In this document: positions 1-64,000 of the stretch, piece after piece | Layout: every line of letters starts with the position of its first letter | Position numbering within the stretch: position 1 is the stretch's first letter | Source: Candidatus Limnocylindria bacterium | GTDB taxonomy: Bacteria > Eisenbacteria > RBG-16-71-46 | DNA length: 64,000 nucleotides | Reading direction: 5' to 3' | NCBI GenBank assembly: GCA_035632955.1 | Contig: DASQFU010000048.1 | Coordinates: 3,164 to 67,163 of the forward strand | Notes under the pieces: generated by a model | What the model was told of the DNA's origin: nothing | The model's database searches: none | The model's input: only the letters and a program-made list of their open reading frames with translations | Program-made: the position numbers and the translations under genes

Positions 1-113
1 GTTAGGTGTCCGACGCGGTCATGCGCGGCGCTTCTCGCGCCGCATGAGAGGGCGTATCCTCGCCGAATGGGTTAGCAGCGCCGAAGTACCACGGCCGCGA
101 AGGGGAGAGAACG

Positions 114-692
114 ATGTCGAGGCGAAGAGGAATGGTGACGCTGGGGATTCTGTCGGCGACGGCGGTGGTCGCCATGGTGGCCGCCGCGTGCTCCGACTCC
201 TACGTCGACAAGGCCAAATCGAAGACCGCGGCCGCGGCGAGTGCGGCGCCCGCGGCGACGCTCGGGAAGAAAGAAACCGCGAAGTGGACCGCGACCACGT
301 GGGAAGCGGCGAGCGCCGAAGCCAACAAGAAGGTTCTGGAAAGCGGCCGGCCAGCGACCGTGACCGGCGAAGTCGTGGACGTCTCCTGTTACCTCCAGCT
401 CGGCAAGCGCGGGGAAGCGCACGTTCCGTGCGGCAGCAAGTGCATCGCCAACGGGCAGCCGATCGGCATCCTGGAGGACGACGGCGATCTCTATCTGCTG
501 ATGGCCGAGGAGCATCATCCGCGCCGCGACGGCGAGGTGGAGCTGAAGACCGTGTTCTCGCCCTGGCTGGCGAAGACCGTGACCGTGACCGGAATAGCGA
601 CCGAGACGCGCGGCTACAAGGCGCTGTTCGTTCAGGCCGCCGAGCTCGGCGGGACGGTCAAGACTCCGGCGCCCGCGCCGGCGACGAAGTAA
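114..692 (+). CDS. hypothetical lipoprotein (signal peptide + Cys lipobox-like)
   Basis: ATG preceded by GGGGAGAG RBS. N-terminal hydrophobic signal with AAACSD lipobox-like cysteine. Balanced amino-acid composition. Confidence 0.6.
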   Translation: MSRRRGMVTLGILSATAVVAMVAAACSDSYVDKAKSKTAAAASAAPAATLGKKETAKWTATTWEAASAEANKKVLESGRPATVTGEVVDVSCYLQLGKRGEAHVPCGSKCIANGQPIGILEDDGDLYLLMAEEHHPRRDGEVELKTVFSPWLAKTVTVTGIATETRGYKALFVQAAELGGTVKTPAPAPATK

Positions 693-725
693 GAGCCCTC
701 GCGCCGGCTAATTCCCGCGGGCCGG

Positions 726-1166
726 TCAGCGATGACCGCGCCCGCGCGCTCGTCCGGGTTCGTGCCTCACGACCATGACGTCGCCGCGCTTCATTCCCGG
801 CGCACGTAACGGTCGCTTCCAGTGCCTGGCCGGCACGTTGTGGATCGCCTGCGGCACGTAGCGGACCTCGACCGCCCGGAACGGACCGCGGTGATCGCGC
901 GCGCGATACCAGTAGCCGCCCTGATACGCGTACCAGTAGACGCCGTATCGGAACAGATCACAGCGCACGCGGTCGTCCTCGACCACGAACACCGTGCTGC
1001 GCGGCACGACCACACCGCGTGGCTCCTCGGGCATCTCGATCGCGGGTGGAGGCGGCGCGTCGGCGAGGTCGAGACGCACCTCCCGTTGCGCCGCGGTCTT
1101 GGCCGACGCCGGCACAGCAACGACCATCGCGAGCACCAGCCACGAGAAACGAGCGTGTCTCCGCAT
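726..1166 (-). CDS. hypothetical secreted protein (Y/W-rich C-terminal half)
   Basis: ATG with AAGGAG RBS. Classic signal peptide MRRHARFSWLVLAMVVAVPASA. Convergent with the upstream lipoprotein gene. Confidence 0.55.
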   Translation of the reverse strand: MRRHARFSWLVLAMVVAVPASAKTAAQREVRLDLADAPPPPAIEMPEEPRGVVVPRSTVFVVEDDRVRCDLFRYGVYWYAYQGGYWYRARDHRGPFRAVEVRYVPQAIHNVPARHWKRPLRAPGMKRGDVMVVRHEPGRARGRGHR

Positions 1167-1544
1167 CGGTAGGTGTTCTCCTTTCGGGTCCGGACCTCAT
1201 GAGGCATTGACGTGGTCCGCGCGCTCTGGGCGTTCCCGCCCAAACGAAGCGCTTCCCCAGTAAAGAGCACGCGAGATGCCACGCGCGCCCACCGGGTGGG
1301 CGGCGCTAATCCGCTGCGGCGCAGGTCTGTGAAAAACCCCCATTCCTGAACGTTTCATCTTGAGTCGAACTCCGCAGGCGGTATCCGGCGGACGTTGCGG
1401 CGTGAGATTGCAAGATCGGGTGCCGTCCGCGCCGGTCATGCAAAACGGCGCCTTGGGGGCGAATTGGGCTTCGTTCCGTGCCGGCCGATGCTAGCGTTCG
1501 CGGCCCGAGCGACCGGGCAACGACTCTTCTTGGAGGGAAGCACC

Positions 1545-2345
1545 ATGGCGACCATCACGCAGCACGCTCCCGGCACCTTCTGCTGGCCGGAGCTCTCGAC
1601 GTCGGATCAGGCGGCGGCGCGCACGTTCTACACCTCGCTGTTCGGCTGGACCGTCCAGGAGACCCCGATCGGCGAGGGCGAGACGTACACGATGTTGTTC
1701 AGGGCCGATCAGCCAGTGGGCGCGCTGTACCGGGCGAGTGCGGAGGAGCGCGCTCAGGGTGTGCCGCCGCACTGGAACTCCTACGTCGCGGTCGCGAGCG
1801 CGGACGAGGCGGCCGCCAAGGCGAAGCAGCTCGGCGGCAAGATCCTGGTCGAGCCGTTCGACGTCATGGAGCATGGCCGGATGGCAATCATCCAGGATCC
1901 TACCGGCGCGGCTTTCTGCGTCTGGCAGGCGAAGCAGCACATCGGCGCCGGCGTTCTGAACGAGACCGGCTCGCTGTGCTGGACCGAGCTGATGACGACC
2001 GACACCGACAGGGCTGGACAGTTCTATGCGTCGCTGTTCGGATGGAAGGGCGCGTCCATGCCGATCGCAGGCGGACCTTCGGCAGGCTCGCCTTACACCG
2101 TCTTCAACCGGGGCGAACAGATGGCGGGAGGCATGATGCCGATTCCCAAGCAGTCCCCCGGCACGCCATCGAACTGGCTGATCTACTATCAGGTCGAGAA
2201 CTGTGACAAGAGCGCAGCGCGCGCTGCCGAGCTGGGAGCCAAGGTCCAGGTTCCGCCGACCGACATTCCGAACGTCGGGCGTTTCTCCGTCCTTCAGGAT
2301 CCGCAAGGGGCGTACTTCGGAATCCTCGCCTATCCGTCTGCCTGA
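1545..2345 (+). CDS. VOC family protein (glyoxalase/bleomycin-resistance fold), two-domain
   Basis: ORF-track ORF 1395..2345 trimmed to the ATG at 1545 with GGAGGG RBS. Duplicated module 'FGW..ETPIGEG..Y..F / FGWKGASMPI' is typical of tandem VOC domains. Confidence 0.85.
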   Translation: MATITQHAPGTFCWPELSTSDQAAARTFYTSLFGWTVQETPIGEGETYTMLFRADQPVGALYRASAEERAQGVPPHWNSYVAVASADEAAAKAKQLGGKILVEPFDVMEHGRMAIIQDPTGAAFCVWQAKQHIGAGVLNETGSLCWTELMTTDTDRAGQFYASLFGWKGASMPIAGGPSAGSPYTVFNRGEQMAGGMMPIPKQSPGTPSNWLIYYQVENCDKSAARAAELGAKVQVPPTDIPNVGRFSVLQDPQGAYFGILAYPSA

Positions 2346-2472
2346 AGATCGCGACCAGCGACGAGCCCCTGGGAGATTCCCCGGGGGCTTCGTCTATTCT
2401 CCCGAGCGATGACGATCCCACGACCTCATTCGGATCGGAGGCGCGCATGACGTTTGGGCTCGCGGTGGCCAC

Positions 2473-3531
2473 GTGAGCGCGCTCGGCAAGCTCTCGCCCG
2501 CCGCGTTCGAGCGGTTGATCGCGCCGCATCTCGGCGCTGCCCGACCCGAGGTGTTGGTCGGGCCCAAGCCGGGCATGGACAGCGCGATCGTCCGCATCGG
2601 CGCCGGCCGCGTGCTCGCGATCACGACCGACCCGCTCTCGATCGTCCCGGCACTCGGGCTCGAGGATTCCGCGCGCCTCGCGTGTCATCTGCTCGCCTCC
2701 GACTTGTGGACGAGCGGCATTCCGCCGGCCTACGCGAGCGTGTGCCTGAACCTTCCGCCGGCGTTGCCGGACGCCGAGCTGGAACGCTACGTGAAGGCGC
2801 TCGGCGCCGAATGGCAGCGACTCGGCGTCGCGGTCATCGCCGGGCATACCGGCCGCTACCCTGGCGGTGACTCCTCGATCGTCGGCGCCGCGACCTTGAT
2901 CGGCGTCGGTGACGAAGGCCGCCACGTCACGTCCGCAATGGCCGCTCCCGGCGATCGCGTGATCGTCACCAAGGGATGCGCGATCGAGGCCACGGCGATC
3001 GCGGCGCGGATGTTCCCGGGGCGGCTCGCCCAGTGGCTGGACGAAGCGGGGCTCGAGCGTGCGCGGGCACTGCTCGCGCGTGTGAGCGTCGTCGATGACT
3101 GCCGGATACTGCTGGCGCTCGGCGTTCGCGATCGCGGCGTGACCGGGCTGCACGACGCGACCGAAAGCGGCGTGCTCGGCGGGCTGCTCGAGCTGGCGCG
3201 CGCCTCGGGACACGACGTGAGAGTGGAGCGCGCGAAGGTTCCGCTCGCACCGGAAGCCGAGGCGGCGTGCCAGGCGTTCGGCGGGATCGACCCTTACTGG
3301 ACACTGAGCGAGGGCACCCTGATCGCAACCGTCCGCCCTGAGCGCAGCGCCGAGGCACTCGCGGCACTCGCCGAAGCCGGAATCGTGGCGGCCGAGGTGG
3401 GAGACGTGATGCGCGGCGCAGGGGTCTTGTGGCTGACCGAGCCCGACGGGCGTGTGACGCCGATTCGGGAGCCGGAGCCGGACCCCTACTGGGACGCTTA
3501 CGCGCGCGCGCTGCGGGAAGGCTGGAGCTAG
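2473..3531 (+). CDS. AIR synthase-related (PurM-superfamily, HypE/ThiL-like) protein
   Basis: GTG start. N-domain motif 'GMDSAIVRIG' and C-domain 'GLHDATESGVLGGL' are typical of PurM-like ATP-dependent enzymes. Confidence 0.75.
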   Translation: MSALGKLSPAAFERLIAPHLGAARPEVLVGPKPGMDSAIVRIGAGRVLAITTDPLSIVPALGLEDSARLACHLLASDLWTSGIPPAYASVCLNLPPALPDAELERYVKALGAEWQRLGVAVIAGHTGRYPGGDSSIVGAATLIGVGDEGRHVTSAMAAPGDRVIVTKGCAIEATAIAARMFPGRLAQWLDEAGLERARALLARVSVVDDCRILLALGVRDRGVTGLHDATESGVLGGLLELARASGHDVRVERAKVPLAPEAEAACQAFGGIDPYWTLSEGTLIATVRPERSAEALAALAEAGIVAAEVGDVMRGAGVLWLTEPDGRVTPIREPEPDPYWDAYARALREGWS

Positions 3532-5816
3532 AAGTAGTACGGAGTTTTCCGCGCCCACTCGCTGTCCGGGTAGCGGCGATGCAGGAGCTGGAACGCCGCG
3601 CGCGACTGGGCGGTCGTGCGCGAATCGTGGCAGCCGTAGCGGGTCGATTGCACCGCGAGATGGAGCGCGCGCGGCACCCTCGGGTCATCGCGATGGTCGC
3701 GCCCCCACGCCACGACCTGCCGGCACAGGAAGCTCGGACCCGATTCCACGTCCGCCAACCGCGTCACTTCCTCCCGCGCCTGTTCCCGCTCGCCTTCCGT
3801 GAGCCAGGCGGTATCCGAGAGCGAATCGTGCAGCACGGCGTAGCGGCGGATCCCGAACACGTCGTGCGCCGAGAGGCCAGCGTCCTCGTCATTCGACGAA
3901 GCGGCGCACCACCAGTTGTCCCGGTACGGATCCATGCGGTCGATCGAAACCAGCCGCCCAACCCCCTCGGCGACCGAAGGCTTGGCGCCGGGGAAGTCGA
4001 GCATCAGAAGCGCCGCCTCGAACCGCCGGGCGGCCGGTTCCGCGACCGAGCGGTAGCGCTCGAGCCGCGAACGCGTCTGCGGCAGGAGCGTCTCGACCGC
4101 GGGCGCGAGAGCGAGCGCCGCTTCGTCCCGATCGAGCAGGACCGCCCGCACCCAAGCGGCCAGGGCGACTTCGGCGCGCAAGTGCCTCGGCCAGCCCTCG
4201 CGGGTCGCGATCCTGGTCAGCGTCGCCAACGATAGGTTGCGGTTGAGCACCGTTGCCGCATCGGCGTCCAAGAGCTCCGGGCCCGCAAAAGCGCGCTCGA
4301 TGCCATGGAGGCTCGTGTCCGGAGTCGCGTCGTTCGTCGCCCAACCGGCGCCGACCCCCGCGGGCAAGCGCGGCGCGAAGTCGAGAAACTCCTCCAGGCT
4401 CCGGACCAGCTTCAGGCGCTGGGCGAGCAGCAGATTGAGCCCCGAGCTCGACCACGGCGAGCGAGCAGCAGCGAGCGACATCGAACGATCAGCGGTCAGC
4501 AACCGATCCAGAACGGCGCGCGCCTCGTCACGCTGCCCACGCTCGGCCAGCAGGCGCACGCGATGGAACTGGAGCGTCGCGAACGCCGGCGACCTCTCCT
4601 TCACGTTCGCGCACGCCCGGAGCACCGCCTCGGCGTCGTCCTCGATGCCGCGAACGTGACGCGCGGCGGCCACGAGCCACGGCAACGAGCGGCTGTTTCG
4701 CCACCGCTCGAGCGCATGCCGCCGAGCACCGGGCCCGCTGCCCTGGAACGTCAGCATCCAATCCGCGAGATCGTAGTCCCGACTCTTGGCCGCCAGCGAT
4801 TCCGCAAGGGACGGGCGCACGCGATCGAGGAGCAGCGTGAAATCGACGACGTCCTGGCGGAATGATTCCGCCGGGCGCGCAGCCGTCAGCCCCCGGCACA
4901 ACTCGCGCAAGCGCTCGGCCGGGCGCAGGCGAAAACCGATGAACCCGATCAGGCGCCGGGTGTCGGCATGGCTCTCGCGCAGGGCGGGATCGGCGAGCAC
5001 CCGCTGTGCCTGGGCCTCGGCGGCGGCCAGCGCTGTGGTGTCGATGCCGCGCCACGCCGGAATCAGCGTGCCCTTACGCGTGAGCGCGCGTGCCACGAGA
5101 TAGGGCGCGAGCCGGCGCCACGGCGAGCCCTGGTCGCGCGCGATCTCGGAGAACCGGCGCGCGGCCTCGTCGAGCTCCCCGAGATAGAAGTGCGCAGCGG
5201 CGATCTGGTAGGCGCGATCCGCTTGCAGCAGCGCCGGCGCTCCGGCCGGGGCGGGCTCGGGCATCAAGCCTGGAGCCGAGCATTTTGCGAGCACGCGATC
5301 CTGGGCCCGGAGCCAATCCGCGAACCAAAGACTCTCGGGACCGAAGCGCTGGGCGCGGTCGGTCATGGTCGCGGCCGCGACCACCAGCGCGTGTCGCTGG
5401 CAGTTCGTGTAGTCGAAGGACTGGCCGCTCTCGGCGTCCGATACCGATCGGTAGACACCGAACCCGACCGCCGAATCGGCGCCCGGATACTGGCGCCGCA
5501 GCTCGACCCATTGCCAGTAGCTCGCTTCTTCGCTCATGGCGTTCGCGTTCGAGTCGGGAAGGCCGAGCGCCGCCCGCTGCGCCGAACGATCGAGACTCAG
5601 CCCGCGCAGACGCCGATAGGCGATCGCGAGGTAGCGTTGGCGGTAGGTCGGATGCAGCACGCCCAGCCGGCCGGCCGCGAACGCTTCAGGCGCGTCCGGT
5701 TGCTGCTCGAGCGTGAAGACCGCGTACGGAAGATCGGGACCGCAGCCGTCGGTCGCATGAGGGATGACCGTGCCCGCGAAGGCGAGTGCCAGTGCGAAGA
5801 CCGCGCGCACGTTCAC
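3528..5816 (-). CDS. large hypothetical secreted protein
   Basis: ORF 3528..6086 trimmed to the GTG at 5816, which overlaps the stop of the upstream gene (GTGA coupling) and precedes signal peptide VNVRAVFALALAFAGTVIPHA. No recognisable catalytic motif. Confidence 0.55.
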   Translation of the reverse strand: MNVRAVFALALAFAGTVIPHATDGCGPDLPYAVFTLEQQPDAPEAFAAGRLGVLHPTYRQRYLAIAYRRLRGLSLDRSAQRAALGLPDSNANAMSEEASYWQWVELRRQYPGADSAVGFGVYRSVSDAESGQSFDYTNCQRHALVVAAATMTDRAQRFGPESLWFADWLRAQDRVLAKCSAPGLMPEPAPAGAPALLQADRAYQIAAAHFYLGELDEAARRFSEIARDQGSPWRRLAPYLVARALTRKGTLIPAWRGIDTTALAAAEAQAQRVLADPALRESHADTRRLIGFIGFRLRPAERLRELCRGLTAARPAESFRQDVVDFTLLLDRVRPSLAESLAAKSRDYDLADWMLTFQGSGPGARRHALERWRNSRSLPWLVAAARHVRGIEDDAEAVLRACANVKERSPAFATLQFHRVRLLAERGQRDEARAVLDRLLTADRSMSLAAARSPWSSSGLNLLLAQRLKLVRSLEEFLDFAPRLPAGVGAGWATNDATPDTSLHGIERAFAGPELLDADAATVLNRNLSLATLTRIATREGWPRHLRAEVALAAWVRAVLLDRDEAALALAPAVETLLPQTRSRLERYRSVAEPAARRFEAALLMLDFPGAKPSVAEGVGRLVSIDRMDPYRDNWWCAASSNDEDAGLSAHDVFGIRRYAVLHDSLSDTAWLTEGEREQAREEVTRLADVESGPSFLCRQVVAWGRDHRDDPRVPRALHLAVQSTRYGCHDSRTTAQSRAAFQLLHRRYPDSEWARKTPYYF

Positions 5817-6604
5817 CGCGGGTTCCGGGCGAGCGCTTGCTGTAGCTGCATCGCCGCTTCGGTCCATCGTCCCGGGTGGAAGACGTAGCGGCGCTGTATG
5901 CCCGCGATCCGGGGCGCGGGCTCGTCGGTCGCGATGCCGACGCTGCCCCGGCAGAGGCGGCAGGAAAACCCCTTGCCGGCCGCGAGATCGGCGCGAATCC
6001 GGTGCTGGTCCGCGCCCATCCGGAACACCATCGGCACGGCTTCGTCCACCGGGAGATCGGCGAGCCAGGGGTCGCCGAGGCACCACGAAGCGAGCGCCGT
6101 CATGGACAGCGCGACCGTGTCGGGGAGCGCCGCTCGCAGTTCGGCGAGCAGGTCGCGGTAGAAGGGACGCTGCGAGTGCGTGGCGTCGAAGTCGACCTGG
6201 ACCGCAATCACGCCCGGCCGGTGCGCGAGCGACGCCAGCTCAAGGACCGCGCGCCGGCGTTGCGCCAGATCCAACTCGGGCGGTGCATCACGGCGCGTCT
6301 CGATCCTGCCGACCGCAACCAGCCGCGTGCCGGCCGGGACTCGCAGGGGCTGAAATCGCGGCCGCACCGAGACGCGATCTCCGCCGAGCTCGATCGTGCG
6401 CGCGAGATAGGCCACGCCGACTCGGGCCGGATCGATTGCGCGCAGGTCCTGCGGCTGCTCCCAGGCCCACAGGACGAGCGGCGGAATGCGCTCCGCCGGC
6501 AGCGGAAGGGAGACGGCCGGTGTCGGTTTGGCATGCGTGCTCGATGCGAGCGCCGGCAACGTGACCACCGCGAGTGCCAGCGCGCACGCAAGGCGACGAA
6601 ACAT
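5813..6604 (-). CDS. hypothetical secreted protein
   Basis: Signal peptide MFRRLACALALAVVTLPALASS. Translationally coupled to the downstream large secreted protein. Confidence 0.6.
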   Translation of the reverse strand: MFRRLACALALAVVTLPALASSTHAKPTPAVSLPLPAERIPPLVLWAWEQPQDLRAIDPARVGVAYLARTIELGGDRVSVRPRFQPLRVPAGTRLVAVGRIETRRDAPPELDLAQRRRAVLELASLAHRPGVIAVQVDFDATHSQRPFYRDLLAELRAALPDTVALSMTALASWCLGDPWLADLPVDEAVPMVFRMGADQHRIRADLAAGKGFSCRLCRGSVGIATDEPAPRIAGIQRRYVFHPGRWTEAAMQLQQALARNPR

Positions 6605-6614
6605 GCCGGCAGTT

Positions 6615-6694
6615 TAGTGTTCCGAGTCAGAAGTCATACACCTATTCCGGCGGCCCTCGCCGGCATTGGCACCTGATTTCTGACTCGGAACACT
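6615..6694. repeat. perfect 18-bp inverted repeat (TAGTGTTCCGAGTCAGAA ... TTCTGACTCGGAACACTA) with ~44-nt spacer
   Basis: Read directly from sequence. The arms are exact reverse complements. Lies in an intergenic region with locally lower GC. Confidence 0.8.
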
Positions 6695-6811
6695 AGCGGT
6701 CGGCCCGCGTGGGAAAAAGGTGACGGCGGGGGTCGTCGCCACCCCCGCCGTCGAGTGCTCCCGGAAGTGATCGGGGCCGGGAGGCTTGAGGCTCGTGTGC
6801 CCGAAACCGGG

Positions 6812-7393
6812 CTAGAACTTGATGGCCAAACCCAACGAAGTGCTCCAGTAGTCAGGATCGAACTCGTTTGGAGGGAGCTGGCTGGTTTCCTGTTCCAGGA
6901 AGATGTAGCGGCCGTTCAGATCGAGCCCGACCATCGGTGCAAGCGGGACGGCGAAGCCGCCGCCCAGGTGCACGCCGAACTTCTGCGAGGTCTCGTCCGA
7001 GAACGGGAGCGAATCGTCGTAGTCGAGCGTGGTGTGGTACCAGCCGACGCCGCCGCCCGCATAGAGCACGGGCACCGGAGCCAGCCACAACGATGCGGTC
7101 ACCGGCCACATCCGCACTTTGAGGTTGTCGTTGAACCTCGATTCGGAGCGGTAGGCGGCGCCGATCTCGGTCTTGAGGAACGGAAGCAGATTGCCGCGGA
7201 ACGCGAGGCCGCCGAAAACCTTGGCCTCGTCGCCGTCGCTGTCCACGGTCTTCGTGATTCCGATCGAAGGGATGATCTCGCCCGCGCGAACCACCTGCGC
7301 GGCCAGCAACAGCATGCCCATGAGCAGCGCGGCACCGATCAAGGCTCGGTCCAGCGCACGCATTGAGGGAACGCCTGTCAAAGTCGTCTTCAC
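6812..7393 (-). CDS. outer-membrane beta-barrel (OmpA-like/porin family) protein
   Basis: GTG start with AGGAGG RBS. Signal peptide present. Alternating amphipathic strands. C-terminal Phe (..GLAIKF). Confidence 0.7.
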   Translation of the reverse strand: MKTTLTGVPSMRALDRALIGAALLMGMLLLAAQVVRAGEIIPSIGITKTVDSDGDEAKVFGGLAFRGNLLPFLKTEIGAAYRSESRFNDNLKVRMWPVTASLWLAPVPVLYAGGGVGWYHTTLDYDDSLPFSDETSQKFGVHLGGGFAVPLAPMVGLDLNGRYIFLEQETSQLPPNEFDPDYWSTSLGLAIKF

Positions 7394-7602
7394 GGGGTGC
7401 CTCCTGGGAAGTGACCCGAACGTGGGTCAACCAATTCTCATAACAAGCCGCATGCCCGGACACCGGCAGATGGAGTTGCAAGCAGTTACGGCGGCGAAGC
7501 GCTGAAAATGCCGGTTATCCGACCGCCGTGGTTGTAAGTCCGGGATCGAGGGAATGAACGAAGTGCCGCCGTCAGTTCATTTAGCCGGGTGCAACCAAGC
7601 GG

Positions 7603-8151
7603 CTACCGCGACCAGCCGAGGGAGTAGACGACGGGATAGTGGGCTTGCTGGCCGTTGGCCCGGGAGTGAAGCGGCCACCGGATCGAAAGCTCCAGCACGC
7701 CGAGCCTCCGGATCGCACGTCCCAGGACGAGAAGTCCAAGCATGTCCGTGCGCCCGAGGTTTCCTTCTTCCTCGATCCGCCCTTCCCACTTCTCGGCTTC
7801 CTCGCGCTGATAATCGATGCCGGCTCGACCGCTCCATTGCCCCCCGATTCCACGGCCATAGGTGGTCGACAGGTGGTAGCGGTGGCCGCCGCGCAGGCCG
7901 TGGCGATTCTCGACGAGGCTCAGGCGCACCCGTGCCGTCGCGCCCGCCACGCCGCCGGCGACGTCACGAGCGATCCCCGCTCCGAGCACGGGATCCCATG
8001 TACCGCTCCCGAACTGCACGTGTTGGTGGCGCAGCCCGCGCCGCCCGAGCTCGAACGGATTCACCTCGGTGTCGCCCAAGGGAATCGAAACGCCGGCGCG
8101 CGCGCCGAACGTCCAGGCGCCGGCCGAGCGTGCGGCCTGGAGCGAAAGCAA
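7603..8151 (-). CDS. hypothetical protein (possible truncated outer-membrane protein)
   Basis: TTG-start ORF with G/R-rich beta-like composition and no clear signal peptide. Weak call. Confidence 0.3.
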   Translation of the reverse strand: MLSLQAARSAGAWTFGARAGVSIPLGDTEVNPFELGRRGLRHQHVQFGSGTWDPVLGAGIARDVAGGVAGATARVRLSLVENRHGLRGGHRYHLSTTYGRGIGGQWSGRAGIDYQREEAEKWEGRIEEEGNLGRTDMLGLLVLGRAIRRLGVLELSIRWPLHSRANGQQAHYPVVYSLGWSR

Positions 8152-8497
8152 TGGATCGCCGAAACCGCTCAGCGTTTCGTTACGGTGATGGATGTCTGGA
8201 GCGACCGGCTGGTTCGGATTCGTTCAGCCCGCTCAGCCGGGCTCGGCCAGCGCGGGCCGCACCATTGCGAACCACAGCGCTTCGAGGGCCAGCAGCAGCG
8301 CCACGCGAGCCCAAATGCCTCGCCGCGATGAGAGCCATGGCGGCGGTCCGATCGACAAATTTCCCCGTACGTATGGGTCCGTTCTCATGCCAAGCAACAA
8401 TGGACGCGGGTCGTCGGCTGCGCAACTTTGGGTTGGACCGGTAGTCCCCGACATCGATACTGTCCCGGATTCCGCGTCCGACCACCGGAGAACCCGA

Positions 8498-10237
8498 ATG
8501 CGTATCGCCGCCATCGACATCGGCACCAACTCGATCCACATGGTGATCGCCCAGGCGACCACGATGGGCGCGTTCGACGTCGTGGATCGCGAGCGCGAGG
8601 TGGTGCAGATCGGCCGCGGATCGTTCACCGGCGGCCGGTTGCGCGCCGAAGCGATCCGCCGCACGGTGGAGGCGCTCGCGCGTTACGTCCAGCTCGCCCG
8701 GCGCCATCAGGTGGACAAGATCCTGTGCACGGCCACGGCGGCGGTGCGCGAGGCGAGGAACGGCGGCGAGTTCCTGACGGCCGCCTACGAGGCCTCCGGG
8801 ATCGCGCCGCGCGTCATTCCGGTCGAGGAGGAGGGGCGTCTCATCTATCTCGCCGTCAAGGCGGCGCTCGGTCTCGAGGAGGCGCCGTCGCTGATCGTCG
8901 ACATCGGCGGTGGCAGCATGCAGCTCGTGGTCGGCACCCGCGAAAAACTCCTGCTCGCCTCGGGAGCACCGCTCGGGGCGCTGCGGCTGACCGAAACACT
9001 GCTCGAGAACGACCCTCCCGGGCGCCGCGAGCTGCAGGTCCTGCAGCGCACGATCCAGAAGCAGTCGCGAGAGCTGCTCCAGCGCGTGAAGGAACACGAG
9101 CCCGTGCGCGTGTATGGATCGTCGGGGTCGATTCACGCGCTCGCGCACATCGCGCACTGGGCGAAGAACGCCCAACCGATCGCGAACATCAACGGTCACC
9201 TGCTGTCGGTGGATGCGCTCAAGGACGTGACCCGGAAATTGAGCCGCATGACGGTGGCGGAGCGCGAGCGGCTGCCGGGGATCGATGCGCAGCGCGCGGG
9301 GATCATCCTTCCCGGAGCGCTGGTGCTCTCGCATGTGCTCGAGGAGATGGAAGCCGAAGGGATCACGATCTCCGACTTCGGAGTGCGCGAGGGGCTGGTC
9401 ACCGACTACATCAACGTCCACGCCGAGGAGATCTCGGAGTTCGAGGACGTGGAAGACCTGCGGGTGCGGAGCGTGCTGGCCCTGCTGAAGAAGTTCGACG
9501 GCGACGGCCAGCATCCGCGCCACGTGGCGAAGCTGGCGCTCGCGCTCTTCGATCAGCTGCGGACCGTTCACGAGCTACCGCCGGCCGCGCGCGACGTGCT
9601 GCATTTCGCGGCGCTGCTCCATGACGTCGGCGCGGTGATCGGCTACGACGGCCACGCCGAGCACTCGTACTACGTCATCAAGCACGGCAATCTGCGCGGG
9701 CTGAGCCCGGAGGATCTGGAGCTGGTCGCGAACGTGGCGCGCTATCACAGCAAGGCGCGGCCGCGAAAGCGTCACGCGGATTTTCGGGGTCTCGACAAGA
9801 CGCAACAGCGCACGGCGCGGTGGTTGGCCGCGTTGCTGCGGATCGCCGAAGGGTTGGACCGCAGCCACTACCAGTTGATTCGTGGTTTGCGCGTCGTACG
9901 CCGCGATCATCGCGTCTCGATCCTGGTCACCGCGCGCCGAGGCCGCGAGGCGCAACTCGAAATCTGGGCTTCGCGCCGCCGCACGGATCTGCTGAGCCGG
10001 GTGCTCGGTGGCAAGGGCGGCAAGACGCGCGTGCGCGTCGCGCTCGACACCGCGGCCGGACAGTCCGCCACCGGGAGAGCCGCGACGGCGCTGCCGCCGT
10101 CCGCCGGCGCCAAGCCCGGGCCGGCGACAAGGACGGCCGCGGTCGCAGGTAAGTCGGAACCCGGGAACGCGAAGCCGGCGGCGAAGGAGTCGGCCGCAAA
10201 ACCGGCGGCCCGGCTCAAGGTCGTTCCGAAGCGCTGA
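8498..10237 (+). CDS. ppx: exopolyphosphatase / guanosine pentaphosphate phosphohydrolase (Ppx/GppA family) with Lys/Ala-rich C-terminal tail
   Basis: ATG at 8498 with GGAG RBS. N-terminal 'IAAIDIGTNSIHMVIA' actin-like ATPase motif of Ppx/GppA. HD-like C-domain. The last ~75 aa are low-complexity AK/P-rich. Confidence 0.9.
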   Translation: MRIAAIDIGTNSIHMVIAQATTMGAFDVVDREREVVQIGRGSFTGGRLRAEAIRRTVEALARYVQLARRHQVDKILCTATAAVREARNGGEFLTAAYEASGIAPRVIPVEEEGRLIYLAVKAALGLEEAPSLIVDIGGGSMQLVVGTREKLLLASGAPLGALRLTETLLENDPPGRRELQVLQRTIQKQSRELLQRVKEHEPVRVYGSSGSIHALAHIAHWAKNAQPIANINGHLLSVDALKDVTRKLSRMTVAERERLPGIDAQRAGIILPGALVLSHVLEEMEAEGITISDFGVREGLVTDYINVHAEEISEFEDVEDLRVRSVLALLKKFDGDGQHPRHVAKLALALFDQLRTVHELPPAARDVLHFAALLHDVGAVIGYDGHAEHSYYVIKHGNLRGLSPEDLELVANVARYHSKARPRKRHADFRGLDKTQQRTARWLAALLRIAEGLDRSHYQLIRGLRVVRRDHRVSILVTARRGREAQLEIWASRRRTDLLSRVLGGKGGKTRVRVALDTAAGQSATGRAATALPPSAGAKPGPATRTAAVAGKSEPGNAKPAAKESAAKPAARLKVVPKR

Positions 10238-10251
10238 CCTGGTTCTGGGCG

Positions 10252-11229
10252 CTACCCGGTCTCCGGTGCGCTCTCGGGCGCCGGCGCCGGATCGTCGCGG
10301 ACTTCGGGTTCCGCCACGGCCGGCCGCCAGGACGAGAACATCTCGTTGCCTGCGGCTTCGCGCACCTGAACGACGGCTCGAGAATGATCGCGGTCGATGC
10401 GTTCGATCACGGGCGTGAGCGCGGCGCCGTGGCGCTCGAGTCCCACGTTCCGCAGTTTCACGGCCCGGCGCTCCAGCAGCTCCCGGAGCATCGCGAGGTC
10501 ATGAACGGCGCCGAGCGCCCGCTGGAGCTCTCGCAGCGGTTTTAGGGGCGCGATCGCGCCGAACACCGGCTGCGCAGATTCGATCACGTAGCGCCACTTC
10601 TTGACCGCGACGCGGGCCGCGTGAAGTCGGACGTCGTCGCTGCCTTCGATTGCGGGGCGGATCGCCTGAAGCGCCGCGTCGCGCGCTGTGGCGATGCGCC
10701 GGCGCGCCAGCTCGCGCGGCTCCGGGAACGCCTGCAGCCGCCCCTGCGCGATTCGGGCGGCGCGCATCACGCGGCGTTCCAGTCCGCTCAGGACTTTCGG
10801 GCGCGCGTTCCGCACCGCGCGCTGGCGCCCGCGCCGCAACCGGCGACGCAGGCGGATCCACAGTGACTCCACGACCATGCGGGACGAGGTCGCGAGCCCG
10901 TGCGCGAGCGTGACGAGTTGGGCCTGGTTGACCTCGAGCTCCCGGATCGGGCCGAGGGCGCGGCGCAGCGTGCGGAGAGAACGGCGCGCGCGGCGCGTGG
11001 CGCGCGGGCGCAGCAGGTCACGCCAGATCTGCAGCGCGGCGTCGAGGCGGCGCAGCGCGACACGGAGATCGTGGACCGCCTCGTCGTCGTCGTCGGTACG
11101 CACGCGCGCGGCCGCGGCGCTCACGGCATGCAGCCGCGTCGCGAGGTCGTGCTCGATCCGGGCGACCTGCTCGACCAAGCGGGTGGGGCCGGCATCCGCG
11201 CCCGGGCCTGGCGAAGGCATCGCAGCCAC
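10252..11229 (-). CDS. CHAD domain-containing protein
   Basis: All-helical, Arg-rich protein with recurring 'VHDLRVALRRL / AVHDLAML' conserved-His motifs characteristic of CHAD. Last gene of the minus-strand operon. Confidence 0.8.
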   Translation of the reverse strand: MAAMPSPGPGADAGPTRLVEQVARIEHDLATRLHAVSAAAARVRTDDDDEAVHDLRVALRRLDAALQIWRDLLRPRATRRARRSLRTLRRALGPIRELEVNQAQLVTLAHGLATSSRMVVESLWIRLRRRLRRGRQRAVRNARPKVLSGLERRVMRAARIAQGRLQAFPEPRELARRRIATARDAALQAIRPAIEGSDDVRLHAARVAVKKWRYVIESAQPVFGAIAPLKPLRELQRALGAVHDLAMLRELLERRAVKLRNVGLERHGAALTPVIERIDRDHSRAVVQVREAAGNEMFSSWRPAVAEPEVRDDPAPAPESAPETG

Positions 11230-11231
11230 CG

Positions 11232-11948
11232 TTAGATCTCCGTCAGTCGGCCTTCGGATGATCGGTCGCTGGTCTCGAGCAGCGAGGAGACGCGGGTCGC
11301 GAGAAAGTTGGCGACGTCATCCACCGGCTGGGTCGCGTCCAACGTCTCGAAAGTGTACTCGCGGGCCAGGTGATCCAGTTCGGTGATCACGCGACCCTGA
11401 TACTCGATGAACGACTCGTAGAGGTCCGCGCCCATCGGCAGATCCATTCCCGACTCCCAATAGTCGAACCCGCCGTTATGGAGCACGCGTGGCACCAGGT
11501 CCGCGACCTCGATGCGCAGGTAATAGACGGCGTCGGGCTTGAGCGCGACCGAGTACACCTGCTTGATCCAGTCGGGCTCCGCGCCGCGCACGATCGCCCG
11601 CGCGATCAAGGAATAGATGTAGCGGTCGGTGAGCATCACGAATCCGGCGCGGAGCGCGGGGATGATCTGTCGCTCGAGCCGGTCGGCGAAATCCGTCGCG
11701 TAGAACAGATTGAACGCGTTCGACCCGAGCGTGTTCCCTTGTTTGGCGCGGCGGATGCCGCGGCTCGCGAGATCGGAGCGCGACAGTCCGGTCTCGGCGA
11801 CCGCGTAACCCAAACGCTCGAGATGCGAGCGCAGCCGGGTGACGTGAGTCGTCCGGCCGACGCCGTCGGTGCCCTCGATCACGATCAGCCAGCCCGACAG
11901 CTCCTCGGGATTGACGCCCGGCACTCCGTAGGCTTCAAACCTGGGCAT
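11232..11948 (-). CDS. thymidylate-kinase-like P-loop protein with degenerate Walker A (GVGRTT, Lys->Arg)
   Basis: 'LIVIEGTDGVGRTT' aligns to the Tmk P-loop EGxDGxGK[ST]T, with Arg replacing the catalytic Lys. 'DRYIYS' aligns to the Tmk DRY motif. Overlaps neighbours by 14 nt and 1 nt. Confidence 0.7.
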   Translation of the reverse strand: MPRFEAYGVPGVNPEELSGWLIVIEGTDGVGRTTHVTRLRSHLERLGYAVAETGLSRSDLASRGIRRAKQGNTLGSNAFNLFYATDFADRLERQIIPALRAGFVMLTDRYIYSLIARAIVRGAEPDWIKQVYSVALKPDAVYYLRIEVADLVPRVLHNGGFDYWESGMDLPMGADLYESFIEYQGRVITELDHLAREYTFETLDATQPVDDVANFLATRVSSLLETSDRSSEGRLTEI

Positions 11949-12642
11949 AGTCGTCCTTGTTCTTGTGAATCCCGGCCAGATGCGCCTTGATGGCGCGCCG
12001 CAGCGCGCGCTGCTGGGTCTCGACCGCCTTCGTGGCGTCCATCACGGTGAGCCCGTATTCCTGAACCAGCGTTTCGTACTCGGCGAGGATGCGGGACTGG
12101 AACAGCTTGTAGGACTCCTGCGGATCGGCATGCAGATCCAGGTCCATCCCCGCCTCGTAGAACTTGAGCTTCGGCCGCCCGGAGAGGATGCGCTTGAGCG
12201 CCACGTCGAGCGGCACCCGAAAGTAGAACGCCTGGGTCGGCACGACGGCGAACCGGTACAACGACCGCACCCAGCGCGGCGGAACGCCGCGCACCACGTC
12301 GCGCGCGAACGCCGTGTACACGTAGCGATCCGCGAGCACGATCGCTCCCGCCTTGAGCGCCGGCATGATCTCGCGCTCGACCCGGTCGGAGAAGTCGGTG
12401 GCGTGGATCAGCGAGAAGGTGAGCGGTGTCAGCAGCTTTTTTCGCTTGCCCCGCGACGTCGTGGCTTTGACGATCGGCGACGAGTTCCACTCGCTGAACA
12501 GCACCGGATACCCTTCGCTGCGCAGCCACTGGGCGAGCAGCGTGAGCTGCGTGCTCTTGCCCGAGCCATCGATCCCCTCGACCACGAACAGCCGCCCGGG
12601 ATGGGACTGAGGCAGGCTGCCATAGGTTCCGGGCTCGCTCAT
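11935..12642 (-). CDS. thymidylate-kinase-like P-loop kinase (canonical Walker A)
   Basis: ORF trimmed to the ATG at 12642 (ATGA overlap with the sixA stop). 'FVVEGIDGSGKSTQ' is a canonical Tmk P-loop. 'ADRYVYTAFARD' is the DRY motif. Confidence 0.75.
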   Translation of the reverse strand: MSEPGTYGSLPQSHPGRLFVVEGIDGSGKSTQLTLLAQWLRSEGYPVLFSEWNSSPIVKATTSRGKRKKLLTPLTFSLIHATDFSDRVEREIMPALKAGAIVLADRYVYTAFARDVVRGVPPRWVRSLYRFAVVPTQAFYFRVPLDVALKRILSGRPKLKFYEAGMDLDLHADPQESYKLFQSRILAEYETLVQEYGLTVMDATKAVETQQRALRRAIKAHLAGIHKNKDDYAQV

Positions 12643-13157
12643 ACCCTGCTTTGCTTGCGGGCGATCCCGCGCAGCACACGCGGCGGCAGGAAGGCGCGCA
12701 GCTCGCCGCCGCCGGCCTTGATCGGACCGTCGAAGGCCACGAGGCACGCGCCGGCCTTCTTGAGCGGCACCGACGACGCGCCGGCGCCGAACAGCAACCC
12801 ACCCGCCAGCTTGCCGAGATCCGGCTCGTGACCGACGAGGAACACGGCATCGTCGGGCTCGAACTGCGACAGGCGCTGGAGTGTCGCGCGCACCGAGCCG
12901 CCCGGCACCAGCGCGTCCAGCGTTTCGATCGTGGTTTCCAGCTCGAGCGCTTCACGCAGAAGTTTCGCCGTCTGCATGCAGCGCACGAGCGGGCTCGAGA
13001 GGACCGATGTCGGATCCGCTTCGAGCCGCGCGAGCCCGCGTGCGGCGCGCTCGGTGCGCTCGGCGCCACGCGGCGAGAGCGGGCGCAGGGAATCATCCGG
13101 CCACCGTGACGAATCACGGCTGCCGGCGGGTCCGTGCCGGAACAGATAGATGCGCAT
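12639..13157 (-). CDS. sixA: phosphohistidine phosphatase SixA (histidine phosphatase superfamily)
   Basis: ATG at 13157 with AGGA RBS. 'MRIYLFRHGPA' contains the RHG catalytic motif. ~172 aa. Confidence 0.8.
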   Translation of the reverse strand: MRIYLFRHGPAGSRDSSRWPDDSLRPLSPRGAERTERAARGLARLEADPTSVLSSPLVRCMQTAKLLREALELETTIETLDALVPGGSVRATLQRLSQFEPDDAVFLVGHEPDLGKLAGGLLFGAGASSVPLKKAGACLVAFDGPIKAGGGELRAFLPPRVLRGIARKQSRV

Positions 13158-13423
13158 GGTCGTAATCCTTGGCGCCTGTGATGCCTGCGTACGTCGCGGG
13201 GTTTCGGTGCTTGGCGTACCGAATCGCCCGCGTCCTCGCGCCTTGCGGCGGGAACAGCGAACGCAGCCTAGCATCGCCCATCGAGGGCCAGCAACGGAGC
13301 CGGGCCGCGCTCCGTAATGATCTGCACCGCATGGCCCTACACGGCCGCTGGGTTGCCGTCGTGGTCGGCGGTCGGCCTCGGTTAGACTGCGACGCGCTTT
13401 CCAATCGATCGTTAGGAGGATCC

Positions 13424-14110
13424 ATGACGCCAATCGCCCGCCGCAGGATTCCCATCGCCGCCGCGCCGGTTTTCCGCTGCGTGAAGCTCGTGCTCGCGGT
13501 CTCGCTCGCCGCCGTGCTCGGCGCCGGCAGCTCCGCGAGCCAGACGTCGCAGCCGACGCGCGCGTCCAGCGAGTCAGGGCCCCGCTCGGAGCGCAGACCT
13601 CAGCCGCGACCGCACGGCTCCAAAGTGACCGTGGCGCCGGAGCAGGTGGAGGTGGACGACGGCGACACGGCCGTCATCCGCTGGAGCGCGAGCGACGCCG
13701 AGACGGTGCGCTTCCTCGGCATCGACACTCCGGAGACGCGGCACGTCCCGCACGATCTCCCCTACGCGCAGCCGTTCGGACCCGAGGCGCGTGCGTTTGG
13801 GCAAGGCGCCTTCGCCGCCGCCACCCGCATCGAGCTCTTGCGCAGCTCGAGTCTCGATCCGTACCGCCGCACACTCGCGTACTTCTTTCTGAACGGGAAG
13901 AACTACAGCGTGCTCGTGGTCGAGGCGCGACTCGCCGAGGAGAGCATCTCGCGTTACGGCGACAACGGACTGAAGCAGGAAGCGGCGGACGTGCTGGCGG
14001 CTGCGAAGCGGACCGGGCCGTTGCCGTTCGAGTCACCGTCCGACTACCGCAAGCGCATGCGCGACGTCTCGCGCTGGATGAAGGACCGGGGGATGAGTCC
14101 CGAGCAGTGA
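13424..14110 (+). CDS. thermonuclease (SNase-like) family protein, secreted
   Basis: ATG with AGGAGGA RBS. Signal peptide. 'DGDT...RFLGIDTPE' are SNase catalytic motifs. Confidence 0.75.
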   Translation: MTPIARRRIPIAAAPVFRCVKLVLAVSLAAVLGAGSSASQTSQPTRASSESGPRSERRPQPRPHGSKVTVAPEQVEVDDGDTAVIRWSASDAETVRFLGIDTPETRHVPHDLPYAQPFGPEARAFGQGAFAAATRIELLRSSSLDPYRRTLAYFFLNGKNYSVLVVEARLAEESISRYGDNGLKQEAADVLAAAKRTGPLPFESPSDYRKRMRDVSRWMKDRGMSPEQ

Positions 14111-14150
14111 AGCTCGCGGCGCCGCGCAACGCGCTCGCGAGCGCGTGACA

Positions 14151-15971
14151 CTAGGGCGCCAGCACGTCCTCGGGCGGACGGCGGAGCGCGCGGGCGATCG
14201 GAATCAGGCTGTACTCGGGATCGGCCCAGCGCGAGCGGTCGTAGAAGAACGCGAGCCGCAGATCGGGACTCTTCGCGAGCGCGGGATCGGATCGCAGCCG
14301 CGCCTCGAACTCTCGCGCCAGGGCGGGGTCGTCGCGCAGCATCTGCCGCGCGATCGGCTCCATCACGTAGGGCTCGGCGTATTCCTTCTTCTGCAGCACG
14401 GTGTCGAAGGCGTTCCAATGGAACAAACCGTCCGGCGCCTGGGACTCGAACAAGTGCACCGCGACCAGCGCCGAGCGCTGATCGAGCGGCACCCAAAGGT
14501 CGCCGGGGCGGAACGTCCGCTGCCGCCGCACCAACTCGACCTGGATCACGCTGTCGGGAACATGCCCCTCGAACAGCGGCCGCGTCTTCCACGACACGAT
14601 CCGCTCCTGCTCGACGGTGTCGCTCCAGGCGCGCGTAAAACGTCGCGTGCGCACGCTGTGGATCGCGAGCCGCTCGGTCGCCGCCGTCCACTCCTGCGGC
14701 ACAAAGTATCCCACCGGCTGGCGCACCGTGATCTCGGGCTCGAGCTCCCGGAACAGCGGAATCAGAGTGTCCCACGGTGCAGTGCCGTAGCGCGGAACCG
14801 TCGTGCCGAGCACAGCGCTGAACTCGTAGCGCGTCGCCACGCCCCGGTACGGGAACGGCTCGCTGCGGCTCGTCAGGCGCGACGTCAGATCCACGGTCCG
14901 GAGCGCCTGGTCTGCGTTCCGGCCGCGCGCGACGACGTCGCTCTCGGCCTCGGACACCGCCGATCTCAATGCCGCCGGCCGGGCGTTGATCTCTTCCAGT
15001 AGCGCGACCAGGAGGTCGTAGGTGGCGCGCACGCGGCTCGCGTACGGCTTCAGCACGTGCGTCTCGACCAGCACGCTCGCCCGGCATTGCAGCGACGTGT
15101 AGCCGCTCGAAAACCGCGGGGACGTGCCCTCGAACTTGATCCCGGAGCGCGGATCGTTGGTGGTCACGAAGTCGAGATAGGGCGCCGGCAGATGCCCGAT
15201 CGCCGCCAACCGCGACACGACGCGTCCTTCGAACGCATCGACCAGCCAGCGCGTCACGGGATCGGGCGAGGTCGGCCCGTGGTTGAAGCTGTAGGTCACG
15301 TCGTGGCGATAGTCGGCGCCGTTGGTGGTGTGGTTGTCGACCAGCAGATGTGGCCACCAGCGCGTGTAGACGCGCGACAGCATGGCGCGCATCTCCGGAG
15401 CCTCGGCCTTGACGTAGTCGCGATTGAGATTGAGCCCGATCGGCGTCGCCCGCCACCCCATCTCTTCGGGCCCGTTCTGGTTGATGCGGTTGTAGCGGCT
15501 GCGGCGCTCGTGCGCGTCGACCGAGAAGATCGGCAGCACCAGCAGCACGACCTCGTCGAGCAGCGCTTCGCGCGTGCGCGTCACCACCATGTCGCGCATC
15601 AGCGCGAGCGACGCATCCTTGCCCTCGATCTCGCCGGAATGAATCCCGTTCTGGATCAGGACGATCGGCTTGCCGAGCGCCAGCGCCTGCTCGGGCGTGA
15701 ACGCGCGGTCCTTGGACAGGATGACGAGCGGCAGATCGCGTCCCTGGCCACTCCGGCCGTAGCTCTCGACCTTGACCCATGTCGAGGCGGCCTCGAGCGC
15801 GCGGCAGAAACGCATGGTTTCGTCGTAGTCCGCGGTCTGCCGGTAGGCCGAACGCTCCGCGCGCGTCTTCCAGTAGGCGGGAACCGCGAGCGTGTCGGGT
15901 GCGGGTTGGGCGGCGGCGGGCGCCGCGAGGAGAGTCAGCGCCGCGAGTCGGCGGAGCGTGCGCGAGAGCAT
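14151..15971 (-). CDS. M14 family zinc carboxypeptidase, secreted
   Basis: Signal peptide. 'GIHSGE' HxxE zinc-binding motif. Size and domain order consistent with peptidase M14. Confidence 0.8.
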   Translation of the reverse strand: MLSRTLRRLAALTLLAAPAAAQPAPDTLAVPAYWKTRAERSAYRQTADYDETMRFCRALEAASTWVKVESYGRSGQGRDLPLVILSKDRAFTPEQALALGKPIVLIQNGIHSGEIEGKDASLALMRDMVVTRTREALLDEVVLLVLPIFSVDAHERRSRYNRINQNGPEEMGWRATPIGLNLNRDYVKAEAPEMRAMLSRVYTRWWPHLLVDNHTTNGADYRHDVTYSFNHGPTSPDPVTRWLVDAFEGRVVSRLAAIGHLPAPYLDFVTTNDPRSGIKFEGTSPRFSSGYTSLQCRASVLVETHVLKPYASRVRATYDLLVALLEEINARPAALRSAVSEAESDVVARGRNADQALRTVDLTSRLTSRSEPFPYRGVATRYEFSAVLGTTVPRYGTAPWDTLIPLFRELEPEITVRQPVGYFVPQEWTAATERLAIHSVRTRRFTRAWSDTVEQERIVSWKTRPLFEGHVPDSVIQVELVRRQRTFRPGDLWVPLDQRSALVAVHLFESQAPDGLFHWNAFDTVLQKKEYAEPYVMEPIARQMLRDDPALAREFEARLRSDPALAKSPDLRLAFFYDRSRWADPEYSLIPIARALRRPPEDVLAP

Positions 15972-16029
15972 CGCCGCACGATATCACGGGCGGGACCGAC
16001 GATTGCCGCCGGCCCCGCCCGCGAATGTG

Positions 16030-18603
16030 TCAACGAATCACGCTCACGCGCGCGGTCAGCGAGCGCTCGCCCTGAACGAGCCGCACGACGTACACCCCCG
16101 GCTGGAGCGGGCTGCCGTCGTTCAGATTGACGAGATGCGAGCCGGCGCCGAGCGTGCCGACGGCGCGCTCGCGCACCCGGCGCCCGGCGATGTCCAGCAG
16201 CTCGAGCGTGGCGGGCTCGGGGCCGGCGAGCGAGAACCCGATCCACAGATCACGATCGGTCGGGTTCGGTCGCGCGCCCTGGAGCGCGAAGCGCGCCGTG
16301 CTCGGGACCTCGATCCACGCCTCTCCGCTCAGCACCTCGCCTTGACCGTCGTCGATGCCGAGACGATAGCCGTAGCGGGAGCCCGGCGCGACGTCACGAT
16401 CCGCGTACTCGACGAGTCCCGCACCGTTGGGGGCGGGCGAGGCGATGACGTTCCAATCGCTGGACTCCGTGCGCCGGTACACCGCCGTCGTGACCGGCCG
16501 ATCCGCCGCCACGTGCCAGACGAGCTGCACGCGGTCGCTCTCGGCGCTCACGTGCGCGAGCGACACCTGGATCGCGGTGAACGCCAGGTCGACGCGCCCC
16601 ATGAACACGTCCACGTCGCTGTTGCGGCCGTCGGACCACGCCACGTAAACCGCGTCGTTGTTCGCGAACAAGCAGATGTAGTCGCCCTGATTCGGGGCGA
16701 TGTTGCTGACGATGTTGGTCCAGTCGGTGCGCACGTCGGTCACCGGCGAGCCCGGCAGCCAGGAGACGCCGCCGTCTTCCGAGCGGGTCAGGAACGTGTG
16801 CGAACCGGAGCCGCAAATGGAGGCCGGCGCGTCGCGCCAGTCGTACCACGCGAGGTAGGGCTTGCCGGCGCTCGACACGCCGACATCGGGCAACCAGTCG
16901 TCGCGGTTGGCCGGGCTGTCGCTGGCGCGTACCGGCGTCGTCCACGACGTGCCGGTGGTGGACGTGGTCGTGAACACGTCGCGATGGTCGCGCGACCGCT
17001 CCGTGACCGCGCCGTTGAACCCGGTATCGATGGTGTAGGCGCCGGTGCCGGCGGGGCCGCCGCTCGAAGGGGTCAAGGATGCGACGCGGAGGAAATAGTC
17101 GCCTGTGGTCGGCAGCGTGAACACGACCAGGGCCTGGCCGTTCGCTTCCGAATCCGAGAACGCGAGCCGGCTGTTCTGGTCGGTGCAGAAGATGCGGAAC
17201 GAGCAGATGAGGTCGGCGTCGCTCTCGCTCAGGGCGCAGATGATCGTCTGCCCCGCCGCGCCACTGAACCGGTAGTAGTCGAAGTCGTTGATGTTGCCGA
17301 TCTGGCCGCTGATGTTCTGGCTGGCCGTGAACAGATCCGCAGTACCCGGCAGGTCGTTGCTCTCCGACTCGAGGACGGTCGTCGAGGTGCCGAGGTTGTC
17401 GTTGTAGAAGTTGATCGATTCGTTCCAGGTCAGATAGACTCGGCCCCGGAACGGACCGCTGCTGCGGTCCACGGCGAGGCTCGGGAACGTGATCCCCATG
17501 CCGCGGTTGAAACCCGGGGCGCCGGTGCCGAAGTTGGCGAAGTACGAAGCCGCCGTCACCTGCGAGCCGAACGTGGCCCCCGCGGTCGTCGACTTCCGGA
17601 CGCGGAAGAAGTCGACGTCAATCGGTCCGATCGCCGCCCAGACGACATAGAGCTCGCCGTCGGGTCCCATCGCCGGGCGCGATGCCTGGACCAGCCCGGC
17701 GTCTCCCGCCGACGAGATCGTGGTCGCCGTGCTCCAGGCCGCAACGTTGGTCGGGTCGGTCTGGATCTGGAAGTCGATCTGGTTCGCGCTCGGCGTAAAG
17801 TTCGTGTACGACACGTAGAGATTACCGCTCGCCGAGTCGGCGACCACCCAGACCTTGTCGAGGAAGTTGGAGCTGTTGTTCACCGAACGGACCAGCTTCG
17901 GCGTCCCCCAGGTGAGCACGCCGCCGACGAACGTGCCGCGCACGACACCGACGCCGTTGGTGGAGCCCGACGGGTTGCAGAGCGCGGCAAAGTAGAAGGT
18001 GCCGGTTTTCTCGTTCACGGTCAGGACCGGATCGCTGGTCCACTCACCGATGCCACCCGTGACCGGCGGCGCGCCGCCGTCGATCCACGTCTGCCCGCCG
18101 TCGTTGGAGTAGGCATAGCCCTGGGTGCTGAGTCCGGTGTGGAAGCCCTGGCCGTCGTTCCAGGCCGCGATCGCCTGAACGCCCAACGCGGCGATCGACA
18201 CTTCCGCCTGCCCGGCGTCGGGATTGTCGCCGGCGCGGTTGTTGAGCTGGCGGTTCGGCGCCAGATTCGCCTGTAGGCGCTCCGGAGCCGGAGCGTCGAA
18301 GCGGTGGTCGCGCGCAAGCTGCGCGGCGCCCTGGCGCCCGCCCGGCTCGCGCATGTCGGCCGGCACGCGGCGGCGCGCTCCGGAACCGGCTGCCGGCGGC
18401 TTCGTTTTCGCGAGCTTTCGGGCCCGAGCGAGCCGATGCCGCGCCCCTTCCATCAGCTTCGCTCGCTGCGTCTGTTTGAACTGGCGCGCGCGCTGCTCGA
18501 CGCTCATCTCGCCGGCCGCGGCGCGCAGCGGCGTCTCGATCAGCGCCGCCGCGAGCACGGCGATGGCGAGCGACGTCCAGCGCGCTCGGAATCGGAGAGT
18601 CAT
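16030..18603 (-). CDS. BNR/Asp-box repeat protein (sialidase-like beta-propeller) with PPC domain and FlgD-Ig-like C-terminal domain
   Basis: ATG at 18603 with AGGAAG RBS. Signal peptide. Multiple S-x-D-G-G-x-[TS]-W Asp-box repeats. A 'SNDLPGTADL...DFDYYRF' pre-peptidase C-terminal-like segment. C-terminal ~85 aa resemble FlgD/T9SS-type sorting domains. Confidence 0.75.
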   Translation of the reverse strand: MTLRFRARWTSLAIAVLAAALIETPLRAAAGEMSVEQRARQFKQTQRAKLMEGARHRLARARKLAKTKPPAAGSGARRRVPADMREPGGRQGAAQLARDHRFDAPAPERLQANLAPNRQLNNRAGDNPDAGQAEVSIAALGVQAIAAWNDGQGFHTGLSTQGYAYSNDGGQTWIDGGAPPVTGGIGEWTSDPVLTVNEKTGTFYFAALCNPSGSTNGVGVVRGTFVGGVLTWGTPKLVRSVNNSSNFLDKVWVVADSASGNLYVSYTNFTPSANQIDFQIQTDPTNVAAWSTATTISSAGDAGLVQASRPAMGPDGELYVVWAAIGPIDVDFFRVRKSTTAGATFGSQVTAASYFANFGTGAPGFNRGMGITFPSLAVDRSSGPFRGRVYLTWNESINFYNDNLGTSTTVLESESNDLPGTADLFTASQNISGQIGNINDFDYYRFSGAAGQTIICALSESDADLICSFRIFCTDQNSRLAFSDSEANGQALVVFTLPTTGDYFLRVASLTPSSGGPAGTGAYTIDTGFNGAVTERSRDHRDVFTTTSTTGTSWTTPVRASDSPANRDDWLPDVGVSSAGKPYLAWYDWRDAPASICGSGSHTFLTRSEDGGVSWLPGSPVTDVRTDWTNIVSNIAPNQGDYICLFANNDAVYVAWSDGRNSDVDVFMGRVDLAFTAIQVSLAHVSAESDRVQLVWHVAADRPVTTAVYRRTESSDWNVIASPAPNGAGLVEYADRDVAPGSRYGYRLGIDDGQGEVLSGEAWIEVPSTARFALQGARPNPTDRDLWIGFSLAGPEPATLELLDIAGRRVRERAVGTLGAGSHLVNLNDGSPLQPGVYVVRLVQGERSLTARVSVIR

Positions 18604-18658
18604 CGGGTCTTCCTTTCGAAGCAGGGCGAGGGAGCGACGCGAATCGCACCCGTTCATA

Positions 18659-19477
18659 TCAAGGGCCGGCCGCGGTTGGGGAAGCGCTGGCGAGCGCGGG
18701 ACCGAACTCCAGAATGAAATGTGAGAGGAGACCGGGCCAGAGCGAGCCTCCGGCCAAGTCTCGCATCAGTCCCCACCACAAGCCAAGCGGCAAGGAGATA
18801 CCGACCACGTGGAACAGCCAGGAAGCCGCCGGCACGTCCACGCCGGGCAGGAAGCGCAGCGAGCGCATGGCCGTGAACGCGAGTGCGGGCACCACCACTC
18901 TGGCCCAGCGATTCGTCCGCGGGTCGAGCGAGCCCTGGAGATATCCGCGGAACAGCAGCTCCTCGGGCAAGGCCGAGCCCACGATCGCGAACACCAGCGC
19001 GAACACAAGACTGTCGGGGGTCACGGTCACGATCCCGGCGGTCACCTCCGCGTAGCGGCGCGCGGAGTAGAAGAACGCGATGCCGACCCCGAGCGCCAGC
19101 GTGAGCGCGAAGCGAGTCGGCCGCCCGCCGCGGAATCCGTAGTCGCGCCAGGCATGGCCCTCGGCGATCGCCATCACCCACACGAACAATCCCAGCGTCA
19201 CGAACATCACATCCCCGAGTGCGAGCAGCCAGGGACTGTGCTCGCGCGCGAGCAGCGCGGGAGCGACCACACGGGCGAAGCATCCGGAGCACAAGGCGTA
19301 CACCAGTGCATAGAACAGCGCCCGGCGCGTGCCGTGCGCGGAACGGAGCGGCGGGCTTTGCCGGCGGGCCGTCAGGATCGCGAGCCCGGCCACGAGCAGC
19401 AGAAAGCCCGCGACCAGAAATCCGAGCAACGGCTGAGCGTCGGGTGGGGACAGCCTGGCGCCGGCTAGGAACGCCAA
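18659..19477 (-). CDS. CPBP family intramembrane metalloprotease (CAAX protease-like)
   Basis: Polytopic membrane protein with 'EELLFRGYL' and 'FxxxH' motifs. Confidence 0.8.
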   Translation of the reverse strand: MAFLAGARLSPPDAQPLLGFLVAGFLLLVAGLAILTARRQSPPLRSAHGTRRALFYALVYALCSGCFARVVAPALLAREHSPWLLALGDVMFVTLGLFVWVMAIAEGHAWRDYGFRGGRPTRFALTLALGVGIAFFYSARRYAEVTAGIVTVTPDSLVFALVFAIVGSALPEELLFRGYLQGSLDPRTNRWARVVVPALAFTAMRSLRFLPGVDVPAASWLFHVVGISLPLGLWWGLMRDLAGGSLWPGLLSHFILEFGPALASASPTAAGP

Positions 19478-19935
19478 CGGAACACCATGAGGATCAGCAG
19501 AGCGAGATAGAGCAGGCTCAGGAGGGCGTTGCCGAGACGCCAGCGCCGCATCAGACGGTCGAACGCCGGAGCTTCGCCGCCGGCCAGGCTCTGCTTGGCC
19601 TGCTGGCGGGCGGCCGAAAGCGCCGGCAGGCTGACGAACGCCATGACCAGGAGCGCGAGCAGCCAGAGCGCATTGACCCAGCGAATCCAGTCATCGCTCG
19701 CCATCCGATAGCCGAGCCGGACCGAGAGCAGGTTGCCGAACACGCCGAGCAGCACCAACGAGCCGAGCCCGGCGGTGCGCGACGACAGATGCAGGATGTC
19801 GAGCAGCAGCACGCGCTGTCCCCAGTCGGAGGTCGCGCGCGCCGCGCGGCCGTTCCAGTCCGAGAGCACGAGACTGCCGACGAAACTGAACGCGAAGAAC
19901 AAGTGCAGGAGCTGCCAGATATTGTCGAGCGGCAT
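19465..19935 (-). CDS. small membrane protein (DUF2269-like)
   Basis: Four predicted TM helices. 13-nt overlap with the downstream CPBP gene. Confidence 0.5.
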   Translation of the reverse strand: MPLDNIWQLLHLFFAFSFVGSLVLSDWNGRAARATSDWGQRVLLLDILHLSSRTAGLGSLVLLGVFGNLLSVRLGYRMASDDWIRWVNALWLLALLVMAFVSLPALSAARQQAKQSLAGGEAPAFDRLMRRWRLGNALLSLLYLALLILMVFRWRS

Positions 19936-20048
19936 GAGATCTCCGGGAGGTCGTGCGGGTGGGATGCAACGACGCCACAGACTAACTGCTTGTCAGGAGC
20001 TGGTCTAGGAGCGGTCTCACCGGCGCCGGGATCGGCGGCTCGATCGCT

Positions 20049-21929
20049 TCATGGAGCGCCGGCCGACACGCTCATCCCGAGCATCTGGGCCAGCCTCCGA
20101 CCCTCCACGTCGTTCGGATTCAGCATCAAGGCCGAGCGGACTGCCGCGACCGCCTTGGTCCGGTCGCCGGCCTGCATCGCCAGGCGGGCCACCATCATGT
20201 GGTGCGCCGGGGAAGGGTTTCCAAGCTCGGCCCCGAGGCGGTTCAACGAATCCGCTCGCGCGAAATCGCCGCGGTTGTACGCGACCGCGGATCGGTTGAT
20301 GGCCACCGTGCCGAAGAACTGGTTGGAGCCGGCCGGCTGCGTGCGCCCCGCGAGATCGAACAGCGAGTCGGCGCTCGCCAAATCCTGAGCCATGAACGAT
20401 CGCATGCCTTGCCGCAACAACTCGAGCGCGCGCGGCTCGACCACCATCGCCACGCGCGCACCTTTGGTCTCGAACTCGACCAGCGCGTCGATCGTGCGTT
20501 CCATGCCTTCCATGCCGCCGAACTTGTTCCAGGTGATCGTGGAGTCGCCGTACCAGACGCGCACCGCGCGCGCCCCCTGGAAGCCGACTTCGCACAACTG
20601 CGGCATGCCCCAGAAGCGGACGTCGGCCCCCCGGGGAAGGCTTGGAAACCGCTGCGTGAGCGCCTCGCGGGTCCCGTCGACCGCATGTTGGAGCCGGACC
20701 AGACGCACGAAGGAGATGTGCGACGGCGTTGCCGGAGGCGTGCCGCTGACGGTCACCGGCGCCGGCGTGGTCAGACCCAACGTGACGAGCCGCAATACCA
20801 CCCATGCGCCCGCGAGCCAGGGACTGGCGAGACCCATCAGTCCGGTGAGCGCGACGCCCAGTCCCAAGGCCGGCAGCGACGCACGCCATGCGTTCCAGTC
20901 CGGCAGCAGCAGCGCCAGCGGGGCGCTCGCGAGCACGAACCATGCGATTCCGCCGAGCAACACCGGCTCGCGCGCCACGAGCCGCGCGCGGGCGGCGCGG
21001 CGCGACAGCAGCACCACGGCGGCCACCACGAGCACGCCATAGAGGGACGCGAAGAACGCGCGCCTTTCACCGGACATTTCTTCCAGGTTCAGATGGGCCA
21101 CGAGCACGCGCAGGAGAATCCCCGCCACCTCCCCGAACGGGAATCCCGACTGCGTCGCGGGCGGCAGCTCGACGCCGCGGGCGCGCGCGATGGTGTACCC
21201 GGCCGCCCACAGCACCAGCACGCCGATCGCGAACGCTCCCGAGATCATCGTGTCGCGCATCCGGCGCGTCCGGAAATACGCCACCACCGGCAGCGCCACC
21301 GGCACGATCACGGCGGCATCGTGACTCAGCACCGCTGCGAGCGCCGCGAGCGCCGCCGTCCATCGCCGCCCGGCCAGGCTCTCGTGGATCGCGCAGGCCA
21401 CGGCGACCATGGCGAGCAGGTGCTGGGCCGCGCTCGGCCAGCCGAGCAGCACGCGCGCGGATTCCCCGAGCAGCGGCGAGGCGGCGATGGCCGCAGCCAC
21501 CGGGGGGGAGAACCCGCGCCGCGCAGAGCGGTAGAGGAGCACGTAGAGCGCGAACAGCAGCACGGCGTGCAGCAGCGCTGCGCCCCACGGCGCGGCGAGC
21601 AGCCAGGGTCCGATCAGCATGAAGTAGAGCTGCCGGCTGAGCGGCCGCCAGTAATAAGAGGCGCCCATGGAGTCGAAGGGATCGAGCGGGCGCTGGAACC
21701 GGAGCCGATCGAGGAACGAATAGTCGTCGACGACGGCCGTGCCGAGCGGCGCTCCCCGACACGCCCACCACAACGCGGCGAGAAACACGATTCCGAGCGC
21801 GAGCCAGGCACTCTCGGGGAGCGCCCGTCCGCGACCGCCGGCGCTCTTCACGGCCACCGCCGCGGCATGCGGCGCGCGGGCTGGGCTCGGAGGCTTGCGG
21901 CGGCGCTCAGTGCGCGAGCGTGTCCGCAT
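20049..21929 (-). CDS. polytopic membrane protein with C-terminal TPR-like domain (ArnT/PMT-like glycosyltransferase fold possible)
   Basis: Long multi-TM N-region followed by a soluble TPR-like C-terminus. Start uncertain; the ORF has an R-rich leader. Confidence 0.55.
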   Translation of the reverse strand: MRTRSRTERRRKPPSPARAPHAAAVAVKSAGGRGRALPESAWLALGIVFLAALWWACRGAPLGTAVVDDYSFLDRLRFQRPLDPFDSMGASYYWRPLSRQLYFMLIGPWLLAAPWGAALLHAVLLFALYVLLYRSARRGFSPPVAAAIAASPLLGESARVLLGWPSAAQHLLAMVAVACAIHESLAGRRWTAALAALAAVLSHDAAVIVPVALPVVAYFRTRRMRDTMISGAFAIGVLVLWAAGYTIARARGVELPPATQSGFPFGEVAGILLRVLVAHLNLEEMSGERRAFFASLYGVLVVAAVVLLSRRAARARLVAREPVLLGGIAWFVLASAPLALLLPDWNAWRASLPALGLGVALTGLMGLASPWLAGAWVVLRLVTLGLTTPAPVTVSGTPPATPSHISFVRLVRLQHAVDGTREALTQRFPSLPRGADVRFWGMPQLCEVGFQGARAVRVWYGDSTITWNKFGGMEGMERTIDALVEFETKGARVAMVVEPRALELLRQGMRSFMAQDLASADSLFDLAGRTQPAGSNQFFGTVAINRSAVAYNRGDFARADSLNRLGAELGNPSPAHHMMVARLAMQAGDRTKAVAAVRSALMLNPNDVEGRRLAQMLGMSVSAGAP

Positions 21930-23715
21930 GCACCGTGTCGGGGGGAAACAAGACGGCGCGCGCGCGCCCGGCGAGCTCCACCTGCAGGGAATCGGTGGGG
22001 GGAAGTGCTGCGGGATCCAGCCAGCCCTTGGCCGTCATGGCGCGCCCGATGAAGTGCATCTGCGCCCGCGCGTCGTCGCGCAACGATCCGTCGGGAGCGA
22101 ATCGGCTTCGCCAGCGGTTCGGCGCCGGGACCACGGTCGAGAGGAACAGCGCCTGGTCGATCGTCAGATCGCTCGGATCGCGGTCGAAATAGTAGCGGGC
22201 GGCTTCACCCGCTCCGTGCACTCCCGGCCCCCACTCGATGATGTTGAGGTAGATCTCGAGCAGGCGCTGCTTCGAGAGACCGGTCAGATGTTCGAGCACC
22301 CAGGCCAGCACGACTTCCTGCCCTTTGCGCGACAAGGTGCGCGCGTGGCCGGCGTACAGGTTGCGGGCGAGTTGCATGGTGATCGTGCCGGCGCCGCGCC
22401 GAAACGCGCCGGCCTTGAGATTCTCGGCGATTGCCTGCTTCACCGCTTCGGGGTTGAAGCCGCGATGGCGGAAGAAGCCGCCGTCCTCGTTGGTCACGAC
22501 CGCGTACACGAGATGCGGCGAGATCCGATCGAGCGGCCGGAAGGACGGATTCGCCTCCGACAGCTCGCGGACCTGCACCTGGCGGCGGGGAAGCTGGATG
22601 GCCGCGACGAACGGGCGGTCGAGGCCGAACAGCGGCAGAGTGGTCCGCGCGGGATCCAGAACGAGTCGGTGGGGGGTCACGTCGGCCTCGAAAGTGACGC
22701 TGTCCGGCTGCGAGAGATCGAGATCGAGAGCCAGCCGATAGTCCCACGAGCCTCGCACCTTCACCAGCAACAGCGGTCCGAGCACCGAGGGCGGCAGGCT
22801 TCGCACCACCTGGTCTTCCGTCACGCCCTCCGCTCGGGCCTCGACCTGCAGCGCGGGGCCGCGCCGCTCGAGCCGACCGTGAAGCGCGACCGGCAAGCGG
22901 CCGATCGTGATCGTCGTCGAATCGCCGATCGCGACGCGGCCGGCGAGCCGGCTCTGGTGGAGCGTGCCGCGCATGGTGACCAGCACGGTGTCCACGCGTT
23001 TGCGCTCGGGGTCGGAGACCAGAAAGCGTGCACCGCCCGAAAGTCGGTCATCGCGCCCGTAGGCGAGGCTGAGCGCGAACGGAATCTCGCGCTCCAGCAG
23101 CAGAGCGCCGGTGGCCGCGAGCCGGATGCCGCCGCCGGCCGGGGTGAGGTCGAGCCAGCCGATCCGCACACCACGCCACAGCGCCTCGTCACTCGAGCCG
23201 CTCGTGACCTCGAGATCGGTGAAGGACAAACGAGGCAACTGCCGGGCGGGCGCGACCGCCAGCCGCACGAGCGCGTCGACGGAGCGTTTCAGGCGTGCCG
23301 TGCGCGCCGCCCCAGCCGACCCGCGCCGTCGTGGATCGGGATCGGGAACCAGCGTATCGGCCACGGCCGCGCGCGCGGCCGGCAGGCGCAAGCGTGCGTG
23401 CCACAAATCGAGACTGCCGAGCTGAGGGGAAAGGCGAAACAGCGAGCCCCACTCGATCGCAACCAGCGCCGAATCGGCCCGAAACAAGGTGTCGCCGCCC
23501 GCCCGCCTGCGGAGCTTCAAGCCGCTCACAGCCCAACGCCCGGGGCCCTGGCCGCGCAACGCTCGCCACGACGCTTCGAGACCGCGCCCACCGGCCGCGG
23601 CGCGGAGCTTGTGGGCGACGAACCCCGACGTCAGAGGTCCGATCAGGAGCCATGCGAGCAGGAGGACGGCGGCGGCTGCGATCGCCGCGCGCAACGGAGC
23701 CGAGGCAAAAGCCAT
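21907..23715 (-). CDS. GT51 peptidoglycan transglycosylase domain protein with large N-terminal (AsmA-like?) extension
   Basis: N-terminal TM/signal. C-terminal 'EDGGFFRHRGFNPEA' and 'GAGTITMQLARN' GT51 motifs. Confidence 0.75.
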   Translation of the reverse strand: MAFASAPLRAAIAAAAVLLLAWLLIGPLTSGFVAHKLRAAAGGRGLEASWRALRGQGPGRWAVSGLKLRRRAGGDTLFRADSALVAIEWGSLFRLSPQLGSLDLWHARLRLPAARAAVADTLVPDPDPRRRGSAGAARTARLKRSVDALVRLAVAPARQLPRLSFTDLEVTSGSSDEALWRGVRIGWLDLTPAGGGIRLAATGALLLEREIPFALSLAYGRDDRLSGGARFLVSDPERKRVDTVLVTMRGTLHQSRLAGRVAIGDSTTITIGRLPVALHGRLERRGPALQVEARAEGVTEDQVVRSLPPSVLGPLLLVKVRGSWDYRLALDLDLSQPDSVTFEADVTPHRLVLDPARTTLPLFGLDRPFVAAIQLPRRQVQVRELSEANPSFRPLDRISPHLVYAVVTNEDGGFFRHRGFNPEAVKQAIAENLKAGAFRRGAGTITMQLARNLYAGHARTLSRKGQEVVLAWVLEHLTGLSKQRLLEIYLNIIEWGPGVHGAGEAARYYFDRDPSDLTIDQALFLSTVVPAPNRWRSRFAPDGSLRDDARAQMHFIGRAMTAKGWLDPAALPPTDSLQVELAGRARAVLFPPDTVHADTLAH

Positions 23716-23807
23716 GATGGATGATGAACTCTAGCCGCTCGCGGAAGGAGAAGCGAGGGCCGCGCGTCCTGGTTCGAAGCGTCGTCGGCTGCGTTCGTTG
23801 CCGCGAC

Positions 23808-24707
23808 TCAGACGACCTGAGCTCGCTGTCCCGCCTGCCACTCGGCGTAGAGGGACTCGATCTCCGCGACGAACGAGCCGTGGCGGGCTACCCAACCGAG
23901 ATCGCGCCGCGCCTTGAGGGCGATCGCTTGCTGGCTCATGAGCATCGCTTCCGCGGCCGAGCCCGGCCGCGCCGACTCGGCGCCGCCGGAGCGCACCTGT
24001 GCGCCCGTCACGCGCGCGACCGCCTCCGCGAGCTCGCGGACGGTATGGCGGCTCTCGTCCACCAGCAGAAAGCGCTGGCCCATGGCCGCGTGCTCGAGCG
24101 CCAGCCGGTACCCCTCCGCCACGTCGTCGCGATGCACCATGGTCCAGCGCTGGCTTCCGTCGCCGGGAATGGTCACGACGCCGGACTGCCGCGCGGAGCG
24201 GAACCAGCCCCCGAACGTCCCACCCGTCTCTCCATAGACCATTCCCGGGCGCAAGACGACGGCCACGACCTCGTCGTTCCCGAGATCGAGGGCGATCTCT
24301 TCATGCGCCGGTCGCCAGGACACGCGGGCCGCGGGGTGGAGCGGCGCGCTCTCGTCGACGATCGTCGAGCCCGTGTCGCCATGCACCCAGACGCCGCTCG
24401 TGTAGAGCAGGTGGCGGACGCGTCCGTCACGCGCCGCGGCGTGCACCATCTCGAGCGCCCGCTGATCCTGCCGTGCCGCGTCGGCCTGGTCGTAGGCGGC
24501 GTGAACGACGGCATCGCAGTTCTTGACGGTCGCGAGCCACTCGCCCGGATTCGCGAGGTCGCCGAGCACAGGATGAATACCGGCGGCGGCGAGCGAATCG
24601 GCGCGCTCGGCGCTATGGGTGAGCCCGTGGACCTCGTGGTCGCGGCGCAGGCGCGCGGCGATCGCGCTGCCGAGATACCCAGTCGCACCGGTCACGAAAA
24701 CTCTCAT
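23808..24707 (-). CDS. NAD(P)-dependent epimerase/dehydratase family protein
   Basis: 'MRVFVTGATGYLGSAI' Rossmann GxxGxxG motif. Confidence 0.8.
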   Translation of the reverse strand: MRVFVTGATGYLGSAIAARLRRDHEVHGLTHSAERADSLAAAGIHPVLGDLANPGEWLATVKNCDAVVHAAYDQADAARQDQRALEMVHAAARDGRVRHLLYTSGVWVHGDTGSTIVDESAPLHPAARVSWRPAHEEIALDLGNDEVVAVVLRPGMVYGETGGTFGGWFRSARQSGVVTIPGDGSQRWTMVHRDDVAEGYRLALEHAAMGQRFLLVDESRHTVRELAEAVARVTGAQVRSGGAESARPGSAAEAMLMSQQAIALKARRDLGWVARHGSFVAEIESLYAEWQAGQRAQVV

Positions 24708-24856
24708 GGTGGATCACTCCGTCGTTTTGGCGTCGGCGTCGCAGGCCCGCGAGTTCGAATCGTTGGATAGCGTCGAGTCCCACAGGGTCCGGACGTCTTT
24801 GCGTCGACCCGAACGTTTCGCTCCGACGTCGAGTGGCGGCCGGAACCGGACGTGAT

Positions 24857-25228
24857 TCACGCTCCGTCGCCGCGGAAGGTGCAACGGGCGGTGCAGGTTT
24901 CGTACACCGTCAGCTCGACCAACTCGGGCAACAGCGGCTTCAGTCGGCGCCAGAGCCACAGGCACAGCAGCTCCGAGGTCGCGTTCTCGAGCCCCGGAAT
25001 TTCGTTCAACACGCGATGGTCCAGCTCGTCGCGCAGCAGCGGTTCGACGTGCGCCGTGATCTCGCCGAAGTCGATCAGCCAGCCGAGGTGTGGGTCGACC
25101 TCGCCGGCCACCCGCACGTCCACGCGGAATGAATGCCCGTGCATCCGATGACACTTGTGCCCGGCCGGGACCATCGGCAGCCGGTGCGCCGCCTCGAAGC
25201 GATACTCCTTGCTGAGCTCGACCCGCAC
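24857..25228 (-). CDS. queD: 6-carboxy-5,6,7,8-tetrahydropterin synthase QueD
   Basis: ORF trimmed to the GTG 6 nt after the queC stop. 'ELSKEYRFEAAHRLP', the 'CHRMHGHSF' zinc motif and the terminal 'ETCTARCTFRG' match QueD. Confidence 0.85.
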   Translation of the reverse strand: MRVELSKEYRFEAAHRLPMVPAGHKCHRMHGHSFRVDVRVAGEVDPHLGWLIDFGEITAHVEPLLRDELDHRVLNEIPGLENATSELLCLWLWRRLKPLLPELVELTVYETCTARCTFRGDGA

Positions 25229-25233
25229 GAGAT

Positions 25234-25965
25234 CTAAGACGCGAGCGGCGCCGCGTAGCGCAGCGGATCGGGGACGCCGGCGGCGTGAAAGCCCTTCCGG
25301 CGCAACTGGCAGGCGTCGCAACCGCCGCACGGAGCGCCATCCGGAGCCGGGTCGTAACACGAATGCGTGAGGCCGAAGTCGACGCCGAGCGAGAGACCGA
25401 GCCGCACGATCCCGGCCTTGTCGAGCGCCATCAGCGGGGCGTGGGTCTTGAACTCGGCGCCGGCGACGCCGGCCCGCGTCGCCACGCGCGCCAGGGCATC
25501 GAACGCCGCGAGAAACTCGGGCCGGCAGTCCGGATAGCCGGAGTAGTCGAGCGCGTTCATGCCGGCGACGAGATCGCGCGCGCCGAGCACTTCGGCGAGG
25601 CCGAGCGCGACCGTGAGAAACGTCGCGTTGCGCGCGGGCACGTAGGTGATCGGGATCTCGGCGCCGAGCTCGGCGAGGGGTCGATGCTTCGGCACTGCCG
25701 GATCGCCGGTCAGTGCGGAGCCGCCGATCGCGCGCAGGTCGACCGCGACCTCGCGATGGCTCCGGGCGCCCAGCGCGCGCGAGACGCGGTGCGCGGCCGC
25801 GAGCTCGACGCGATGGCGCTGCCGATAGTCGATGGCCAGCGAATGACACTCGAATCCGGCCGCGCGCGCCCAGGCGAGACAGGTCGATGAATCCATGCCG
25901 CCGGACAGCAGCACCACCGCGAGGCGTCCCGCGCCGCTTGGAGTCGTGGCCGGGCGCTCCGTCAC
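25234..25965 (-). CDS. queC: 7-cyano-7-deazaguanine synthase QueC
   Basis: GTG overlapping the queE stop (GTGA). 'VVLLSGGMDSST' PP-loop. C-terminal Cys cluster CGGCDAC. Confidence 0.85.
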   Translation of the reverse strand: MTERPATTPSGAGRLAVVLLSGGMDSSTCLAWARAAGFECHSLAIDYRQRHRVELAAAHRVSRALGARSHREVAVDLRAIGGSALTGDPAVPKHRPLAELGAEIPITYVPARNATFLTVALGLAEVLGARDLVAGMNALDYSGYPDCRPEFLAAFDALARVATRAGVAGAEFKTHAPLMALDKAGIVRLGLSLGVDFGLTHSCYDPAPDGAPCGGCDACQLRRKGFHAAGVPDPLRYAAPLAS

Positions 25966-26627
25966 ACGCCCCGCCTCGCGCCCCACATCCAGACGTGGAG
26001 TCTTGGACTCAGGCGCAGGCCCTCGCGCTTGCAAAGCTCGGCGAGCCCGGTGGCGCGCTCGCGCAGCGTCTGATCGGTCACGCCCTCCGGCATCAGTGCG
26101 ACCCGGGCGCGCGGCAGATCCCACTCGCGGATCAACCGGATCGCGTCGACCGGGTCCGGGGGATCTCCGACCACGAGCTTGAACGTGGCGTTCGGCTCCG
26201 CCTTCCACGCCGCGACGTGACGCCACGTGTCCTGCCATTGCAGAGTGGCCGAAGGGAGCTTGGGAGAGACGTTGTAGGAGAGGCGCGGGTGCGCGAGCGG
26301 TGGTGGCCGCACGCCGCTGGTCTCGACTTCGACGCGGGACCAGCGCTCGAGCGCTTGCGCGAGAAGCTCCGGCAGCGACGGATGCTCGAGCGGCTCGCCC
26401 CCGGTCACGACCAGCAGCGGCGCAATTCCGAGCGCCTGCGCCTCGTCCCACAGCCGCTCGAGCGTCATGTCGGCGCCGCCCTGCGGGTCCCACGAGTACT
26501 TCGTGTCGCACCAGCGGCAGCCGACGTCACAACCCTGGAGGCGCAGGAAATGGGCCGGGGTCCCGACCGAAGGGCCCTCGCCCTGAAGCGAAAGGAACAG
26601 CTCGCTGATGCGGACGCCGGTGCTCAT
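25962..26627 (-). CDS. queE: 7-carboxy-7-deazaguanine synthase QueE (radical SAM)
   Basis: ATG at 26627. 'LQGCDVGCRWCDTKY' radical-SAM cysteine motif. Size ~220 aa. Confidence 0.85.
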   Translation of the reverse strand: MSTGVRISELFLSLQGEGPSVGTPAHFLRLQGCDVGCRWCDTKYSWDPQGGADMTLERLWDEAQALGIAPLLVVTGGEPLEHPSLPELLAQALERWSRVEVETSGVRPPPLAHPRLSYNVSPKLPSATLQWQDTWRHVAAWKAEPNATFKLVVGDPPDPVDAIRLIREWDLPRARVALMPEGVTDQTLRERATGLAELCKREGLRLSPRLHVWMWGARRGV

Positions 26628-26711
26628 GACGTCACGATAGTGGGCGCCGAACGCGCACCGCAAGCCGCTGGAAGCGTGGCATGGCAGTGAGAATCGCGAC
26701 GGCCGATGCGA

Positions 26712-27479
26712 CTAAAGCGCGTCGAACGTGCCGGGCGGGAACCCCTCGACGGTCTCGATGTGGCGCGTGTAGACCGTGCGGTTGCCGTTGCGCTTGGCGG
26801 TCGGAAACCAGAGTCGACCGTGCTCTTCCCAGCCTTCCAGCGTCCACGTGTCGGCGGGCGGCTGGTTGCCCTCGAGCACCATCTCCCAGGTCTCGATCCG
26901 GTGCGTTGCGCGATCGACCGATACCCAATAGCGGTCGCCGGGCGTCTCGCCGACGTCGGCGAACGTCAGCGCCAGCCGGTCGTGCATCTTCCCGTTCGCG
27001 CGCGACTCGCCGTCCATCTTCACGGTGACGCCCGGGTCGCGCAGCTTGTAGGGCATGAACGCCCAGTACGCGTCGTTGATCCAGAGCGAGGTCCCGAGCT
27101 TCAGCAGCTTCTGCAGCGAGTCGCCCTCGATCGCTTTCCCATCGACCCACGCGCGACCCTCCGGCTGAGAGATCCGGTGGACGATCACGAGACGCTGGCC
27201 CGCGCGGTTCTTTCCTTCGACGCGATGCCAACCCGTGCGCTTGTCCCATGCATGCCGGCGATCGGTGCGAATCGTGTCGTTGAGGGCGTACTCGAACGAC
27301 CAGCGCACCCCGGCCAGCGAGTCCCAGCGCTCGCCACCGCCGAGCGCGTGGCGAACCTGGTCGGCGATCTGCACGGCTCTTGGATCGGAGTCTGCCTGAC
27401 TCGGAGCCGGCAGGGCCAAAACCCCGGCGACGGCGATCAGGGTCAGCCATCGCCCGATCGGCCCTGGCCGGGTTTTCAA
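26712..27479 (-). CDS. hypothetical secreted protein
   Basis: ORF trimmed to the TTG at 27479, which overlaps the upstream stop (TTGA coupling). The ORF-track start would otherwise overlap the zinc-ribbon gene. Signal peptide KTRPGPIGRWLTLIAVAGVLALPAPSQA. Confidence 0.55.
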   Translation of the reverse strand: MKTRPGPIGRWLTLIAVAGVLALPAPSQADSDPRAVQIADQVRHALGGGERWDSLAGVRWSFEYALNDTIRTDRRHAWDKRTGWHRVEGKNRAGQRLVIVHRISQPEGRAWVDGKAIEGDSLQKLLKLGTSLWINDAYWAFMPYKLRDPGVTVKMDGESRANGKMHDRLALTFADVGETPGDRYWVSVDRATHRIETWEMVLEGNQPPADTWTLEGWEEHGRLWFPTAKRNGNRTVYTRHIETVEGFPPGTFDAL

Positions 27480-27649
27480 TGGGAGCCGTCCCGAGTCAGG
27501 TCGAACTGCTTGCCGCAGTTGAAGCACTTCCAGTGGTAGGCGTCCTGATCCGCGGGCCAGCGGACATGGTCGTGGCGCCCGCAACCGGGGCACGAGATCT
27601 GAACCCGCTCGGAAGCAGCGGTCGAGGAATCGCTGGTCGCGTCGCTCAT
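27476..27649 (-). CDS. small zinc-ribbon protein (57 aa, CPGC...CFNC)
   Basis: Not in the ORF track (<60 aa). Hand translation: MSDATSDSSTAASERVQISCPGCGRHDHVRWPADQDAYHWKCFNCGKQFDLTRDGSH. Two CxxC pairs. Stop overlaps the downstream start. Confidence 0.45.
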   Translation of the reverse strand: MSDATSDSSTAASERVQISCPGCGRHDHVRWPADQDAYHWKCFNCGKQFDLTRDGSH

Positions 27650-27722
27650 GGAATGGCTCGTGGCTCCCGGGAGTGGTCTCGGCGCCGAGGCGCCGGTGTA
27701 TGGATCGGGGCCGAGTCTAGCA

Positions 27723-28100
27723 CTACGAACGCGAGGAGATACGCCGTTCTCCGGTCAGAATCTCGACCAGCCGAACGGTGAAGGCCGAGCGCGGAAGGAT
27801 CTGATCCGCGCCCGCCGCACGGGCGGCGTCGTAGAGGTGGCGCTCGACGTGCGGGTAATACGCGACCAGCGGAACGGCTGCGAGACGCGGCTCGTTCTTG
27901 AACTCCCGCACCAGGGCGACTGGATCGTCTGGCGCCTCCAGATCGAGGATCACAAGGTCCGGCGGACGCTCGCGGCAACGCTCCAGCACCTGCGTCCGGA
28001 CCAGGGACAGAGCCTCGACGCCGTGCTGCCGCGCCGTCTCGGTGATCCGGGTCGCGAACAAGAGATCCGGCACGACCAGATAGACAGAGCGTCCGCTCAT
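27723..28100 (-). CDS. receiver (REC)-like single-domain protein, divergent
   Basis: CheY-like a/b pattern. 'DLVILDLEAPD' with Asp at the expected phospho-acceptor position. The N-terminal acidic pair is degenerate (PD). Confidence 0.4.
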   Translation of the reverse strand: MSGRSVYLVVPDLLFATRITETARQHGVEALSLVRTQVLERCRERPPDLVILDLEAPDDPVALVREFKNEPRLAAVPLVAYYPHVERHLYDAARAAGADQILPRSAFTVRLVEILTGERRISSRS

Positions 28101-28402
28101 GATAGTCCTCGACGGCTCACCGCCCGCGGCCCGATCTCTGGGCCCAAGGTCGGCGTCGTGCGTCTTGCAATGGGTGACGGCGCTCCAGAACTAATCGCTC
28201 TCGATCCGGCCATTGACAGTGCCCCGAGCCCGGACCATATTGGACTCGTAGCGCGACGTCTTCGGGGAACTCGGTCGTGACGTTACCGGCCGGGGATTTG
28301 GATTGTGGCTCGGCTCTCCCGACCGGCGAACTCGGTCGCGACGAACCGCAGACGGCGTTACGGGGGCGCGCTGGCGCAACGGTGCGCGTCCCTTCGATGG
28401 AA

Positions 28403-28437
28403 ACGACGGTGGGGCCTTTCCCGCCGTCGTTTTTTTG
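28403..28437 (+). terminator. intrinsic terminator-like hairpin + T7 run with no annotated plus-strand gene upstream
   Basis: ACGACGGTGGGG-loop-CCCGCCGTCGT followed by TTTTTTT, read from sequence. Confidence 0.5.
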
Positions 28438-28565
28438 GGTGTCGTTTCTCTCTTGAGACTCTCGCGTGCCGTCACCTGACACGGCGCGCCTCTTCGAACG
28501 GTCCATGGAAAGCGAAAGCCCCGACAGCCGAGTGGCTGCCGGGGCCTGACGCTGATACGTACGCC

Positions 28566-29333
28566 TTAACGGTAGAGCTGCTTGATCGTGCCCCACGTCG
28601 ACGACTGCACCGCCGTCGGCGGGTTGCCGAACTCGCCGTTCGGCTGAGCGCTGTAGCCGGCCGGCAGGATGCAGAGCCCGTTGCCCGAGCCGTTCGGGCA
28701 CCAGGTTCCGAACAGATTACCGAGCCCGGTTCCCTGCACGCGCACGAAGTACGTGCCGGCCGGCGGGCCCGTGAACTGGAAGTCGGCGTCGAACTCGTGC
28801 GTGTATTGATTCGGCGGTCCGCCCGGAAGCTCCCTAACCGTGGTGACGAAGTTCGAGAGCGTGCCGGAGAGGATCACGGTGCCGTCGGCGAACCGGGCGG
28901 GCACCTGTGCGTTGGGCGGGTTCGGCGCCAGCGTCGCCAGCGTCGGCGCGTCCGGAGTCGTGTCCTCGTAGATGATGAAGCTGCCGCCGCTGTAGCTCGT
29001 CACGTACTTGGTTCCGGTGACGAAATACGGCGTGGTGACGGTGCCGTTCGAAACCAGGCCCGCGAACACCAGCGTGTATTCCTTGCTGGGATCCTGAGCG
29101 TCCAGATCCTGGAACGGCTGGCAGAACAGAGTGATCTTGCCGACGACCGTCAGCTGACTTCCGATAACCGAGTTGAAGGTCGCAGGGTTGTAGTTGGTCT
29201 CGTAGGCAAAGGTGTTGGTGTCGAACTCGATCATCGGAGCGCCGGTTTGTCCACACTGGGCATGCGCCGAGGACGCAAAGGCGCCGGTGGCCAGTAGCCC
29301 CAGCGTCACCGCCATCCCGAGCTTGCTCTTCAT
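28566..29333 (-). CDS. secreted hypothetical protein, paralog A (C-terminal ...STWGTIKQLYR)
   Basis: Signal peptide MKSKLGMAVTLGLLATGAFASSAHA. Shares architecture and C-terminal tail with the adjacent gene. Confidence 0.65.
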   Translation of the reverse strand: MKSKLGMAVTLGLLATGAFASSAHAQCGQTGAPMIEFDTNTFAYETNYNPATFNSVIGSQLTVVGKITLFCQPFQDLDAQDPSKEYTLVFAGLVSNGTVTTPYFVTGTKYVTSYSGGSFIIYEDTTPDAPTLATLAPNPPNAQVPARFADGTVILSGTLSNFVTTVRELPGGPPNQYTHEFDADFQFTGPPAGTYFVRVQGTGLGNLFGTWCPNGSGNGLCILPAGYSAQPNGEFGNPPTAVQSSTWGTIKQLYR

Positions 29334-29397
29334 TTGGGAACCTCCATCGGATTGCATCACGGTCACGAAGGACCGTGACGGAGCTGTCGGTTGAAGA

Positions 29398-30090
29398 CTA
29401 GCGGTACAGGGACTTGATGGCGCCCCAGGTCCGTTGCGTCGCAGACGTCGGTCCCGGAACGAGACAGTTGCCTTCGACCTGATTGTCGTAGCCAGCCGGA
29501 ACGGACGTGTTGTCGTTCTGCGCTCCGAGAATCCAGCCCGAGCGTTGCGCGGGCGGGACGTAGAGCGCCAGATCGCTGCCTTCGTCGAGCGTCATCGCGC
29601 CCGACCAAGCTCCGCGACCCGTGGCAAAATTGTACGTGAGCACGAACTGGTCGAGATCGCCACCCAATGCAGGAGGACCGGGATCGATGAACGTCGACGG
29701 CGCCGTGGCGTTCGGCGGATTCGTGCCGTAGAGCGCCGGCGTGTAGGGGCGCGCGAACGGATCTTCGAAGTAGCGGACTCGACCGTTGTCGTTGAACGTC
29801 ACGACCATGTCGGACCCGTCCGTGTCGCGCGTCGCAACCGTCAGATCGAACAGGTAGTAGGTGTACTCGTTCTGTGAGAAGTCGTAGAACGGATCGAGCA
29901 GCGGACCGAAGCTGGTAATGAACCCGACCGACTTGTAGCCGTCGCCGACGGCGAGGTACAAGCCGCCATCGCCTGGATTTTCGTAGTCGTATCCAGTGAA
30001 GCTCAACAGAGTCTGCTGGGGTTGCGCGTACACGGGGACCGTGCACACGAGCGCTGCGGTGAAGAGGAGTAGCAAAGTCTTACGGATCAT
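29398..30090 (-). CDS. secreted hypothetical protein, paralog B (C-terminal ...RTWGAIKSLYR)
   Basis: Signal peptide MIRKTLLLLFTAALVCTVPVYA. Tandem paralog of 28566..29333. Confidence 0.65.
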   Translation of the reverse strand: MIRKTLLLLFTAALVCTVPVYAQPQQTLLSFTGYDYENPGDGGLYLAVGDGYKSVGFITSFGPLLDPFYDFSQNEYTYYLFDLTVATRDTDGSDMVVTFNDNGRVRYFEDPFARPYTPALYGTNPPNATAPSTFIDPGPPALGGDLDQFVLTYNFATGRGAWSGAMTLDEGSDLALYVPPAQRSGWILGAQNDNTSVPAGYDNQVEGNCLVPGPTSATQRTWGAIKSLYR

Positions 30091-30355
30091 CGGTCACCTC
30101 CCCCGGGTGTGCCTCGAAGACGAGCGAGAAGTACGGCTAATACTGAAGCCGCCGGAAGTGCCCTGCTCCACCTTTCTGGGTGCCCAGAATGCTCCCGCCA
30201 GAGGGCAACGAAAAGTACAACGCGCCGCGGCGGCCTGCGAAGCTCCGAACCCGCGGGAAATCTGCGACTGACAGCCCGTAGTATAGCCTCGCGTGATGCG
30301 AGGTCAAGCTACAACTCCCGGTAGTACTGTTGTTTGTCGGGACTATACGGTTTTG

Positions 30356-31960
30356 TCAGGGCCATTCCAGCGTCGTGATCCGACGTGCAGCGACCCTCAA
30401 GCTGGTCAATGAGGCGAGACCCGCGACGGCGAGCGGGACCCACGCGAGAAAGCCCCCCGGAAGCTGCCACTCAAGGGCTTCGGCGATCGCCGGCAGCCCG
30501 ATCCAAAGTCCCGCCTGCACCGCGATCAGCCCGGTCGCCACCAGCCGTCCGGCAAGCGTCAGCATCGCCCGAGGATTCGTCCATCCCCAGTCCGCGAAAA
30601 GAGTTCCCGTGAGGATGCCGAGCGAGAGCGAAAGGCCCAGGGCGACCGTGACTCCCGGGATGATCGCGAGCCACTCGGACGCCGCCATCGGCAGCGACAG
30701 CATGAGGCTGCCGGCGGCCAGGGCGACCAGGGGACCGGCGAGCGCCGCGGAGCTCAACAGCTTGGCGATCACCCAGCGCGAAGGGGGCAGAGGGGCGAGC
30801 CGGGTCCATGCGAACCCGAGCTTCTCGAACGGGATCGAGCGGGCTGCGATCTCGTATCCCAGCGCGACCGCCAGCAGCGTCAGCATCGATCGGACGAGCA
30901 CCGGGGGCGGGACGTCGAGCAAGGGCGCCCCCACCAGCGGCAGCAGCGTCCACAGCACCGCGGCGGCCAGCAAGTCGCTGAGCACCGTCCAATCGCGCGC
31001 GAAGAGTCGTAGATCGCGCCGCGCCAGCTCGAGCACCGCGTAGCGCGGTTTCGCCGACGCCGTGGCGCGCCGCTTTGGCTTTCCCCGCTTCGCGGCGCCC
31101 GACCCGATTTGTGCGAGCGCGGTCTCCAGATCACGTGCGGCAACCGCGAGCGCGACGCCGACGGCAATCAGCGCGCCCGCCGCCAGTCGTGCCGTGCCGG
31201 CGAGCGCACCCGCGACGTCACCGCCGTGCGCGGCGACGAGGCTACGCGCGAGCCAATGCGCCGGCGACAGGGCATCGAGGCCGAACGCATCGCCGAAGAC
31301 GCGCCCGCCCCGCAGCGCCTCCCACGCTCCCGGATCTGCGGCCTTCGGCAGCAGGAACGAGTTGGCGAGCCAGAGCGCCGTGAGCATCAAGGTCGAGAGC
31401 AACCCGAGCGCTTCCCGGGCACGCCGTGCCGGCACGCGGCGCAGCACCATCAAGGCGACCGCGAGCCCGAGTGCGAGCGGGATCAGCCACATCGCCAGCA
31501 GCTGAAACGGCGCCAGTGCCCACGCCCAGACCGGGAGCGGCGCCGCCGCGGCGAACGCGACGACCGCCGGAATCAGCAGGATCACGAGCACCGGCGACGT
31601 GCGGGGCAACGCGTCCACCAGCTTCAACGCCAGGAGCCCGGCCGGGCTGAGCGGAGCGCGCCGCAGCAGGTCGAGATCGGAATCGAGCAGGACGGCAGAG
31701 ACGAGATAGTGGAGGTCGAAGACGATCAACGCGACCAGCGCCGCGGTCAGGATCGCGGCCAGCAGGCTCGCGGCCGATTCGACGCCGCCGACTCCGGCGG
31801 CGAAGGTCGCGAACGTGGCTTGAAACGCGGTCATGAGCACCGCCGCGACCATGGCCGCCAGCACCAGGCCCAGCCACGGACGCGGCCCACGGCGCGAGCG
31901 CCCGGACAGCGTGTTGCGCAGCAGCCGCCAGCGGCCGAGCGCGACGCCCGCGACGTTCAC
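30356..31960 (-). CDS. ABC transporter permease (large polytopic, ABC-2-like)
   Basis: More than 10 predicted TM segments. ATGA-coupled to the upstream ATPase gene. Confidence 0.7.
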   Translation of the reverse strand: MNVAGVALGRWRLLRNTLSGRSRRGPRPWLGLVLAAMVAAVLMTAFQATFATFAAGVGGVESAASLLAAILTAALVALIVFDLHYLVSAVLLDSDLDLLRRAPLSPAGLLALKLVDALPRTSPVLVILLIPAVVAFAAAAPLPVWAWALAPFQLLAMWLIPLALGLAVALMVLRRVPARRAREALGLLSTLMLTALWLANSFLLPKAADPGAWEALRGGRVFGDAFGLDALSPAHWLARSLVAAHGGDVAGALAGTARLAAGALIAVGVALAVAARDLETALAQIGSGAAKRGKPKRRATASAKPRYAVLELARRDLRLFARDWTVLSDLLAAAVLWTLLPLVGAPLLDVPPPVLVRSMLTLLAVALGYEIAARSIPFEKLGFAWTRLAPLPPSRWVIAKLLSSAALAGPLVALAAGSLMLSLPMAASEWLAIIPGVTVALGLSLSLGILTGTLFADWGWTNPRAMLTLAGRLVATGLIAVQAGLWIGLPAIAEALEWQLPGGFLAWVPLAVAGLASLTSLRVAARRITTLEWP

Positions 31961-32709
31961 GCGCCAGGGTCCGGCGCGCCGCGCGTCAGCTCGAGGAACA
32001 CGTCTTCCAGGGTCGCCTCCGCGCGGGCGCCGCGCAGCTCGTCGATGCGGCCCTCCGCGACCAGCCGGCCGTGATGGAGGATCGCCACGCGGTCGCAGAG
32101 CCGTTCGGCGACCTCGAGCAGATGGGTGGAGACGAGAACGCCGAAACCGCGCGGCATCCGCTCGCGCAACAGATCTTTGAACGCGCGCACGCCGAGCGGG
32201 TCGAGGCCGATCAAAGGCTCGTCGAGCATCAGCAGCGGTGGGTCGTGAATCAGCGCCGCGGCGAGCGAGATCTTCTGCCGCATGCCGAGCGAATAGGTCT
32301 CGATCAGCTCGCCGGCGACCGATGCGATGCCAAGGCGCTCGAGCAGCGCCTCCGAGCGCGGGCCCGCGAGACCTCCCGGCACGTCGTAGAGCGCGGCAAC
32401 GAACTCGAGGAACTCGCTGCCGGTGAGGCGCTCGTAGAGGAACGGCCGGTCCGGAACGAAGCCCAACGCTGCGCGGGCGCGGCGTCCGGCGCGCTGCAGG
32501 GAATGGCCGGCGATCTCGACGTCGCCGCCGTGAGGTCGCAGCAGCCCGGCGCTCACGCGCAGGGTCGTCGTCTTGCCCGCGCCGTTCGGGCCGAGAAAGC
32601 CCAGGATCTCCCCGGGGCGAACCTCGAGGCTCAGGCCATCGACCGCCACGAGCTCTCCATAGCGCCGGGTGAGCTCGACGATCCGGAGCGGCGGCGTCCG
32701 ATCATTCAT
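31957..32709 (-). CDS. ABC transporter ATP-binding protein
   Basis: Walker A 'GPNGAGKTT'. Signature 'LSLGMRQK'. Walker B 'LLMLDEP'. Confidence 0.9.
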   Translation of the reverse strand: MNDRTPPLRIVELTRRYGELVAVDGLSLEVRPGEILGFLGPNGAGKTTTLRVSAGLLRPHGGDVEIAGHSLQRAGRRARAALGFVPDRPFLYERLTGSEFLEFVAALYDVPGGLAGPRSEALLERLGIASVAGELIETYSLGMRQKISLAAALIHDPPLLMLDEPLIGLDPLGVRAFKDLLRERMPRGFGVLVSTHLLEVAERLCDRVAILHHGRLVAEGRIDELRGARAEATLEDVFLELTRGAPDPGA

Positions 32710-33051
32710 CGCGATCGATCCTCACAATGGCGCCGGAGTCTAGTGTCTCCGCACGTCGTGCTGAAATCGCCGCGATTCCGCAGCGGCGTCGGGCCTGCGC
32801 CGATCGGCACTCAGCGCGAATTAGCCCGCAGGTAACGAAGATCGACCTCGTGCGCCACGAGGGAGCCCGTGGCATGCGGGTTGCGGTGAGACTCCAGCGC
32901 GGATCGCGGTTGTCGAGTCCGCGACCGCTCCCGGAAACCAGGGGGCTGCGCCGAGAGGCCAGTAGGCAGGGGAGAGGGTCGCGGACTCGATGACCGCAAG
33001 CTCGCAGACGATGTCGCAGTCGCTCGGAGACCTACCGAAGGGAGACACACG

Positions 33052-33150
33052 ATGATCGCGTATCCGAACGTGTTCCCGATCGAGCTGGACCCGAAGCTCC
33101 TCCTGCTCCTGATTCTCTCCTGGCGCGTGGCGTTGATCTGGGAGCCCTAA
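33052..33150 (+). CDS. possible 32-aa hydrophobic micropeptide (MIAYPNVFPIELDPKLLLLLILSWRVALIWEP)
   Basis: ATG with GGGAG RBS, followed by a GC hairpin at 33192..33215. Speculative. Confidence 0.2.
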   Translation: MIAYPNVFPIELDPKLLLLLILSWRVALIWEP

Positions 33151-33191
33151 GATCCAGGGAAGAACCCACGAACAAGGGCCGTACGACACGG

Positions 33192-33215
33192 GGCCCCGGC
33201 GGACAAGCCGGGGCC
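33192..33215 (+). terminator. GC-rich hairpin (GGCCCCGGC-GGACAA-GCCGGGGCC)
   Basis: Perfect 9-bp stem. Weak T tract after it. Confidence 0.3.
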
Positions 33216-33306
33216 TCGTGTGCGTGATTGCTCAAACGATAGCCTGCTGCTCGCTGGCCTTCTGTGATGTACAAGTCAAGGAAAGTGACTCGACGATAGC
33301 CCGGAG

Positions 33307-33804
33307 ATGCTGATGTCGACAGTAGCTGTAGCATTCAAGAAGAGCATAAGTGGTCTTGTTGGACGGCGATCTTATTCGGTCGTTGCTGGATGGGGATCGT
33401 GGCTGAGCGTCGACTTTGAGCCTGCGCATGAGCTCCAGCGGCCGAGCAAGAACAAGGCGTTGCCCGACAAAAGGAGGCGTTACATCGGGGAGGTAGCACT
33501 CTTCATAAGGGAGGCTGCATGGCGCCTCAGGCTCGATGAGACGATTCTTGTGGGTTCGTACGACAATCTGAAGGTAGGTCGTGCGGAATCCGAGTTGAGA
33601 GCTATGGAAGGGCGTCGCGTCAGATCTGTTGATATGGTGGGCAAGGGACTGATCTGTGTTGATTTTGGAAGCAAGCTGAGGCTCGAGATCTTCCCGATTT
33701 GTGTCGCGGTGGGACAAAGATGGAGTCAATTTCTCCCTCATGACGCCGACCAAGAGCTTCCGCGTAGGTCCCGGAGGGAAGCTGACGGTCCAGAAGAGCG
33801 ATAG
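33307..33804 (+). CDS. hypothetical protein encoded in low-GC (~50%) island
   Basis: 165-aa ORF with balanced K/E/D/I/F composition and A/T-ending codons, unlike its neighbours. The antisense ORF 33232..33858 is S/P/R-rich and less protein-like. Confidence 0.45.
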   Translation: MLMSTVAVAFKKSISGLVGRRSYSVVAGWGSWLSVDFEPAHELQRPSKNKALPDKRRRYIGEVALFIREAAWRLRLDETILVGSYDNLKVGRAESELRAMEGRRVRSVDMVGKGLICVDFGSKLRLEIFPICVAVGQRWSQFLPHDADQELPRRSRREADGPEER

Positions 33805-33901
33805 AGCACAACGATGGACCGCCTGACGGGTTAGGACCCCCCTAAGATCCTGTGACACTGGCGTTCCGAATCGCTGAGCCGTTTATCCTCGGCTCGCGTG
33901 G

Positions 33902-35662
<1,761 letters not shown>

Positions 35663-35672
35663 GATGCGCACC

Positions 35673-36677
35673 CTACTGCGCGCCCAGCGCCTGCGCCAGC
35701 TTGGGTAGGCTCACGTCGTAGCGGTAGCCGACGTTCCGGTGGCCGTCGTCGAACTCTTCGTGCTCGTGCGCGATCCCGAGGGCCTGCAGCCGCGCGGCGA
35801 ACCGACGCGCGCCGAGATGGAGACTCCACTCGTCGCGCGTGCCGCAGTCCAGGAACAACAGGCGCAGCGAGCGCAGCGCCGCCGCATGGCGCTCGATCAG
35901 ACGGAGGGGATCGTGCTCGAGCCAGCGCTCCCACACGTCGTCCCGGAACGCGCCGGTCTCGAGGTCGCAAGGCAGATCGATGCCAAAGGGCGAGGTGTCG
36001 GGATTCGGGGAGTACGCGGCGGCCATGCCGAGAATGTTGAGCGCCGTGAAGTCGTCGTCTTTCTTTTGGATCTGAGCTTCGAACCGCTCCAGCCACGCGA
36101 CCAGGCCGCCGCCCTGCTGCACCTGGGAGCAGAACTTCGGCACGCCGCCCCGATAGCAGTAGTCGAACATCATGTCCCCGCTGTGGCAGGCGGCGGCTCC
36201 GAACACTTCGGGATGCCGCATGCCCTGAATCAACGCGCCATAGCCGCCCGACGACTTGCCCGCCACGCCCCGGTGATCGCGGTCGGCTTGCGTCCGGTAG
36301 GTCTGGTCCACATGGAGGACCAGCTCTGAGACCAGGTGATGCTCGTAGCGTCCGGTCGCGGTCGAGTCGAGATACTGCGAACCGCCGAAGCGGGTGAAGC
36401 AATCGGGCATCACCAGGATCATCTCGCCGCACGCGCCGCGGGCGAGGAGTCGGTCCATGCGCTCGTCGAGCGGCGGCGACCAGGGATTGTCGTTGAGCAG
36501 CATGCGGCCACGCCCGGTGAATCCCGCCAGGACGTAGACCACCGGATAGCGCCGATCCTTGGCGGCGGCGTAGGACGGCGGCAGGTACACGGGGACCGTC
36601 CGTGCGTGAGGATCTCCGGCGGGGTTGCCCTTCAGGACCTGGCTTTCGAACCGTTCCATCACGACTTGACCGTGCAT
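35673..36677 (-). CDS. esterase family alpha/beta hydrolase (esterase D / enterochelin-esterase-like)
   Basis: ATG at 36677 with GGAGGG RBS. 'GKSSGG' GxSxG nucleophile motif. Confidence 0.75.
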   Translation of the reverse strand: MHGQVVMERFESQVLKGNPAGDPHARTVPVYLPPSYAAAKDRRYPVVYVLAGFTGRGRMLLNDNPWSPPLDERMDRLLARGACGEMILVMPDCFTRFGGSQYLDSTATGRYEHHLVSELVLHVDQTYRTQADRDHRGVAGKSSGGYGALIQGMRHPEVFGAAACHSGDMMFDYCYRGGVPKFCSQVQQGGGLVAWLERFEAQIQKKDDDFTALNILGMAAAYSPNPDTSPFGIDLPCDLETGAFRDDVWERWLEHDPLRLIERHAAALRSLRLLFLDCGTRDEWSLHLGARRFAARLQALGIAHEHEEFDDGHRNVGYRYDVSLPKLAQALGAQ

Positions 36678-36817
36678 CGACCCTCCACCCTCAGGCTGGA
36701 TCCGGCTCGAGGCCGGCATTTCGCGGGCACACCGGGCTCAAGTCGGCCCCGAGAGCCCGCCGATAACTCGTGCGAGCTGGATCGGCGCTCGATTCGCGGC
36801 CGGACCGCGTTCGACCC

Positions 36818-38410
36818 ATGGCCCCGGAAGTCCCTCGCATGCCCGCAGGAAAGCACTCCGCCCTCGACTCGATCAACCGGCGCGGCTGGTTGCTTTGGGT
36901 CGTCACGTTCGCGGTCATCCTGTCGCTGACTGCGACCGTCCCGATCCTCTACCTGCCGCTGCTGGAGATGGTCGGCGTCGAAGAGCACGCGCAACTCTGG
37001 GTCAAGAACGGCTACTACGCCGGCGTCGGTCTCGCTGGCCTGGTCCTGATCTTCTGCCTCTACACGGCGCTCAAGCATCGCGAGCTGAACGCGATGCGCG
37101 AGGCGTTGCACCGCGAGGAGCGCGAGCTCGAGGACGTGCGCACGCGCCTCTCCGAGATCTCCGCGCTGTTCCAGGTCTCGACCACGCTCAACCTGCAGCT
37201 TCGCCTGGACGCGATCCTGGAGATCATCGTCCGCCGCGTGGTTTCGACGCTGCGCGCCCAACAGGCATCGGTCATGATTTACAACCCCGAGTCGGGAGTC
37301 CTCGAGACGCGCGCCTCCTACGGCCTCGAGTCCGAGTTCGCGCGCCATGCGCGCGCGCGCATGGGTGAGGGAATCGCGGGCTGGGTCGCCGAGTGCAAGG
37401 AGGCGGTGCTGCTCGGGCAGGGCCCGAACGAGGCGTTCAACCGCCACTACAAGAACAATCGCAACATCACGTCGGCTTTGTCGCTGCCGCTCAAGGTCGG
37501 GGACCGGTGCGTCGGCGTGCTGAACGTCAACCGCATCAATCATCCGGATCCGTTTCTCGAGCATCATCGCGACATGCTGCGCCTGTTCGCCGAGCACGTC
37601 GGCGCCGTGATCGATCGCGCCGAGGTCATGGAGCGGATGGCGACCCGCACCGCCGATCTGATGTCGTCGAACCTCAAGTTGAGCGAGATGAACCGGATGA
37701 AGGACGTCCTGCTCTCGACCGCAAGTCACGAGCTCAAGACGCCGCTGACGTCGGTGATCGCCTACGCCGAGCTGCTGGACGACTCACAGGGCCAGCTCTC
37801 GGCCGACCAGCGCGGCGAGTTCCTGCGCCGGCTGCGGCAGGAAGCGAATCATCTGCTGGGCCTGATCGACGACATCCTCGACCTGTCGCGGCTCGAAACC
37901 GGCAAGCTCACGCTGCATTGCGAGGCGCTGGCGGTGAATCAAATCGCGCACGCGGCGGTCGAGAGCGCGCGCAACACCGCCCAGAAGTACGGCATCGAGC
38001 TGATCGAGGAGTTCGACGCCGAGCTCGGCACCGTGTCGCTGGACGAGGTCAAGATCCGCCAAGTGATCCTGAATCTGCTCGTCAATGCCATCAAGTTCAG
38101 CCCCGAGAACGGCGCCGTGCGGATCGGCACCCGTCGCGACACCAATTTCGTCGTGATCGAAGTCACCGACGAGGGGCCCGGCATCCGTCCCGAGGAGAGC
38201 GCACACATCTTCGAGCTGTTCGGACAGGGCGTGCGCCAGATGGAGAAGCGCCCGAGCGGCCTCGGCATCGGCCTGCACCTCGTCAAGCGAATCACGGAGC
38301 TGCACGGCGGCCACGTCGGCGTCAACAGCAGCCCGGGCCACGGCAGCAACTTCTGGGTCCGGGTGCCGATCGCCGACGCCCAAGCACCTGCCGAGCGGGA
38401 AGCCGCGTAG
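36818..38410 (+). CDS. sensor histidine kinase with TM region and GAF domain
   Basis: 'HELKTPLTSVIAYAELL' HisKA H-box. HATPase_c N/G boxes. Start could be 36818 or 36839. Confidence 0.85.
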   Translation: MAPEVPRMPAGKHSALDSINRRGWLLWVVTFAVILSLTATVPILYLPLLEMVGVEEHAQLWVKNGYYAGVGLAGLVLIFCLYTALKHRELNAMREALHREERELEDVRTRLSEISALFQVSTTLNLQLRLDAILEIIVRRVVSTLRAQQASVMIYNPESGVLETRASYGLESEFARHARARMGEGIAGWVAECKEAVLLGQGPNEAFNRHYKNNRNITSALSLPLKVGDRCVGVLNVNRINHPDPFLEHHRDMLRLFAEHVGAVIDRAEVMERMATRTADLMSSNLKLSEMNRMKDVLLSTASHELKTPLTSVIAYAELLDDSQGQLSADQRGEFLRRLRQEANHLLGLIDDILDLSRLETGKLTLHCEALAVNQIAHAAVESARNTAQKYGIELIEEFDAELGTVSLDEVKIRQVILNLLVNAIKFSPENGAVRIGTRRDTNFVVIEVTDEGPGIRPEESAHIFELFGQGVRQMEKRPSGLGIGLHLVKRITELHGGHVGVNSSPGHGSNFWVRVPIADAQAPAEREAA

Positions 38411-38607
38411 CGTTCGCCGCTCCGGCGCCCGGCTTGCGCCGCTCCGGATCGAACGCAAAAAGCCGAGTCCCGCCGCCTCCGAATCGCGACCTCGCCACCC
38501 CGCGCACGAGATAGAAGAGCAGACGGGATCGTCTCCAAGCCTCCGCGGTCAGGACGGATTCCGGGCAGGAGCCCTTCCCGCGTTGGCGAGGCTACGATCC
38601 CTCGCGG

Positions 38608-38625
38608 ACGTGAGGTACCTCACGT
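38608..38625. promoter_or_regulatory. perfect 18-bp palindrome ACGTGAGGTACCTCACGT upstream of the ECF sigma gene
   Basis: Read from sequence. Lies ~215 nt upstream of the sigma-factor start. Confidence 0.4.
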
Positions 38626-38838
38626 TACATCGGACCGCGCGTTCCTGCACCACCGGAGGCTGCGAGGGCCGGCGCCCGGAAGCATGCGCTCACCGCCCGG
38701 GGGGAGGCCTGTGAAGTGCAACCCAGCATGGAGGCGCCAGGCCGCCGGGGCCCGGTGCAAGTTGTGCAATACTGGCCCCGTCCACGTGGTAGACCGTCCG
38801 GGAGCCAGCCACCGACCCAGTCGTTTCCGTAGGCGTTC

Positions 38839-39522
38839 GTGAGCAAACCGACACCCCATCCGACACAATCCAGCCCGCTCCCCGTACCTGGTAGTGAAGC
38901 GGAAGCGAGGCTGGCGTCGCCGACCTCGCCCGAGGAACGGCCCTCCGGTGTGCCGGAGCGGGCTCCTCCCTCCAGCCGTGAAGAGTTGGAAGGGGTCAGG
39001 GCTCGGGATCCGAAAGCGCTGGCCGCGTTCTTCGAGCGGTACTTCGACCGGCTCTACGGACTGATCCATCGGTTGGTCGGCGAGCGGGCGCTGGCGGAGG
39101 ACGTGACCCAGGACGTGTTTCTCAAAGTTCATCGGGCAGCGGATCGGATCGATTCGGGGCGCGATCCGTTTCCCTGGCTGGTCACGATCGCCCATAACGC
39201 GTGCCGGGACGTGTGGCGCTCGAGCGCATACCGGCTGACGCAGCGGGCCGCTTCGATCGACGGTCCGATCGGCGCTTCGCTCTCGCGGGGCATCAACGAC
39301 CCGGAGCATGACGCGCTGGCGAGCGAGCGCGAGCGGCTGGTTCAGGCGGCGATCGCGGGTCTGCCCGAACCGCTGCGCGTCGCGGTGCTGTTGCACGACT
39401 ACGAAGGGTTGGGGCACGAAGAGGTCGCTGTCATCACCGGAGTTCGGCACGCGGCCGCGAGGAAGCGCTATTCGCGCGCGCTGGCGACGCTGGCGCGGCT
39501 GCTGGAAGGGAAGCTGTCATGA
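38839..39522 (+). CDS. RNA polymerase sigma-70 factor, ECF subfamily
   Basis: Region 2 'FFERYFDRLYGLIHRLV...DVTQDVFLKV'. Region 4 present. GTG start with a P/S-rich N-extension. Confidence 0.8.
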   Translation: MSKPTPHPTQSSPLPVPGSEAEARLASPTSPEERPSGVPERAPPSSREELEGVRARDPKALAAFFERYFDRLYGLIHRLVGERALAEDVTQDVFLKVHRAADRIDSGRDPFPWLVTIAHNACRDVWRSSAYRLTQRAASIDGPIGASLSRGINDPEHDALASERERLVQAAIAGLPEPLRVAVLLHDYEGLGHEEVAVITGVRHAAARKRYSRALATLARLLEGKLS

Positions 39523-40337
39523 GCTCACGACTCGACACGCCGCTGACCGCCGCGGAATCCCGCGCGCGCGGGGCGGTGCAATCGCTCCGGCGTCCGCAGG
39601 CTGATCGGGCGTTTCGTGAGCGGCTCGAGCGGGACTTCACGACCGGGCAGGTCGCGGCGCGGCGAACGCTGGTCCTGCTCGCACGCCCGGCGGTGAGCTG
39701 GGCATGGTGGGCGCTGGCGCCGGCCGCCGCGGCGCTCGCGATCGCGATCGGGATCGCGAATCGCGGCCCAGCATGGCGCGTCGTGGAGACGCGCGGCGAG
39801 GGCATGGTGATCGTCGAAGGCCGCCCGGTGCCGGTGCAACATCTGGCCGGCCGGGCGAAAGGGCTCGCACCGGGCGCGCGCATCACGCTCACGGGCACGA
39901 CCGAGATCGAAATCGCGAGCCAGGGCCAGCTCGTGGTTCAGATCACCCCGGGGTCCGAGATCACCTTGCCGCGGCCGCCGGGACGCTGGTTCGGGCGTAC
40001 CGGCACGGGCGCGGTGTGGAAGGGCGAGATCCGCGTCACGACCGGGCCGCGCTTTCGCGGCGCGTCGCTCGCGCTCGAAACTCCAGAAGCCGCGATCGAC
40101 GTCGTGGGGACGACGTTCGCGGTGATCTGCGAGCGCGCGGGCACGTGCGTCTGCGTGCTGGAAGGGACGGTGCGTGTCGGGCCGAAGGGCGCCGCCATGA
40201 AGCCAGTCGCGCACGGCCGGCGCATGTACGTGTTCAACGACGGGCGTGCGCCGGAAGACGCCGCCATCCGCCCGAACGAGATCGGCAAGCTGGGCATGTT
40301 CCGGGACCAGAACGCGGGAGCCGGCGAAGCGCGCTGA
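39519..40337 (+). CDS. anti-sigma factor, FecR-like domain protein
   Basis: ATGA-coupled to the ECF sigma gene. Single TM (WAWWALAPAAAALAIAIGIA). Periplasmic FecR-like beta domain. Confidence 0.6.
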   Translation: MSSRLDTPLTAAESRARGAVQSLRRPQADRAFRERLERDFTTGQVAARRTLVLLARPAVSWAWWALAPAAAALAIAIGIANRGPAWRVVETRGEGMVIVEGRPVPVQHLAGRAKGLAPGARITLTGTTEIEIASQGQLVVQITPGSEITLPRPPGRWFGRTGTGAVWKGEIRVTTGPRFRGASLALETPEAAIDVVGTTFAVICERAGTCVCVLEGTVRVGPKGAAMKPVAHGRRMYVFNDGRAPEDAAIRPNEIGKLGMFRDQNAGAGEAR

Positions 40338-40424
40338 GGGTGTCGGCAGATCGGCGGGCGACGAGCGCGTGAGACGGAGCCGGCAGGGACCCGGGTGGTC
40401 TTACCCGGCGCTCACGCCGCTCGC

Positions 40425-41900
40425 CTACGCCGCCGAACGGTTCTCCGGAGGAGTTGGGTACTGCTCGGCGCTCAACACCCGCCGGATGCTGCGCTCGGGC
40501 GGCACCGGACGCAGCTCCAGGATCTTGTGCGGAGCGAGATGCTCGCCGGCCGCAGTCACCACGATTCGCGCATGCGGCCGCCCCAGGTCCGCGGCGTTCG
40601 GGGCCACGACCAGTGCGATCGAGCCGTCGTCCAGCTCCACCATCTGGCCCGGCGGATAGAACCCGACGGTCTGCACCAGCGCCCATAGCATCGCCGGGTC
40701 GAACTGTTTCTTCAGCGACCCCAGCATCATGCCGAGCGCCTGATACGGCGTCACCGTTGCGCCGCGCGCGCTGCGATGGGTCTGGAGGCTCACGTAACAG
40801 TCGGCGACCGCGACCAGGCGCGACAACACGCTGGCCGTCCACCGGCCTTGCAGCGCGGGATAGCCGCTGCCGTCCGCCGCCATGTGGTGCTCGAGCGCGA
40901 CCCGCATGCAGCGCAGCGTCGTCTGATTCAGCGTCGTCGAGCCGGCGATCAGCCGGGCGCCCTCGGCGGGATGGCGTTCCGCTGCGACCTGCTCTTCGGG
41001 CGTGAACTGCCCGAGCGGATGGCGGATCTGGTCGGCCACGACGTCCTTGCCGACGTCGTGCAGCAGCGCCGCGACGCCGAGATCGGCCAGCGCGCGCCGG
41101 TCCATCTCCAGGTAGTGACCCATGCTGACCGCGACCATGCAAACGTTCACGGCATGGGCGTAGGTGTATTCGTCGTGGTGGGTGAGGCTCGAAAGCCCGA
41201 CCACCACCGGCTCGGAAGCGAACGCCCCATCCACGAGCGGCTGGACGACGCGCTTGGCGTGACGCAGCTCGGTTCCGGCTTGTAGGCTCGTGGTCGTGAG
41301 CAGCGAGCGTGCTCCTTGAAGCGCCGCCGAGTAACTCTTGCGCGCGGCGCCGCGCGGCGCGTTCCCGACCACGCCGGGGGTGCCCCCGCCTTCTTCACCG
41401 CCGTGACCACCGGCCGTCGCTGCGCCGCCGGTGGACGGATCCGTCGCGCCGGCCCCGGCGGACTCACTGGCGCCGGCTCCCCAGGCGGGCCAATCGTATT
41501 CGGAGGAATCGTCCGGCGCTTCGGCCGAGGCGTGGATCGCCGGCAGCAGGTGATCGGCGCCCTGGGCCAGGCACGCGGTCAGGAGCTCGGTGCCTTGATA
41601 CGTGTCCGACTGCAGGAACAGGCGGAAGAAGATCGAGATCTCTTCGTCGCGCAGGCCCTTCAGCGCCCGGAAGCCGGCGATGCGCCGCCGCTTGAACTCC
41701 TCGAGCACCGACTTGTGGAAGCGCAGGTTGTTCGACTTGAACGGGACGCGCACACCGTTCAGGAACAAATCGTCTTCGAGCGCGACCAGGACCGCCTCGC
41801 CGTGCTCCTCCAGCAGCGGGGTCAGGACCTCGCGGAAGTAGTCGAGCTGGCGCGTGAAGACCTGGTTGCTCATGTCGTACGAGCGACCGATGCGCACCAT
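40425..41900 (-). CDS. HD-GYP domain c-di-GMP phosphodiesterase with ~240-aa uncharacterised N-terminal domain
   Basis: The 1046-aa ORF was trimmed to the ATG at 41900, because upstream the HEAT gene occupies 42002.. in another frame. 'HHDEYTYAHAV...LLHDVGK' HD motif. 'HHMAADGSGYP' GYP motif. Confidence 0.8.
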   Translation of the reverse strand: MVRIGRSYDMSNQVFTRQLDYFREVLTPLLEEHGEAVLVALEDDLFLNGVRVPFKSNNLRFHKSVLEEFKRRRIAGFRALKGLRDEEISIFFRLFLQSDTYQGTELLTACLAQGADHLLPAIHASAEAPDDSSEYDWPAWGAGASESAGAGATDPSTGGAATAGGHGGEEGGGTPGVVGNAPRGAARKSYSAALQGARSLLTTTSLQAGTELRHAKRVVQPLVDGAFASEPVVVGLSSLTHHDEYTYAHAVNVCMVAVSMGHYLEMDRRALADLGVAALLHDVGKDVVADQIRHPLGQFTPEEQVAAERHPAEGARLIAGSTTLNQTTLRCMRVALEHHMAADGSGYPALQGRWTASVLSRLVAVADCYVSLQTHRSARGATVTPYQALGMMLGSLKKQFDPAMLWALVQTVGFYPPGQMVELDDGSIALVVAPNAADLGRPHARIVVTAAGEHLAPHKILELRPVPPERSIRRVLSAEQYPTPPENRSAA

Positions 41901-42001
41901 CGACGAGAACCGGAGCAACACCTGGGCGCCAGTCTCGCGCAGCCGTTGATCCGCCGCGGCGGCGGGCGTGCCGTCGCGCGCGGCCGACTTCGCCGGCACC
42001 G

Positions 42002-43771
42002 TCACGGCTGGCTCCGGATGGCCATGCCTTCGAGGCAGGCGCTGCGCACCGCTTCGCTGCGCGAGCGCACCCCCGCCTGGAGGGCGGCGGTCGCCTTCGG
42101 CGTGCCGATCCTCTGCAACGTGCGGGCGGCGGCGACGCGCTGCAGGGTGCGGCGCGCGAACCAGCCGCCGCGATGGAGCAGGGCTTCCAGCGCGGGCACC
42201 GCCTCGTCTCCCGCCACTTCGCCGAGCGCGCCGAACAACGCTCGCTGGTTCTCTTCGTTGCGCGACTCGAAGTCGGGCGCTTCGACCTGGTGAAGAATCG
42301 CGCTCGCGACTTCGGGGTCCTTCTGGCGGGCGAGCATGTTGAGGCTCGCGGCGAGGAGCTGTGGATCGCGCGTGTCGAGCTGGCCGATCAGGATCGGCCG
42401 GCGCGCATCGGCCGGCACCGAACCCAAGGATTGCACGACTTGTCGGCGCACGCGCGGCTCGGGATGGAACGCGGCCGCGCGCAGCAGGCTGACGACCCCA
42501 GGGCCGCCGATCTGCCCGAGCACGAACACCGTGTTGCGCACGACGTACCAGCGCGAGTCGGCGAGGTAGGGCGCCAGCAGCTCGGGGTGATCGTTGCATA
42601 GGTAGCAGAGCATGGTGCAGGCCGCCGCGCGGGTCCGGCTCTTCTGTGCATAGGCCATGACCGCGCACGCGAGGTCCAGCGCCGGCTGGCCAACGCCGAC
42701 CGCGAGCGCCGAGAACTGCGCCTGATCCGGGGCTTCCGACTCGTCGAGCTGCTCGGTGATCTGCTCGCTGTCGAGCGCGGAGATCGCCGCCGCCAGCGTG
42801 CCGTCCGTCACTGAGCCGTCGGGATCGAACTCGCGCAGCAGCGCGAACGCGCGTTGCGCCTCGTCCCAAGCGCAGCTCTGAATCGCGCCCGCGAGCCAGT
42901 TCGCGGCCGCGTGAGCAAAGACGTTCCGGCTCTCCGGGGTCGGGTTCAGGCCGTGCAGCAAGCGCAGCAGCTCGGGCGCCTGATCGCTCCAGGGAGTCGC
43001 CCGCTCGCTTGCCCATTCCGTGAGGAACCGAGTGCGCGCGAACTGCATCGTCGGCAGGATCGCCTGGTAGGCCGCGGGCACTTCGACCGACGCTTCCGGA
43101 AGGTGCCAGTCGTCGAAGCTGTCGCGATGCAGGCCCTGAGCGACGTTCGAAACCTGGCCGAGGTCGGCGCGGATCTCGGCGCCGCTCGGCGACCACGCGT
43201 AAGCCAGTCCTTGCCGGCCACCGCCACCGCTGCCGGTCGGCCGGCGCGACGACAGGTAGATGGTCTGCTCGGCCGGCACGGCTTCGATCTGGAGGTACAC
43301 CGTGTTGGCCTGCCAGAGCAGCGTCACCAGATCGTCCTGCGTCTGAGGACCGACGCCGGTCAGCAGCAGCGCTTCGAACAGCGCCTCGAACTCGTGGCGG
43401 GGCAATCCCGGCTGAAAGGCGAGGCCGCGCACGCCGTCGCGGTAGAGCTGGAACGGCAGTGGATTCCTTCGGCTGGTCTCGGCCTCTGCGCTCGCGTCTT
43501 CCGCCGGGCGGACGACCGGCTCGTCGCCGAGGAAGATCTCGTTCGACGTCACCCGGAACGCCCACAGGCCGTGGATGCTCAGATCTTCACTCAGCATCTG
43601 GAAGAGATGATCTCGAGCGGCCTGAGCGATCGCGTTCTCGGCGCGATAGAGACGGCAGGTCTTCAGCGTGCGCGCGAGCTGGCGGAACCAGCGCGTCGCG
43701 GCTTGCGCCGATGCGGATAGCTGCAGGAAACTCAGATTCCGAGTTGGATTGGTCTCGGGTGTGGTCGTCAT
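42002..43771 (-). CDS. HEAT/PBS-lyase-like repeat protein
   Basis: Repeated 'VRxxxxxxLGxIG' HEAT-like units in the C-terminal half. Confidence 0.6.
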   Translation of the reverse strand: MTTTPETNPTRNLSFLQLSASAQAATRWFRQLARTLKTCRLYRAENAIAQAARDHLFQMLSEDLSIHGLWAFRVTSNEIFLGDEPVVRPAEDASAEAETSRRNPLPFQLYRDGVRGLAFQPGLPRHEFEALFEALLLTGVGPQTQDDLVTLLWQANTVYLQIEAVPAEQTIYLSSRRPTGSGGGGRQGLAYAWSPSGAEIRADLGQVSNVAQGLHRDSFDDWHLPEASVEVPAAYQAILPTMQFARTRFLTEWASERATPWSDQAPELLRLLHGLNPTPESRNVFAHAAANWLAGAIQSCAWDEAQRAFALLREFDPDGSVTDGTLAAAISALDSEQITEQLDESEAPDQAQFSALAVGVGQPALDLACAVMAYAQKSRTRAAACTMLCYLCNDHPELLAPYLADSRWYVVRNTVFVLGQIGGPGVVSLLRAAAFHPEPRVRRQVVQSLGSVPADARRPILIGQLDTRDPQLLAASLNMLARQKDPEVASAILHQVEAPDFESRNEENQRALFGALGEVAGDEAVPALEALLHRGGWFARRTLQRVAAARTLQRIGTPKATAALQAGVRSRSEAVRSACLEGMAIRSQP

Positions 43772-43976
43772 CCCATTGCCTCACCTGCGACCGAGCGGGT
43801 GCGATCGGGCACGCCGGGCCTGTGACGGCGCACCGGCGTCCAGGTGCGTGCGCTGCTCGGGGTCACGCGTGGTATCGGCAACCAGCGCAGGACTTTTTAG
43901 CTCGCAGGCGTTGGGGGACCAGCGCCTGCCGTCGGCTCGGCGCCACGGCTCCTGCGGGACGGGGGGCCGCGGCTGC

Positions 43977-44005
43977 TTGACTGGGCGCGCGGCAGTGTCT
44001 AACCT
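43977..44005 (+). promoter_or_regulatory. candidate sigma70-type promoter for rpmH (TTGACT-N17-TAACCT)
   Basis: Sequence pattern ~40 nt upstream of the rpmH ATG. Confidence 0.3.
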
Positions 44006-44045
44006 GCCTCTCTTCCCTCGCCGTAACTCATTGCAGACACGAGGA

Positions 44046-44189
44046 CTCTTCGCACATGAAGCGGACGTACCGTCCCCGCAATCGTCACCGGAAGAAGACC
44101 CACGGGTTTCGCGCTCGGATGAAGAGTAAGAGCGGCCGCAAGATAATTTCCGCCCGCCGCAAGCAGGGTCGCAAGCGCCTGACGGTTTC
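44046..44189 (+). CDS. rpmH: 50S ribosomal protein L34
   Basis: Hand translation [47 protein letters not shown]. Not in the ORF track (<60 aa). Confidence 0.95.
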
Positions 44190-44311
44190 CAGCAGCTGAA
44201 CCCCGGGTCCACCACACCTTGCAGCTTGTTCACGCAGGCCCCGCGCTCGGACTCGGGCGCGGGTCTCTCGTTCCCCTCCTCGGCGTGACGCCAGGCCCCC
44301 GACGGCCGACC

Positions 44312-44698
44312 ATGAGCGCCCAGCATCCGGAACGACTCGCCCGCTGCCACCGGATGACGCGTACCCTGGATTTCGCGTCGATTCGCGCGCGCGGCATCGC
44401 GTATCGCGGACGTCACTGCCTGGTGCTCGCACTCGCTTTGCCGGGCGAGACGACGCGCGTCGCGTTCGTCGCGAGTCGCAAGTCGGTCGGCGGCGCCGTG
44501 CAGCGCAATCGCGCGCGTCGGCGGTTGCGTGAGATCGTGCGGCGGCGCTGGCTGCGCGTGCCACCCACGGGCTACCTGCTCATGTTCGTCGCGTTGCGCG
44601 GCATCCTCGCCGCGCCGCACCAGGAGCTGGCGAGCGACGTCGAGCGCGTGCTGGCCGCCGCCGGAGCTCTGGCCCCGATCGCGCCGGTCGAGGACTGA
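44312..44698 (+). CDS. rnpA: ribonuclease P protein component
   Basis: 'FVASRKSVGGAVQRNRARRRLRE' RnpA signature. Conserved position after rpmH. Confidence 0.85.
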   Translation: MSAQHPERLARCHRMTRTLDFASIRARGIAYRGRHCLVLALALPGETTRVAFVASRKSVGGAVQRNRARRRLREIVRRRWLRVPPTGYLLMFVALRGILAAPHQELASDVERVLAAAGALAPIAPVED

Positions 44699-44699
44699 C

Positions 44700-44909
44700 G
44701 TGCGAGCGCTTGCCGGGTTCGCGATTCGCCTCTATCAACGCTTTGCGCCGCCGTTGCTCCGTGGCGCATGCCGCTACACGCCGAGCTGTTCCTCGTATTC
44801 GCGGGAGGCGATCGAGCGTCACGGACTCTGGCGCGGGCTCGGGTTCGCGCTCCAACGTCTGGCGCGCTGCCATCCGCTCGGCTCGAGCGGCTACGATCCG
44901 GTGCCGTGA
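44700..44909 (+). CDS. yidD: membrane protein insertion efficiency factor YidD
   Basis: GTG at 44700. 'LYQRFAPPLLRGACRYTPSCSSYSREAI' YidD motif. Confidence 0.85.
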   Translation: MRALAGFAIRLYQRFAPPLLRGACRYTPSCSSYSREAIERHGLWRGLGFALQRLARCHPLGSSGYDPVP

Positions 44910-44911
44910 GG

Positions 44912-46720
44912 ATGGAACGCCGCACCCTGATCGTCGTTTTGGCGTGCCTCGCCTTGATGTTCGCCTATCCGTTCCTGCTCAAGTCGTTCGGACTCGATCG
45001 CTATCTCCGTCGCACGCCGCCGCCGCCGGCTGCGGTGGACACCGCGCGCGTCACCGGCGCGACGGACGCCCCGGTCTCCGACACCGCGGCTCCGATCGCG
45101 CCGCCAGTTCCGAGCGCCCAGCTCGGCGCGGTCCCGGTCCGGGCGGCGCAGGCGGAGCTGGAGCGGACGCTCCACATCGACACGCCGCTCTATCGCGCCG
45201 AGTTCTCGAACCGCGGCGCACGCCTGGTGGCCGTCGAGCTGAAACGCTACGCGGCCGCGCACGGCACCGAGCGTCCCGCGCGCCCGGACCGCAATGCCGA
45301 GGTTCCGGCGGCCGACCGCGTCGTGCTGGCCGGCGGCCCGTCGCTCGCCCTCGATCTCGGAGCGGGTGGCGCGCGCCGTTCGCTCGCCGATGCCGCGTAT
45401 GCGGTGCAGGAGAGTCTGGACGCAGCGGGCATGACACGGTCGCTTACGTTCACGCTGCGCGACGCCGAGGGGCTGTTCGTGCGCCAGACCTTCCGCGTCC
45501 GACCGGACGGCTACGCCCTCGACCTCGACGTCGAGATTCGCGGCGTTCCGGCCGGTTGGCGGGTGGCCGACTATTCGCTGACGGCGCGCTCGTGGCCGCT
45601 CGTCAACGAGTCGAACGCGATGGACGACGCCCGCTCACTGCGCGCCACCAGTCTGGTCGGCACCAATCTCCACCGCGAAGGCATGGGTGGAATCAAGCGC
45701 GCGCCGCGAGTCTTCGACGGCGCCGCGACCCTGGCCGCGGTGCAGACCCGCTACTTCGTGGGCGCGGTCGCGGTCGCCCAGGCGACCGGCCGGAGCGTGA
45801 TCTCGCAGTCCGAGGTACGGCGCCTGGACCCGGGGCTGCTCGGGCGCATGCCGCAGGGCAGCCCGGTCACGCAGGAAGTCGCGGTCAACACGCTGGTGGT
45901 GGGATTGCCCGGAGAAACCAATCCGCTCAACCGCTTCGTCGTCTACTTCGGACCCGGCGAGTACATCCGGCTCGCGCGGCTCGGGCACGGCCTCGATCGG
46001 CTCGTCGATCTCGGATGGGCGTGGATCACGCCGTTCAGCAAGGCGCTGCTCCAGCTCCTGGTCTGGCTCCATGGCCTGCTCAAGAACTATGGCGTCGCGA
46101 TCGTTCTGCTCGCGACCCTGGTCCGCGTCGCGCTCCACCCGCTCAACATGATGAGCATGAAGAGCATGCGCTCGATGCAGCGACTGCAGCCGGAGATGGA
46201 GCGGATCAAGGTGAAATACAAGAACGATCCGCAGGCGATGAACACGGCGGTGATGGCGCTCTACAAAGAGAACAAGGTGAACCCCGCGGGCGGGTGCCTG
46301 CCGATCCTGCTTCAGATGCCGTTGTTCATCGCCCTCTACTCGGTGCTGTTCAACGCGATCGAGCTCAGGCAGGCGCCGTTCGCGGCCTGGATCCAGGATC
46401 TGTCCGCGCCCGATCACCTGTTCTCGATCGGTCCGTTTCCGATCCGCGTTCTGCCCCTGGTGATGACCGGCAGCGGGCTCCTGTCGCAGAAGCTGACGCC
46501 GACCGACCCGCGTCAGGCGCCGACCATGTACCTGATGAACGTGATGATGCTGGTGTTCTTCTACAACCTGCCGTCCGGGCTGGTGCTGTACTGGACGGTG
46601 ATGAACCTGCTGACCGCGCTCCAGCAGTGGATGGTGCTGCGGGATGACGGGCCGGCCGCACCGGCCCCCGCCCTGGCGGCCAGCGCCAGACCGGTGGCCA
46701 AGAAAGCCTCCGGGAAGTAA
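44912..46720 (+). CDS. yidC: membrane protein insertase YidC
   Basis: ATG at 44912 with GAGG RBS. N-terminal TM, periplasmic domain and C-terminal 5-TM core 'LPILLQMPLFIALY'. Confidence 0.9.
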   Translation: MERRTLIVVLACLALMFAYPFLLKSFGLDRYLRRTPPPPAAVDTARVTGATDAPVSDTAAPIAPPVPSAQLGAVPVRAAQAELERTLHIDTPLYRAEFSNRGARLVAVELKRYAAAHGTERPARPDRNAEVPAADRVVLAGGPSLALDLGAGGARRSLADAAYAVQESLDAAGMTRSLTFTLRDAEGLFVRQTFRVRPDGYALDLDVEIRGVPAGWRVADYSLTARSWPLVNESNAMDDARSLRATSLVGTNLHREGMGGIKRAPRVFDGAATLAAVQTRYFVGAVAVAQATGRSVISQSEVRRLDPGLLGRMPQGSPVTQEVAVNTLVVGLPGETNPLNRFVVYFGPGEYIRLARLGHGLDRLVDLGWAWITPFSKALLQLLVWLHGLLKNYGVAIVLLATLVRVALHPLNMMSMKSMRSMQRLQPEMERIKVKYKNDPQAMNTAVMALYKENKVNPAGGCLPILLQMPLFIALYSVLFNAIELRQAPFAAWIQDLSAPDHLFSIGPFPIRVLPLVMTGSGLLSQKLTPTDPRQAPTMYLMNVMMLVFFYNLPSGLVLYWTVMNLLTALQQWMVLRDDGPAAPAPALAASARPVAKKASGK

Positions 46721-46866
46721 TCTAGGACTCCATACCCACGGCGGCCGCCGGCAGCGGAACCCTGGTTCTGCGCCGTGATCGGTCGCACAACGATGGTTCG
46801 CGACGCGCAACCGCGCGGGTCCCCTCGAGGTTCGCACTCCCGCGCCGCGCATGCAGAGGTCGAAAC

Positions 46867-48345
46867 ATGGAGCCCAAAGGCTCGATCTTCGAGGGCAAGA
46901 CTCTCGATGACGCCGTTCGCAAAGGTTTGGACGCACTCGGCTTGTCCCGAGCGGAAGTGATGATCACGGTCATGGAGGAAGGCTCGGGCGGCTTCCTCGG
47001 CATTGGCGCCCGCCCGTATCGCGTGCGTGTCATGGCGCGCCCGGGCGGCGCTCTCCCCGAATCCGACGATCGCGGCGGGCGTGGCCGGCCCCGTTCCGGC
47101 CGCAGCGACCGCCAAGACCGCGGGGAATCGCGAGGCCGACCGCGTGGCGAAGGTGGTCGCGGCGGCTCCGAACGCCCGCGCCGCGAGCGGGCGGGAACCA
47201 CGGCGCGCAGCCGCGAGGAGCGTCCGGCCGGAGATTCCAGACGCCGCGCGGGCGCGGATGCGCGGTCGCGAGACGAGCGCCCGAGCGTCGAGCCCCGGCC
47301 ACGAGGCGAGCGAGGCGGCGGCGAGATGCGCCCGCGAGCCGAGCGGTCGGGCGTCGAGCCGCGATCGCGTGGTGAGCGGCCCGACAGCGATTCCCGATCG
47401 CGGGATGAGCGGCCGAGTGGTGAGTTCCGATCGCGTGGTGAGCGGCCGGACAGCGATTCCCGATCGCGTGGTGAGCGGCCGAGTGGCGAGTTCCAATCGC
47501 GCGGTGAGCGCGGTCGGCCCGAGGCTCGACCGCGCGACGAGGCGCAGGGCGCCGATCGGTACCGGAGAGAGGCCCAACCTCCGGCGCCCACTGCGAGCGG
47601 ACCGATAGACGAATCGGCCGAGCCGGGTGAGGGGCCCCGACGCCGGCGGCGCCGCGGTCGTCGCGGTCGCGGGGGCGGAGACTTCGAGGCCACGCCGCGT
47701 CCAGACGCGCGCTCGGAGACCGCGCTCGCCACGGCGCCGATCGCCGAACCGATGGAAGACGCCGAGTCCGGGCGCGAGGACGCGGGCCATTTGCCGCGTT
47801 CTCGTGACGAGGAATCCGGTCGTCGGCCGCGTCCCCGTGACGACGAGTCCCCCGGGATGTCGAGCGAAGCGCTGACGGAGCTCGCCGAGCGGGCGACCCG
47901 CGATCTGCTGAAGGCGATGGGATTCGATGGTCAGGTGACCGGGAAGGCAGACGGCACGACCGTCGAGGTGACGGCCGAAGTGTCCGACGACGAAGAGCTC
48001 CTGACCGGTCGCAAGGGGGAAACTCGCCAGGCGCTCCAGCATTTGCTCACTCGGATGATCAACCGGGGCGAGGGATCGCGCTACCACTTGCAGCTCGAGA
48101 TCAACGACTTCTGGCAGCGGCGTGAAACCGAGCTGGAGGCAATCGCCAAGGGGCTGGCGGAAGAGGCCCTCTCGGGGCAATCGGAAGTTCTCACGGAGTA
48201 CCTCAACGCCCAGGAGCGGCGCATCATTCACGTCACGCTGCGCGAGGACTCGCGCGTGAAGACCTACGCGATCGGCGAGGGGCTCATCAAGAAAGTGGCG
48301 GTGGCTCCCGCCGACTTTCCCGAAGGCGTGAGATCCGAGCCTTAA
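46867..48345 (+). CDS. khpB: Jag/KhpB-like RNA-binding protein (Jag_N + KH + R3H) with long Arg-rich repeat insertion
   Basis: N-terminal 'FEGKTLDDAVRKGLDALG'. C-terminal KH/R3H 'RIIHVTLREDSRVKTYAIGEG'. ~300-aa RG/RS/ER-rich insertion in between. Confidence 0.8.
   Translation: MEPKGSIFEGKTLDDAVRKGLDALGLSRAEVMITVMEEGSGGFLGIGARPYRVRVMARPGGALPESDDRGGRGRPRSGRSDRQDRGESRGRPRGEGGRGGSERPRRERAGTTARSREERPAGDSRRRAGADARSRDERPSVEPRPRGERGGGEMRPRAERSGVEPRSRGERPDSDSRSRDERPSGEFRSRGERPDSDSRSRGERPSGEFQSRGERGRPEARPRDEAQGADRYRREAQPPAPTASGPIDESAEPGEGPRRRRRRGRRGRGGGDFEATPRPDARSETALATAPIAEPMEDAESGREDAGHLPRSRDEESGRRPRPRDDESPGMSSEALTELAERATRDLLKAMGFDGQVTGKADGTTVEVTAEVSDDEELLTGRKGETRQALQHLLTRMINRGEGSRYHLQLEINDFWQRRETELEAIAKGLAEEALSGQSEVLTEYLNAQERRIIHVTLREDSRVKTYAIGEGLIKKVAVAPADFPEGVRSEP
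47281..47530 (+). repeat. in-frame tandem repeats (~60-nt unit; peptide SR[GD]ERP[DS]..S/F..) inside jag
   Basis: Near-identical DNA blocks 'cgatcgcgtggtgagcggcc...' recur 3-4 times. Confidence 0.6.
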
Positions 48346-48451
48346 GCCCGGATCCGAGCGATGTCTTGCGCCGGGCTCGCGTCAGGGGCCCGGCGTTTTG
48401 CATGAGCGCCCGCGGGGGGTTCGCCGTGTTCGCGCTCGATTGGGAGCATGC

Positions 48452-49858
48452 GTGAATCTCGATGACACCATCGCCGCGATCGCGACTGCGCCGGGTGCGG
48501 CGGGGCTCGCGGTCGTCAGGGTGAGCGGGTCTTCGGCGTTGCCGATCGCCGCGGCTGTGTTTCGGGGTGCGGCGCCACTGACCGCCGCCGGCAGCCACAC
48601 GTTGCACCACGGCTGGGCGCACCGGCCTGCGCGGGGCACGCCGGGTGAGCCATCGTCACCGCCAATTGACGAGGTCGTGGCCGCCGTGTTCAAGGCTCCG
48701 CGCTCGTACACGCGCGAGGACGTGGTGGAGATCTCCTGCCATGGTGGCGCGTTTGCCGCGCGTCACGTGCTCGCCGCGCTGCTCGCGTCCGGCGCCCGGC
48801 TCGCGCGTCCCGGTGAGTTCACGCTCCGGGCGTTCATCCATGGCCGGCTCGACCTCGCCCAGGCCGAGGCGGTCGCCGACCTGATCCGGGCCGAGACGGA
48901 ACGCGCGCACGCGCTGGCGCTGGCGCAGCTCGCGGGGGCGCTCTCGCGCCGGCTGGATGCGATCGGCGAGCGGATCGCCGACGCCGTCGCCGAGGTCGAG
49001 GCACGCGTCGACTTCGCAGAGGACGTCGGCGGCATCGAGGTGCCGCCGCACGTGGTCGCGGCGATCGCCGCGGTCGACGCCGAGCTGGCCGAGCTGCTCG
49101 CGGGCTCTGCTTACGCGCGCGCGGTGCGCGAAGGCGTGCGCGTGCCACTGGTCGGCCGGCCGAACGTCGGCAAGTCGTCGCTGTTCAACGCGCTGCTCGG
49201 CGAGGAGCGCGCGATCGTCACGCCGATCGCCGGCACGACGCGAGACCGCGTCAGCGAGGCGATCGAGATCGCCGGCATCCGCGTCACGCTCTCGGACACC
49301 GCGGGCCTCCGAGAGGACGCAGAGAACGTCGAAGCGATCGGCATCGCAGTCGCGCGCCAGGCAATCGCGCAGAGCCCGGTCGTGTTGTGGGTCGTGGACG
49401 GCTCGGAGCCGCTCGGCGACGAGGATCGCGCCATCGCCGCGCGGCTGCCGGGCAAGCGCGTGTTGGTCGCGCTCAACAAGATCGATCGGGGCCGGACGGT
49501 GCATCGCGAGGACGTCGAACGATTGCTCAACGGCGCGCCGCGCCGGACGGTCATGGTCTCGGCGGCTCGCGGCGAGGGACTCGCCGACCTTCACCGCGCG
49601 CTGGCCGAGCTGCTGGACGTCGGACCGGAGCGCGGCGCGACCGGCGGTGCGCTCGGCAATCTGCGTCATGCCGAAGCGTTGGAGCGAGCGCGGGAGGCAC
49701 TGGCGCGAGCGCGCAGTGCGGCCGGGGAGCGCATGCCCGGGGAGATCGTCGCGATCGAGCTGCGCGAAGCGCTGCACGCGATCGGCGAAGTGACCGGTAA
49801 GAGCGCCGGCGAGGACCTGCTGGAGCGCATCTTCAGCCGCTTCTGCGTGGGGAAATGA
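48452..49858 (+). CDS. mnmE: tRNA modification GTPase MnmE
   Basis: GTG at 48452 with GGGAG RBS. '[11 protein letters not shown]' N-domain. G1 '[10 protein letters not shown]'. C-terminal 'CVGK'. Confidence 0.9.
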
Positions 49859-51786
49859 CGAGCGAACCGAGGACGAACGGCAGCGGGTCCGCAACCGCCG
49901 AGCTCGACTTCGACGTGGTCGTGGTCGGGGCGGGCCACGCAGGCTGCGAGGCCGCGGTGGCGTGCGCGAAGCTCGGCCTCCACACGGCGTTGGTCACGGT
50001 GAAGCTCGAGGACACCGCGAAGATGTCGTGCAACCCCGCGATCGGCGGGATCGGCAAGGGCCACATGGTGCGCGAGATCGACGCGCTCGGCGGCATCATG
50101 GGCATCGTCACCGACCGGGCGGGAATTCAGTTCAAAATGCTGAACCGCGGGCGTGGGCCGGCGGTCTGGTCGCCGCGCGCGCAATGTGACAAGGCCCGGT
50201 ACTCCGAGGAGATGACCCGGCTCCTCGACTCTGTCACGGGGCTCGTGCGGGTCGCGGGGGTCGTGAATCACGTGCGCCTGGAGCGTGGCCGCGTCGCCGC
50301 GCTCGAGCTGGCGGACGGGCGTGCCCTGCGCTGCCGCGCCGCCGTCATCACGCCCGGCACGTTCCTGAACGGCTTGATTCACGTCGGCGAGCGGCAGATC
50401 GAAGGCGGCAGGATCGGCGAGCACGCGGCGCGCGCGCTGAGCGAGTGCCTGGCCGAGCTCGGGCTCGAACGCGGCCGGCTGAAGACCGGCACGCCGCCAC
50501 GGCTGCATCGCGACACCATCGACTGGGATGGGCTCGTGCCGCAGCCGGGCGACGAGCCGCCGGTGCCGTTTTCGCACTGGACCGAGCGCCTGCAGTTGGA
50601 TCAAGTGCTCTGCCATCTGACCGCGACCAACGAGCGCACGCACGACGTCATCCGGCGCAACCTGCACCGCTCGCCGCTCTACTCGGGCCAGATTCGCGGC
50701 ACTGGGCCTCGTTACTGCCCGTCGCTCGAGGACAAGGTGGTGAAGTTTCCGGAGCGGCCCTCCCACCACATCTTCCTCGAGCCGGAAGGCCGCGCCGTGG
50801 TGGAGACGTACGTGAACGGTGTGTCGTCGAGCATGCCCGAAGACGTGCAGCTCGAGTTCATTCGCACCATCCCGGGCCTCGAGCGCGCGGAGATGCTGCG
50901 GCCCGGCTACGCGGTCGAATACGACTTCGTGCTGCCTCATCAGCTCAAGCCCACGCTCGAGGTGAAGCACGCCCCGGGGCTGTTCCTTGCGGGCCAGATC
51001 TGCGGCACGTCGGGCTACGAGGAAGCCGCCGCCCAGGGCCTCGTGGCCGGCATCAACGCCGCGCAAGCGGTGCGCGGCGGCGAGGGATTCGTCTTGCGCC
51101 GCGATCAGGCGTACGTCGGTGTGCTGGTCGACGACCTCGTCTCGCGCGAGCACCACGAGCCCTACCGGATGTTCACGTCGGCCGCCGAGCACCGGCTCCT
51201 GTTGCGCGCGGACAACGCGGACGAGCGGCTCGCTGAGATCGGCTTCCAGCTCGGACTGCTCGGACGCGAGCAGGTCGAGCTGGTGCGCGCGAAGCAGGCC
51301 GCGATCGAGGCCGAGGCGCAACGACTGGCCAAGGTCACCGTGAGCGTGGCGTCTTCGCATGCCGACGGCGCCGCAGGATCGCCGGCGCTCAAGCCGGTCG
51401 CCGCGCTGGAGCTGCTGGCGCGGCCGGACGGCTCGTACCGGCGGCTCGGAGAGCTCGGCATCGCGACCGAGCTTTCCGAAGCCTGGGGCGAATGCCTCGA
51501 AGTGCGGATTCGCTATCACGGCTACATCGTGCGCCAGCGGCGGACCGCCGAGCAGGCGCAGGCGCTCGAGCACGTGCCGCTTCCCGAAGCACTGTGGGAC
51601 CAGGAGCTGAACGGATTGTCGCGCGAGGCGCGCGAGAAGCTGGTGCGCTGGCGGCCGTCGACGGCGGCGCACGCATCCCGCATTGCCGGCATCTCGCCTG
51701 CGGATGTCGCGGTGCTGTTGGTGCACGCGCGCCGCCTGAGCGGGCGCGAGACCGCCGCGAGCCGTTCCGTTACCGGGGTCACCTGA
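49855..51786 (+). CDS. mnmG: tRNA uridine 5-carboxymethylaminomethyl modification enzyme MnmG
   Basis: ATGA-coupled to mnmE. FAD motif '[14 protein letters not shown]'. Confidence 0.95.
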
Positions 51787-51822
51787 TTCGAGTCACGCTT
51801 CTCGAGCGACGGTCAACGAAAC

Positions 51823-51849
51823 GGGCGGAAGCCACATCGGCTCCCGCCC
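51823..51849. terminator. hairpin between convergent mnmG and secreted-protein gene
   Basis: GGGCGGAAGCC-loop-GGCTCCCGCCC, one mismatch in an 11-bp stem. Confidence 0.4.
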
Positions 51850-51867
51850 GTGCGCTAAAACGACCGA

Positions 51868-52779
51868 CTAACGATAGCGAGTCTTGACCGTTCCAAAGCT
51901 CGTCTCTTCGACGGCGGTCGGGCCGCAGGTCGCCCCGAGGTTGCCGTTGTTGTACTGGTCGAGCTTGTTCTTGTTGGTCTGAACCGAGCTCGAGCTCAGA
52001 AAACCCGAGCCGATCGGCGGCACCACGAGACTGCCGATCTGCGCGTCGGCGGCCGTCACGTAGCTGGCGATCTGCGCCGGGCTGCCGCCGTTGGCGAGGT
52101 TGAGCTTGGTCGCGATCAGCTGCTGGGCCAGCATTACGAGCCCGTTGCCGTGCGCCGGCTGGCCGAGAATCGCCAGGAGCTGCGTCTGGTTGTATGTCAC
52201 GGTTCCCAACGTCAGCGACGCGACCGGCCACTGCGAGGGATGGTTCTTCCAGTAACCCTTCGAGTGAATGCAGCTCTCTTTGTTGATCGTGGCACCGCCG
52301 GTGGTCTCGGAGAACAGGCTGGCCTCGCCGCCGGCATCACCCAAGGTGCGGACGCGGAACACGTACTCGGTGCTCGGCTCGAGCTCGACGTTGTAGTCGG
52401 TGAAGATGCCTTCCTCGCCGAACATGTCGCCGATCTCGGCCGACACCACACCGTGTGGGCCCACGAGGAAGCTGCCGTTGTCGGGCAGCGGGTTGTAGGT
52501 CGGCGTGCCCGTAAGCTCGCAGATGTAGGCCGGGTCATAGGGTCCGCCCGAAACCGGCCAACCGGTCGCGAGGTCATAGGCTTCCTGCGTCGTCCACTCG
52601 ATCAGGAATCCCGCCGGCGCGCCGCTTTGGCCGGCCTGGATCTGGAGCGTGATGGACCTCGCGCTCACTTCGGCGATGGAGAGAGTCGGAACGTCGTACG
52701 AGGTCTGTGCGTGCGCGGGCACACCGCCGATTGAAACCAGAAGAGCGGCTGCAACCGCAAAGCTCGGTAGCTTGATCAT
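51868..52779 (-). CDS. secreted hypothetical protein (C-terminal ...TSFGTVKTRYR)
   Basis: Signal peptide MIKLPSFAVAAALLVSIGGVPAHA. C-terminal tail matches the motif of the 28566..30090 paralogs. Confidence 0.65.
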   Translation of the reverse strand: MIKLPSFAVAAALLVSIGGVPAHAQTSYDVPTLSIAEVSARSITLQIQAGQSGAPAGFLIEWTTQEAYDLATGWPVSGGPYDPAYICELTGTPTYNPLPDNGSFLVGPHGVVSAEIGDMFGEEGIFTDYNVELEPSTEYVFRVRTLGDAGGEASLFSETTGGATINKESCIHSKGYWKNHPSQWPVASLTLGTVTYNQTQLLAILGQPAHGNGLVMLAQQLIATKLNLANGGSPAQIASYVTAADAQIGSLVVPPIGSGFLSSSSVQTNKNKLDQYNNGNLGATCGPTAVEETSFGTVKTRYR

Positions 52780-53371
52780 GGATGCGTGTCCTCCTGAGCT
52801 CTGCTTCGTCGAACAGAAACAACGCCCGAGTCGACGCTCCGTGCGAGACGGATGCCGACCATGGCGACTGGAAACCCTTGGGATCTTGGCCCGCTCCGCA
52901 CTCAGGATGGCGACGGCCTGCCGCCGGGAAGGCGATGGTCCGAGCGGAACCTCGAATAACGGCCAGATGGTCGCCGCGCGTAAGCCCTAAGTCAAGCCAC
53001 AATGTGCTTCTGCACGAAATCACACTGGCAGTTGCGGCAACTGGACGGACTGGGGTGGACGGGCGACTCCATCAGCCGGGAATGAAACGCAAGAAGTGCG
53101 GTGCATGCTAAGGTGCCGCCGCATGCGCGCCCGGCCGGTAAGAAAGCCAAAGTCTTCGAGCTCATCCGCCTCTCGAGGTGGTAGAACGCGCAGGTCCGCG
53201 CCGGTTGGATCGGGGTCCGCGCGGGGAACGGTTGCCACACGTGGTCCGGCGCGCTCCCGAAGCGTTGCCGGAAGAGACGGCTCGCGCAGTGCTCCGGCCA
53301 GCCGTGGCGGGCGCGGTCCGGCGGCTCGTCCCTTCGCGCGCAGGTCTCGCCCTCCCCTCGATCCACGGCGC

Positions 53372-54028
53372 CTGATCACCGCTCAGCCATGGAACTCGCT
53401 GATTCCGCTATTGGAGAAGGCAGGCGCAGATTCAGCGTCGACGGTGGAGCGGTTACGGGATTACGGACAGTTGCTGTTGGAGTGGAATCGCACCGCCTCG
53501 AATCTCGTGTCTCGCGACGACGAATCCCGGCTGGTGGAACGCCATATTCGCGAGTCGTTGGAGCCGATCGCGTGGCTCATGGAGAGCGGATGCCAGCGAT
53601 GGCTCGACGTGGGATCCGGCGGCGGATTTCCGGCCATACCGCTCGGGATGGCTGGAGTGACGGGAAAGTGGACTTTGGTGGAATCGCGCAGAAACAAGGC
53701 GCTGTTTCTCGGCAAAGTCGTTCAAGTCCTTGGATTGAAGAACTTCGAGGTCATCAACGACCGGGTCGAGATTCTGGCGGAAGACCAGGCGCGCCAGGCG
53801 ACATTCGACGCAGTAACGTCACGAGCAACCATGAGGCTGACCCCAACCCTGCTCGCGGTCGAGCCGCTGGTCGAGCCGGGAGGAACGGCGTTCTTGTGGA
53901 AGGGAAGCCGTCATCTGGAAGAGATCGAGGCAGCGAAAAAGTCAGCGCCGAAATGGCGGCACGTGACGAGCATGACGCTATCAAACGGCACCAATGCCGT
54001 TGCTAGATTCTTGAAATCTCATGACTAG
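53372..54028 (+). CDS. rsmG: 16S rRNA (guanine527-N7)-methyltransferase RsmG; start codon unresolved
   Basis: 'LLLEWNRTASNLVS', 'LDVGSGGGFPAIPL' SAM motif and 'GKVVQVLGL' match RsmG. No in-frame ATG/GTG upstream of the conserved N-terminus. CTG at 53372 or TTG at 53411 are the only options. An ATG at 53389 lies in the -1 frame. Confidence 0.75.
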   Translation: MITAQPWNSLIPLLEKAGADSASTVERLRDYGQLLLEWNRTASNLVSRDDESRLVERHIRESLEPIAWLMESGCQRWLDVGSGGGFPAIPLGMAGVTGKWTLVESRRNKALFLGKVVQVLGLKNFEVINDRVEILAEDQARQATFDAVTSRATMRLTPTLLAVEPLVEPGGTAFLWKGSRHLEEIEAAKKSAPKWRHVTSMTLSNGTNAVARFLKSHD

Positions 54029-54169
54029 GCCATATTCGAGTCGTAGTGTTCCACGTGCAACAAATCGATTGCCTGATCCTCCCTGGTCAAATAACTTCAG
54101 CCTCCGAAGTTCGCCGCTACAGGATGCTCCTCGAATGGTGGGCATGAAGTCCGCCCCACGACCAAGGGA

Positions 54170-54928
54170 ATGGGACGAGTCATCGCGGTTGCCAGCCAGA
54201 AGGGCGGCGTCGGAAAAACCACGAGCGCGATCAATCTGGGTGCCTGCCTGGCCCAGGAGGGACGTCGCACTCTGCTCGTGGACATCGATCCGCAGGCGAA
54301 CGCGACCAGCGGCCTTGGGATCAATGGCAACAATCAGCGGTCCACGACCTACGAGTCGCTGATCGGCCAAGCGGAGCTTGCCGCCGCGATCACCCCGACC
54401 GCCCTGGCGAATCTCGATCTGGTGCCATCGGCTCAGCGACTTTCGGGCGCCGAGGTCGAGCTGGTTGGCGTCATGGCCCGCGAGACGCGACTCAAGACCT
54501 GCCTGGCGTCGGTGCGATCTGACTACGACTTCGTGTTGATCGACTGTCCACCTTCGCTCGGGCTGCTTACGGTCAACTCGCTCACCGCCGCCGACTCGGT
54601 CTTGATCCCGCTCCAATGCGAGTACCTCGCCCTCGAGGGGCTGACCCAGCTCATCGGCGCGATCCGGCTGGTCCAGGATCACCTGAACCCCGGGCTTCGG
54701 ATCGAAGGCGTTCTGCTGACGATGTTCGATGCGCGCGTGAATCTCTCCCAGCAGGTCGCCGACGAAGCGCGGAAGTTCTTCGCCGAAAGGGTCTACAAGA
54801 CTGTAATTCCAAGAAATGTGCGTTTGAGTGAGGCTCCGTCGTTCGGCAAGCCAATCGTTCTGTACGACCCCAACAGCAGCGGCGCCGACAGCTACCGTCA
54901 ACTGGCGCAGGAGGTGATCGATGCATAG
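54170..54928 (+). CDS. parA: chromosome partitioning ATPase ParA/Soj
   Basis: ATG with AAGGGA RBS. 'VASQKGGVGKTT' deviant Walker A. Confidence 0.9.
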   Translation: MGRVIAVASQKGGVGKTTSAINLGACLAQEGRRTLLVDIDPQANATSGLGINGNNQRSTTYESLIGQAELAAAITPTALANLDLVPSAQRLSGAEVELVGVMARETRLKTCLASVRSDYDFVLIDCPPSLGLLTVNSLTAADSVLIPLQCEYLALEGLTQLIGAIRLVQDHLNPGLRIEGVLLTMFDARVNLSQQVADEARKFFAERVYKTVIPRNVRLSEAPSFGKPIVLYDPNSSGADSYRQLAQEVIDA

Positions 54929-55772
54929 GAAGGCATTGGGCCGGGGCTTGGAGGCGCTCATTCCCGGCGGCTCCACGGAAGTCGCCGATCGTGACACGGA
55001 CGTGCAGCTCCTCCTGCTCGAAGAGGTTGGACCGAACCCATTCCAGCCGCGCACGCGTTACGACCCGGAGGCGCTCAACGAGCTCGCCGCCTCGATCAAG
55101 GCGACAGGCGTCCTCCAACCGGTGCTGGTTCGGCATGCCGTCGCGGGCGGCTATGAGCTGGTCGCGGGCGAGCGGCGACTCAGGGCGGCGCGCGCCGCAG
55201 GTCTCGAGCGCATTCCCGCCTTGCTTCGCCAGGTCGGCGACGACGAGATGATGGAGTTGGCGCTGATCGAGAACATTCAGCGCGAGGACCTCAATCCCAT
55301 CGACGAGGCGAAGGCCTATCAGACCCTGATCGGGCGCATCGGGTTGACCCATGATCAGATCTCCGAGCGGGTTGGAAAGCAGCGCAGCACGATCACGAAC
55401 GCGCTCCGGCTGCTCGGCCTCCCGGTCGAGGTTCAGGAGATGGTTTCACGTGGAACCTTGTCGTCCGGACACGCGCGAGCGCTTCTGGGCTTGGAGACTC
55501 CAGGCGACCAGCTCACGACCGCCCGCTACGCCCATTCGAAGGCGTTCTCCGTGCGCCGAACGGAAGCGTTCGTCCGCCGCAAGCTGCGCCGCCAGCATTC
55601 GCGCCCGAAGTCGCAACGCAAGACCGGACTGGAAGATTGGGAGAACAAGCTGCAGCAGAAGTTCGCGACGCACGTGACGATGACGCCCGGGCGCAAAGGC
55701 GGAAAGGTCGAGTTCGAATACTACGGTCAGGAAGACCTCGAACGGCTTCTCGAGGCTTGGGGAGTCCTATGA
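54921..55772 (+). CDS. parB: chromosome partitioning protein ParB/Spo0J
   Basis: Overlaps the parA stop. 'GERRLRAARAAGL' ParB box. HTH region. Confidence 0.9.
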   Translation: MHRKALGRGLEALIPGGSTEVADRDTDVQLLLLEEVGPNPFQPRTRYDPEALNELAASIKATGVLQPVLVRHAVAGGYELVAGERRLRAARAAGLERIPALLRQVGDDEMMELALIENIQREDLNPIDEAKAYQTLIGRIGLTHDQISERVGKQRSTITNALRLLGLPVEVQEMVSRGTLSSGHARALLGLETPGDQLTTARYAHSKAFSVRRTEAFVRRKLRRQHSRPKSQRKTGLEDWENKLQQKFATHVTMTPGRKGGKVEFEYYGQEDLERLLEAWGVL

Positions 55773-55797
55773 TGGCTTCGGCTGGGAGGAGACGGCG

Positions 55798-56220
55798 ATG
55801 ATGAAGTTTCGCTCGCGTCCAGCACAGGACGAAGTCCCCGCCGCGCCGAACACGATCGTCGGCGTCGGTTCGAGCTTCCGCGGGACGCTCATGGTCACTG
55901 GAACGCTGAGAATCGAAGGTGAGTTCGAAGGCGACATTCTGAACTGCGAGCGACTCGAAGTCGGAGAGCACGGCATCATGAGATCTGACGTCGAGGTCAA
56001 GAGTGCCATCGTTCATGGTCGAGTGCACGGCAACATTCGCGCGCTCGGGACGATCGAGATGAAGGCCGGCGCGCATCTCGAGGGCGATGTCGCGGCGCTG
56101 AGCGTCGTGATGGAACCGGGAGTGTTCTTTACGGGGCGTTGCACGATGCTCGACCAGGGCTCTGGGTCGGTGGAGCTCGCAACTGATCCCGGACGGCTTC
56201 GTGAGTACGCGAGAGAGTAG
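55798..56220 (+). CDS. bactofilin family cytoskeletal protein
   Basis: Beta-helical repeat pattern 'G.L.I.G.F.G...C..L.VG..G' spanning ~110 aa with short disordered termini. Confidence 0.8.
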   Translation: MMKFRSRPAQDEVPAAPNTIVGVGSSFRGTLMVTGTLRIEGEFEGDILNCERLEVGEHGIMRSDVEVKSAIVHGRVHGNIRALGTIEMKAGAHLEGDVAALSVVMEPGVFFTGRCTMLDQGSGSVELATDPGRLREYARE

Positions 56221-56279
56221 GATCGTTCGCTCGCTCCGTTGCCCGTCAGTTCGTTGACTCATAAGCAAGTGGACGACCT

Positions 56280-57644
56280 ATGAACCGCGCGGAACGAATG
56301 CATGCCACCCGCTTCGTTCTGCGGCTCGCAGTGGTTGGGCTGCTGGCGGCCGCCTGGAACGCCGGGGCCTCTCCGGCGGCGACGGCTCAACCACTTTCCG
56401 CATGGCGCGCGGCCGAGACCATCGAATGGCCAGCGGAAACTGAGCTCGTGCCATTCGAGAACCTCGAAGGGATGATCCTACTCAGGGCCTCGCTGCGCGG
56501 CGCCACCGGTGCAGACACCGCCGGATTGTTCGTCTTGGATACGGGCGCCGGCTATCTGGCGCTCGATCTGCCACTGGCGCGCGCTCTGGGAGTGTCCGAT
56601 AGCGACGGAACTCCGGCGCTGGTCGACCTGGCGAACCGTCCCCTGCCGAGCTTCACTCTGGGGAAGCTCAGCATGACCGACGTCGAACCACTCCTGACGA
56701 TTGATAGTCAAGTGATTCGCCGAGCCACCGACAAGAACGTGCTCGGCCTGCTGGGCCAGCAACCCCTCAGCGATCGCGCGGTATGGATCGACTATCGCGC
56801 GGGATTGACGGCGATGATTCCCGTCGAAGCTCCAGGTCGTTCCGACGACGGCGACGAGCCTGAGAACCCGGTGCAGCGGTCGCGCGGCGCGCTCGCGAAG
56901 GTGATCTCGGCGAGAGCGGCGCCGGTCGTCTTTCGAATCGTCGGCGACGGCAAAGCGCTCGTGCAGGTGCGCGTCTCCAGCCCTCGGCCGCCTCGGTTCT
57001 CGCGCTGGCTGTCGCTGATCGTCGATACCGGCGCCTCGAAGACCGTGCTTTTCGCCGAGACGCTGGACCGGCGCATCCACGCGCGCTGGCCGACCTTGCG
57101 TGGGCTCACGGCACCTACCCTGATCGGCGCCGCGGAAGCCTATCTGGCACGGATACCCGCGTTGGACGTTCGGGCCGAGGCGGCGAACGTGCGAGTCGAT
57201 GGCATCGACGTCGCCGTGATCGAAAGCGGCTTGTCGCAGATGCTCTCGCGCGTTGCCGAAGAGCAGATCCACGGCCTCCTCGGCTATTCGTTTCTCAAAC
57301 GCTTCCGGGTCGTGTTGGATTACCCCAATCGCGTGCTGTGGCTGGATCCGATACCCGACTACGTGGACGACCGGCCACTCGAGTACTCGCACGTCGGCAT
57401 CCAGCTCGAGCGCCGGGAAGGGCGGGTCGTCGTCGCCGCGGTCGCGCGCGGATCGCCCGCCGCCCGCGCCGGCATCGGCCGCGACGACGAGCTCGTGGCG
57501 ATCGACGGCAAGACTGCAAAGGACATCAATCTGAGAAGCCTAGCCGGCATGATCGAGGGCGAGCCGGGATCGGCGATCACGCTCACGGTCCGGCGAGATG
57601 CCGTTGCGCGCACCCACCGGCTCCGCCGCCGCCAGCTTCTCTAA
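56280..57644 (+). CDS. secreted tandem retropepsin-like aspartic protease with C-terminal PDZ domain
   Basis: Signal peptide. Two 'xxDTGA[GS]' catalytic motifs (LDTGAG, VDTGAS). C-terminal 'VAAVARGSPAARAGIGRDDELVAIDG' PDZ-like segment. Confidence 0.7.
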   Translation: MNRAERMHATRFVLRLAVVGLLAAAWNAGASPAATAQPLSAWRAAETIEWPAETELVPFENLEGMILLRASLRGATGADTAGLFVLDTGAGYLALDLPLARALGVSDSDGTPALVDLANRPLPSFTLGKLSMTDVEPLLTIDSQVIRRATDKNVLGLLGQQPLSDRAVWIDYRAGLTAMIPVEAPGRSDDGDEPENPVQRSRGALAKVISARAAPVVFRIVGDGKALVQVRVSSPRPPRFSRWLSLIVDTGASKTVLFAETLDRRIHARWPTLRGLTAPTLIGAAEAYLARIPALDVRAEAANVRVDGIDVAVIESGLSQMLSRVAEEQIHGLLGYSFLKRFRVVLDYPNRVLWLDPIPDYVDDRPLEYSHVGIQLERREGRVVVAAVARGSPAARAGIGRDDELVAIDGKTAKDINLRSLAGMIEGEPGSAITLTVRRDAVARTHRLRRRQLL

Positions 57645-58554
57645 CCAGGCGCTCGCGCGCGGGCGGTTGTACGTGCTCGCGGCGACCGTGTTCTGGGGCA
57701 CGACCGCGACCTTGGCGCGATTCGTATTTCGCGACCGAGAGGTCCCCGCCCTCACCGTCGTCGAGATCCGGCTCGCCGTCGCTGCGTTGCTGCTCGGTGC
57801 CTGGCTCGCCGGTCGCCATCCCGAAGCGTTGCGAGTGAGGCGTGAGGATTGGGGCTACTTCCTCGTGCTCGGCGTGCTGGGCGTCGCCACCGTGCAAGGA
57901 ACCTACTACTACTCGATCTCGGTCCTGGGCGTGGGGCTCGCGATCCTGCTTCAGTATCTTGCGCCTTGCCTTCTGGTCATTTACGACGCGATTCGCGGCG
58001 TCCCCGTACGCCCCCTCACGGTGGTTGCCGTGCTCGGAGCGTTGCTCGGCACCGGGCTTCTAGTCGGCGGCGTCGACCGGGTGACATTGAACGCATCGCC
58101 ATGGCAGTGGGCGATCGGGTTCTCCTCGGCGCTCGCGTTTTCCTTCTACATCCTGTACTCGAAGCGCGGCCTCCGTCACTACCGGCCCGAGACCGTGTTG
58201 TTCTACACGTTCGTGATCGCGGCACTGGTGTGGGCGGTCGTCACGCCGCCCTGGCGCATCGCGTCCGCCGGTTACGACGCCGGTCTATGGGGGATGTTCG
58301 CCGTACTCGGAATTTTCTCGACACTGGTCCCGTTCTCCCTCTTCTATGCCGGGCTCAGGCAATTGCCGGCCGCACAAGTCGGCATCCTCGCGACCCTGGA
58401 GCCGGTCGTGGCGGTCGTCTCGGCCGCGGTGTTCCTGGCTGAAAACCTCGGCCTCGCGCAATGGGCCGGGGCCGTGATGGTGCTCGCGGCCTCCACCCTG
58501 GCTTCTCGGCATCACGCTCCGGAAACGATCGCCGCGCAAGCCGAGCACGGCTGA
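57598..58554 (+). CDS. EamA/DMT family transporter
   Basis: 10-TM pattern. Duplicated EamA halves. Start uncertain; it overlaps the preceding gene end. Confidence 0.75.
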   Translation: MPLRAPTGSAAASFSNQALARGRLYVLAATVFWGTTATLARFVFRDREVPALTVVEIRLAVAALLLGAWLAGRHPEALRVRREDWGYFLVLGVLGVATVQGTYYYSISVLGVGLAILLQYLAPCLLVIYDAIRGVPVRPLTVVAVLGALLGTGLLVGGVDRVTLNASPWQWAIGFSSALAFSFYILYSKRGLRHYRPETVLFYTFVIAALVWAVVTPPWRIASAGYDAGLWGMFAVLGIFSTLVPFSLFYAGLRQLPAAQVGILATLEPVVAVVSAAVFLAENLGLAQWAGAVMVLAASTLASRHHAPETIAAQAEHG

Positions 58555-58556
58555 GT

Positions 58557-59015
58557 TCAGCTCGCGCGCGCCAGATCAGCCAGCGGCCGGTGGATGTTCC
58601 CCAGTCGCGCACGAACCCGCGCGAGCCGAGCCGGGCTCACCGTCTCGACCGCATAGCGCTCGTCCCAGACCAGATTCCCTCCCAGCCAGACGCGCAACTC
58701 GGGATAGCGCTCGAGCAACGCGACGCCACTGCGACCCTTCATCTCGCGCACGGCGCTCGCGACGCTGTGCGCGGGCCGCAACCCGAACAGCACATGAAGG
58801 TGATCCTGAGCGATCGCCAGCTCGACCAGCTCGATTTCCCGTTCCTCGCACAGAGCGGGGATCAGCTCCTGGAGCGCTTGCACGTGGCGGTGCCTGAGTA
58901 CCGGCTTTCTTCCGCGCGTGGCCCACGACACCAGGTAATGGAGCCGACTGCGATAGACGGGCTCCCATCGCACACGCACGGCAGCATTCAGTTCGGGAGC
59001 CAGTCCGAGTTTCAC
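58557..59015 (-). CDS. IS200/IS605-family Y1 (HUH) transposase-like protein, RAYT-type
   Basis: GTG at 59015 with GGAGGG RBS. The ORF-track start at 59114 would translate the upstream motif. 'YRSRLHYLVSW..RKPVL', 'DHLHVLF' HUH motif and 'WDERYAVETV' catalytic Tyr are typical of PF01797. Single copy, no second IS ORF. Confidence 0.7.
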   Translation of the reverse strand: MKLGLAPELNAAVRVRWEPVYRSRLHYLVSWATRGRKPVLRHRHVQALQELIPALCEEREIELVELAIAQDHLHVLFGLRPAHSVASAVREMKGRSGVALLERYPELRVWLGGNLVWDERYAVETVSPARLARVRARLGNIHRPLADLARAS

Positions 59016-59035
59016 GATACCCTCCGGTTCTCTAC

Positions 59036-59051
59036 GTGCACATACGTGCAC
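59036..59051. promoter_or_regulatory. GTGCAC-N4-GTGCAC motif upstream of the RAYT-like gene (candidate LexA operator)
   Basis: GTGCACATACGTGCAC read from sequence. The same architecture occurs upstream of lexA. Confidence 0.4.
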
Positions 59052-59110
59052 TTGATGGGACCGAAAAAGCGGGAGCCACGGCTCCCGCAGATCTCGGCCA
59101 ATCCGTGTGG

Positions 59111-59713
59111 TCAACGCCCCACGGTTCGGATCACTCCTCTGACGACACCCAAAATGCTGAACTCGGAATCTTCGCCGACCAGAATCGGTTGGTACTTCGA
59201 ATTGGCGGCCACCAGCTCGATGCCATCACCTCGCGGCTGGTAATACTTCACGGTCGCTTCATCCCCGAGCAGTCCGACGACGATCTCGCCGGCATTCGCC
59301 CGATTCTGATGACGCACGATGACGTAGTCACCTTCGAGGATACCCGCCTCGATCATGCTGTCGCCTCGGATCTTGAGCGCGAACAACCCTTCGGGATTCC
59401 CGAACAGTTGGCCGGCTTCGAGGTTTCCGTCGTAGCTCTCTTCGGCGAGGATGGGCTGTCCTGCGGCGACCCGGCCGAGAATCGGGATCCCGGCGCGTTC
59501 CGGATACAAGGACACCGCGATCATGCCGCGGGAGAGCTTGCCGGTGCGCTTGAGGTGTCCGCTCTTCTCGAGCAGGTTGAGGTAGTAGCGAACCCCGTTC
59601 GTGGAAGAAATCTCGAACGCTTCACCGATCTCGCGGATCGTTGGGGGAAAGCCGTGGTCGCGCGTGAAGCGTCGAATGAAGTCGAGAATCGCACGCGCTC
59701 GATCGTTCAACAT
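59111..59713 (-). CDS. lexA: LexA repressor
   Basis: ATG at 59713. N-terminal wHTH 'LNDRARAILDFIRRFTRDHGFPPTIREIGEAF'. 'GDSM' Ser and 'VVGLL..K' Lys of the S24 peptidase dyad. Confidence 0.9.
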   Translation of the reverse strand: MLNDRARAILDFIRRFTRDHGFPPTIREIGEAFEISSTNGVRYYLNLLEKSGHLKRTGKLSRGMIAVSLYPERAGIPILGRVAAGQPILAEESYDGNLEAGQLFGNPEGLFALKIRGDSMIEAGILEGDYVIVRHQNRANAGEIVVGLLGDEATVKYYQPRGDGIELVAANSKYQPILVGEDSEFSILGVVRGVIRTVGR

Positions 59714-59755
59714 GGCTCGCGCTCCTTCGTGGGACCCGGCACGCGGCGAACCGTA

Positions 59756-59771
59756 GTGCACACGCGTGCAC
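59756..59771. promoter_or_regulatory. GTGCAC-N4-GTGCAC motif upstream of lexA (candidate LexA operator)
   Basis: GTGCACACGCGTGCAC lies 43 nt upstream of the lexA ATG. It also overlaps a CGAAC-N4-GTGC element. Confidence 0.45.
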
Positions 59772-60224
59772 CGAGTCAAGTAATGATGTGGGGGCCGGAG
59801 CACTTCGGCCACAACAAGGATAGCCCGAGCGCTTGCTCGCCGCGAGAAAACTTCTACGCCGCTCGCCGCAAGTCAGGCGGTACGTCGCCGCTCTGGTGAC
59901 AGGAGTCGCAACGCCGTGGACATGCGCCGGCGTGGCTGCGTGCTTTCGATCGAGCGCGGAGAAACGCCATTGTCGTCGATGTCGCACCGGTTTGAGGCGC
60001 GCGCGCGGCACATTCGACGCACATGGCCCGCCGGTTGCCCTACTGAGGCAACGAGGTCGAAAGACCTCGAACCACGACAGGCAAGGGGCGGCGGCCGGGT
60101 TAGCGGAGGTTGATCGCAATCGGGGGCCGATTGGCCGAAGCGAGCTCACCACCGCTGCCTTGTCGGTCGGGGATTCCGTTGTGAGGGTCGAGCCCTGGAA
60201 AACGCCGCCGCACGTCTCGTCGAT

Positions 60225-62285
60225 TTACCAGAGGCGAGCCTGGACTCGAATCGTGCGACCGGCCTGCGGCAATCCAGCCTGATCGAAGACCGGTTGGTCC
60301 GCAAGATTCGCGAGCGCGAGCAACGCCTCGACGCGATGCCATGGGCCGGCGGCGCCGAGGTCGAATGCGCGCGAAAAGCTCACGTCGAAACGCATGGCCG
60401 GTGACAGAGTGGAGAACCCTCCGGTGTCGATGTCGATGAAACGCTGCTCGACCGCACCGTGCACCTCGACGCCGATGCGCGCCCGTCCCGGAAGCGGCGC
60501 CTCCGCCCACACGCGTCCGTAGAACGCGGGCTCATATTCCAGCTCGGTCGCATTGCCCGCGGCGTCGCGCCCGCGCACCCGCTGCCACGTTCCGTCGCCG
60601 CCGATCGCGAGCGCACCCAACGCGACGTCTCCGACGAACTCGGCGCCCTGGGCGGTGGTGCGCCCCAGGTTGACGCGCTGGAATCGGTTCCCCGAAGGAG
60701 TGGACACCGAGACACGCGTGATCGCGTCGTCCAGTGACTGGTGAAACCCGAGAAGCTGCATCTCGCCCCGGCGATGCCGCCACGTGCTCCCGAGCTCGTT
60801 GGCCCATTGGGACTCGGCGCGCAGGTCGGGATTCTCGAGAAAGCGACCCAACGCCCCCGAATAGAGCTCGCGCAGCGCGGGGAACCGGGCGCGCCGGCCG
60901 GTCGAGCCGTGAACCTGCAACCGACCCTCCCGGAACGACGCCGTGGCTCCGGCGCGGGCTGCCCAATCCCACAGCCGATCGAGCGGGGGCTTGTTGGAAG
61001 ACTCGGGGGTGTCCGCGCCGTCCGCCGCCGCACCGAAGCTCAGGCGGACGGGAACGCCGCGCTCGACGCGCCAGCTCGTCTCGGAGGCCAGGCTCCAGAG
61101 GCGCTGCCGGTACTGCGCCTTGGGATCGGCGTCGATGACTTCCTCGTGCGAGACGTCGGCGAACGTGAGCCCGAGGTGCAGATCGCCCTTGGACCCCAGG
61201 CTGTGATCGCCGATGAGCCGTGCCGTCAGCGTGCGATCGTCGGCCAGCTCGCCGCCGACGATGGTTCGATAGTCGAGGCCGTCGTACTCGTCGATTTCGC
61301 TGCGGCTGAAATCCCCTCCCAAACTCGCTTCGAGGTCGCCGCGACCCCAGGGCGTGTCGCGCATGCCCGTTCCCGCCGAGAGCGCCCCCAGTCCCCGTGC
61401 CTGAAACGGGTAGCGCCAGAGCCGCGGCTCGGTCGTATGAGCCTCCGGGGCAACGCCACGCTCGAGGCGATAGCCCGAGCCGGTGAACGACGTCCAGGCT
61501 CCACCGCCGCTCACGCGCCGCACCGAGAAAAATCCGTCGAAGGCCTCGACGTCGGTGTTGAGGCGCAGGTCTCCGTCCGACGTCAGCCGCGCGTAGGCGC
61601 CCGGTTCGGATCGCTCGAGCGCGTGCGGAAGCACGGCGCCGTTCGACCCGCGATAGCCGGCACCGGCGCGCGCGATCCAACGGCCCTCGCCATTGGTGCG
61701 CAGCATGCCGACGCTGAGTGCGGCGCTGTGCGCTCCGGTGTGGTCGACCCCGGCATCGACCACGAGTGGCGGCGGAGCGGCGTCCGCGCGCGAGCCGCGG
61801 GCGATGTCCACTTCGACCGCGCCCGCCAGGGCGTTCGGCCCCAGCAGCAACGAGGACAGTCCGCGATGGAGCGTGACGCTTTGGGCGGCGGTCAGAGGGA
61901 CCACGGAAAGATCAGTGCGGTGATCCCAGGCGAGCGTGATCGGCACGCCGTCGACCAGCACCGCGATCTGGCGGTCCTCGCCGCCGCGGAGCGCCGGTTG
62001 CGCTTCGCCGCGGGAGTTCGCTCGCACGACCACGAGCGGCATCGATCGGAGCACTTGCTCGAGCGTCGGCGCGGGGCGGACCACGGCCGAATCGAGCGCC
62101 AGCGCCACGGAGCTGGCGCCGCCCGCTGTCGTGCGCGGGCGCGCCGCGCGCACGGTGACCGGAGGGACGTCGTAGATCGCGGTGTCCCGCGGCGCCGGCT
62201 GAGAGGGCGGCTGCGCGTGCGCACCGGTCGAAGTCGAGATCAGCAGCAGGGTCGCCAGCGAAAGCTCGAAGCGGAACGAAAGCAT
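60225..62285 (-). CDS. TonB-dependent outer-membrane receptor
   Basis: ATG at 62285. Signal peptide. Plug then 22-strand-barrel-like alternation. C-terminal aromatic ('QARLW'). Confidence 0.85.
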   Translation of the reverse strand: MLSFRFELSLATLLLISTSTGAHAQPPSQPAPRDTAIYDVPPVTVRAARPRTTAGGASSVALALDSAVVRPAPTLEQVLRSMPLVVVRANSRGEAQPALRGGEDRQIAVLVDGVPITLAWDHRTDLSVVPLTAAQSVTLHRGLSSLLLGPNALAGAVEVDIARGSRADAAPPPLVVDAGVDHTGAHSAALSVGMLRTNGEGRWIARAGAGYRGSNGAVLPHALERSEPGAYARLTSDGDLRLNTDVEAFDGFFSVRRVSGGGAWTSFTGSGYRLERGVAPEAHTTEPRLWRYPFQARGLGALSAGTGMRDTPWGRGDLEASLGGDFSRSEIDEYDGLDYRTIVGGELADDRTLTARLIGDHSLGSKGDLHLGLTFADVSHEEVIDADPKAQYRQRLWSLASETSWRVERGVPVRLSFGAAADGADTPESSNKPPLDRLWDWAARAGATASFREGRLQVHGSTGRRARFPALRELYSGALGRFLENPDLRAESQWANELGSTWRHRRGEMQLLGFHQSLDDAITRVSVSTPSGNRFQRVNLGRTTAQGAEFVGDVALGALAIGGDGTWQRVRGRDAAGNATELEYEPAFYGRVWAEAPLPGRARIGVEVHGAVEQRFIDIDTGGFSTLSPAMRFDVSFSRAFDLGAAGPWHRVEALLALANLADQPVFDQAGLPQAGRTIRVQARLW

Positions 62286-62568
62286 GAGTCGTCCTCGAAC
62301 GCTCTTGGGAAAAGTCGCTGGCGCCCGTGCTCCACATCGGACAAGAGCGGCCTGGAGTCTAGCAGCGGGCGGTCGTCGAGCTCGGGAGCCTGACGCGTGC
62401 GACACGCAAAAGAGCTCCATCGCCGGCTTGAGAGCCGGTGGAGTCGCGGCTCACGGATCTCAAGCCCGGCTCGCGAAACGCCGATGAATAGACGAGTTAC
62501 ACCGTGACTTCCGATCTCGCCCGGGCCGGCGTCGCAGGGTTGGTTTTTCACGTTGCCAGGAGGAACCG

Positions 62569-64000
62569 TTGGGGGCCGACAAGTCGAGACCGATTTGGGA
62601 CCGCACCACCGAGGCGTTTCGCGCCGGCGATTGGCAGGAGGCGTTGCGCCAGACGCGCGCGCTCGTGGACGCCGATCCGTTCGCGATCGACGCGCGCCAG
62701 CTCCTGGCGGCGCTCTACCTCAAAGTCGGGAATTTCCGGCTCGCCCTGATCCAATACGAGAAGCTCCTGCCGCTGGCCGTGGGCAAAGGCGATTTGTTCC
62801 GAGCACTCGCGATTCAGAAGCACCTCGATGCGGTCGGCTCCGAAGCGGCGCGGCACGCCAGTCGTTTTACCGCCATGCACAAGTGGTTCCGGTCGCTCGG
62901 ACTTTCCGGCGCCGCGGTCACCGGCTCGGCTCGCGCAAACGGGTTCGGCTCGTTCGATCTGCTGCGACTTCCGCGCGACGTCTTCACGCGCGCGGCCGAG
63001 GGCGCCGAGCTCGAGTTGCTCGACATGCAGCCACGCTCCTTCGCCGTCCGTGCGGGAACGGTGTGGGTCGTCGTCTACGGGCGAGTGACGTGGACTGCCG
63101 AGCTGCCGGGCGGCCGCCGCAGTGCGCCGCAGGTCGCGCACGGCGGCCAGAACATCTACGCAAGTCCCGATCTGGGGAGCGAAGCGCGGATCGAGCTGGT
63201 TCCGGAAGCGCCGAGCGAATGCCTGCGCTTCGAGTCCGAGCTGATCCGCGAGCTGACGCGGTTGCTTCCGGCGCTCGAAAGTTCGCTGTGCGTTCCCGGC
63301 GAAGGCTACACGGTCGAGGAGCGGATCCTGACTCCGACTCGGCCCCTGATGCCCTCCGACCTCGATCATAGGACGCCAGGCCCAGCCGTCGACCCAAAGC
63401 TCCGCGCTCCAGGAATCGACGACGACGGTGCCATCCCCGAGCGGCCGCGCGACTCGGGCGATTGGGTCGAGTTCGGCGTCGTGCAGCTTCCGGCCGATGG
63501 CGTCAATGCGGAGCCCATGGCTGGCGAGACCGGCGAGGCGGGCGAGCGCACGATCGAGCTGCCGCACCCGGGATCGGTTGTGCGCACGCCTCGGGCACAG
63601 CGGCCGGTGGTCGAGCCGCCGGGTCCGGTCGAGCTCGGCGACGGATTGATCGTGCCGCCGACGCGCGATCCATTCGCCGAGCCGCACGGCGACGTTGGAA
63701 CGCCGATCGAGCGCCGGAAGGAACCGCGCATCACCGTGGCACTGGCCACGCGGCTGGCGCTGCTCGGACTCGCCGGCGGGCGGATCGCGCCGCTGCGTGG
63801 CCGGCTCACCGATCTCTCACTTTGGGGAATGGGGATCCGGTTCTCGCCCGAGGACGTGACGCCGGCACACGCCGCGCTCGAGAACGCCGTGATCTCGGTC
63901 GAGCTCGAGCTCGGCCCGACCGAGCCCATGCTGAGACTGGCCGGTCGAGTCGTGCGTCTGGAAGCGGAAGAAGCAGGCGGCCTGAGCCTCGGAGTGGAGC
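62569..64000 (+). CDS. TPR / cNMP-binding-like / PilZ domain protein (3' partial; runs off window)
   Basis: Not in the ORF track (no stop in window). Hand-translated open frame from TTG 62569 (AGGAGG RBS) to the window end. N-terminal TPR-like helices. 'VWVVVYGRVTWT' beta-roll region. C-terminal PilZ motifs 'RKEPRI' (RxxxR) and 'DLSLWGMGI' (DxSxxG). Confidence 0.6.
   Translation, partial: MGADKSRPIWDRTTEAFRAGDWQEALRQTRALVDADPFAIDARQLLAALYLKVGNFRLALIQYEKLLPLAVGKGDLFRALAIQKHLDAVGSEAARHASRFTAMHKWFRSLGLSGAAVTGSARANGFGSFDLLRLPRDVFTRAAEGAELELLDMQPRSFAVRAGTVWVVVYGRVTWTAELPGGRRSAPQVAHGGQNIYASPDLGSEARIELVPEAPSECLRFESELIRELTRLLPALESSLCVPGEGYTVEERILTPTRPLMPSDLDHRTPGPAVDPKLRAPGIDDDGAIPERPRDSGDWVEFGVVQLPADGVNAEPMAGETGEAGERTIELPHPGSVVRTPRAQRPVVEPPGPVELGDGLIVPPTRDPFAEPHGDVGTPIERRKEPRITVALATRLALLGLAGGRIAPLRGRLTDLSLWGMGIRFSPEDVTPAHAALENAVISVELELGPTEPMLRLAGRVVRLEAEEAGGLSLGVE

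Follow-up and report, generated by a model that had tools for sequence, protein, structure and literature searches.

A bacterial operon with the probable subunits of a family-3 polyphosphate kinase and its SixA, CHAD, and exopolyphosphatase companions

The locus analyzed here lies in a 64,000-nucleotide stretch of DNA (the window) and raises the question of why two proteins of the thymidylate kinase fold should be encoded between a SixA-type phosphatase and a CHAD protein, facing a Ppx/GppA gene. Our best explanation, which we hold with considerable confidence, is that the locus is a bacterial PPK3 operon in which Tmk-like-1 serves as catalytic subunit (cPPK3), with Tmk-like-2 as its noncanonical, rPPK3-type partner. 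PPK3, which a preprint from 2024 and a paper from 2026 (Höfmann et al., J Biol Chem 2026; PMC12995831) describe in archaea, is a heteromeric polyphosphate kinase composed of two exapted dTMPK paralogs, encoded with sixA, ppx, and CHAD genes in Sulfolobus acidocaldarius. The original prediction had correctly proposed a polyphosphate (polyP) module, comprising what we read as PPK3 with PPX, SixA, and CHAD, and had singled out the Tmk-fold pair as its unusual core. It had not recognized this pairing as a described pathway; because the pairing is a described system, that interpretation is out of date. The module is real but already known, and the bacterial operon has all three of the archaeal companion genes.

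Each of the five genes lies where it had been placed (Table 1). The sixA, Tmk-like-1, Tmk-like-2, and CHAD genes form a tightly packed minus-strand operon running from 13157 to 10252 and convergent with ppx/gppA. Reading the junctions from the sequence confirmed the ATGA shared by the sixA stop and the Tmk-like-1 start (12642-12639) and the 14-nt overlap between the Tmk-like-1 stop and the Tmk-like-2 start (11935-11948), whereas two spacings needed correction. The gap between Tmk-like-2 (TAA stop at 11234-11232) and the CHAD gene (GTG at 11229-11227), previously given as 1 nt, is 2 nt (11231 and 11230), and the convergent gap between the ppx stop, which ends at 10237, and the CHAD stop at 10252 is 14 nt rather than 15. 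The CHAD gene also has an in-frame ATG 3 codons downstream of its GTG start. Shine-Dalgarno-like AAGGA, GGAG, or AGGG motifs precede every minus-strand start; for sixA, the motif is AAGGA, 8 nt ahead of the ATG. The gene overlaps suggest that the four minus-strand genes form a single transcription unit, and the overlap between the c and r frames would fit joint production of both subunits. The promoter presumably lies in the intergenic region upstream of sixA, where a search for the sigma-70 consensus returned no match and no motif was retained in comparison with the upstream regions of the loci from two Ca. Eisenbacteria MAGs (L001 and L002).

Table 1. Features of the putative PPK3 locus (positions in the window)
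Feature	Position	Strand	Description
ppx/gppA	8498-10237	+	579 aa; starts MRIAAIDIG
CHAD gene	11229-10252	-	325 aa; GTG start; last in operon
Tmk-like-2 (rPPK3-type partner subunit)	11948-11232	-	238 aa
Tmk-like-1 (cPPK3)	12642-11935	-	235 aa
sixA	13157-12639	-	172 aa; first in operon
Intergenic region	13158-13423		between sixA and a divergent SNase-like gene

Profile HMM searches upheld all five of the domain calls made earlier. The convergent 579-aa protein matched PF02541 (2.3e-62), PF21447 (6.2e-26), and an HD domain (1e-9), and a tblastn search with the PPX Saci_2018 aligned to 8498-9406 (E=1e-24); it is assigned by homology to the PPX/GppA exopolyphosphatase family. The CHAD protein carries a full-length domain (PF05235, 1.3e-31; residues 29-253, covering profile positions 3-228 of 228), and attachment to polyP granules has been reported for proteins of this type (PMC10892726). 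The sixA product scored 78.4 bits against TIGR00249 (cutoff, 74.5) and 9e-11 against PF00300, and it retains both the RHG motif (in FRHGPA) and the histidine of GHEP; by family membership it is a predicted SixA-type histidine phosphatase. Neither Tmk-like protein falls into an unrelated family: Thymidylate_kin (PF02223) matches Tmk-like-1 at 5e-20 and Tmk-like-2 at 4e-18. The locus encodes two adjacent dTMPK-fold paralogs together, 37% identical to each other. PPK2 identity was rejected, as PF03976 gave no match in either protein at an E value of ≤0.01; apart from this pair, the 64-kb window contained neither a Tmk paralog nor a Walker A motif of the PPK2 type. In the published account, PPK3-bearing genomes also have a canonical dTMPK and usually lack PPK1 and PPK2 (PMC12995831).

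Tmk-like-1 is a clear cPPK3 ortholog and, by this relationship, the putative catalytic subunit of a family-3 polyphosphate kinase. (In the source annotation it is labeled a thymidylate kinase.) In phmmer comparisons it scored 193 bits (E=5e-56) against STK_15430, the cPPK3 of Sulfurisphaera tokodaii (PDB 2plr/5h70), versus ≤64 bits against canonical dTMPKs, and it shares 47% identity with Saci_2019. The P-loop GSGKST (K29), the DRX motif D105-R106-Y107, and the lid arginine R151 are intact. E51-W-N-S-S55 and I79-H-A-T-D-F84, both signatures of the family, are retained as well; the dTMP-binding residues, in contrast, have been replaced. A neighbor-joining tree placed Tmk-like-1 in a c clade that includes Saci_2019 and STK_15430 (support, 99/100), and PPK3 proteins, c plus r, separated from the Tmk of Escherichia coli and Thermus thermophilus in 100 of 100 replicates.

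Tmk-like-2, for its part, is by sequence the partner (rPPK3-type) paralog, with a predicted dTMPK fold and a Walker-A Lys-to-Arg replacement (R32). It scored 126 bits against 2plr and is closer to Saci_2020 (32% identity, 88.6 bits) than is the cPPK3 of the window (25%, 72 bits). Tmk-like-2 and Saci_2020 have several derived residues in common, namely, TTH, Tyr for His80, Gly for Glu51, and Asp for Lys160. The higher score and these residues speak for orthology of the partner to Saci_2020, and the tree speaks against it: there, Saci_2020 forms a long branch that groups with the bacterial/Nitrososphaerales r clade in only 14 of 100 replicates. The two subunits also differ in charge. At positions 59, 63, 64, 67, 68, 156, 160, and 179, Lys or Arg occurs in most of 82 c sequences, whereas 77 r sequences have G, E, a gap, D/N, or V; in Tmk-like-2, K67/K68 are replaced by Q/G, R156 by a gap, and K160 by D. 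This alignment reproduces the conservation of basic residues in c only, a pattern that has been tied to the docked polyP cleft (PMC12995831). The stated hallmark of rPPK3, a missing catalytic arginine in the DRX motif (PMC12995831), is not seen in the window partner, which retains D108-R109-Y110, with the arginine kept in 76 of 77 orthologs. Its P-loop instead reads GVGRTT, and Arg occupies the Walker-A Lys position in all 77 orthologs (a natural c-r fusion has His there in its r half). Saci_2020 shows the reverse, with D-G-Y in place of DRX and the Walker-A Lys kept. That the bacterial partner keeps the DRY arginine and carries an invariant Walker-A Lys-to-Arg change instead is a modest addition to the published picture.

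The gene order proved to be conserved. Among 80 related loci, drawn from many bacterial phyla and the Nitrososphaerales, the c→r pair is adjacent and on the same strand in 74, spanning at least 10 phyla and two domains. The c stop and r start are estimated to overlap in 54 of 73 loci and lie ≤20 nt apart in 12 more. Within ∼6 kb of the pair, PPX recurs in 50/80 loci, SixA in 31/80, and CHAD in 20/80, and the identical five-gene layout, including the convergent ppx, is found in the two Ca. Eisenbacteria MAGs. Bacterial operons with PPX, SixA, and CHAD neighbors had been predicted (PMC12995831), and the PPK3 family in bacteria looks broader than "a few." Fusions of related domains with PPX, pyrophosphatase, MFS, and SPX modules also occur, and a protist is among the hosts.

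Such conservation bears directly on the a priori possibility that unrelated genes are grouped here fortuitously. With c and r adjacent in so many loci and phyla and PPX, SixA, and CHAD nearby, the clustering is far beyond chance; fortuitous grouping is refuted, and we give it negligible probability. Genuine (d)NMP kinases, ATP- or polyP-driven and supplying nucleotides, would also account for the Thymidylate_kin matches of both proteins, and STK_15430 was at first reported as an unusual thymidylate kinase (preprint Discussion). However, both proteins fall below the TIGR00041 dTMP-kinase cutoff of 83.25 (Tmk-like-1, 79.1 bits; Tmk-like-2, 70.8 bits), and both have lost dTMP-site residues of E. 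coli Tmk: TREPGG is replaced by SEWNSS or ETGLSRS, Phe74 by His or Tyr, and Arg78 by Phe, the cPPK3 equivalents being SEWNSS, H80, and F84. A canonical dTMP kinase (the TIGR00041 equivalog) was rejected on these grounds. Among the archaeal homologs, Saci_2019 has no dTMP kinase activity, and neither Saci_2019 nor Saci_2020 forms dTDP, unlike the third paralog, Saci_0893 (PMC12995831). Taken with the separation of the PPK3 clade from canonical Tmk in every replicate, these observations make a (d)NMP kinase role very improbable. The polyP-linked nucleotide phosphorylation first suggested for the locus nonetheless came close to the homolog's formation of ATP from polyP and ADP; it was the dNMP/NMP substrates that found no support. 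A signaling unit had been offered as well. In one form of this idea, SixA would remove phosphate from a histidine-phosphorylated partner, and signaling NTPases would be the role of the P-loop pair. Beyond the membership of the sixA product in its family, nothing indicates two-component signaling: neither the cluster nor the genes next to it include one for a histidine kinase, an HPt protein, or a response regulator, and SixA is a recurrent neighbor of PPK1, PPK2, and PPK3 genes alike (PMC12995831). We consider this reading highly improbable.

A further possibility is a variant of the PPK3 explanation and not a replacement for it: the partner may be no inert scaffold but may bind nucleotide or polyP, acting as an allosteric energy-charge sensor or a second catalytic activity in a PPK3-like complex. 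Across the 77 r orthologs, from many phyla, the Arg at the P-loop Lys position, D25/G28/T31, D105-R106-Y107, R114, R118, R151, and E163-G165-D167 are near-invariant, and the lid is conserved along with the intact DRY. Active-site positions are thus better conserved than a merely structural role of the subunit would lead one to expect. Walker-A Lys-to-Arg mutants, such as RecA K72R, usually retain ATP binding, with poor turnover. The different lesion in Saci_2020 points the same way. Nevertheless, r lacks the basic-cleft residues of c, and Saci_2020 alone has neither PPK nor dTMPK activity and boosts cPPK3 through oligomerization (PMC12995831), which leaves an active partner unlikely. We also advance, as a tentative and rather doubtful pair of linked proposals, that the bacterial/Nitrososphaerales partner is a ligand-binding regulatory kinase-like protein and that PPK3 is a major polyP kinase of abundant soil and water phyla. 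The partner might, for instance, sense ATP/ADP or polyP and in this way determine which way the reaction runs. If so, the explanation of rPPK3 inactivity by loss of the DRX arginine would be limited to the Sulfolobales. Under the second proposal, PPK3 would occur well beyond "a few" bacteria, as a major enzyme of phyla such as the Acidobacteriota, Nitrospirota, Chloroflexota, Planctomycetota, and Eisenbacteria.

Under the PPK3 explanation, the c and r subunits would assemble into a hetero-oligomer, by homology to S. acidocaldarius PPK3 (SaPPK3), which is an α2β2 assembly in which r activates c (PMC12995831). The complex would move the terminal phosphate reversibly (ATP + polyP(n) ⇌ ADP + polyP(n+1)), building polyP only when the ATP/ADP ratio is high and regenerating ATP from polyP as the energy charge falls; for SaPPK3 the reaction is reversible, and ATP formation from polyP and ADP is favored (PMC12995831). 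The CHAD protein would bind the polymer or its granule, the convergent PPX would hydrolyze polyP to Pi, and the SixA-type phosphatase would belong to the same polyP network. Catalytic activity and its direction, the oligomeric state, and a noncatalytic role of the partner are all carried over from this one archaeal enzyme, with which the c and r proteins of the window are 47% and 32% identical, respectively, and should be read as predictions by analogy.

The SaPPK3 operon, consisting of saci_2017 (sixA), saci_2018 (ppx), saci_2019 (cPPK3), saci_2020 (rPPK3), and saci_2021 (CHAD) (PMC12995831), encodes the same five protein families as the window. In both, c directly precedes r with overlapping reading frames, and CHAD directly follows r; the overlapping-gene style of the S. 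acidocaldarius locus is the same, and sixA and CHAD hold the same operon positions. The window cPPK3 has all the catalytic motifs of its archaeal counterpart along with the EWNSS and IHATDF signatures, and both partners lack the basic residues conserved in c. The systems differ in that ppx lies between sixA and cPPK3 in the archaeon but on the opposite, convergent strand in the window, and in the partner, where Saci_2020 combines its retained Lys and DGY with an altered GIMSSGK loop. The hosts differ as well, one being a thermoacidophilic archaeon and the other a high-GC bacterial MAG. The best solved-structure match to both window proteins, aligned end to end, is STK_15430 (PDB 2plr, 4nzy, 4rzx, and 5h70), deposited as a "probable thymidylate kinase"; its structure is that of the catalytic subunit alone and not the heteromer. 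Canonical Tmk proteins (E. coli Tmk and the TMPKs of T. thermophilus and A. aeolicus) have the same fold, P-loop, DR(Y/H) motif, and lid arginine as the window pair, in which both c and r carry an additional 11-residue lid insertion (YEAGMDL...). Finally, Höfmann et al. drew an analogy to the two-domain class II PPK2 (PMC12995831), represented by PA3455 of Pseudomonas aeruginosa. As in PPK3, an active P-loop kinase unit is joined there by an inactive paralogous unit that drives oligomerization, and the equilibrium lies toward polyP-driven nucleotide phosphorylation; class II PPK2, however, belongs to another P-loop kinase family, is one fused chain rather than two genes, and acts on AMP rather than ADP.

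The module that pairs a ppx/gppA gene with a minus-strand operon for SixA, two thymidylate kinase-like (Tmk-like) proteins, and a CHAD protein resembles the family 3 polyphosphate kinase (PPK3) system of Sulfolobus acidocaldarius (Höfmann et al., J Biol Chem 2026; PMC12995831). [quoted passage not shown] Saci_2019 (cPPK3) is the catalytic subunit; Saci_2020 (rPPK3) is inactive alone and boosts activity about tenfold, with the complex running as α2β2 (PMC12995831). The reaction is reversible, with a specific activity about 50-fold higher for ATP formation from polyphosphate (polyP) and ADP than for polyP synthesis (PMC12995831). The PPK3 clade comprises bacterial and archaeal dTMP kinase (dTMPK) paralogs with PPX, SixA, CHAD, NUDIX, and Pst neighbors, and both the catalytic (c) and the partner (r) subunit are encoded in essentially all PPK3 operons (PMC12995831). 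The original prediction had regarded the pairing as undescribed; because the system has already been described, the window operon is a further bacterial member of the PPK3 family, with Tmk-like-1 as its c-type and Tmk-like-2 as its r-type protein. The name requires some caution, as "PPK3" in biocatalysis denotes a PPK2-family enzyme from Ruegeria pomeroyi and not this family.

Features of the PPK3-type module and its flanks
Feature	Position	Strand	Assignment
ppx/gppA	8498-10237	plus	Ppx-GppA + domain III (Pfam/NCBIfam)
PPX C-terminal tail	~10025-10237	plus	outside every Pfam match
CHAD gene	11229-10252	minus	CHAD domain (Pfam)
Tmk-like-2 (partner, r)	11948-11232	minus	Thymidylate_kin (Pfam)
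Codon of R32 in Tmk-like-2	11853-11855	minus	Walker-A Lys position
Tmk-like-1/Tmk-like-2 overlap	11935-11948	minus	14 nt
Tmk-like-1 (cPPK3, c)	12642-11935	minus	Thymidylate_kin (Pfam)
sixA/Tmk-like-1 junction	12642-12639	minus	ATGA
sixA	13157-12639	minus	His_Phos_1 (Pfam); TIGR00249 sixA score above its cutoff
SNase-like nuclease, divergent, apparently secreted	13424-14110	plus	operon flank, unrelated to polyP
M14 zinc carboxypeptidase homolog	14151-15971	minus	operon flank, unrelated to polyP
875-aa protein	16030-18657	minus	weak PPC (pre-peptidase C-terminal) match; operon flank, unrelated to polyP

All five genes were found in the window sequence where the original prediction had placed them, and each of its domain calls was borne out by Pfam and NCBIfam. 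The ATGA junction and the overlap between the two Tmk-like genes are exact, and two spacings were corrected: the gap between Tmk-like-2 and the CHAD gene is 2 nt rather than 1 nt, and the convergent ppx and CHAD genes lie 14 nt rather than 15 nt apart. A Shine-Dalgarno-like purine run lies upstream of every minus-strand start in the module; the gene arrangement is real, and the operon looks functional. Because the flanking genes, which also include those for an OMP beta-barrel and a DUF3142 protein, are unrelated to polyP or phosphate metabolism, the module limits of 8498-13157 were kept. A scan of positions 8000 to 13700 gave no sigma-70 promoter match and no terminator between ppx and the CHAD gene; internal "terminators" in this interval were rejected, as shuffled sequence gave them at least as often. 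Alignment of the window with two "Candidatus Eisenbacteria" loci revealed no conserved motif upstream of sixA beyond the start codon, and neither Rfam nor tRNA scanning gave a match anywhere in the window. Beyond domain III, PPX closes with a basic, low-complexity stretch of ~70 aa that is enriched in Ala, Lys, and Pro (…AGKSEPGNAKPAAKESAAKPAARLKVVPKR).

In a search of all solved structures, the top match for both Tmk-like proteins was STK_15430 (PDB entries 2plr/5h70), the cPPK3 homolog of Sulfurisphaera tokodaii (PMC12995831). Tmk-like-1 scored 193 bits against it and Tmk-like-2 126 bits, whereas canonical thymidylate kinases reached at most 64 and 46 bits, respectively. The STK_15430 matches (E=5e-56 and 2e-35) fix the fold of both proteins. 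Tmk-like-1 is 47% identical to Saci_2019 when aligned with the S. acidocaldarius locus, retains an intact P-loop GSGKST (K29) and D105-R106-Y107, and carries the PPK3-clade signatures EWNSS and IHATDF. Both window proteins possess an 11-residue lid insertion that is missing from Escherichia coli Tmk. The E. coli residues TREPGG, Phe74, and Arg78, which we take to be dTMP binding (4TMK structure), are all replaced: c has SEWNSS in place of TREPGG and His in place of Phe74, r has ETGLSRS and Tyr at these sites, and Arg78 gives way to Phe. The proposal that the pair are true (d)NMP kinases is contradicted by this loss of the dTMP site from both proteins, by scores (79.1 bits for Tmk-like-1 and 70.8 bits for Tmk-like-2) below the NCBIfam dTMP kinase equivalog cutoff of 83.25, and by dTMPK assays of the archaeal homologs, in which neither Saci_2019 nor Saci_2020 phosphorylated dTMP (PMC12995831). 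Sequences compared across related loci (82 of the c type and 77 of the r type) showed basic residues at positions 59, 63, 64, 67, 68, 156, 160, and 179 to be kept in c and lost in r, which fits the polyP-binding cleft described as specific to cPPK3 (PMC12995831). In a neighbor-joining tree (100 bootstrap replicates), 100/100 replicates split the PPK3 sequences (c and r) from the Tmk proteins of E. coli and T. thermophilus, and 99/100 recovered the c clade to which the window protein belongs together with Saci_2019 and STK_15430. The NCBI label of the catalytic subunit, "thymidylate kinase [Candidatus Limnocylindria bacterium]", is more likely a routine mis-annotation of part of an enzyme that makes and spends polyP. 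No further Tmk paralogs, PPK2 Walker A, or PPK1 C-terminal motif were detected in the window by regular expressions and tblastn, a weak test over 64 kb. Going by the published pattern, the genome would carry a canonical tmk at another site and would often be devoid of PPK1 and PPK2.

The PPK3 assignment was also weighed against chance clustering and against a signaling unit. A pattern scan using one genome per GTDB species gave at least 575 tblastn-confirmed relatives, a figure that is not a PPK3 count because one of the two scan patterns is common in canonical dTMPKs too. The best 80 of these loci, all 57 to 79% identical to the window cPPK3, derive from "Ca. Eisenbacteria," several orders of Acidobacteriota, Chloroflexota, Nitrospirota, Planctomycetota, Thermodesulfobacteriota, Binatia, Armatimonadota, Omnitrophota, Verrucomicrobiota, and Nitrososphaerales; two "Ca. 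Eisenbacteria" loci share the window's layout exactly, convergent ppx included. When the five window proteins were mapped onto the 80 loci, an r-type gene was present in at least 78 and lay directly downstream of c on the same strand in at least 74, across many phyla, confirming conservation of the Tmk-like pair; PPX was nearby in at least 50, SixA in at least 31, CHAD in at least 20, and all three in at least 10, these counts being minimal given the many short contigs and the divergence of CHAD. Using heuristic start sites, we estimate that the c stop and r start overlap in 54 of 73 loci and lie ≤20 nt apart in 12 more. This conservation across the best 80 of at least 575 loci excludes chance clustering, and nothing in the gene neighborhood supports a signaling unit. 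Searched exhaustively with phmmer, a set of 1.84 billion representatives at 50% identity yielded 359 clusters at E≤1e-30. The published abstract places PPK3 in "a few bacteria," and the main text calls the clade mainly bacterial (PMC12995831); judged from sequence, the distribution is wider than the abstract's wording.

Several loci depart from the common arrangement. In four from Planctomycetota (L040, L055, L058, and L066), the order is r-type gene, CHAD (two loci only), PPX, and cPPK3, with the r-type gene some 2.7 kb upstream of cPPK3, which disrupts the c-r adjacency in this phylum. Two loci from a Thermoproteota archaeon GS_HAYS metagenome-assembled genome (MAG) (L060 and L074) contain sixA-ppx-cPPK3, and no partner gene was found downstream of cPPK3 with the window partner or Saci_2020 as the query; these loci may lie on incomplete contigs or may break the c-plus-r rule. 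NCBI labels the window's source MAG "Candidatus Limnocylindria bacterium" (Chloroflexota), whereas the closest species-representative loci to its cPPK3 gene, among the matches listed, are the two syntenic "Ca. Eisenbacteria" loci (78 to 79% identity); this may reflect a binning or taxonomy inconsistency.

In most lineages, the partner subunit carries a different active-site change from that of the archaeal model. rPPK3s are stated to lack the DRX arginine (PMC12995831), and Saci_2020 (L081:5621-6253) indeed reads D-G-Y, with the Walker-A Lys kept. The window partner, which reads D108-R109-Y110, departs from rPPK3s in this one hallmark, and the arginine is kept in 76 of 77 r orthologs. Instead, the Walker-A Lys is Arg in all 77 r sequences, bacterial and all Nitrososphaerales (R32 in the window), and His in the r half of a natural c-r fusion from Alicyclobacillaceae. 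Given these Arg, DRX Gly, and His variants, an active-site defect is consistent among partner subunits but is not the same one; on the sequences sampled here, the published rule does not hold for the majority. Saci_2020 sits on a long branch, which probably explains why it grouped with the r clade in just 14/100 replicates; the remaining r sequences held together in 69/100. Shared derived residues make it plausible that the window partner and Saci_2020 are strict orthologs. As a refinement of the PPK3 assignment, the strong conservation of the partner's active-site positions suggests ligand binding rather than a scaffold role alone, so the partner may be active or sensing. R32 and R109 offer concrete mutagenesis targets.

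By homology, cPPK3 and its partner would assemble as a hetero-oligomer and bring ATP/ADP into equilibrium with polyP, storing phosphate and energy at high ATP/ADP and returning ATP as the ratio falls. PPX removes terminal phosphates. The overlapping c and r frames would fit co-production of the subunits, possibly in keeping with the 1:1 ratio at which the archaeal enzyme performs best (PMC12995831). Localization of CHAD proteins to polyP granules has been reported (PMC10892726). Every catalytic statement made here for this bacterium is one that we infer.

Among the phmmer matches were natural single-chain fusions: P0241 (460 aa, Alicyclobacillaceae/Alicyclobacillus sp. SP_1) joins c and r, and a Ppx-GppA domain III/HD module is further present in P0253 (696 aa) and P0254 (650 aa). 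In addition, cPPK3-like domains 45 to 52% identical to the window protein occur within large multidomain proteins: SPX + Tmk-like + DUF2252/APH (P0281, a EukProt entry from the protist Ancoracysta twista), MFS transporter + Tmk-like + APH/DUF2252 (P0316 and P0331), and inorganic pyrophosphatase (InPase) + Tmk-like (P0269, also with an ART-PolyVal domain, and P0373). All five retain the P-loop and, in part, the lid insertion, but the EWNSS signature is absent. Such proteins hint that PPK3-related domains occur among the phosphate-homeostasis proteins of eukaryotes.

Metagenome prediction usually searches for PPK1 and PPK2 only, and PPK3-type gene pairs in many environmental phyla bear on such predictions of polyP and phosphorus cycling; the re-annotated catalytic subunit belongs to a bacterium of a poorly studied lineage. 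Relative to the text of the 2026 paper, the unlike, invariant partner lesion, the broad bacterial distribution, and the domain fusions would be modest additions, and the distribution and partner-lesion points leave its basic picture of PPK3 unchanged (PMC12995831).

Follow-up and report, generated by a model that had tools for sequence, protein, structure and literature searches.

Tandem thymidylate kinase-like genes of an Eisenbacteria-like bacterium probably encode a family-3 polyphosphate kinase with an arginine-type Walker A loop in the predicted regulatory subunit

Introduction

In the stretch of DNA analyzed here (the window; 64,000 nucleotides, from an Eisenbacteria-like genome), two overlapping genes on the minus strand encode P-loop proteins of the thymidylate kinase (Tmk) superfamily, and the downstream one has arginine in place of the Walker A lysine. 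The initial annotation read the two as Tmk paralogs and suggested that the second is a degenerate, non-catalytic partner of the first. The locus therefore raises three questions: what the pair encodes, whether the arginine is a property of this genome or of a family, and what a subunit with such a loop might do.

A recently described enzyme offers a framework for these questions. The family-3 polyphosphate kinases (PPK3) were described in 2024-2026 (JBC 2026, PMC12995831; bioRxiv 10.1101/2024.08.28.610084) from the operon sixA-ppx-saci_2019-saci_2020-CHAD of Sulfolobus acidocaldarius, which encodes a heteromeric enzyme (PMC12995831). Saci_2019 is the catalytic subunit (cPPK3), a reversible polyphosphate (polyP):ADP phosphotransferase. 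Saci_2020 is rPPK3; it is inactive alone, both as a dTMP kinase and as a PPK, forms an α2β2 complex with cPPK3, and boosts the activity of cPPK3 ∼10-fold (PMC12995831). The authors put the inactivity of rPPK3 down to the replacement of the DRX arginine, and report that both subunits conserve the nucleotide-binding residues and only cPPK3 the basic polyP cleft (PMC12995831). They also predicted bacterial PPK3 operons, with the same neighbors and each with both a cPPK3 and an rPPK3 (PMC12995831). PPK3 hosts are expected to have a separate canonical dTMP kinase and usually neither PPK1 nor PPK2. Below we refer to the upstream and downstream genes of the window as c and r.

Results

The r gene (11232..11948, minus strand), with an ATG start, codes for a Tmk superfamily protein of 238 amino acids, predicted to be the regulatory, non-catalytic subunit of a PPK3. 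Its translation contains LIVIEGTDGVGRTTHV and, later, VMLTDRYIYS. The first segment holds the variant Walker A loop EGTDGVGRTT (11847..11876, minus strand; residues 25-34), in which the position of the Walker A lysine is taken by Arg32, encoded by CGG at 11853-11855; the second holds the DRY (DRX or Walker B-like) motif (11619..11627, minus strand; residues 108-110). Since CGG is two nucleotide changes away from AAG or AAA, a single base-calling error does not explain Arg32. The c gene (11935..12642, minus strand) is predicted to encode the catalytic subunit, 235 amino acids long from an ATG at 12642. The reading frame as mechanically listed (11935..12747) begins at a GTG at 12747, and the ATG at 12642 is the likely true start. 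The c protein carries the canonical Walker A loop EGIDGSGKST (12550..12579, minus strand) and also a DRY motif. The initial description of both loops, including the retention of DRY in r, is thus borne out by the translations.

Both proteins match the Pfam model for thymidylate kinase (PF02223; 66 bits for r, 72 bits for c), and both fall under the trusted cutoff (83.25 bits) of the NCBIfam equivalog model for dTMP kinase, TIGR00041: r scores 70.8 bits and c 78.5 bits. In NCBIfam release 20 the two subunits have only subthreshold matches, of which the dTMP kinase model is the best. Among solved structures, the best sequence match for both is ST1543/STK_15430 of Sulfurisphaera tokodaii (PDB 2plr, 4nzy, 4rzx, and 5h70), which was deposited as a dTMP kinase and is today considered a homolog of cPPK3 (PMC12995831). 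The match is 1.9e-35 (126 bits, to 2plr/5h70) for r, for which the top canonical Tmk reaches only 4e-11, and 7.3e-56 (192 bits) for c, for which canonical Tmk scores 64 bits. An AF2 model of r (pLDDT 79) likewise finds 2plr/5h70 as its top fold match (TM-score of 0.89 on the target, 35% identity). The low-confidence loops of this model (residues 55-60, 70-74, and 165-167) correspond to the cleft loops and lid of c. ST1543/STK_15430 is itself of the c type (GKS, DRY, EWNSS, and KKK), and the window r differs from it at these sites; against profile HMMs of the two subunits, r scores 420 bits with the r profile and 191 bits with the c profile.

The genes around the pair point to polyP metabolism. 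A sixA-like phosphohistidine phosphatase gene comes first in the operon (12639..13157, minus strand; likely ATG at 13157); it scores 76.6 bits against TIGR00249, over the cutoff of 74.5, and also matches Pfam His_Phos_1. Its stop codon and the start of c share an ATGA overlap. The stop codon of c (TGA) and the start codon of r (ATG) lie in a 14-nt overlap of the two genes (11935..11948, minus strand; ATGCCCAGGTTTGA), which suggests translational coupling, and 2 nt past the stop codon of r begins the last gene, which encodes a CHAD-domain protein (10252..11229, minus strand; PF05235, 110.8 bits). Convergent with these genes is an exopolyphosphatase gene (8498..10237, plus strand; mechanical reading frame from 8192) with Ppx/GppA and domain III/HD regions (Pfam Ppx-GppA, 210.9 bits; Ppx-GppA_III, 91 bits); it scores 256.6 bits against TIGR03706, under the cutoff of 307 for that model. 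The genes sixA, c, r, and CHAD form a four-gene, apparently translationally coupled minus-strand unit with ppx convergent to it. A promoter and terminator scan of positions 10000-13600 found nothing exceeding shuffled sequences. HMM scans of all reading frames of the 64-kb window detected no third Tmk-like frame, and a Pfam search of its ten longest reading frames found no PPK1 or PPK2 domain, a result that covers this 64-kb window only.

The arrangement closely resembles that of S. acidocaldarius, in which the Tmk superfamily genes are also tandem and overlapping (by 22 nt, compared with 14 nt in the window), follow the order c, r, CHAD, and have sixA and ppx in the cluster; ppx, however, lies between sixA and c in the archaeon and convergently downstream in this bacterial locus. 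Over the core, the window c has 47% identity to Saci_2019. Its intact elements (K29, D105-R106-Y107, EWNSS, and the G-K-R-K-K of the basic cleft) are common to Saci_2019, which likewise has GKS, DRY, and the basic K-K-K/EWNSS cleft, and these motif columns are ≥92% conserved across 76 c orthologs. The r subunits of both systems are without the basic cleft, but the window r is just 28% identical to Saci_2020, and the two show a reverse pattern at the catalytic motifs: Saci_2020 has the Walker lysine (EGIMSSGKTT) together with DGY, while the window r has arginine together with DRY.

To describe r at the level of single residues, we compared the aligned orthologs of the two subunits. In the loop itself, E25, G26, D28, G29, G31, and T34 are invariant and R32 is present in 100% of the aligned r orthologs. 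The r alignment also retains D86, R90, E92, D108-R109-Y110, R117, and R121, the lid arginine R154, E165, G167, D169, and D204-A205. The D-A motif lines the adenine site of Tmk-fold kinases. The changes relative to c fall elsewhere: EWNSS of c becomes T-G-x-x-R-S in r, K67 becomes E or Q, K68 becomes G, H80 becomes Y (residue 83 of r), R156 is deleted, K160 and Y162 are replaced by D and W, respectively, and R215 is variable. On average, r carries a net charge of -4.5 and c one of +3.9; the corresponding values for the pair in the window are -9 and +8. The loss of the basic residues of c and the net acidity of r agree with the reported conservation of the polyP cleft in cPPK3 only (PMC12995831). 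GxG-R-[ST]T with a retained DRY, plus Y83 for the H of the c type, R57 for its S, D162 for its K, and W164 for its Y, provides a simple diagnostic of an r protein. The residues with which Tmk recognizes the dTMP base are not conserved in the window proteins.

The arginine is conserved well beyond this genome. Among the 120 closest r homologs (74%-93% identity), 118 have arginine at the Walker site, one has histidine, one has a loop in which the motif was not matched, and none has lysine; DRY is kept in all 120. When a single genome was searched for each species, matches were obtained in at least 574 species genomes, of which we analyzed the best 80. The best genome hits have 77% identity, with values of up to 78% in Candidatus Eisenbacteria, probably the lineage to which the window itself belongs. 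The other genomes belong to Acidobacteriota, Chloroflexota (with the cultured Tengunoibacter tsumagoiensis among them), Binatia, Desulfobacterota-like MAGs, Melainabacteria, Dormibacterota, and further groups. Within these best 80 of at least 574, every r ortholog has arginine and DRY (80 out of 80 for each), and two have a loop that is still more degenerate (EGPD[TA]VGRST). The adjacent c partner has lysine in 75 out of the 75 cases in these genomes in which it could be read. Orthologs therefore side with the arginine that the initial annotation had singled out, and no lysine was found among these 80 r proteins. Representatives of 50%-identity clusters that are r-like also have mostly arginine, with cysteine in a few divergent ones, a tally that includes only proteins with a readable P-loop, many representatives being fragments.

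All six arginine codons occur at the Walker site across the 80 genomes, which indicates that selection acts on the amino acid. Over 76 genome-matched pairs, r proteins are on average 61% identical to one another and c proteins 67%, and 73 alignment columns of r compared with 82 of c are ≥95% conserved. Arg32 is under purifying selection, and the r gene shows the conservation of a gene that is not decaying. A sequencing or assembly error or a decaying pseudogene is hardly credible as the source of the arginine, being ruled out by the two-change codon, by its presence in 80 of 80 r orthologs (best 80 of at least 574), by the use of six codons, and by the intact and conserved reading frame.

The association of the two genes is similarly stable. 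Both paralogs are present in 78 of the 80 genomes (best 80 of at least 574), nearly always adjacent and in the order c then r, and there is at least one clean case of a natural c-r fusion (P0121), which has the same order. Among the 80 loci, CHAD adjoins the pair in 43, sixA in 32, and ppx in 27, and the Eisenbacteria relatives have full synteny with the window locus. In 31 out of 80 loci, no polyP gene was found inside 6 kb of the pair. The Tengunoibacter pair has two-component system genes in its neighborhood and no polyP genes there.

A neighbor-joining (NJ) distance tree, with E. coli Tmk as the single outgroup and 100 bootstraps, places the lysine-type paralogs, including the window c, Saci_2019, and the Nitrososphaera c, in one clade (94 out of 100). 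That clade does not include Saci_2020, which lies among the arginine-type paralogs (95 out of 100). Monophyly of the r group has a support of just 35 out of 100, too little to argue from the tree that r arose once; the arginine shared by Sulfolobales, Nitrososphaera, and bacteria is a better argument than the tree for a relationship among r proteins.

Arginine is present in three of the four Sulfolobales rPPK3s examined: those of S. tokodaii and Metallosphaera sedula (both GSGRT) and of a Thermoprotei MAG (GSGRS). The exception is Saci_2020, with lysine, and all four have DGY. The Nitrososphaera r has arginine and DRY, as do all 80 bacterial r orthologs (best 80 of at least 574). Because DGY occurs in only the four Sulfolobales sequences examined, losing the DRX arginine seems to be a trait of that lineage and not one that defines the family. 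On these alignments, the change from lysine to arginine (K→R) is the family-wide hallmark of r and the DRX loss an addition in Sulfolobales, with Saci_2020 atypical at its P-loop. The main texts of both versions of the PPK3 paper name the DRX arginine only, and K→R as a mark of rPPK3 is absent from them (PMC12995831; bioRxiv 10.1101/2024.08.28.610084).

Discussion

We consider it likely that the two genes are the cPPK3 (11935-12642) and rPPK3 (11232-11948) genes of a family-3 polyphosphate kinase, in a coupled operon beside ppx. Their predicted membership in the family is supported by sequence, by the fold of the r subunit, by the tree, and by operon context. The window has tandem c and r paralogs that fall in a clade with Saci_2019, Saci_2020, and STK_15430, apart from canonical dTMP kinase; a polyP gene neighborhood; a c protein with intact motifs and a basic cleft; and an r protein without the cleft residues. 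One feature of the described family is different here, since the DRX arginine missing from the described rPPK3 is present in the window r (D108-R109-Y110).

By analogy with the Sulfolobus enzyme, the lysine-bearing, basic c subunit would catalyze the reversible transfer of phosphate between polyP and ADP/ATP. The arginine-bearing, acidic r subunit would not be a kinase itself and would oligomerize with c (α2β2 in Sulfolobus) and raise its activity. When the Walker A lysine of a P-loop NTPase is mutated to arginine, the protein usually still binds nucleotide but fails in phosphoryl transfer. The same substitution in r would be expected to abolish phosphoryl transfer and to leave nucleotide or phosphate binding in place. 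From the intact and conserved pocket of r (the P-loop glycines, T34, DRY, R154, and D204-A205), we infer a binding site for a ligand, probably ADP or ATP, which would make r a regulatory partner and not merely a structural one. On this model, the heteromer would form and act as a polyP kinase in this bacterium as well.

The pseudo-kinase status of r calls for some caution. As a non-catalytic partner of c, the role that the initial annotation had suggested for it, r is favored by the co-location of the genes in 78 of 80 genomes, the overlap, the fusion P0121, and the archaeal precedent. The inactivity of Saci_2020 was, however, explained by the loss of the DRX arginine, and since the window r keeps this arginine, the inactivity is not simply transferable to it. 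The pseudo-kinase status of arginine-type r proteins is an inference from the substitution, in proteins whose other catalytic motifs (DRY, the lid arginine, and D-A) are invariant.

These invariant motifs would suit a residual or different activity of r just as well, and they lend some weight to another reading, in which r is a second active site with another chemistry or substrate, and bacterial PPK3 has two working subunits; r might phosphorylate another nucleotide from polyP, for example, or its P-loop might bind polyP or phosphate instead of ATP. Bar the K→R change, the catalytic elements of r (DRY, R117, R121, R154, E165/G167/D169, and D204-A205) are invariant across phyla, and the conservation of r nearly equals that of c. 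Moreover, in Sulfolobales, the group with the r shown by experiment to be inactive, the DRX arginine is lost in addition, a hint that K→R by itself perhaps did not inactivate the protein completely. We nevertheless regard two working subunits as improbable. As a matter of general knowledge, most of the P-loop enzymes tested lose phosphoryl transfer upon K→R, and a net acidic protein without the basic cleft residues of c is a poor fit with polyP binding, while the precedent for a regulatory subunit is experimental (PMC12995831).

That the window has a pair of ordinary thymidylate kinase paralogs, the second one degenerate, is far less probable still. Canonical Tmk (TIGR00041; EC 2.7.4.9; for example, E. 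coli b1098 and T. thermophilus 5x7j) shares with the window proteins the fold, the layout of P-loop, DRX, and lid, and the D-A motif of the ATP site, and such proteins match PF02223 and bear the public names "dTMP kinase" or "thymidylate kinase"; an earlier report also calls ST1543 an unusual thymidylate kinase. However, the window proteins are only ∼25% identical to canonical Tmk, and their similarity to E. coli Tmk amounts to just 18-19 bits. Both stay under the TIGR00041 cutoff, r is without the lysine of the Walker A pattern GxxGxGK[ST], which c has, and the base-recognizing residues of Tmk are lost. The genomic context also differs, E. coli tmk lying in a tmk-holB context and the window pair in a polyP operon. 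In S. acidocaldarius, dTMP kinase activity is absent in Saci_2019 and Saci_2020 and present in a third paralog, Saci_0893 (PMC12995831). The subthreshold TIGR00041 scores, the weak match to E. coli Tmk, and the polyP context rule out a canonical Tmk identity, and the initial assignment of the pair to Tmk gives way to the predicted c and r subunits of a PPK3 in a polyP operon (sixA, CHAD, and ppx).

The pairing of an active and a degenerate P-loop module has a parallel outside the Tmk superfamily. In class II two-domain PPK2 (for example, PA3455 of Pseudomonas aeruginosa), an inactive N-terminal P-loop kinase domain is joined to an active C-terminal one, and the degenerate module has been proposed to drive oligomerization and activation (PMC12995831). 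The likeness extends to the occurrence of c-r fusions in PPK3. PPK2 is, however, a separate P-loop kinase family whose modules are fused; its inactive module has no Walker B, and in comparison with PPK3 its sites for nucleotide and polyP have changed places (PMC12995831).

For the regulatory subunit of PPK3, we offer a broader proposal that is tentative and at present rather doubtful. K→R may be an ancestral and near-universal signature of rPPK3 in Bacteria and Archaea, and r an allosteric sensor of ATP/ADP that uses its adenine-nucleotide pocket to set the direction of c, toward polyP synthesis or toward ATP regeneration. Saci_2020 would then be derived, having regained the lysine and lost the DRX arginine, and PPK3 would be common in soil phyla (Acidobacteriota, Eisenbacteria, Ktedonobacteria, and Binatia).

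The family is known and recently described; what is new here is K→R as a conserved signature of rPPK3, the retention of DRY outside Sulfolobales, and the wide spread through soil phyla. The findings correct a widespread misannotation, since thousands of public records call such proteins dTMP kinase or thymidylate kinase. They may also be of modest practical use, for inferring polyP metabolism in soil metagenomes and as a source of PPK candidates for ATP-regeneration biocatalysis. With at least 574 species genomes matched, PPK3 is much commoner in soil bacteria than "a few bacteria." For the family itself, they raise a mechanistic question, because the inactivity of rPPK3 has been ascribed to the loss of the DRX arginine, a loss that is absent from most family members.

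Walker A and DRX motifs in r and c subunits

The four Sulfolobales r genes compared lie at L081:5621-6253, L085:3126-3743, L086:3124-3756, and L087:3127-3762 (locus identifiers). The P-loop of Saci_2020, the characterised regulatory subunit (rPPK3) of family-3 polyphosphate kinase, reads EGIMSSGKTT and thus has the lysine, whereas arginine stands at this position (GSGRT/GSGRS) in the orthologs from S. tokodaii, M. sedula, and a Thermoprotei MAG. On this sequence comparison, the Walker A residue of the model rPPK3 is atypical of the family to which it belongs. DGY replaces DRY in 4/4 Sulfolobales r subunits, Saci_2020 included.

A divergent r-like group carries cysteine at the Walker A lysine position (P0169, P0181, P0195, P0197, P0255, and P0262, each representing a 50%-identity cluster), with P-loops such as EGSDGAGCTT and LDGIHGCGCTS. 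Among c-like proteins, P0251 (Bryobacteraceae MAG, MGA2136292.1), which scores 327 bits against the profile of c-type subunits, keeps the lysine, yet its P-loop is perturbed (EGIRGSGKRT) and DGY stands in for DRY; possibly this is a c copy that degenerated independently.

Natural fusions

The two subunits also occur in single chains. P0121 (460 aa) is a natural c-r fusion whose second P-loop has degenerated further, to EGSDYSGH. Three longer natural fusions (P0154, P0165, and P0171; 650-696 aa) have a c domain at the start together with a match to the Ppx protein of the window. In P0154, the only one of the three whose sequence was inspected, the c domain is followed by a degenerate r-like domain (motifs EGAHHAGV and NRY) and then by an HD-type C-terminal region.

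Genes around the operon

The window Ppx ORF (8192-10237, forward strand) has a long low-complexity C-terminal tail, rich in Ala, Lys, and Pro, beyond the HD/domain III region. At its other end, an extension of ~100 codons precedes the likely start at 8498, and this N-terminal stretch is probably non-coding. Immediately upstream of the operon are genes for a secreted-looking staphylococcal-nuclease homolog (13169-14110, forward) and an M14 carboxypeptidase-like protein (14151-15971, reverse); an HD_5 (HD-GYP-like) domain protein of 1046 aa is encoded farther away (40425-43565, reverse). The genes yidC (60KD_IMP + YidC_periplas; 44768-46720, forward) and mnmG/gidA (49855-51786, forward), which together are typical of replication-origin regions, are found ~33-40 kb from the operon; gidA also adjoins the pair at L083, an unrelated PPK3 locus.

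Spread in bacteria and annotation

The matched proteins bear "dTMP kinase" or "thymidylate kinase" as their source names. All 8000 of the 8000 scored candidate 90%-identity clusters fall within E ≤ 1e-5, a threshold that also lets canonical Tmks through. In the scan of genome contigs, at least 574 species-level genomes match; the PPK3 pair is far more widespread in bacteria than "a few."

Follow-up and report, generated by a model that had tools for sequence, protein, structure and literature searches.

The window, the whole 64,000-nucleotide stretch of DNA that was analysed, encodes three exported proteins, here called P1, P2 and P3, that carry a similar tail at the C-terminus (Table 1). The three open reading frames lie on the minus strand at the places originally predicted for them, and their ends (STWGTIKQLYR in P1, RTWGAIKSLYR in P2 and TSFGTVKTRYR in P3) are exactly as predicted. 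The signal peptides claimed for all three proteins are present. The start of P1, which had been placed at a GTG at 29366, was found to be the ATG at 29333 on the basis of orthologs and the NCBI call.

Table 1. Features of the window that are referred to in the text
Feature	Position	Strand	Remarks
P1, exported protein of 255 aa	28566..29333	-	Signal peptide, closed beta-barrel domain and C-terminal tag
P1 signal peptide, MKSKLGMAVTLGLLATGAFASSAHA before QC	29259..29333	-	Cleavage site inferred from the AxA rule
P1 tag module, PPTAVQSSTWGTIKQLYR	28569..28622	-	Linker and STWGTIKQLYR
P2, exported protein of 230 aa	29398..30090	-	Paralog of P1 (32% identity, E 8e-11), directly upstream on the same strand
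P2 signal peptide, MIRKTLLLLFTAALVCTVPVYA before QP	30025..30090	-	Cleavage site inferred
P2 tag module, GPTSATQRTWGAIKSLYR	29401..29454	-	
P3, exported protein of 303 aa	51868..52779	-	Signal peptide, FN3 domain, helical domain and tag; unrelated to P1 and P2
P3 signal peptide, MIKLPSFAVAAALLVSIGGVPAHA before QT	52708..52779	-	Cleavage site inferred
P3 tag module, GPTAVEETSFGTVKTRYR	51871..51924	-	Relaxed variant; begins immediately after the conserved Cys285
Context protein of 875 aa	16030..18657	-	T9SS type A C-terminal sorting domain (TIGR04183, 34.8 bits, cutoff 23)
OMP_b-brl protein	6812..7393		Ends ...AIKF
TonB-dependent receptor	60225..62420		Ends ...ARLW
M14 carboxypeptidase	14151..15971		
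Rce1-like CPBP protease (myxosortase family)	18659..19477		
ABC transporter	30356..32709		Upstream of P2
Aspartyl protease with PDZ domain	56280..57644		

The statement that the three proteins are otherwise divergent is correct for P3 and incorrect for P1 and P2, which are paralogs. The P2-P1 tandem pair is retained at loci L021, L032, L040, L059 and L103. In a set of 56 homologs of P1, the residues equivalent to A25 and C27 are nearly invariant. The signal-peptide region of P1 is predicted by AF2 to be helical between residues 6 and 24. The P1 fold has no match in the PDB by Foldseek. Searches of P1-P3 against Pfam and NCBIfam at E<=1 gave no relevant hit, the only matches being weak ones to BamE and fn3 within the passengers. 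The pattern [ST]WGx[IVLM][KQ]xxY[RKH] is found at the extreme end of the P1 homologs (n=57), with the exception of one frameshifted entry.

The tail of P3 has F in place of W, V in place of I and R in place of L. This degeneracy is within the range of its own 875-member family, of which P0091, ending in ...STWGTVKTRYR, is an example; some members of the family have one or two additional residues after the tail. P3 homologs that lack the tail end at ...GPGHCED, two residues beyond the equivalent of Cys285.

The three tails are the only matches to [WFY]G.[ILVM][KR]..[YF][RK]$ among the 1381 six-frame ORF ends of the window, where about 0.0004 matches are expected from the amino-acid composition. 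They belong to three of about 50 genes. Synonymous sites vary in the DNA encoding the tails of P1, P2 and P3, showing that it is the protein sequence that is conserved.

The conserved unit was initially described as a tail of 10 residues. It is in fact about 18 residues long, and includes a P-[TVS]-[PA]-[VT]-E linker at positions -17 to -13. The whole unit can be written as P-[TV]-[PA]-[VT]-E-x-x-[ST]-W-G-x-[IV]-K-x-L-Y-R-COOH. The W, G and K residues never vary, and Y and R hardly do, in loci whose GC content ranges from 33 to 74%; position -4 is occupied by small residues only. Of 115 tails, 110 terminate in R and two in Lys. A full motif occurs 113 times among 606 locus ORFs, never more than three residues from the C-terminus. 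Of 146 profile hits, 115 stop precisely at the final R and 20 are extended by 1-5 residues. A Cys is located between positions -30 and -12 in 61 of 104 non-redundant tails (about 59%), mostly at -18 to -21. No conservation was found upstream of about -20 in 107 non-redundant tails.

The tag contains neither a transmembrane segment nor a folded domain. In the AF2 models of P1 and P3 it consists of a linker followed by a terminal helix of 8-11 residues, predicted with low to moderate confidence: in P1 the helix spans residues 244-254 behind a low-confidence linker and has a pLDDT of about 55, and in P3 it spans residues 295-302 with a pLDDT of 72-84. The tag is situated outside the passenger fold, as indicated by the limit of conservation at about -20, by the tail-less P3 homologs and by the predicted terminal helix following a linker. 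In one family of lipoproteins (P0197, P0273 and P0244) the unit occurs as 2-5 tandem or internal copies separated by Pro-containing linkers. A free C-terminus is therefore not strictly required, and these copies suggest a peptide that binds or anchors, not a signal that is cleaved off.

The original prediction called for a wider search for the motif, and such a search shows that it is not confined to the three proteins. The encoded motif followed by a stop codon has at least 129 matches in 185,579 species genomes, where chance would give about 6.5 in 596 Gb. Every one of the 129 matches listed is a true ORF end; their DNA 33-mers are all distinct, with variation at synonymous sites, and none of them has TGG in place of the required stop codon. 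The named hosts among the matches listed belong nearly all to Eisenbacteria, Krumholzibacteriota, Latescibacterota, Gemmatimonadota or allied FCB phyla, and no Bacteroidota were found among the named hosts of 119 sampled loci. There are several matches per MAG. Complete genomes among the carriers include Eisenbacteria OY970178.1, Latescibacterota CP070763.1 and Coatesbacteria CP070633.1. A scan of viral contigs gave only two hits, and a homology search with a 40-aa tail profile returned only 16 candidates, all of them gene fragments. The carrier genomes were sampled as fragments only. The carriers are without exception uncultured MAGs, so that experimental evidence of any kind is lacking.

At the protein level, at least 380 clusters (50% identity) match the tail profile with E<=0.001. 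The tag is carried by at least 54 unrelated passenger families, which are clusters having no detectable similarity to each other outside the last 16 residues. An N-terminus resembling a signal peptide was recognized by a hydrophobicity heuristic in 92 of 98 full-length tag proteins. The passengers contain the Pfam domains Beta_helix, NosD, PMP repeats, LTD, NHL, cupredoxin, CHRD and CBM, and their folds are unrelated: beta-barrel, FN3 with a helical domain, beta-helix, NHL propeller and cupredoxin. NCBIfam assigns some of them to families known from PEP-CTERM proteins (choice-of-anchor W/V/J, DNRLRE, ScyF and PepA) and to one MYXO-CTERM family. Such domains are typical of surface proteins and occur in other lineages together with PEP-CTERM, MYXO-CTERM or T9SS signals.

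In the search for partner genes, cargo carrying a T9SS C-terminal domain (CTD) was found to recur near the tag genes. No partner machinery was found among the neighbours, and no receptor or processing enzyme has been identified. The immediate neighbours of the tail genes at 119 loci include no recurrent family other than cargo. A Pfam scan and clustering of 118 flanking proteins showed, besides the T9SS-CTD cargo, only generic families, among them TPR proteins, response regulators and ABC ATPases; 14 of the 118 have FlgD_ig and six have Por_Secre_tail. The neighbourhoods of the P3 homologs are made up of unrelated housekeeping genes. Among candidate partners, the ABC transporter upstream of P2 was rejected, synteny being found in L032 only and not in L059 or L103. 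The Rce1-like CPBP protease was also rejected: the tag has no transmembrane segment, Cys is found in only some 59% of the tails, and the family is not one of the 25 most frequent neighbour families. A gene for a PorU-like C25 peptidase lies directly downstream of the tag-protein gene at L054, L057, L130, L138 and L141, all of one lineage. This adjacency is specific to a subclade because it was found at only four (three distinct) of the 18 metagenome loci that have enough downstream sequence. The PorU-like peptidase scores 87-99 bits, far under the model cutoff of 420. Its gene, beside one subfamily of tag proteins, is the only lead towards a dependence on the T9SS machinery (SprA, PorK-N, PorU/V).

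The T9SS CTD (TIGR04183/PF18962, FlgD_ig-like in the FCB candidate phyla) is similar to the tag in being C-terminal, in being carried by Sec-exported proteins, in lacking a transmembrane segment, and in occurring on many unrelated surface-type passengers per genome in FCB-group bacteria. The context protein of the window, which has sub-threshold FlgD_ig and Por_Secre_tail matches in Pfam and ends in ...GVYVVRLVQGERSLTARVSVIR, belongs to this type, and T9SS type A cargo shares loci with tag genes in this window and at 26 of the 119 loci. The two signals are interchangeable on homologous passengers. Two adjacent paralogs at L073 have a common passenger, one ending in the tail and its aligned neighbour in a T9SS-type CTD. 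A family recovered from metagenomes has 36 members with the tail at their end and seven with KMxLLK; all four of the KMxLLK-ending members tested exceed the TIGR04183 cutoff. However, the T9SS CTD folds into a beta-sandwich of about 70-100 residues, whereas the tag, with its roughly 18 residues, is linear and has no HMM match; the limit of conservation and the predicted linker and helix do not fit such a fold. The sequences are unrelated (...WGxIKxLYR as opposed to ...GVYFxRL...KxVLLK). TIGR04183, PF18962 and PF13860 gave no hit on P1-P3 at E<=1, although the same searches detect the context protein and tag-gene neighbours. No protein having both the tag and a T9SS CTD was seen among the 606 locus ORFs. 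Bacteroidota possess T9SS, yet they are absent from the named tag hosts of the sampled loci.

The tripartite signals (LPXTG/sortase, PEP-CTERM/exosortase, GlyGly-CTERM/rhombosortase, MYXO-CTERM/myxosortase and PGF-CTERM/archaeosortase) have an architecture described in bioRxiv 10.1101/2023.06.07.544157. They resemble the tag in consisting of a short C-terminal module behind a Pro/Thr-rich linker that is shared by many unrelated exported proteins, and they are carried by the same passenger families (choice-of-anchor, DNRLRE, ScyF, PepA). The P-x-E of the tag linker is a loose echo of PEP. Their occurrence on many unrelated exported proteins of a lineage is matched by the tag, with 54 clusters and several matches per MAG; this is a functional resemblance and not evidence of membership. 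Unlike the tripartite signals, the tag has no hydrophobic membrane-spanning segment, as only 10 residues follow the linker and these include the invariant Lys, and in place of an Arg cluster or other basic cluster at the extreme C-terminus it ends simply in Y-R, with a single terminal Arg. Lacking a membrane-spanning segment, it cannot be processed canonically by an intramembrane sortase-type enzyme. In one genome a genuine PEP-CTERM protein (L042 3325-3741) shares a locus with tag genes, indicating that the two are separate systems. P1-P3 match none of the NCBIfam sorting-signal models, including WGxxGxxG-CTERM (NF038039), at E<=1, and the 25 NCBIfam families listed for the 98 tag proteins are passenger families, with no sorting-signal model among them.

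The beta-signal of outer membrane proteins, recognized by BAM, resembles the tag in its length of about 10 residues, its strict position at the extreme C-terminus and an aromatic residue near the end. However, the beta-signal ends in an aromatic residue and belongs to a transmembrane beta-barrel, whereas the last residue of the tag is R, and typically soluble Pfam families and the FN3 fold of P3 are found among its passengers. The OMP_b-brl protein and the TonB-dependent receptor, true outer membrane proteins of the window, end in F and W (Table 1). The tag does not correspond to an Lpp-type tail, in which a C-terminal Lys is crosslinked to mDAP, given its terminal Arg. In eukaryotes, PTS1 (-SKL) and KDEL are very short C-terminal motifs on unrelated cargo that are read by a soluble or membrane receptor. 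They share with the tag the mechanism proposed below, a comparison that is untested, and differ from it in domain of life, compartment and sequence. The earlier failure to match the tail to a named signal is borne out, as no Pfam or NCBIfam model covers it and literature searches found no paper describing it. Since the tail is placed like surface-sorting signals and matches no catalogued one, it may mark an undescribed kind of envelope sorting or anchoring.

We suggest, with a probability of roughly 55%, that the tail, some 18 residues long, serves as a modular C-terminal tag for sorting or anchoring, carried by Sec-exported proteins of Eisenbacteria and allied FCB candidate phyla and read by an unidentified envelope receptor. 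The proteins would cross the inner membrane by means of their N-terminal signal peptides, which were identified heuristically, export itself being inferred. The passenger would then fold, its end often being fixed by the Cys about 18-21 residues from the C-terminus through an inferred disulfide. The exposed tag may form a short N-capped helix, assuming that the AF2 prediction, made with low to moderate confidence, is correct. A conserved envelope protein, yet to be identified, is inferred to read the tag, leading to retention in the envelope or delivery to the surface. In function the tag would be an alternative to the T9SS CTD and to the PEP-CTERM-type signals of the same genomes. The strict conservation of W, G and K, with Y and R nearly so, together with the small residues at -4, is counted in favour of specific recognition. 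The uncharacterised sorting or anchoring signal originally proposed has met all predictions that could be tested; sorting itself has not been demonstrated.

The view that the tails have no function in common, and either descend from the end of a single ancestral domain or resemble one another by chance, is effectively refuted. The similarity between P1 and P2 alone could be inherited, as these are paralogs, but the 54 clusters are dissimilar without their last 16 residues, the folds are unrelated, conservation ends at about -20, and the matches in the window and in the genome scan exceed those expected. It is unlikely, without being negligible, that the tag is a self-sufficient anchor needing no dedicated machinery. 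In that case it would be a small cationic amphipathic helix, with K and R flanking a W/I/L/Y face, and would attach directly to a membrane leaflet, to LPS or to peptidoglycan. PBP5, with its C-terminal amphipathic helix, and conceptually the C-terminal end of Lpp would be parallels. The predicted helix and the S/T residues at -10 and -11, which fit an N-cap, agree with such an anchor, as do the lipoprotein repeats, which look like binding repeats that add avidity, the failure to find machinery in any neighbourhood and the tolerance of short extensions. However, the mean hydrophobicity is about 0, the helical hydrophobic moment of 0.47-0.59 (only 0.22 in P3) is not significant when compared with shuffles, a helix of 10 residues is short for stable membrane binding, and the terminal Lys that an Lpp-type crosslink would need is missing. 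The invariance of W, G and K and near-invariance of Y and R across phyla is also much stricter than the conservation of known lipid-binding amphipathic helices.

A connection to T9SS, whether as a lineage-specific minimal signal or docking peptide, or by attachment to surface proteins that T9SS anchors, appears rather improbable. It would account for the T9SS type A cargo in tag loci, the FlgD_ig and Por_Secre_tail proteins next to tail genes, the restriction of the tag to FCB-group phyla, where T9SS is generally known to occur, and the PorU-like peptidase gene adjoining a tag-protein gene in one lineage. That adjacency, however, is confined to a subclade and involves a protein scoring far below the cutoff, known T9SS signals are folded domains never seen together with the tag, and Bacteroidota are missing from the named hosts. 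There is very little to recommend a ligand for periplasmic proteolysis or quality control, in which a PDZ protease or carboxypeptidase reads the C-terminus as a maturation or turnover signal. The extreme C-terminal position, the conserved last residue and the presence in the window of an aspartyl protease with a PDZ domain and of an M14 carboxypeptidase are consistent with it. But neither protease gene adjoins the tag genes, their families are outside the 25 most frequent among the 118 neighbours, PDZ ligands are generally known to end in a hydrophobic residue and not in Arg, internal and tandem copies exist, and it is implausible that hundreds of surface-type proteins would carry a constitutive degron.

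A more far-reaching form of the proposed sorting or anchoring tag can be offered only tentatively: that it represents a third architectural class, a linear peptide alone, lacking both a transmembrane anchor and a folded CTD, and served in the outer envelope by its own undiscovered machinery for recognition and for translocation or attachment.

C-terminal sorting signals decide which exported bacterial proteins reach the cell surface. To our knowledge, each new signal of this kind has so far led to an enzyme or secretion route that was itself new (sortase, exosortase, rhombosortase, myxosortase and T9SS). The tag is short, highly conserved and abundant, and fits neither known architecture; it thus serves as a marker for the surface proteome in several uncultured phyla of soils and sediments. 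Its HMM or regular expression is a handle for finding the missing machinery by phylogenetic profiling, and gives a better annotation for thousands of proteins now called hypothetical. If the tag does represent a third class, it would define a new sorting pathway for hundreds of surface proteins in Eisenbacteria, Krumholzibacteriota, Latescibacterota and their relatives, phyla without cultured members.

The three exported proteins of the window, P1, P2 and P3 (255, 230 and 303 residues), each begin with a basic residue followed by a hydrophobic stretch and an AxA-type site. P1 in fact starts at the ATG at 29333, in agreement with its orthologs. In a six-frame survey of the window, these are the only 3 of 1381 ORF ends that match [WFY]G.[ILVM][KR]..[YF][RK]$, against about 0.0004 predicted from amino-acid composition, confirming the original prediction that three exported proteins carry similar tails. 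The tails use different codons, showing that the conservation is at the level of the protein and is not that of a DNA repeat. P1 and P2 are indeed tandem paralogs (32% identity, E 8e-11). The accompanying claim that all three proteins are otherwise divergent holds for P3, which is unrelated to the other two except for the tail, but not for P1 relative to P2.

The window has a GC content of 68% and carries yidC, jag, mnmE, mnmG, rsmG, parA and parB. Other genes encode a TonB-dependent receptor, a protein of the OMP_b-brl family with the C-terminus …IKF and a protein with a T9SS type A C-terminal sorting domain (T9SS CTD); the source organism is accordingly a diderm with T9SS-type cargo. The MAG is labelled "Candidatus Limnocylindria" (Chloroflexota) in GenBank, and Candidatus Eisenbacteria make up most of the close relatives of P1 and P3 that carry a name. 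In view of these relatives, the outer membrane proteins, the receptor and the T9SS-type cargo, the label is probably an error of binning or taxonomy. Further P3 relatives bear the equally implausible labels Sulfotelmatobacter or Saccharimonadales. The genes mnmG and rsmG flank P3, which is encoded on the other strand; this insertion site is not kept among P3 homologs (L113, L122-L124), two of which stand in tandem at L113. The T9SS-CTD gene is situated directly downstream of a CPBP protease gene on the same strand and nearly abuts it.

Coordinates of features in the window and in scanned loci (L-numbers)
Feature	Position	Strand	Remarks
P1	28566..29333	-	tail …STWGTIKQLYR
P2	29398..30090	-	tail …RTWGAIKSLYR
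P3	51868..52779	-	tail …TSFGTVKTRYR
yidC-jag-mnmE-mnmG-rsmG-parA-parB cluster	44768..55772		contains P3
M14 zinc carboxypeptidase	14151..15971	-	
875-aa protein, T9SS type A CTD and PPC domain	16030..18657	-	TIGR04183 34.8 bits, cutoff 23
Rce1-like CPBP intramembrane protease	18659..19477	-	family that includes myxosortases
Secreted aspartyl protease, C-terminal PDZ domain	56280..57644	+	
L054, tag gene and PorU-like pair	167..4678		tag protein ~400 aa, peptidase 1138 aa with T9SS CTD
L057, tag gene and PorU-like pair	598..5764		tag protein ~400 aa, peptidase 1138 aa with T9SS CTD
L042, PEP-CTERM protein	3325..3741	-	…PVPEPATLLLLSSGLVGIGVILRRR…
L042, remaining three ORFs	635..1240, 1406..2242, 4107..4964	+, -, -	two tag proteins and one T9SS-CTD protein
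L073, aligned neighbour	2555..3970		T9SS-type CTD
L073, third paralog	151..1749		T9SS-type CTD
L121, viral contig	214..1712		region with a 116-aa ORF and adjoining genes

The tail is not limited to these three proteins, a restriction that would have spoken against the original prediction. When 185,579 species, each represented by a single genome, were scanned for sequences that encode [ST]WGxIKxLYR followed by a stop codon, at least 129 matches in at least 119 loci resulted, whereas uniform base composition predicts about 6.5 in the 596 Gb. All 129 matches listed have a true stop after the motif and none has TGG, which the pattern also permitted. Their 33-mers are all distinct, with variable synonymous positions, and the loci range from 33% to 74% GC. 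The hosts among the matches listed are all MAGs, with no Bacteroidota label and no cultured organism; those named are Eisenbacteria (the largest group), Krumholzibacteriota, Latescibacterota, Gemmatimonadota, Zixibacteria, Cloacimonadota and Coatesbacteria, and two names are probable mislabels. A search of 1.84 billion cluster representatives with a profile of the tail finds at least 380 at E<=0.001; the shortness of the profile makes this count a minimum. In a separate scan of 2.9 million viral contigs the pattern occurs in two. One, IMGVR_UViG_3300043406_000127, has a 116-aa ORF ending in …KRTTWGSIKAFYR, without an obvious signal peptide at the called start and adjoining genes that resemble SSB and a YqaJ-type exonuclease (judged by sequence alone, without a family search).

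Alignment of 107 non-redundant tails from their right ends shows conservation beyond the search pattern at P(-17), T/V/S(-16), P/A(-15), V/T(-14) and E(-13), and none upstream of about -20. Position -4 is almost always a small residue. Of 104 tails, 61 have a Cys between -30 and -12, most often at -18 to -21. The profile matches are free of the DNA-pattern constraint, although the profile was itself derived from tails. Among the 146 best of them, 115 have the motif flush with the C-terminus, with W(-9) and K(-5) in 115/115, G(-8) in 114/115 and Y(-2) and R(-1) each in 110/115; I or V is found at -6, L or sometimes M at -3, and T or S at -10 and -11. Within families, [ST]WGx[IVLM][KQ]xxY[RKH] is kept at the C-terminus of all 57 P1 homologs except one frameshifted entry. 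The P3 family (875 matches) has a looser tail, [ST]WGx[VLIM]KxxY[RKH], at times with one additional residue. Its member P0091 ends in …STWGTVKTRYR, showing that the unusual P3 tail is a normal variant. P3 relatives lacking the tail end at …GPGHCED, two residues past a conserved Cys, which places the start of the module at this point.

The passengers are diverse. Once the last 16 residues are taken off, 99 tag proteins form 54 clusters between which no similarity is detectable, and a hydrophobicity heuristic assigns a signal-peptide-like N-terminus to 92 of 98 full-length ORFs. Pfam matches in 98 tag proteins include Beta_helix, NosD, Chlamydia PMP repeats, LTD, NHL, cupredoxin, CHRD and CBMs. 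NCBIfam matches include choice-of-anchor W, V and J, DNRLRE, ExeM/NucH extracellular nuclease, the PEP-CTERM families ScyF and PepA and one MYXO-CTERM family, passengers that go with established C-terminal sorting signals in other lineages. About 5% of tag proteins are lipoproteins. One such family (lipobox …GCGDD, DUF4440/SnoaL-like domain) has the whole 19-aa unit in two to five C-terminal tandem copies (P0197, P0244, P0273) or between two fused domains (P0208, P0216). No other internal copies were seen, and these indicate that a free carboxyl end is not strictly needed. The unit acts like a self-contained binding peptide, and its repetition could increase avidity; against this, the full motif in the genome loci is found 113 times no more than three residues from the C-terminus and is internal in no case.

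The tag also exchanges with the T9SS-type CTD. At L073 a CBM-like module is common to three adjacent paralogs, one of which has the tail …PSATEPTTWGGIKQLYR; the aligned neighbour has a T9SS-type CTD, starting …QNLPNPFN, at the equivalent point, and the third also ends in such a domain. Among 53 complete C-termini of a metagenome family, 36 have the tag and 7 have KMxLLK; all four of the latter tested pass the TIGR04183 cutoff (26-45 bits). Some members (L142, L166, L179) have neither tag nor T9SS CTD and share …R(L)xxxxPE[ST]PY[GR]R(F), which may be a further C-terminal motif. In 26 of the 119 loci listed, T9SS-CTD proteins are encoded no more than 8 kb from tag genes, and 118 immediate neighbours of tag genes include FlgD_ig in 14 and Por_Secre_tail in 6. 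Three C-terminal signal types occur side by side in the 8-kb locus L042, where one tag protein has two extra residues (…WGAIKALYRQP). Their presence together marks the tag as a separate, coexisting type.

The co-occurring machinery envisaged in the original prediction did not emerge. Clustering of 606 ORFs from the 119 loci listed, and Pfam searches of flanking genes, gave no recurrent non-cargo family, and neighbourhoods of P3 homologs consist of unrelated housekeeping genes. A PorU-like C25 peptidase is encoded directly downstream of the tag gene in one subclade of its passenger family (L054, L057, L130, L138, L141), to which the pairing is confined. These peptidases score 87-99 bits against NF033707, far below its cutoff of 420, and of the 18 metagenome loci whose downstream sequence suffices, no more than 4 (3 distinct) show the adjacency. 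The CPBP protease, PDZ-aspartyl protease and M14 carboxypeptidase of the window are possible candidates, without support.

The foremost alternative, though unlikely, is a cationic amphipathic anchor that needs no partner. The tail has a modest helical hydrophobic moment, whose excess over shuffles is not significant; five to seven positions hardly vary across phyla, and this, together with the restriction to small residues at -4, argues for recognition by a protein over generic lipid binding. Next, and still less likely, the tag might be a minimal signal or docking peptide linked to the T9SS, whose cargo is encoded in the same loci as tag genes; it differs from the T9SS CTD in having neither a model match nor a folded domain. 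A ligand of a protease or PDZ domain is very improbable. The PDZ-aspartyl protease and the M14 carboxypeptidase are enzyme types that read protein C-termini, with no link of either to the tag. Shared ancestry or chance, last in order, is effectively excluded.

Tripartite sorting signals require a transmembrane helix and an Arg cluster (bioRxiv 10.1101/2023.06.07.544157), both absent from the tag. It also lacks the terminal aromatic residue of the OMP beta-signal and the terminal Lys of Lpp. The tag acts like a sorting signal, a role that is inferred, yet does not satisfy the criteria that define any of the known families compared. That the tail has no named match was borne out: no Pfam (2025 copy) or NCBIfam (June 2026) model covers it, and full-text literature searches on the motif and related topics found no description. 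The main weakness is that no partner has been identified and there are no experimental data, since every known carrier is uncultured. The proposal of an uncharacterised C-terminal sorting or anchoring signal is supported by its spread, its unrelated exported passengers and the swapping of signals. The best-supported reading (probability roughly 0.55) is that surface-type proteins exported by Sec carry the tag as a modular sorting or anchoring unit, which a conserved, unidentified component of the envelope would recognise. More doubtfully, as a C-terminal sorting or anchoring signal in kind, it may mark a new pathway.

What the first reader, a model, noticed from the sequence alone, without database searches (positions are those of the whole stretch)
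58557..59800. lexA translationally coupled to an IS200-like HUH (RAYT-type) transposase gene; shared GTGCAC-N4-GTGCAC motif before both
The lexA stop (59111-59113) is followed within ~95 nt by a single-copy IS200/IS605-family Y1 transposase-like gene. That gene has a strong GGAGGG RBS and GTG start at 59015. The 16-nt pattern GTGCAC-N4-GTGCAC occurs 43 nt upstream of lexA (59756..59771) and again between lexA and the transposase-like gene (59036..59051). This suggests a lineage-specific LexA operator and SOS control of a domesticated HUH nuclease.
Basis: partly seen in the sequence, partly recalled or inferred. Interest (0 to 1): 0.75.

Follow-up and report, generated by a model that had tools for sequence, protein, structure and literature searches.

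The report
LexA-controlled transposase relic lacking its tyrosine
Next to the DNA-damage repressor gene lexA sits a single-copy, phylum-wide conserved relative of IS200 transposases that has lost its catalytic tyrosine; it has its own copy of the probable LexA operator, so it looks like a co-opted damage-response gene rather than a mobile element.

Summary
The sequence facts hold. lexA is 59713..59111 (-). A 152-aa Y1_Tnp-fold gene is 59015..58557 (-). GTGCAC-N4-GTGCAC occurs exactly twice in 64 kb, once before each gene, against 0 expected.

Two parts of the reading fail. The genes are not translationally coupled: the 95-nt spacer holds a strong intrinsic terminator and then the second box. 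The protein is not RAYT-type; it is closest to IS200/IS605 TnpA.

In 49 of 49 species-level genomes found with the Y1 protein as query, mostly Candidatus Eisenbacteria, the layout is the same. TTGAC, then TGCAC-N4-GTGCA, then TAnnnT precede lexA. A terminator follows, then TGCAC-AT-NN-GT[T/G]CA, then GGAGG and a GTG start.

The HUH motif is invariant, but the catalytic Tyr is Arg in the window and in all 49 orthologs. The gene is single-copy, and its dN/dS (~0.24) is comparable to that of lexA (~0.31).

Best reading: an autoregulated lexA plus a separately LexA-repressed, domesticated TnpA derivative that cannot transpose by the canonical mechanism.

Not shown: LexA binding, the box at other SOS genes of this phylum (a recA scan found none from Eisenbacteria), the second promoter, and the protein's activity.

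The parts
59774..59779 (-). -35 element of the lexA promoter (TTGACT)
   Evidence: TTGAC is conserved at this position in the aligned lexA upstream regions of 48 related loci. Read directly.
59756..59771 (.). Box 1: GTGCAC-GCGT-GTGCAC, the putative LexA operator in the spacer of the lexA promoter
   Evidence: One of only two exact matches in the window, 0 expected. [C/G]TGCAC-N4-GTGCA[C/G] occupies the same place in 48 of 49 relatives; the remaining one has GTTCA.
59750..59755 (-). -10 element of the lexA promoter (TACGGT)
   Evidence: TAnnnT directly follows the box in the relatives. The simple promoter scan did not call it.
59111..59713 (-). lexA (200 aa)
   Evidence: Pfam LexA_DNA_bind plus Peptidase_S24. 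TIGR00498 at 173.8 bits. The Ala-Gly site (VAAGQP), the Ser (GDSM) and the Lys (TVKYY) are read in the translation.
59064..59088 (-). Intrinsic terminator after lexA: GCGGGAGC-CGTG-GCTCCCGC plus TTTTT
   Evidence: A hairpin with a CGGGAG/CTCCCG stem base and a T-run follows lexA in every relative, while such terminators are rare elsewhere in these genomes.
59036..59051 (.). Box 2: GTGCAC-GTAT-GTGCAC, the putative LexA operator of the Y1-like gene
   Evidence: Exact match. [C/G/T]TGCAC-AT-NN-GTTCA occurs in 46 of 49 relatives, GTGCA in 1 and GTACA in 1. It lies ~12-16 nt after the terminator T-run.
59020..59025 (-). Shine-Dalgarno sequence GGAGGG of the Y1-like gene
   Evidence: GGAGG before a GTG start is conserved in the relatives.
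58557..59015 (-). IS200/IS605 TnpA-derived gene (152 aa): HUH kept (D71-H72-L-H74), catalytic Tyr replaced by Arg137
   Evidence: Pfam Y1_Tnp 1.6e-21. PDB alignments place R137 opposite ISDra2 Y132. AF2 model pLDDT 81.8; the best fold matches are ISDra2 and IS608 TnpA. Arg at this position in the window and all 49 orthologs.

Best explanation
This is a two-unit DNA-damage module that is conserved across Candidatus Eisenbacteria.

Unit 1 is an autoregulated lexA. A LexA dimer binds the palindrome TGCAC-N4-GTGCA, which fills the spacer between the TTGAC (-35) and TAnnnT (-10) elements and so blocks RNA polymerase. A strong intrinsic terminator ends this unit.

Unit 2 begins about 13 nt after the terminator with a second box of the same type, followed by GGAGG and a GTG start. 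It encodes a 152-aa derivative of an IS200/IS605 TnpA. After DNA damage, RecA-stimulated self-cleavage of LexA would release both units. The Ala-Gly site and the Ser/Lys dyad needed for that cleavage are present.

The protein keeps the TnpA fold and the metal-binding HUH histidines. It has Arg where the nucleophilic Tyr should be, and it lacks the Gln metal ligand. It therefore cannot make the covalent 5'-phosphotyrosine intermediate with the canonical residue and is not a transposase. I infer that it is a co-opted single-strand or hairpin DNA-binding factor, possibly a hydrolytic one, that is made only under SOS conditions.

Shown here: the anatomy, its conservation, the loss of Tyr, single copy, and purifying selection.
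Inferred: that LexA is the binder, that damage induces the gene, and what the protein does.
For: - Motif specificity. There are 2 exact matches in the window against 0 expected. A weight matrix built from the sites finds no hit at site strength (17 bits or more) in ~590 kb of window plus 49 loci other than the two sites per locus; only two weak hits of 12.6 bits appear elsewhere.
- Conservation. All 49 of 49 genomes recovered with the Y1 protein as query have lexA directly upstream on the same strand. All have both boxes, the terminator and the SD-GTG start.
- Box 1 lies exactly between TTGAC and TAnnnT.
- In three relatives, 27-45 nt are inserted between box 2 and the SD. Box 2 keeps its distance to the terminator, which fits a promoter-proximal operator.
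- A divergent relative (P0125, 43% identity) also has Arg at the Tyr position. It too lies after a lexA 3' end, a terminator and a TGCCC-GGAT-GTTCA box.
- Tyr-bearing relatives are not linked to lexA.
- Tyr to Arg. HUH is invariant.
- The fold matches ISDra2 and IS608 TnpA.
- There is one copy per genome, including one complete 4.16-Mb chromosome.
- dN/dS is ~0.24 for the Y1-like gene and ~0.31 for lexA.
- The same palindrome type sits in promoter positions of recA in other lineages.
- There is a precedent for LexA control of an HUH transposase promoter: ISCR elements in E. coli (PMC13393415).
Against: - No binding data exist.
- No canonical SOS gene of Eisenbacteria could be examined. The one metagenome scan for box plus recA 5' end returned six loci, none from Eisenbacteria. 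So recA of this phylum probably lacks a consensus box within about 5-65 nt of its start, or was missed.
- No sigma-70-like promoter is recognisable between the terminator and the Y1-like gene. Transcription could therefore come from read-through instead.
- The whole neighbourhood is syntenic, from the TonB receptor through parAB to rsmG. Adjacency alone is therefore weak evidence of functional linkage.
- The role of Arg137 and His142 is unknown, so a non-canonical catalytic activity cannot be excluded.
Confidence: 0.68

Rival explanations
1. lexA and the Y1-like gene form one operon with an internal attenuator. The Y1-like gene has no promoter of its own. It is expressed only by read-through of the terminator from the lexA promoter, and LexA bound at box 2 acts as a roadblock.
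For: No sigma-70-like -35/-10 pair can be found between the terminator and the GTG. Both genes are on the same strand and 84-169 nt apart in all loci.
Against: The terminator is strong (7-8 GC pairs plus T5) and conserved. A second operator would be largely redundant if the lexA promoter were the only source of transcripts. Box 2 keeps a fixed distance to the T-run rather than to the SD, as expected for a promoter element.
Confidence: 0.2
2. The palindromes are not LexA operators. They are hairpin recognition sites for the TnpA-like protein itself on single-stranded DNA or RNA, or sites for another regulator. The pairing with lexA would then be a by-product of local synteny.
For: TnpA-family proteins recognise imperfect hairpins. 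Box 2 in most relatives (TGCAC..GTTCA) would form an imperfect hairpin. A conserved hairpin also precedes the gene. The neighbourhood as a whole is syntenic.
Against: Box 1 sits precisely in the -35/-10 spacer of lexA, the classic geometry for an autoregulated repressor. The same palindrome type sits in recA promoters of lineages where no Y1-like gene was seen nearby. LexA boxes of related form are known (own knowledge).
Confidence: 0.07
3. It is an ordinary IS200/IS605 insertion, or a decaying remnant of one, that happened to land beside lexA.
For: Public annotation calls it 'IS200/IS605 family transposase'. It passes the NCBIfam IS200 cut-off.
Against: It occupies the same position in 49 species, with one copy each. 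dN/dS is ~0.24. No right end is possible, because the stop lies 2 nt from the convergent EamA gene. The window holds no repeats or second copies. The catalytic Tyr is absent in every member.
Confidence: 0.02
4. It is a RAYT (TnpA_REP) that maintains REP/REPIN repeats.
For: It is single-copy and vertically inherited, as RAYTs are.
Against: The REP_Tyr_transpos model scores 34.5 bits against a cut-off of 80. The RAYT structure 4er8 is a much weaker fold match than ISDra2 or IS608 TnpA. There is no Tyr and no Y---NP motif. No repeated palindromes are found in 64 kb.
Confidence: 0.02

Closest known systems
IS200/IS605-family TnpA (ISDra2, IS608, IS200), the Y1 HUH transposases
   Same: Same fold and the best sequence and structure matches. 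The HUH motif, the W..SY strand and the size of ~150 aa are shared. A hairpin/terminator lies upstream of the gene, as at the IS200 left end (the IS200 comparison is from my own knowledge).
   Different: The catalytic Tyr is replaced by Arg and the Gln metal ligand is lost. The published superfamily survey found HUH and Tyr motifs in all classes (PMC6006769). No IS ends and no extra copies are present, and the position is fixed across the relatives found.
RAYT / TnpA_REP (domesticated Y1 transposase of REP elements)
   Same: A domesticated, single-copy, vertically inherited member of the same superfamily.
   Different: It scores below the family cut-off and is a weaker fold match. It has no REPs and no catalytic Tyr. 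RAYTs are not known to be LexA-controlled (own knowledge).
LexA-repressed HUH transposase genes of ISCR1/2/8 in E. coli (PMC13393415)
   Same: An HUH-superfamily transposase-type gene with a LexA site at its promoter.
   Different: ISCR elements are mobile, catalytically competent IS91-like elements. Here the gene is fixed, chromosomal and lacks the Tyr.
Genes placed beside lexA in other SOS systems (lexA-sulA in Pseudomonas, yneA in Bacillus, lexA-dinB in Geobacter; own knowledge)
   Same: A small damage-induced gene next to lexA with its own or a shared LexA box.
   Different: The protein family is unrelated. A TnpA-fold protein has not, to my knowledge, been described in this position, and no paper in the library links LexA with Eisenbacteria.
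LexA boxes of Fibrobacter succinogenes (TGCNC-N4-GTGCA) and Myxococcus xanthus (CTRHAMRYBYGTTCAGS), and the Gram-positive/Verrucomicrobia GAAC-N4-GTTC type
   Same: A 14-16 bp palindrome with a 4-nt spacer. Box 1 fits the Fibrobacter consensus. Box 2 in most relatives (CTGCAC-ATYY-GTTCA) fits the Myxococcus consensus.
   Different: Those consensuses are recalled from memory (Mazon et al. 2004; Campoy et al. 2003) and could not be checked in the paper library. Only the Verrucomicrobia motif was read (PMC4951493). Binding in Eisenbacteria is untested.

Membership tests
IS200/IS605 TnpA (Y1 HUH transposase) | Y1_Tnp domain and TnpA fold | tested here: met
   Pfam PF01797 at 77 bits. NCBIfam transpos_IS200 at 76.4 bits, above the cut-off of 55. 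Foldseek top hits are ISDra2 and IS608 TnpA.
IS200/IS605 TnpA (Y1 HUH transposase) | HUH metal-binding motif | tested here: met
   D71-H72-L-H74. H72 and H74 are invariant in 37 aligned members and in 48 of the 49 orthologs; the remaining one, L025, has Arg at the first His.
IS200/IS605 TnpA (Y1 HUH transposase) | Catalytic Tyr on the C-terminal helix in a Y---Q context | tested here: not met
   R137 aligns with ISDra2 Y132, and I141 aligns with Q136. Arg is present in the window and in all 49 orthologs and in P0125. More distant relatives keep the Tyr. The Y---Q context is taken from PMC6006769.
IS200/IS605 TnpA (Y1 HUH transposase) | Mobile element: left and right ends with subterminal hairpins, several copies, variable location | tested here: not met
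   There is one copy per genome, at the same syntenic site in 49 genomes. The stop lies 2 nt from the convergent EamA gene. The window holds no repeats of the region. Only the upstream hairpin is present.
RAYT / TnpA_REP | Family HMM above cut-off, and a Y---NP motif | tested here: not met
   REP_Tyr_transpos scores 34.5 bits against a cut-off of 80. There is no Tyr or NP on the helix.
RAYT / TnpA_REP | Flanking and genome-wide REP/REPIN palindromes | tested here: not met
   No repeated palindromic family is found in the 64-kb window. Only this window and 12-kb loci were available, not whole genomes.
SOS regulon member (LexA-repressed gene) | A canonical, self-cleaving LexA is encoded | tested here: met
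   HTH plus S24 domains. TIGR00498 is above its cut-off. The Ala-Gly site, Ser and Lys are present in the translation.
SOS regulon member (LexA-repressed gene) | The same palindrome lies in the lexA promoter (autoregulation) and before the gene, and is conserved in relatives | tested here: met
SOS regulon member (LexA-repressed gene) | The same box occurs at canonical SOS genes (recA, imuA-imuB-dnaE2, uvrA) of the same lineage | tested here: inconclusive
   No SOS gene lies in the window or in the 49 loci. The metagenome scan for box plus recA found recA loci of other phyla only.
SOS regulon member (LexA-repressed gene) | LexA binds the box, and the gene is induced by DNA damage | not testable with these tools
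   This needs EMSA or ChIP and expression data.

The most novel reading that the evidence does not exclude
The Tyr-to-Arg HUH protein is a new kind of SOS effector. It would be a transposase-derived, metal-site-bearing protein that binds single-stranded or hairpin DNA at damaged forks, or cuts it hydrolytically. Together with lexA, it would form the conserved core of a very small Eisenbacterial LexA regulon, possibly nearly all of it, since recA appears to lack the box. The conserved hairpin between the two genes would be the relic left end of the ancestral IS and could still be its recognition site.
Probability: 0.25. Interest if true: 0.75.

Novelty: new variant of a known kind. Interest (0 to 1): 0.6.

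Why it matters
The locus gives a testable operator and a first regulon member for the SOS system of Candidatus Eisenbacteria. I found no paper linking LexA with this phylum.

It also shows a domestication route for IS200/IS605 transposases that differs from RAYTs. The fold and the HUH metal site are kept, the nucleophile is lost, and the gene is placed under what looks like the damage repressor's control. If the protein acts on single-stranded DNA at stalled forks, it would be a new SOS function.

On the practical side, hundreds of database entries in this family are annotated as 'IS200/IS605 family transposase'. For this clade that annotation is probably wrong.

Tried and rejected
- Longer ORF starting at the TTG that overlaps the lexA stop. 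This would be true translational coupling. Rejected because the extension is not conserved.
- RAYT identity. Rejected.
- Active or decaying IS. Rejected.
- Sigma-54 promoter reading of the box (TGGCAC-N5-TTGC). Rejected by inspection: the first position of the GG dinucleotide is T, the second element is shifted by one base, and box 1 lies between a clear -35 and -10 (inference).
- Anti-phage defence role. No PADLOC hits.
- RNA element. No Rfam family matches anywhere in the window.
- Search for other boxes near lexA. None reach site strength in ~590 kb. The two weak hits (12.6 bits, in L021 and L025) were not conserved between loci.
- Search for SOS genes in the neighbourhoods. None found. The neighbours are a TonB receptor, EamA, a PDZ protease, bactofilin, parAB, rsmG, mnmG, UbiA, RibA and others.
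- Attempt to reach Eisenbacterial recA. The pattern scan returned Chloroflexota-like, Myxococcota-like, one betaproteobacterial chance hit and one unknown. A 'Limnocylindria' RecA locus has no box. A 'Zixibacteria'-labelled RecA is 91% identical to that Limnocylindria RecA.
- Literature check of the Fibrobacter and Myxococcus consensus sequences. They were not retrievable in the library.
- Promoter for the Y1-like gene. None could be recognised.
Full report
**Observation**

On the minus strand, lexA runs from 59713 to 59111 and encodes 200 aa. It matches LexA_DNA_bind and Peptidase_S24 and the TIGR00498 lexA model at 173.8 bits. The translation contains the Ala-Gly cleavage site (VAAGQP), the Ser (GDSM) and the Lys (TVKYY).

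Ninety-five nucleotides downstream, after GGAGGG, a GTG at 59015 opens a 152-aa ORF that ends at 58557. It matches Pfam Y1_Tnp at 1.6e-21.

GTGCAC-N4-GTGCAC occurs at 59756-59771 and 59036-59051. These are the only two exact matches in the window, and none of 100 dinucleotide-preserving shuffles had any match. The coordinates and the motif are therefore correct and not due to chance.

- The spacer between the genes is not a coupling region. It contains a strong intrinsic terminator, GCGGGAGC-CGTG-GCTCCCGC followed by TTTTT, at 59088..59064. Box 2 follows it.
- A longer ORF from a TTG overlapping the lexA stop exists in the window. In relatives the two genes sit in all three relative frames, and in-frame stops lie in the spacer in 26 of 50 loci. 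The GTG (45 loci) or ATG (3 loci) after GGAGG is the conserved start.
- The label 'RAYT-type' fails. NCBIfam REP_Tyr_transpos scores 34.5 bits against a cut-off of 80, whereas transpos_IS200 scores 76.4 against a cut-off of 55. The RAYT structure 4er8 is a far weaker fold match than ISDra2 or IS608 TnpA.

**Lineage and conservation**

A scan of one genome per species found orthologs of the Y1-like protein (54-70% identity) in 49 assemblies. Most are titled Candidatus Eisenbacteria. There is one locus per assembly, including a complete 4.16-Mb chromosome.

All 49 have lexA immediately upstream on the same strand, and the anatomy is the same everywhere:

- Before lexA: an A/T-rich stretch, TTGAC, 3-4 nt, [C/G]TGCAC-N4-GTGCA[C/G], then TAnnnT. 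The palindrome therefore fills the -35/-10 spacer. It is exact in 48 of 49 relatives; one has GTTCA.
- After the lexA stop: a hairpin with a CGGGAG/CTCCCG stem base and a T-run.
- About 12-16 nt later: [C/G/T]TGCAC-AT-NN-GTTCA. The right half-site is GTTCA in 46 of 49 relatives, GTGCA in one and GTACA in one; the window itself has GTGCA.
- Then, in most relatives, TCCCCGCAGGAGG and a GTG start.

A weight matrix made from these sites finds no hit at site strength (17 bits or more) in about 590 kb of window plus loci, other than the two sites per locus. Only two weak, non-conserved hits of 12.6 bits appear elsewhere.

Canonical terminators are otherwise scarce in these genomes. I found 36 mostly weak candidates in ~520 kb, none sharing the conserved GGGAG stem of the post-lexA hairpin.

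Three relatives carry 27-45 nt inserted between box 2 and the SD. Box 2 stays fixed relative to the terminator, which fits an operator at a promoter rather than an element of the translation start.

**The protein**

- HMMER alignments to ISDra2 TnpA, its Y132F mutant and DR_0177 all put Arg137 opposite the catalytic Tyr132, and Ile141 opposite the metal-ligand Gln136.
- The Tyr position is Arg in the window and in all 49 orthologs. In 37 aligned family members the position is at least 90% conserved as Arg.
- In those 37 members D71, H72 and H74 (the HUH motif), L138 and H142 are invariant, as are W117, D118, R120 and Y121. One of the 49 genome orthologs, L025, has Arg in place of the first HUH histidine.
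- The extreme C-terminus has a conserved [W/L/F]A-x-AS tail.
- An AlphaFold model (pLDDT 81.8) has the TnpA topology. Its best PDB matches are ISDra2 and IS608 TnpA, with TM-scores of ~0.65-0.8.
- In a library of 1.8 billion representatives, the family is essentially one tight cluster at 249 bits. The next relative scores 137 bits, and the rest score below 93 bits.
- The 137-bit relative, P0125 (43% identity), also has Arg at the Tyr position, and its HUH motif is degenerate. It too lies just after a lexA 3' end, a terminator and a TGCCC-GGAT-GTTCA box.
- All the more distant relatives examined keep the Tyr. The two I looked up are not next to lexA.
- The 2018 survey of this superfamily reports HUH and Tyr motifs in all classes: Y---Q, Y---NP and Y----Q (PMC6006769). 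This clade departs from every described class.
- dN/dS is about 0.24, against about 0.31 for the lexA C-terminal domain in the same genomes.
- The stop codon lies 2 nt from the convergent EamA gene, so there is no room for a right end. The window has no second copy and no REP-like repeats.

**Is the palindrome a LexA box?**

The arguments for it are these:

- Its position inside the lexA promoter spacer matches the near-universal autoregulation of lexA.
- It is strictly conserved while the flanking bases vary.
- It recurs before one neighbouring gene only.
- Related palindromes occur at recA in other lineages.

It returned six loci, and all six are recA genes.

- One is a betaproteobacterial chance hit that has its own CTGT-N8-CCAG box.
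- The other five have the palindrome in a promoter position.
- By their nearest named homologs, the RecA of L054 is Chloroflexota and that of L055, L057 and L059 is Myxococcota or deltaproteobacterial. The lineage of the fifth, L058, is unknown.
- In the Chloroflexota group the recA promoter reads TTGAC-N2-3-TG[C/T][A/C/T]C-N4-GTGCAG-TAnGGT. This is the same architecture as the Eisenbacterial lexA promoter.

From memory, box 1 fits the Fibrobacter succinogenes LexA box (TGCNC-N4-GTGCA; Mazon et al. 2004). Box 2 in most relatives fits the Myxococcus xanthus box (CTRHAMRYBYGTTCAGS; Campoy et al. 2003). I could not verify either in the paper library. The operator is therefore better described as one more member of a known continuum of 4-nt-spacer LexA boxes than as a lineage-specific invention.

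**Caveats**

- No Eisenbacterial recA was returned by the scan, although Eisenbacterial contigs are common in that collection; many 'jgi' homologs appear. Either recA in this phylum has no consensus box within about 5-65 nt of its start, or the pattern missed it. Lack of recA regulation is known in several phyla (PMC4951493).
- No SOS gene lies in the window or in the 49 loci. Regulon-wide enrichment is therefore untested.
- The whole region is syntenic and is probably origin-proximal: rnpA, yidC, mnmE, mnmG, parA, parB, bactofilin, PDZ protease, EamA, the Y1-like gene, lexA and a TonB receptor. Adjacency alone therefore says little. The shared box and the lexA linkage of the divergent P0125 lineage carry the argument.
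- No sigma-70-type promoter is recognisable for the Y1-like gene. Read-through with a LexA roadblock remains a live alternative for how it is transcribed.

**Mechanism proposed**

LexA represses its own promoter through box 1. The terminator insulates the downstream gene from the basal lexA transcription that is needed to maintain the repressor. Box 2 keeps the TnpA-derived gene off until LexA is cleaved after damage.

The protein has no nucleophilic Tyr, so it cannot transpose by the canonical mechanism. It retains the HUH site plus a conserved Arg and His on the former catalytic helix. I therefore infer a single-strand or hairpin DNA-binding role, possibly a hydrolytic one, at damaged forks.

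The conserved C-terminal A-x-A-S tail could be a degradation or interaction tag; this is inference only. The conserved hairpin in front of the gene mirrors the left-end hairpin/terminator of IS200 (own knowledge) and may be a relic of the ancestral insertion.

**Comparison and novelty**

LexA control of HUH transposase promoters has been shown for mobile ISCR elements in E. coli (PMC13393415). Domesticated Y1 transposases are known as RAYTs.

This case differs from both. It is a fixed gene conserved across all the relatives found, it lacks the Tyr, and it carries a copy of the lexA operator. No paper in the library links LexA with Eisenbacteria. I rate it a new variant of a known kind, with an interest of about 0.6.

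Noticed in passing
window 6615-6695 (minus strand context 6594-6760): A near-perfect long hairpin with 38-nt arms and a 5-nt loop. The RNA fold of 6600-6710 gives -59.1 kcal/mol with z = -6.7. It lies between a terminator (~6752) and the ATG (~6594) of a large secreted-looking protein gene. It is richer in A/T than its surroundings and matches no Rfam family. Its function is unknown.
   Followed up: partly
L002-L050, 5'UTR of lexA (about -50 to -15 of the ATG); window 59714-59749: The lexA leaders of the relatives carry a conserved GTGCCRGGTYC followed by a covarying hairpin (GGTCC...GGACC). The window's leader is ~14 nt shorter and lacks the 3' arm. Together with the box and the -10 region, GTGC cores recur at ~10-bp phasing. 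This could mean extra LexA half-sites or an RNA element.
   Followed up: no
window 59064-59088; the same position in L002-L050: The stem sequence of the post-lexA terminator (CGGGAGC/GCTCCCG) is conserved across the 49 relatives, with only a few compensatory variants. Canonical terminators are otherwise rare in these genomes. It may be more than a generic terminator, for example a relic IS left-end hairpin or a protein recognition site.
   Followed up: partly
L054:5850-5925, L060:2900-3000, L062:2900-3000: recA promoters of Chloroflexota-labelled contigs read TTGAC-N2-3-TG[C/T][A/C/T]C-N4-GTGCAG-TAnGGT. This architecture is almost the same as the Eisenbacterial lexA promoter. It suggests a shared or laterally transferred LexA specificity between distant phyla.
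   Followed up: partly
L055, L057, L059 (recA upstream): Myxococcota-like recA genes carry TGCAC-N4-GTTCA overlapping the putative -10 region. This is the same asymmetric half-site pair as box 2 in most Eisenbacteria.
   Followed up: no
whole window (public record of P0001): The exact protein is deposited as coming from a 'Candidatus Limnocylindria bacterium' MAG (Chloroflexota), yet its orthologs and synteny are Eisenbacterial. Several other TPA soil MAG contigs among the orthologs carry odd labels (Saccharimonadaceae, Gemmatimonadales, Methylomirabilota). A 'Zixibacteria'-labelled RecA is 91% identical to a Limnocylindria RecA. Mis-binning or mislabelling is likely.
   Followed up: partly
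window 44219-55772: The cluster rnpA, yidC, mnmE, mnmG, parA and parB lies within ~15 kb of lexA. This gene set is typically origin-proximal (own knowledge). The position of oriC was not determined.
   Followed up: no
L002-L050, -25 to -8 of the Y1-like start: The leader TCCCCGCAGGAGG is conserved at the nucleotide level, well beyond what an SD needs, in most relatives. In the window it is replaced by GAACCGGAGGG.
   Followed up: no
window 58557-58571 (C-terminus of the Y1-like protein): The extreme C-terminal tail [W/L/F]-A-x-A-S is conserved in all orthologs and follows a linker of variable length. It may be a degron or an interaction motif.
   Followed up: no
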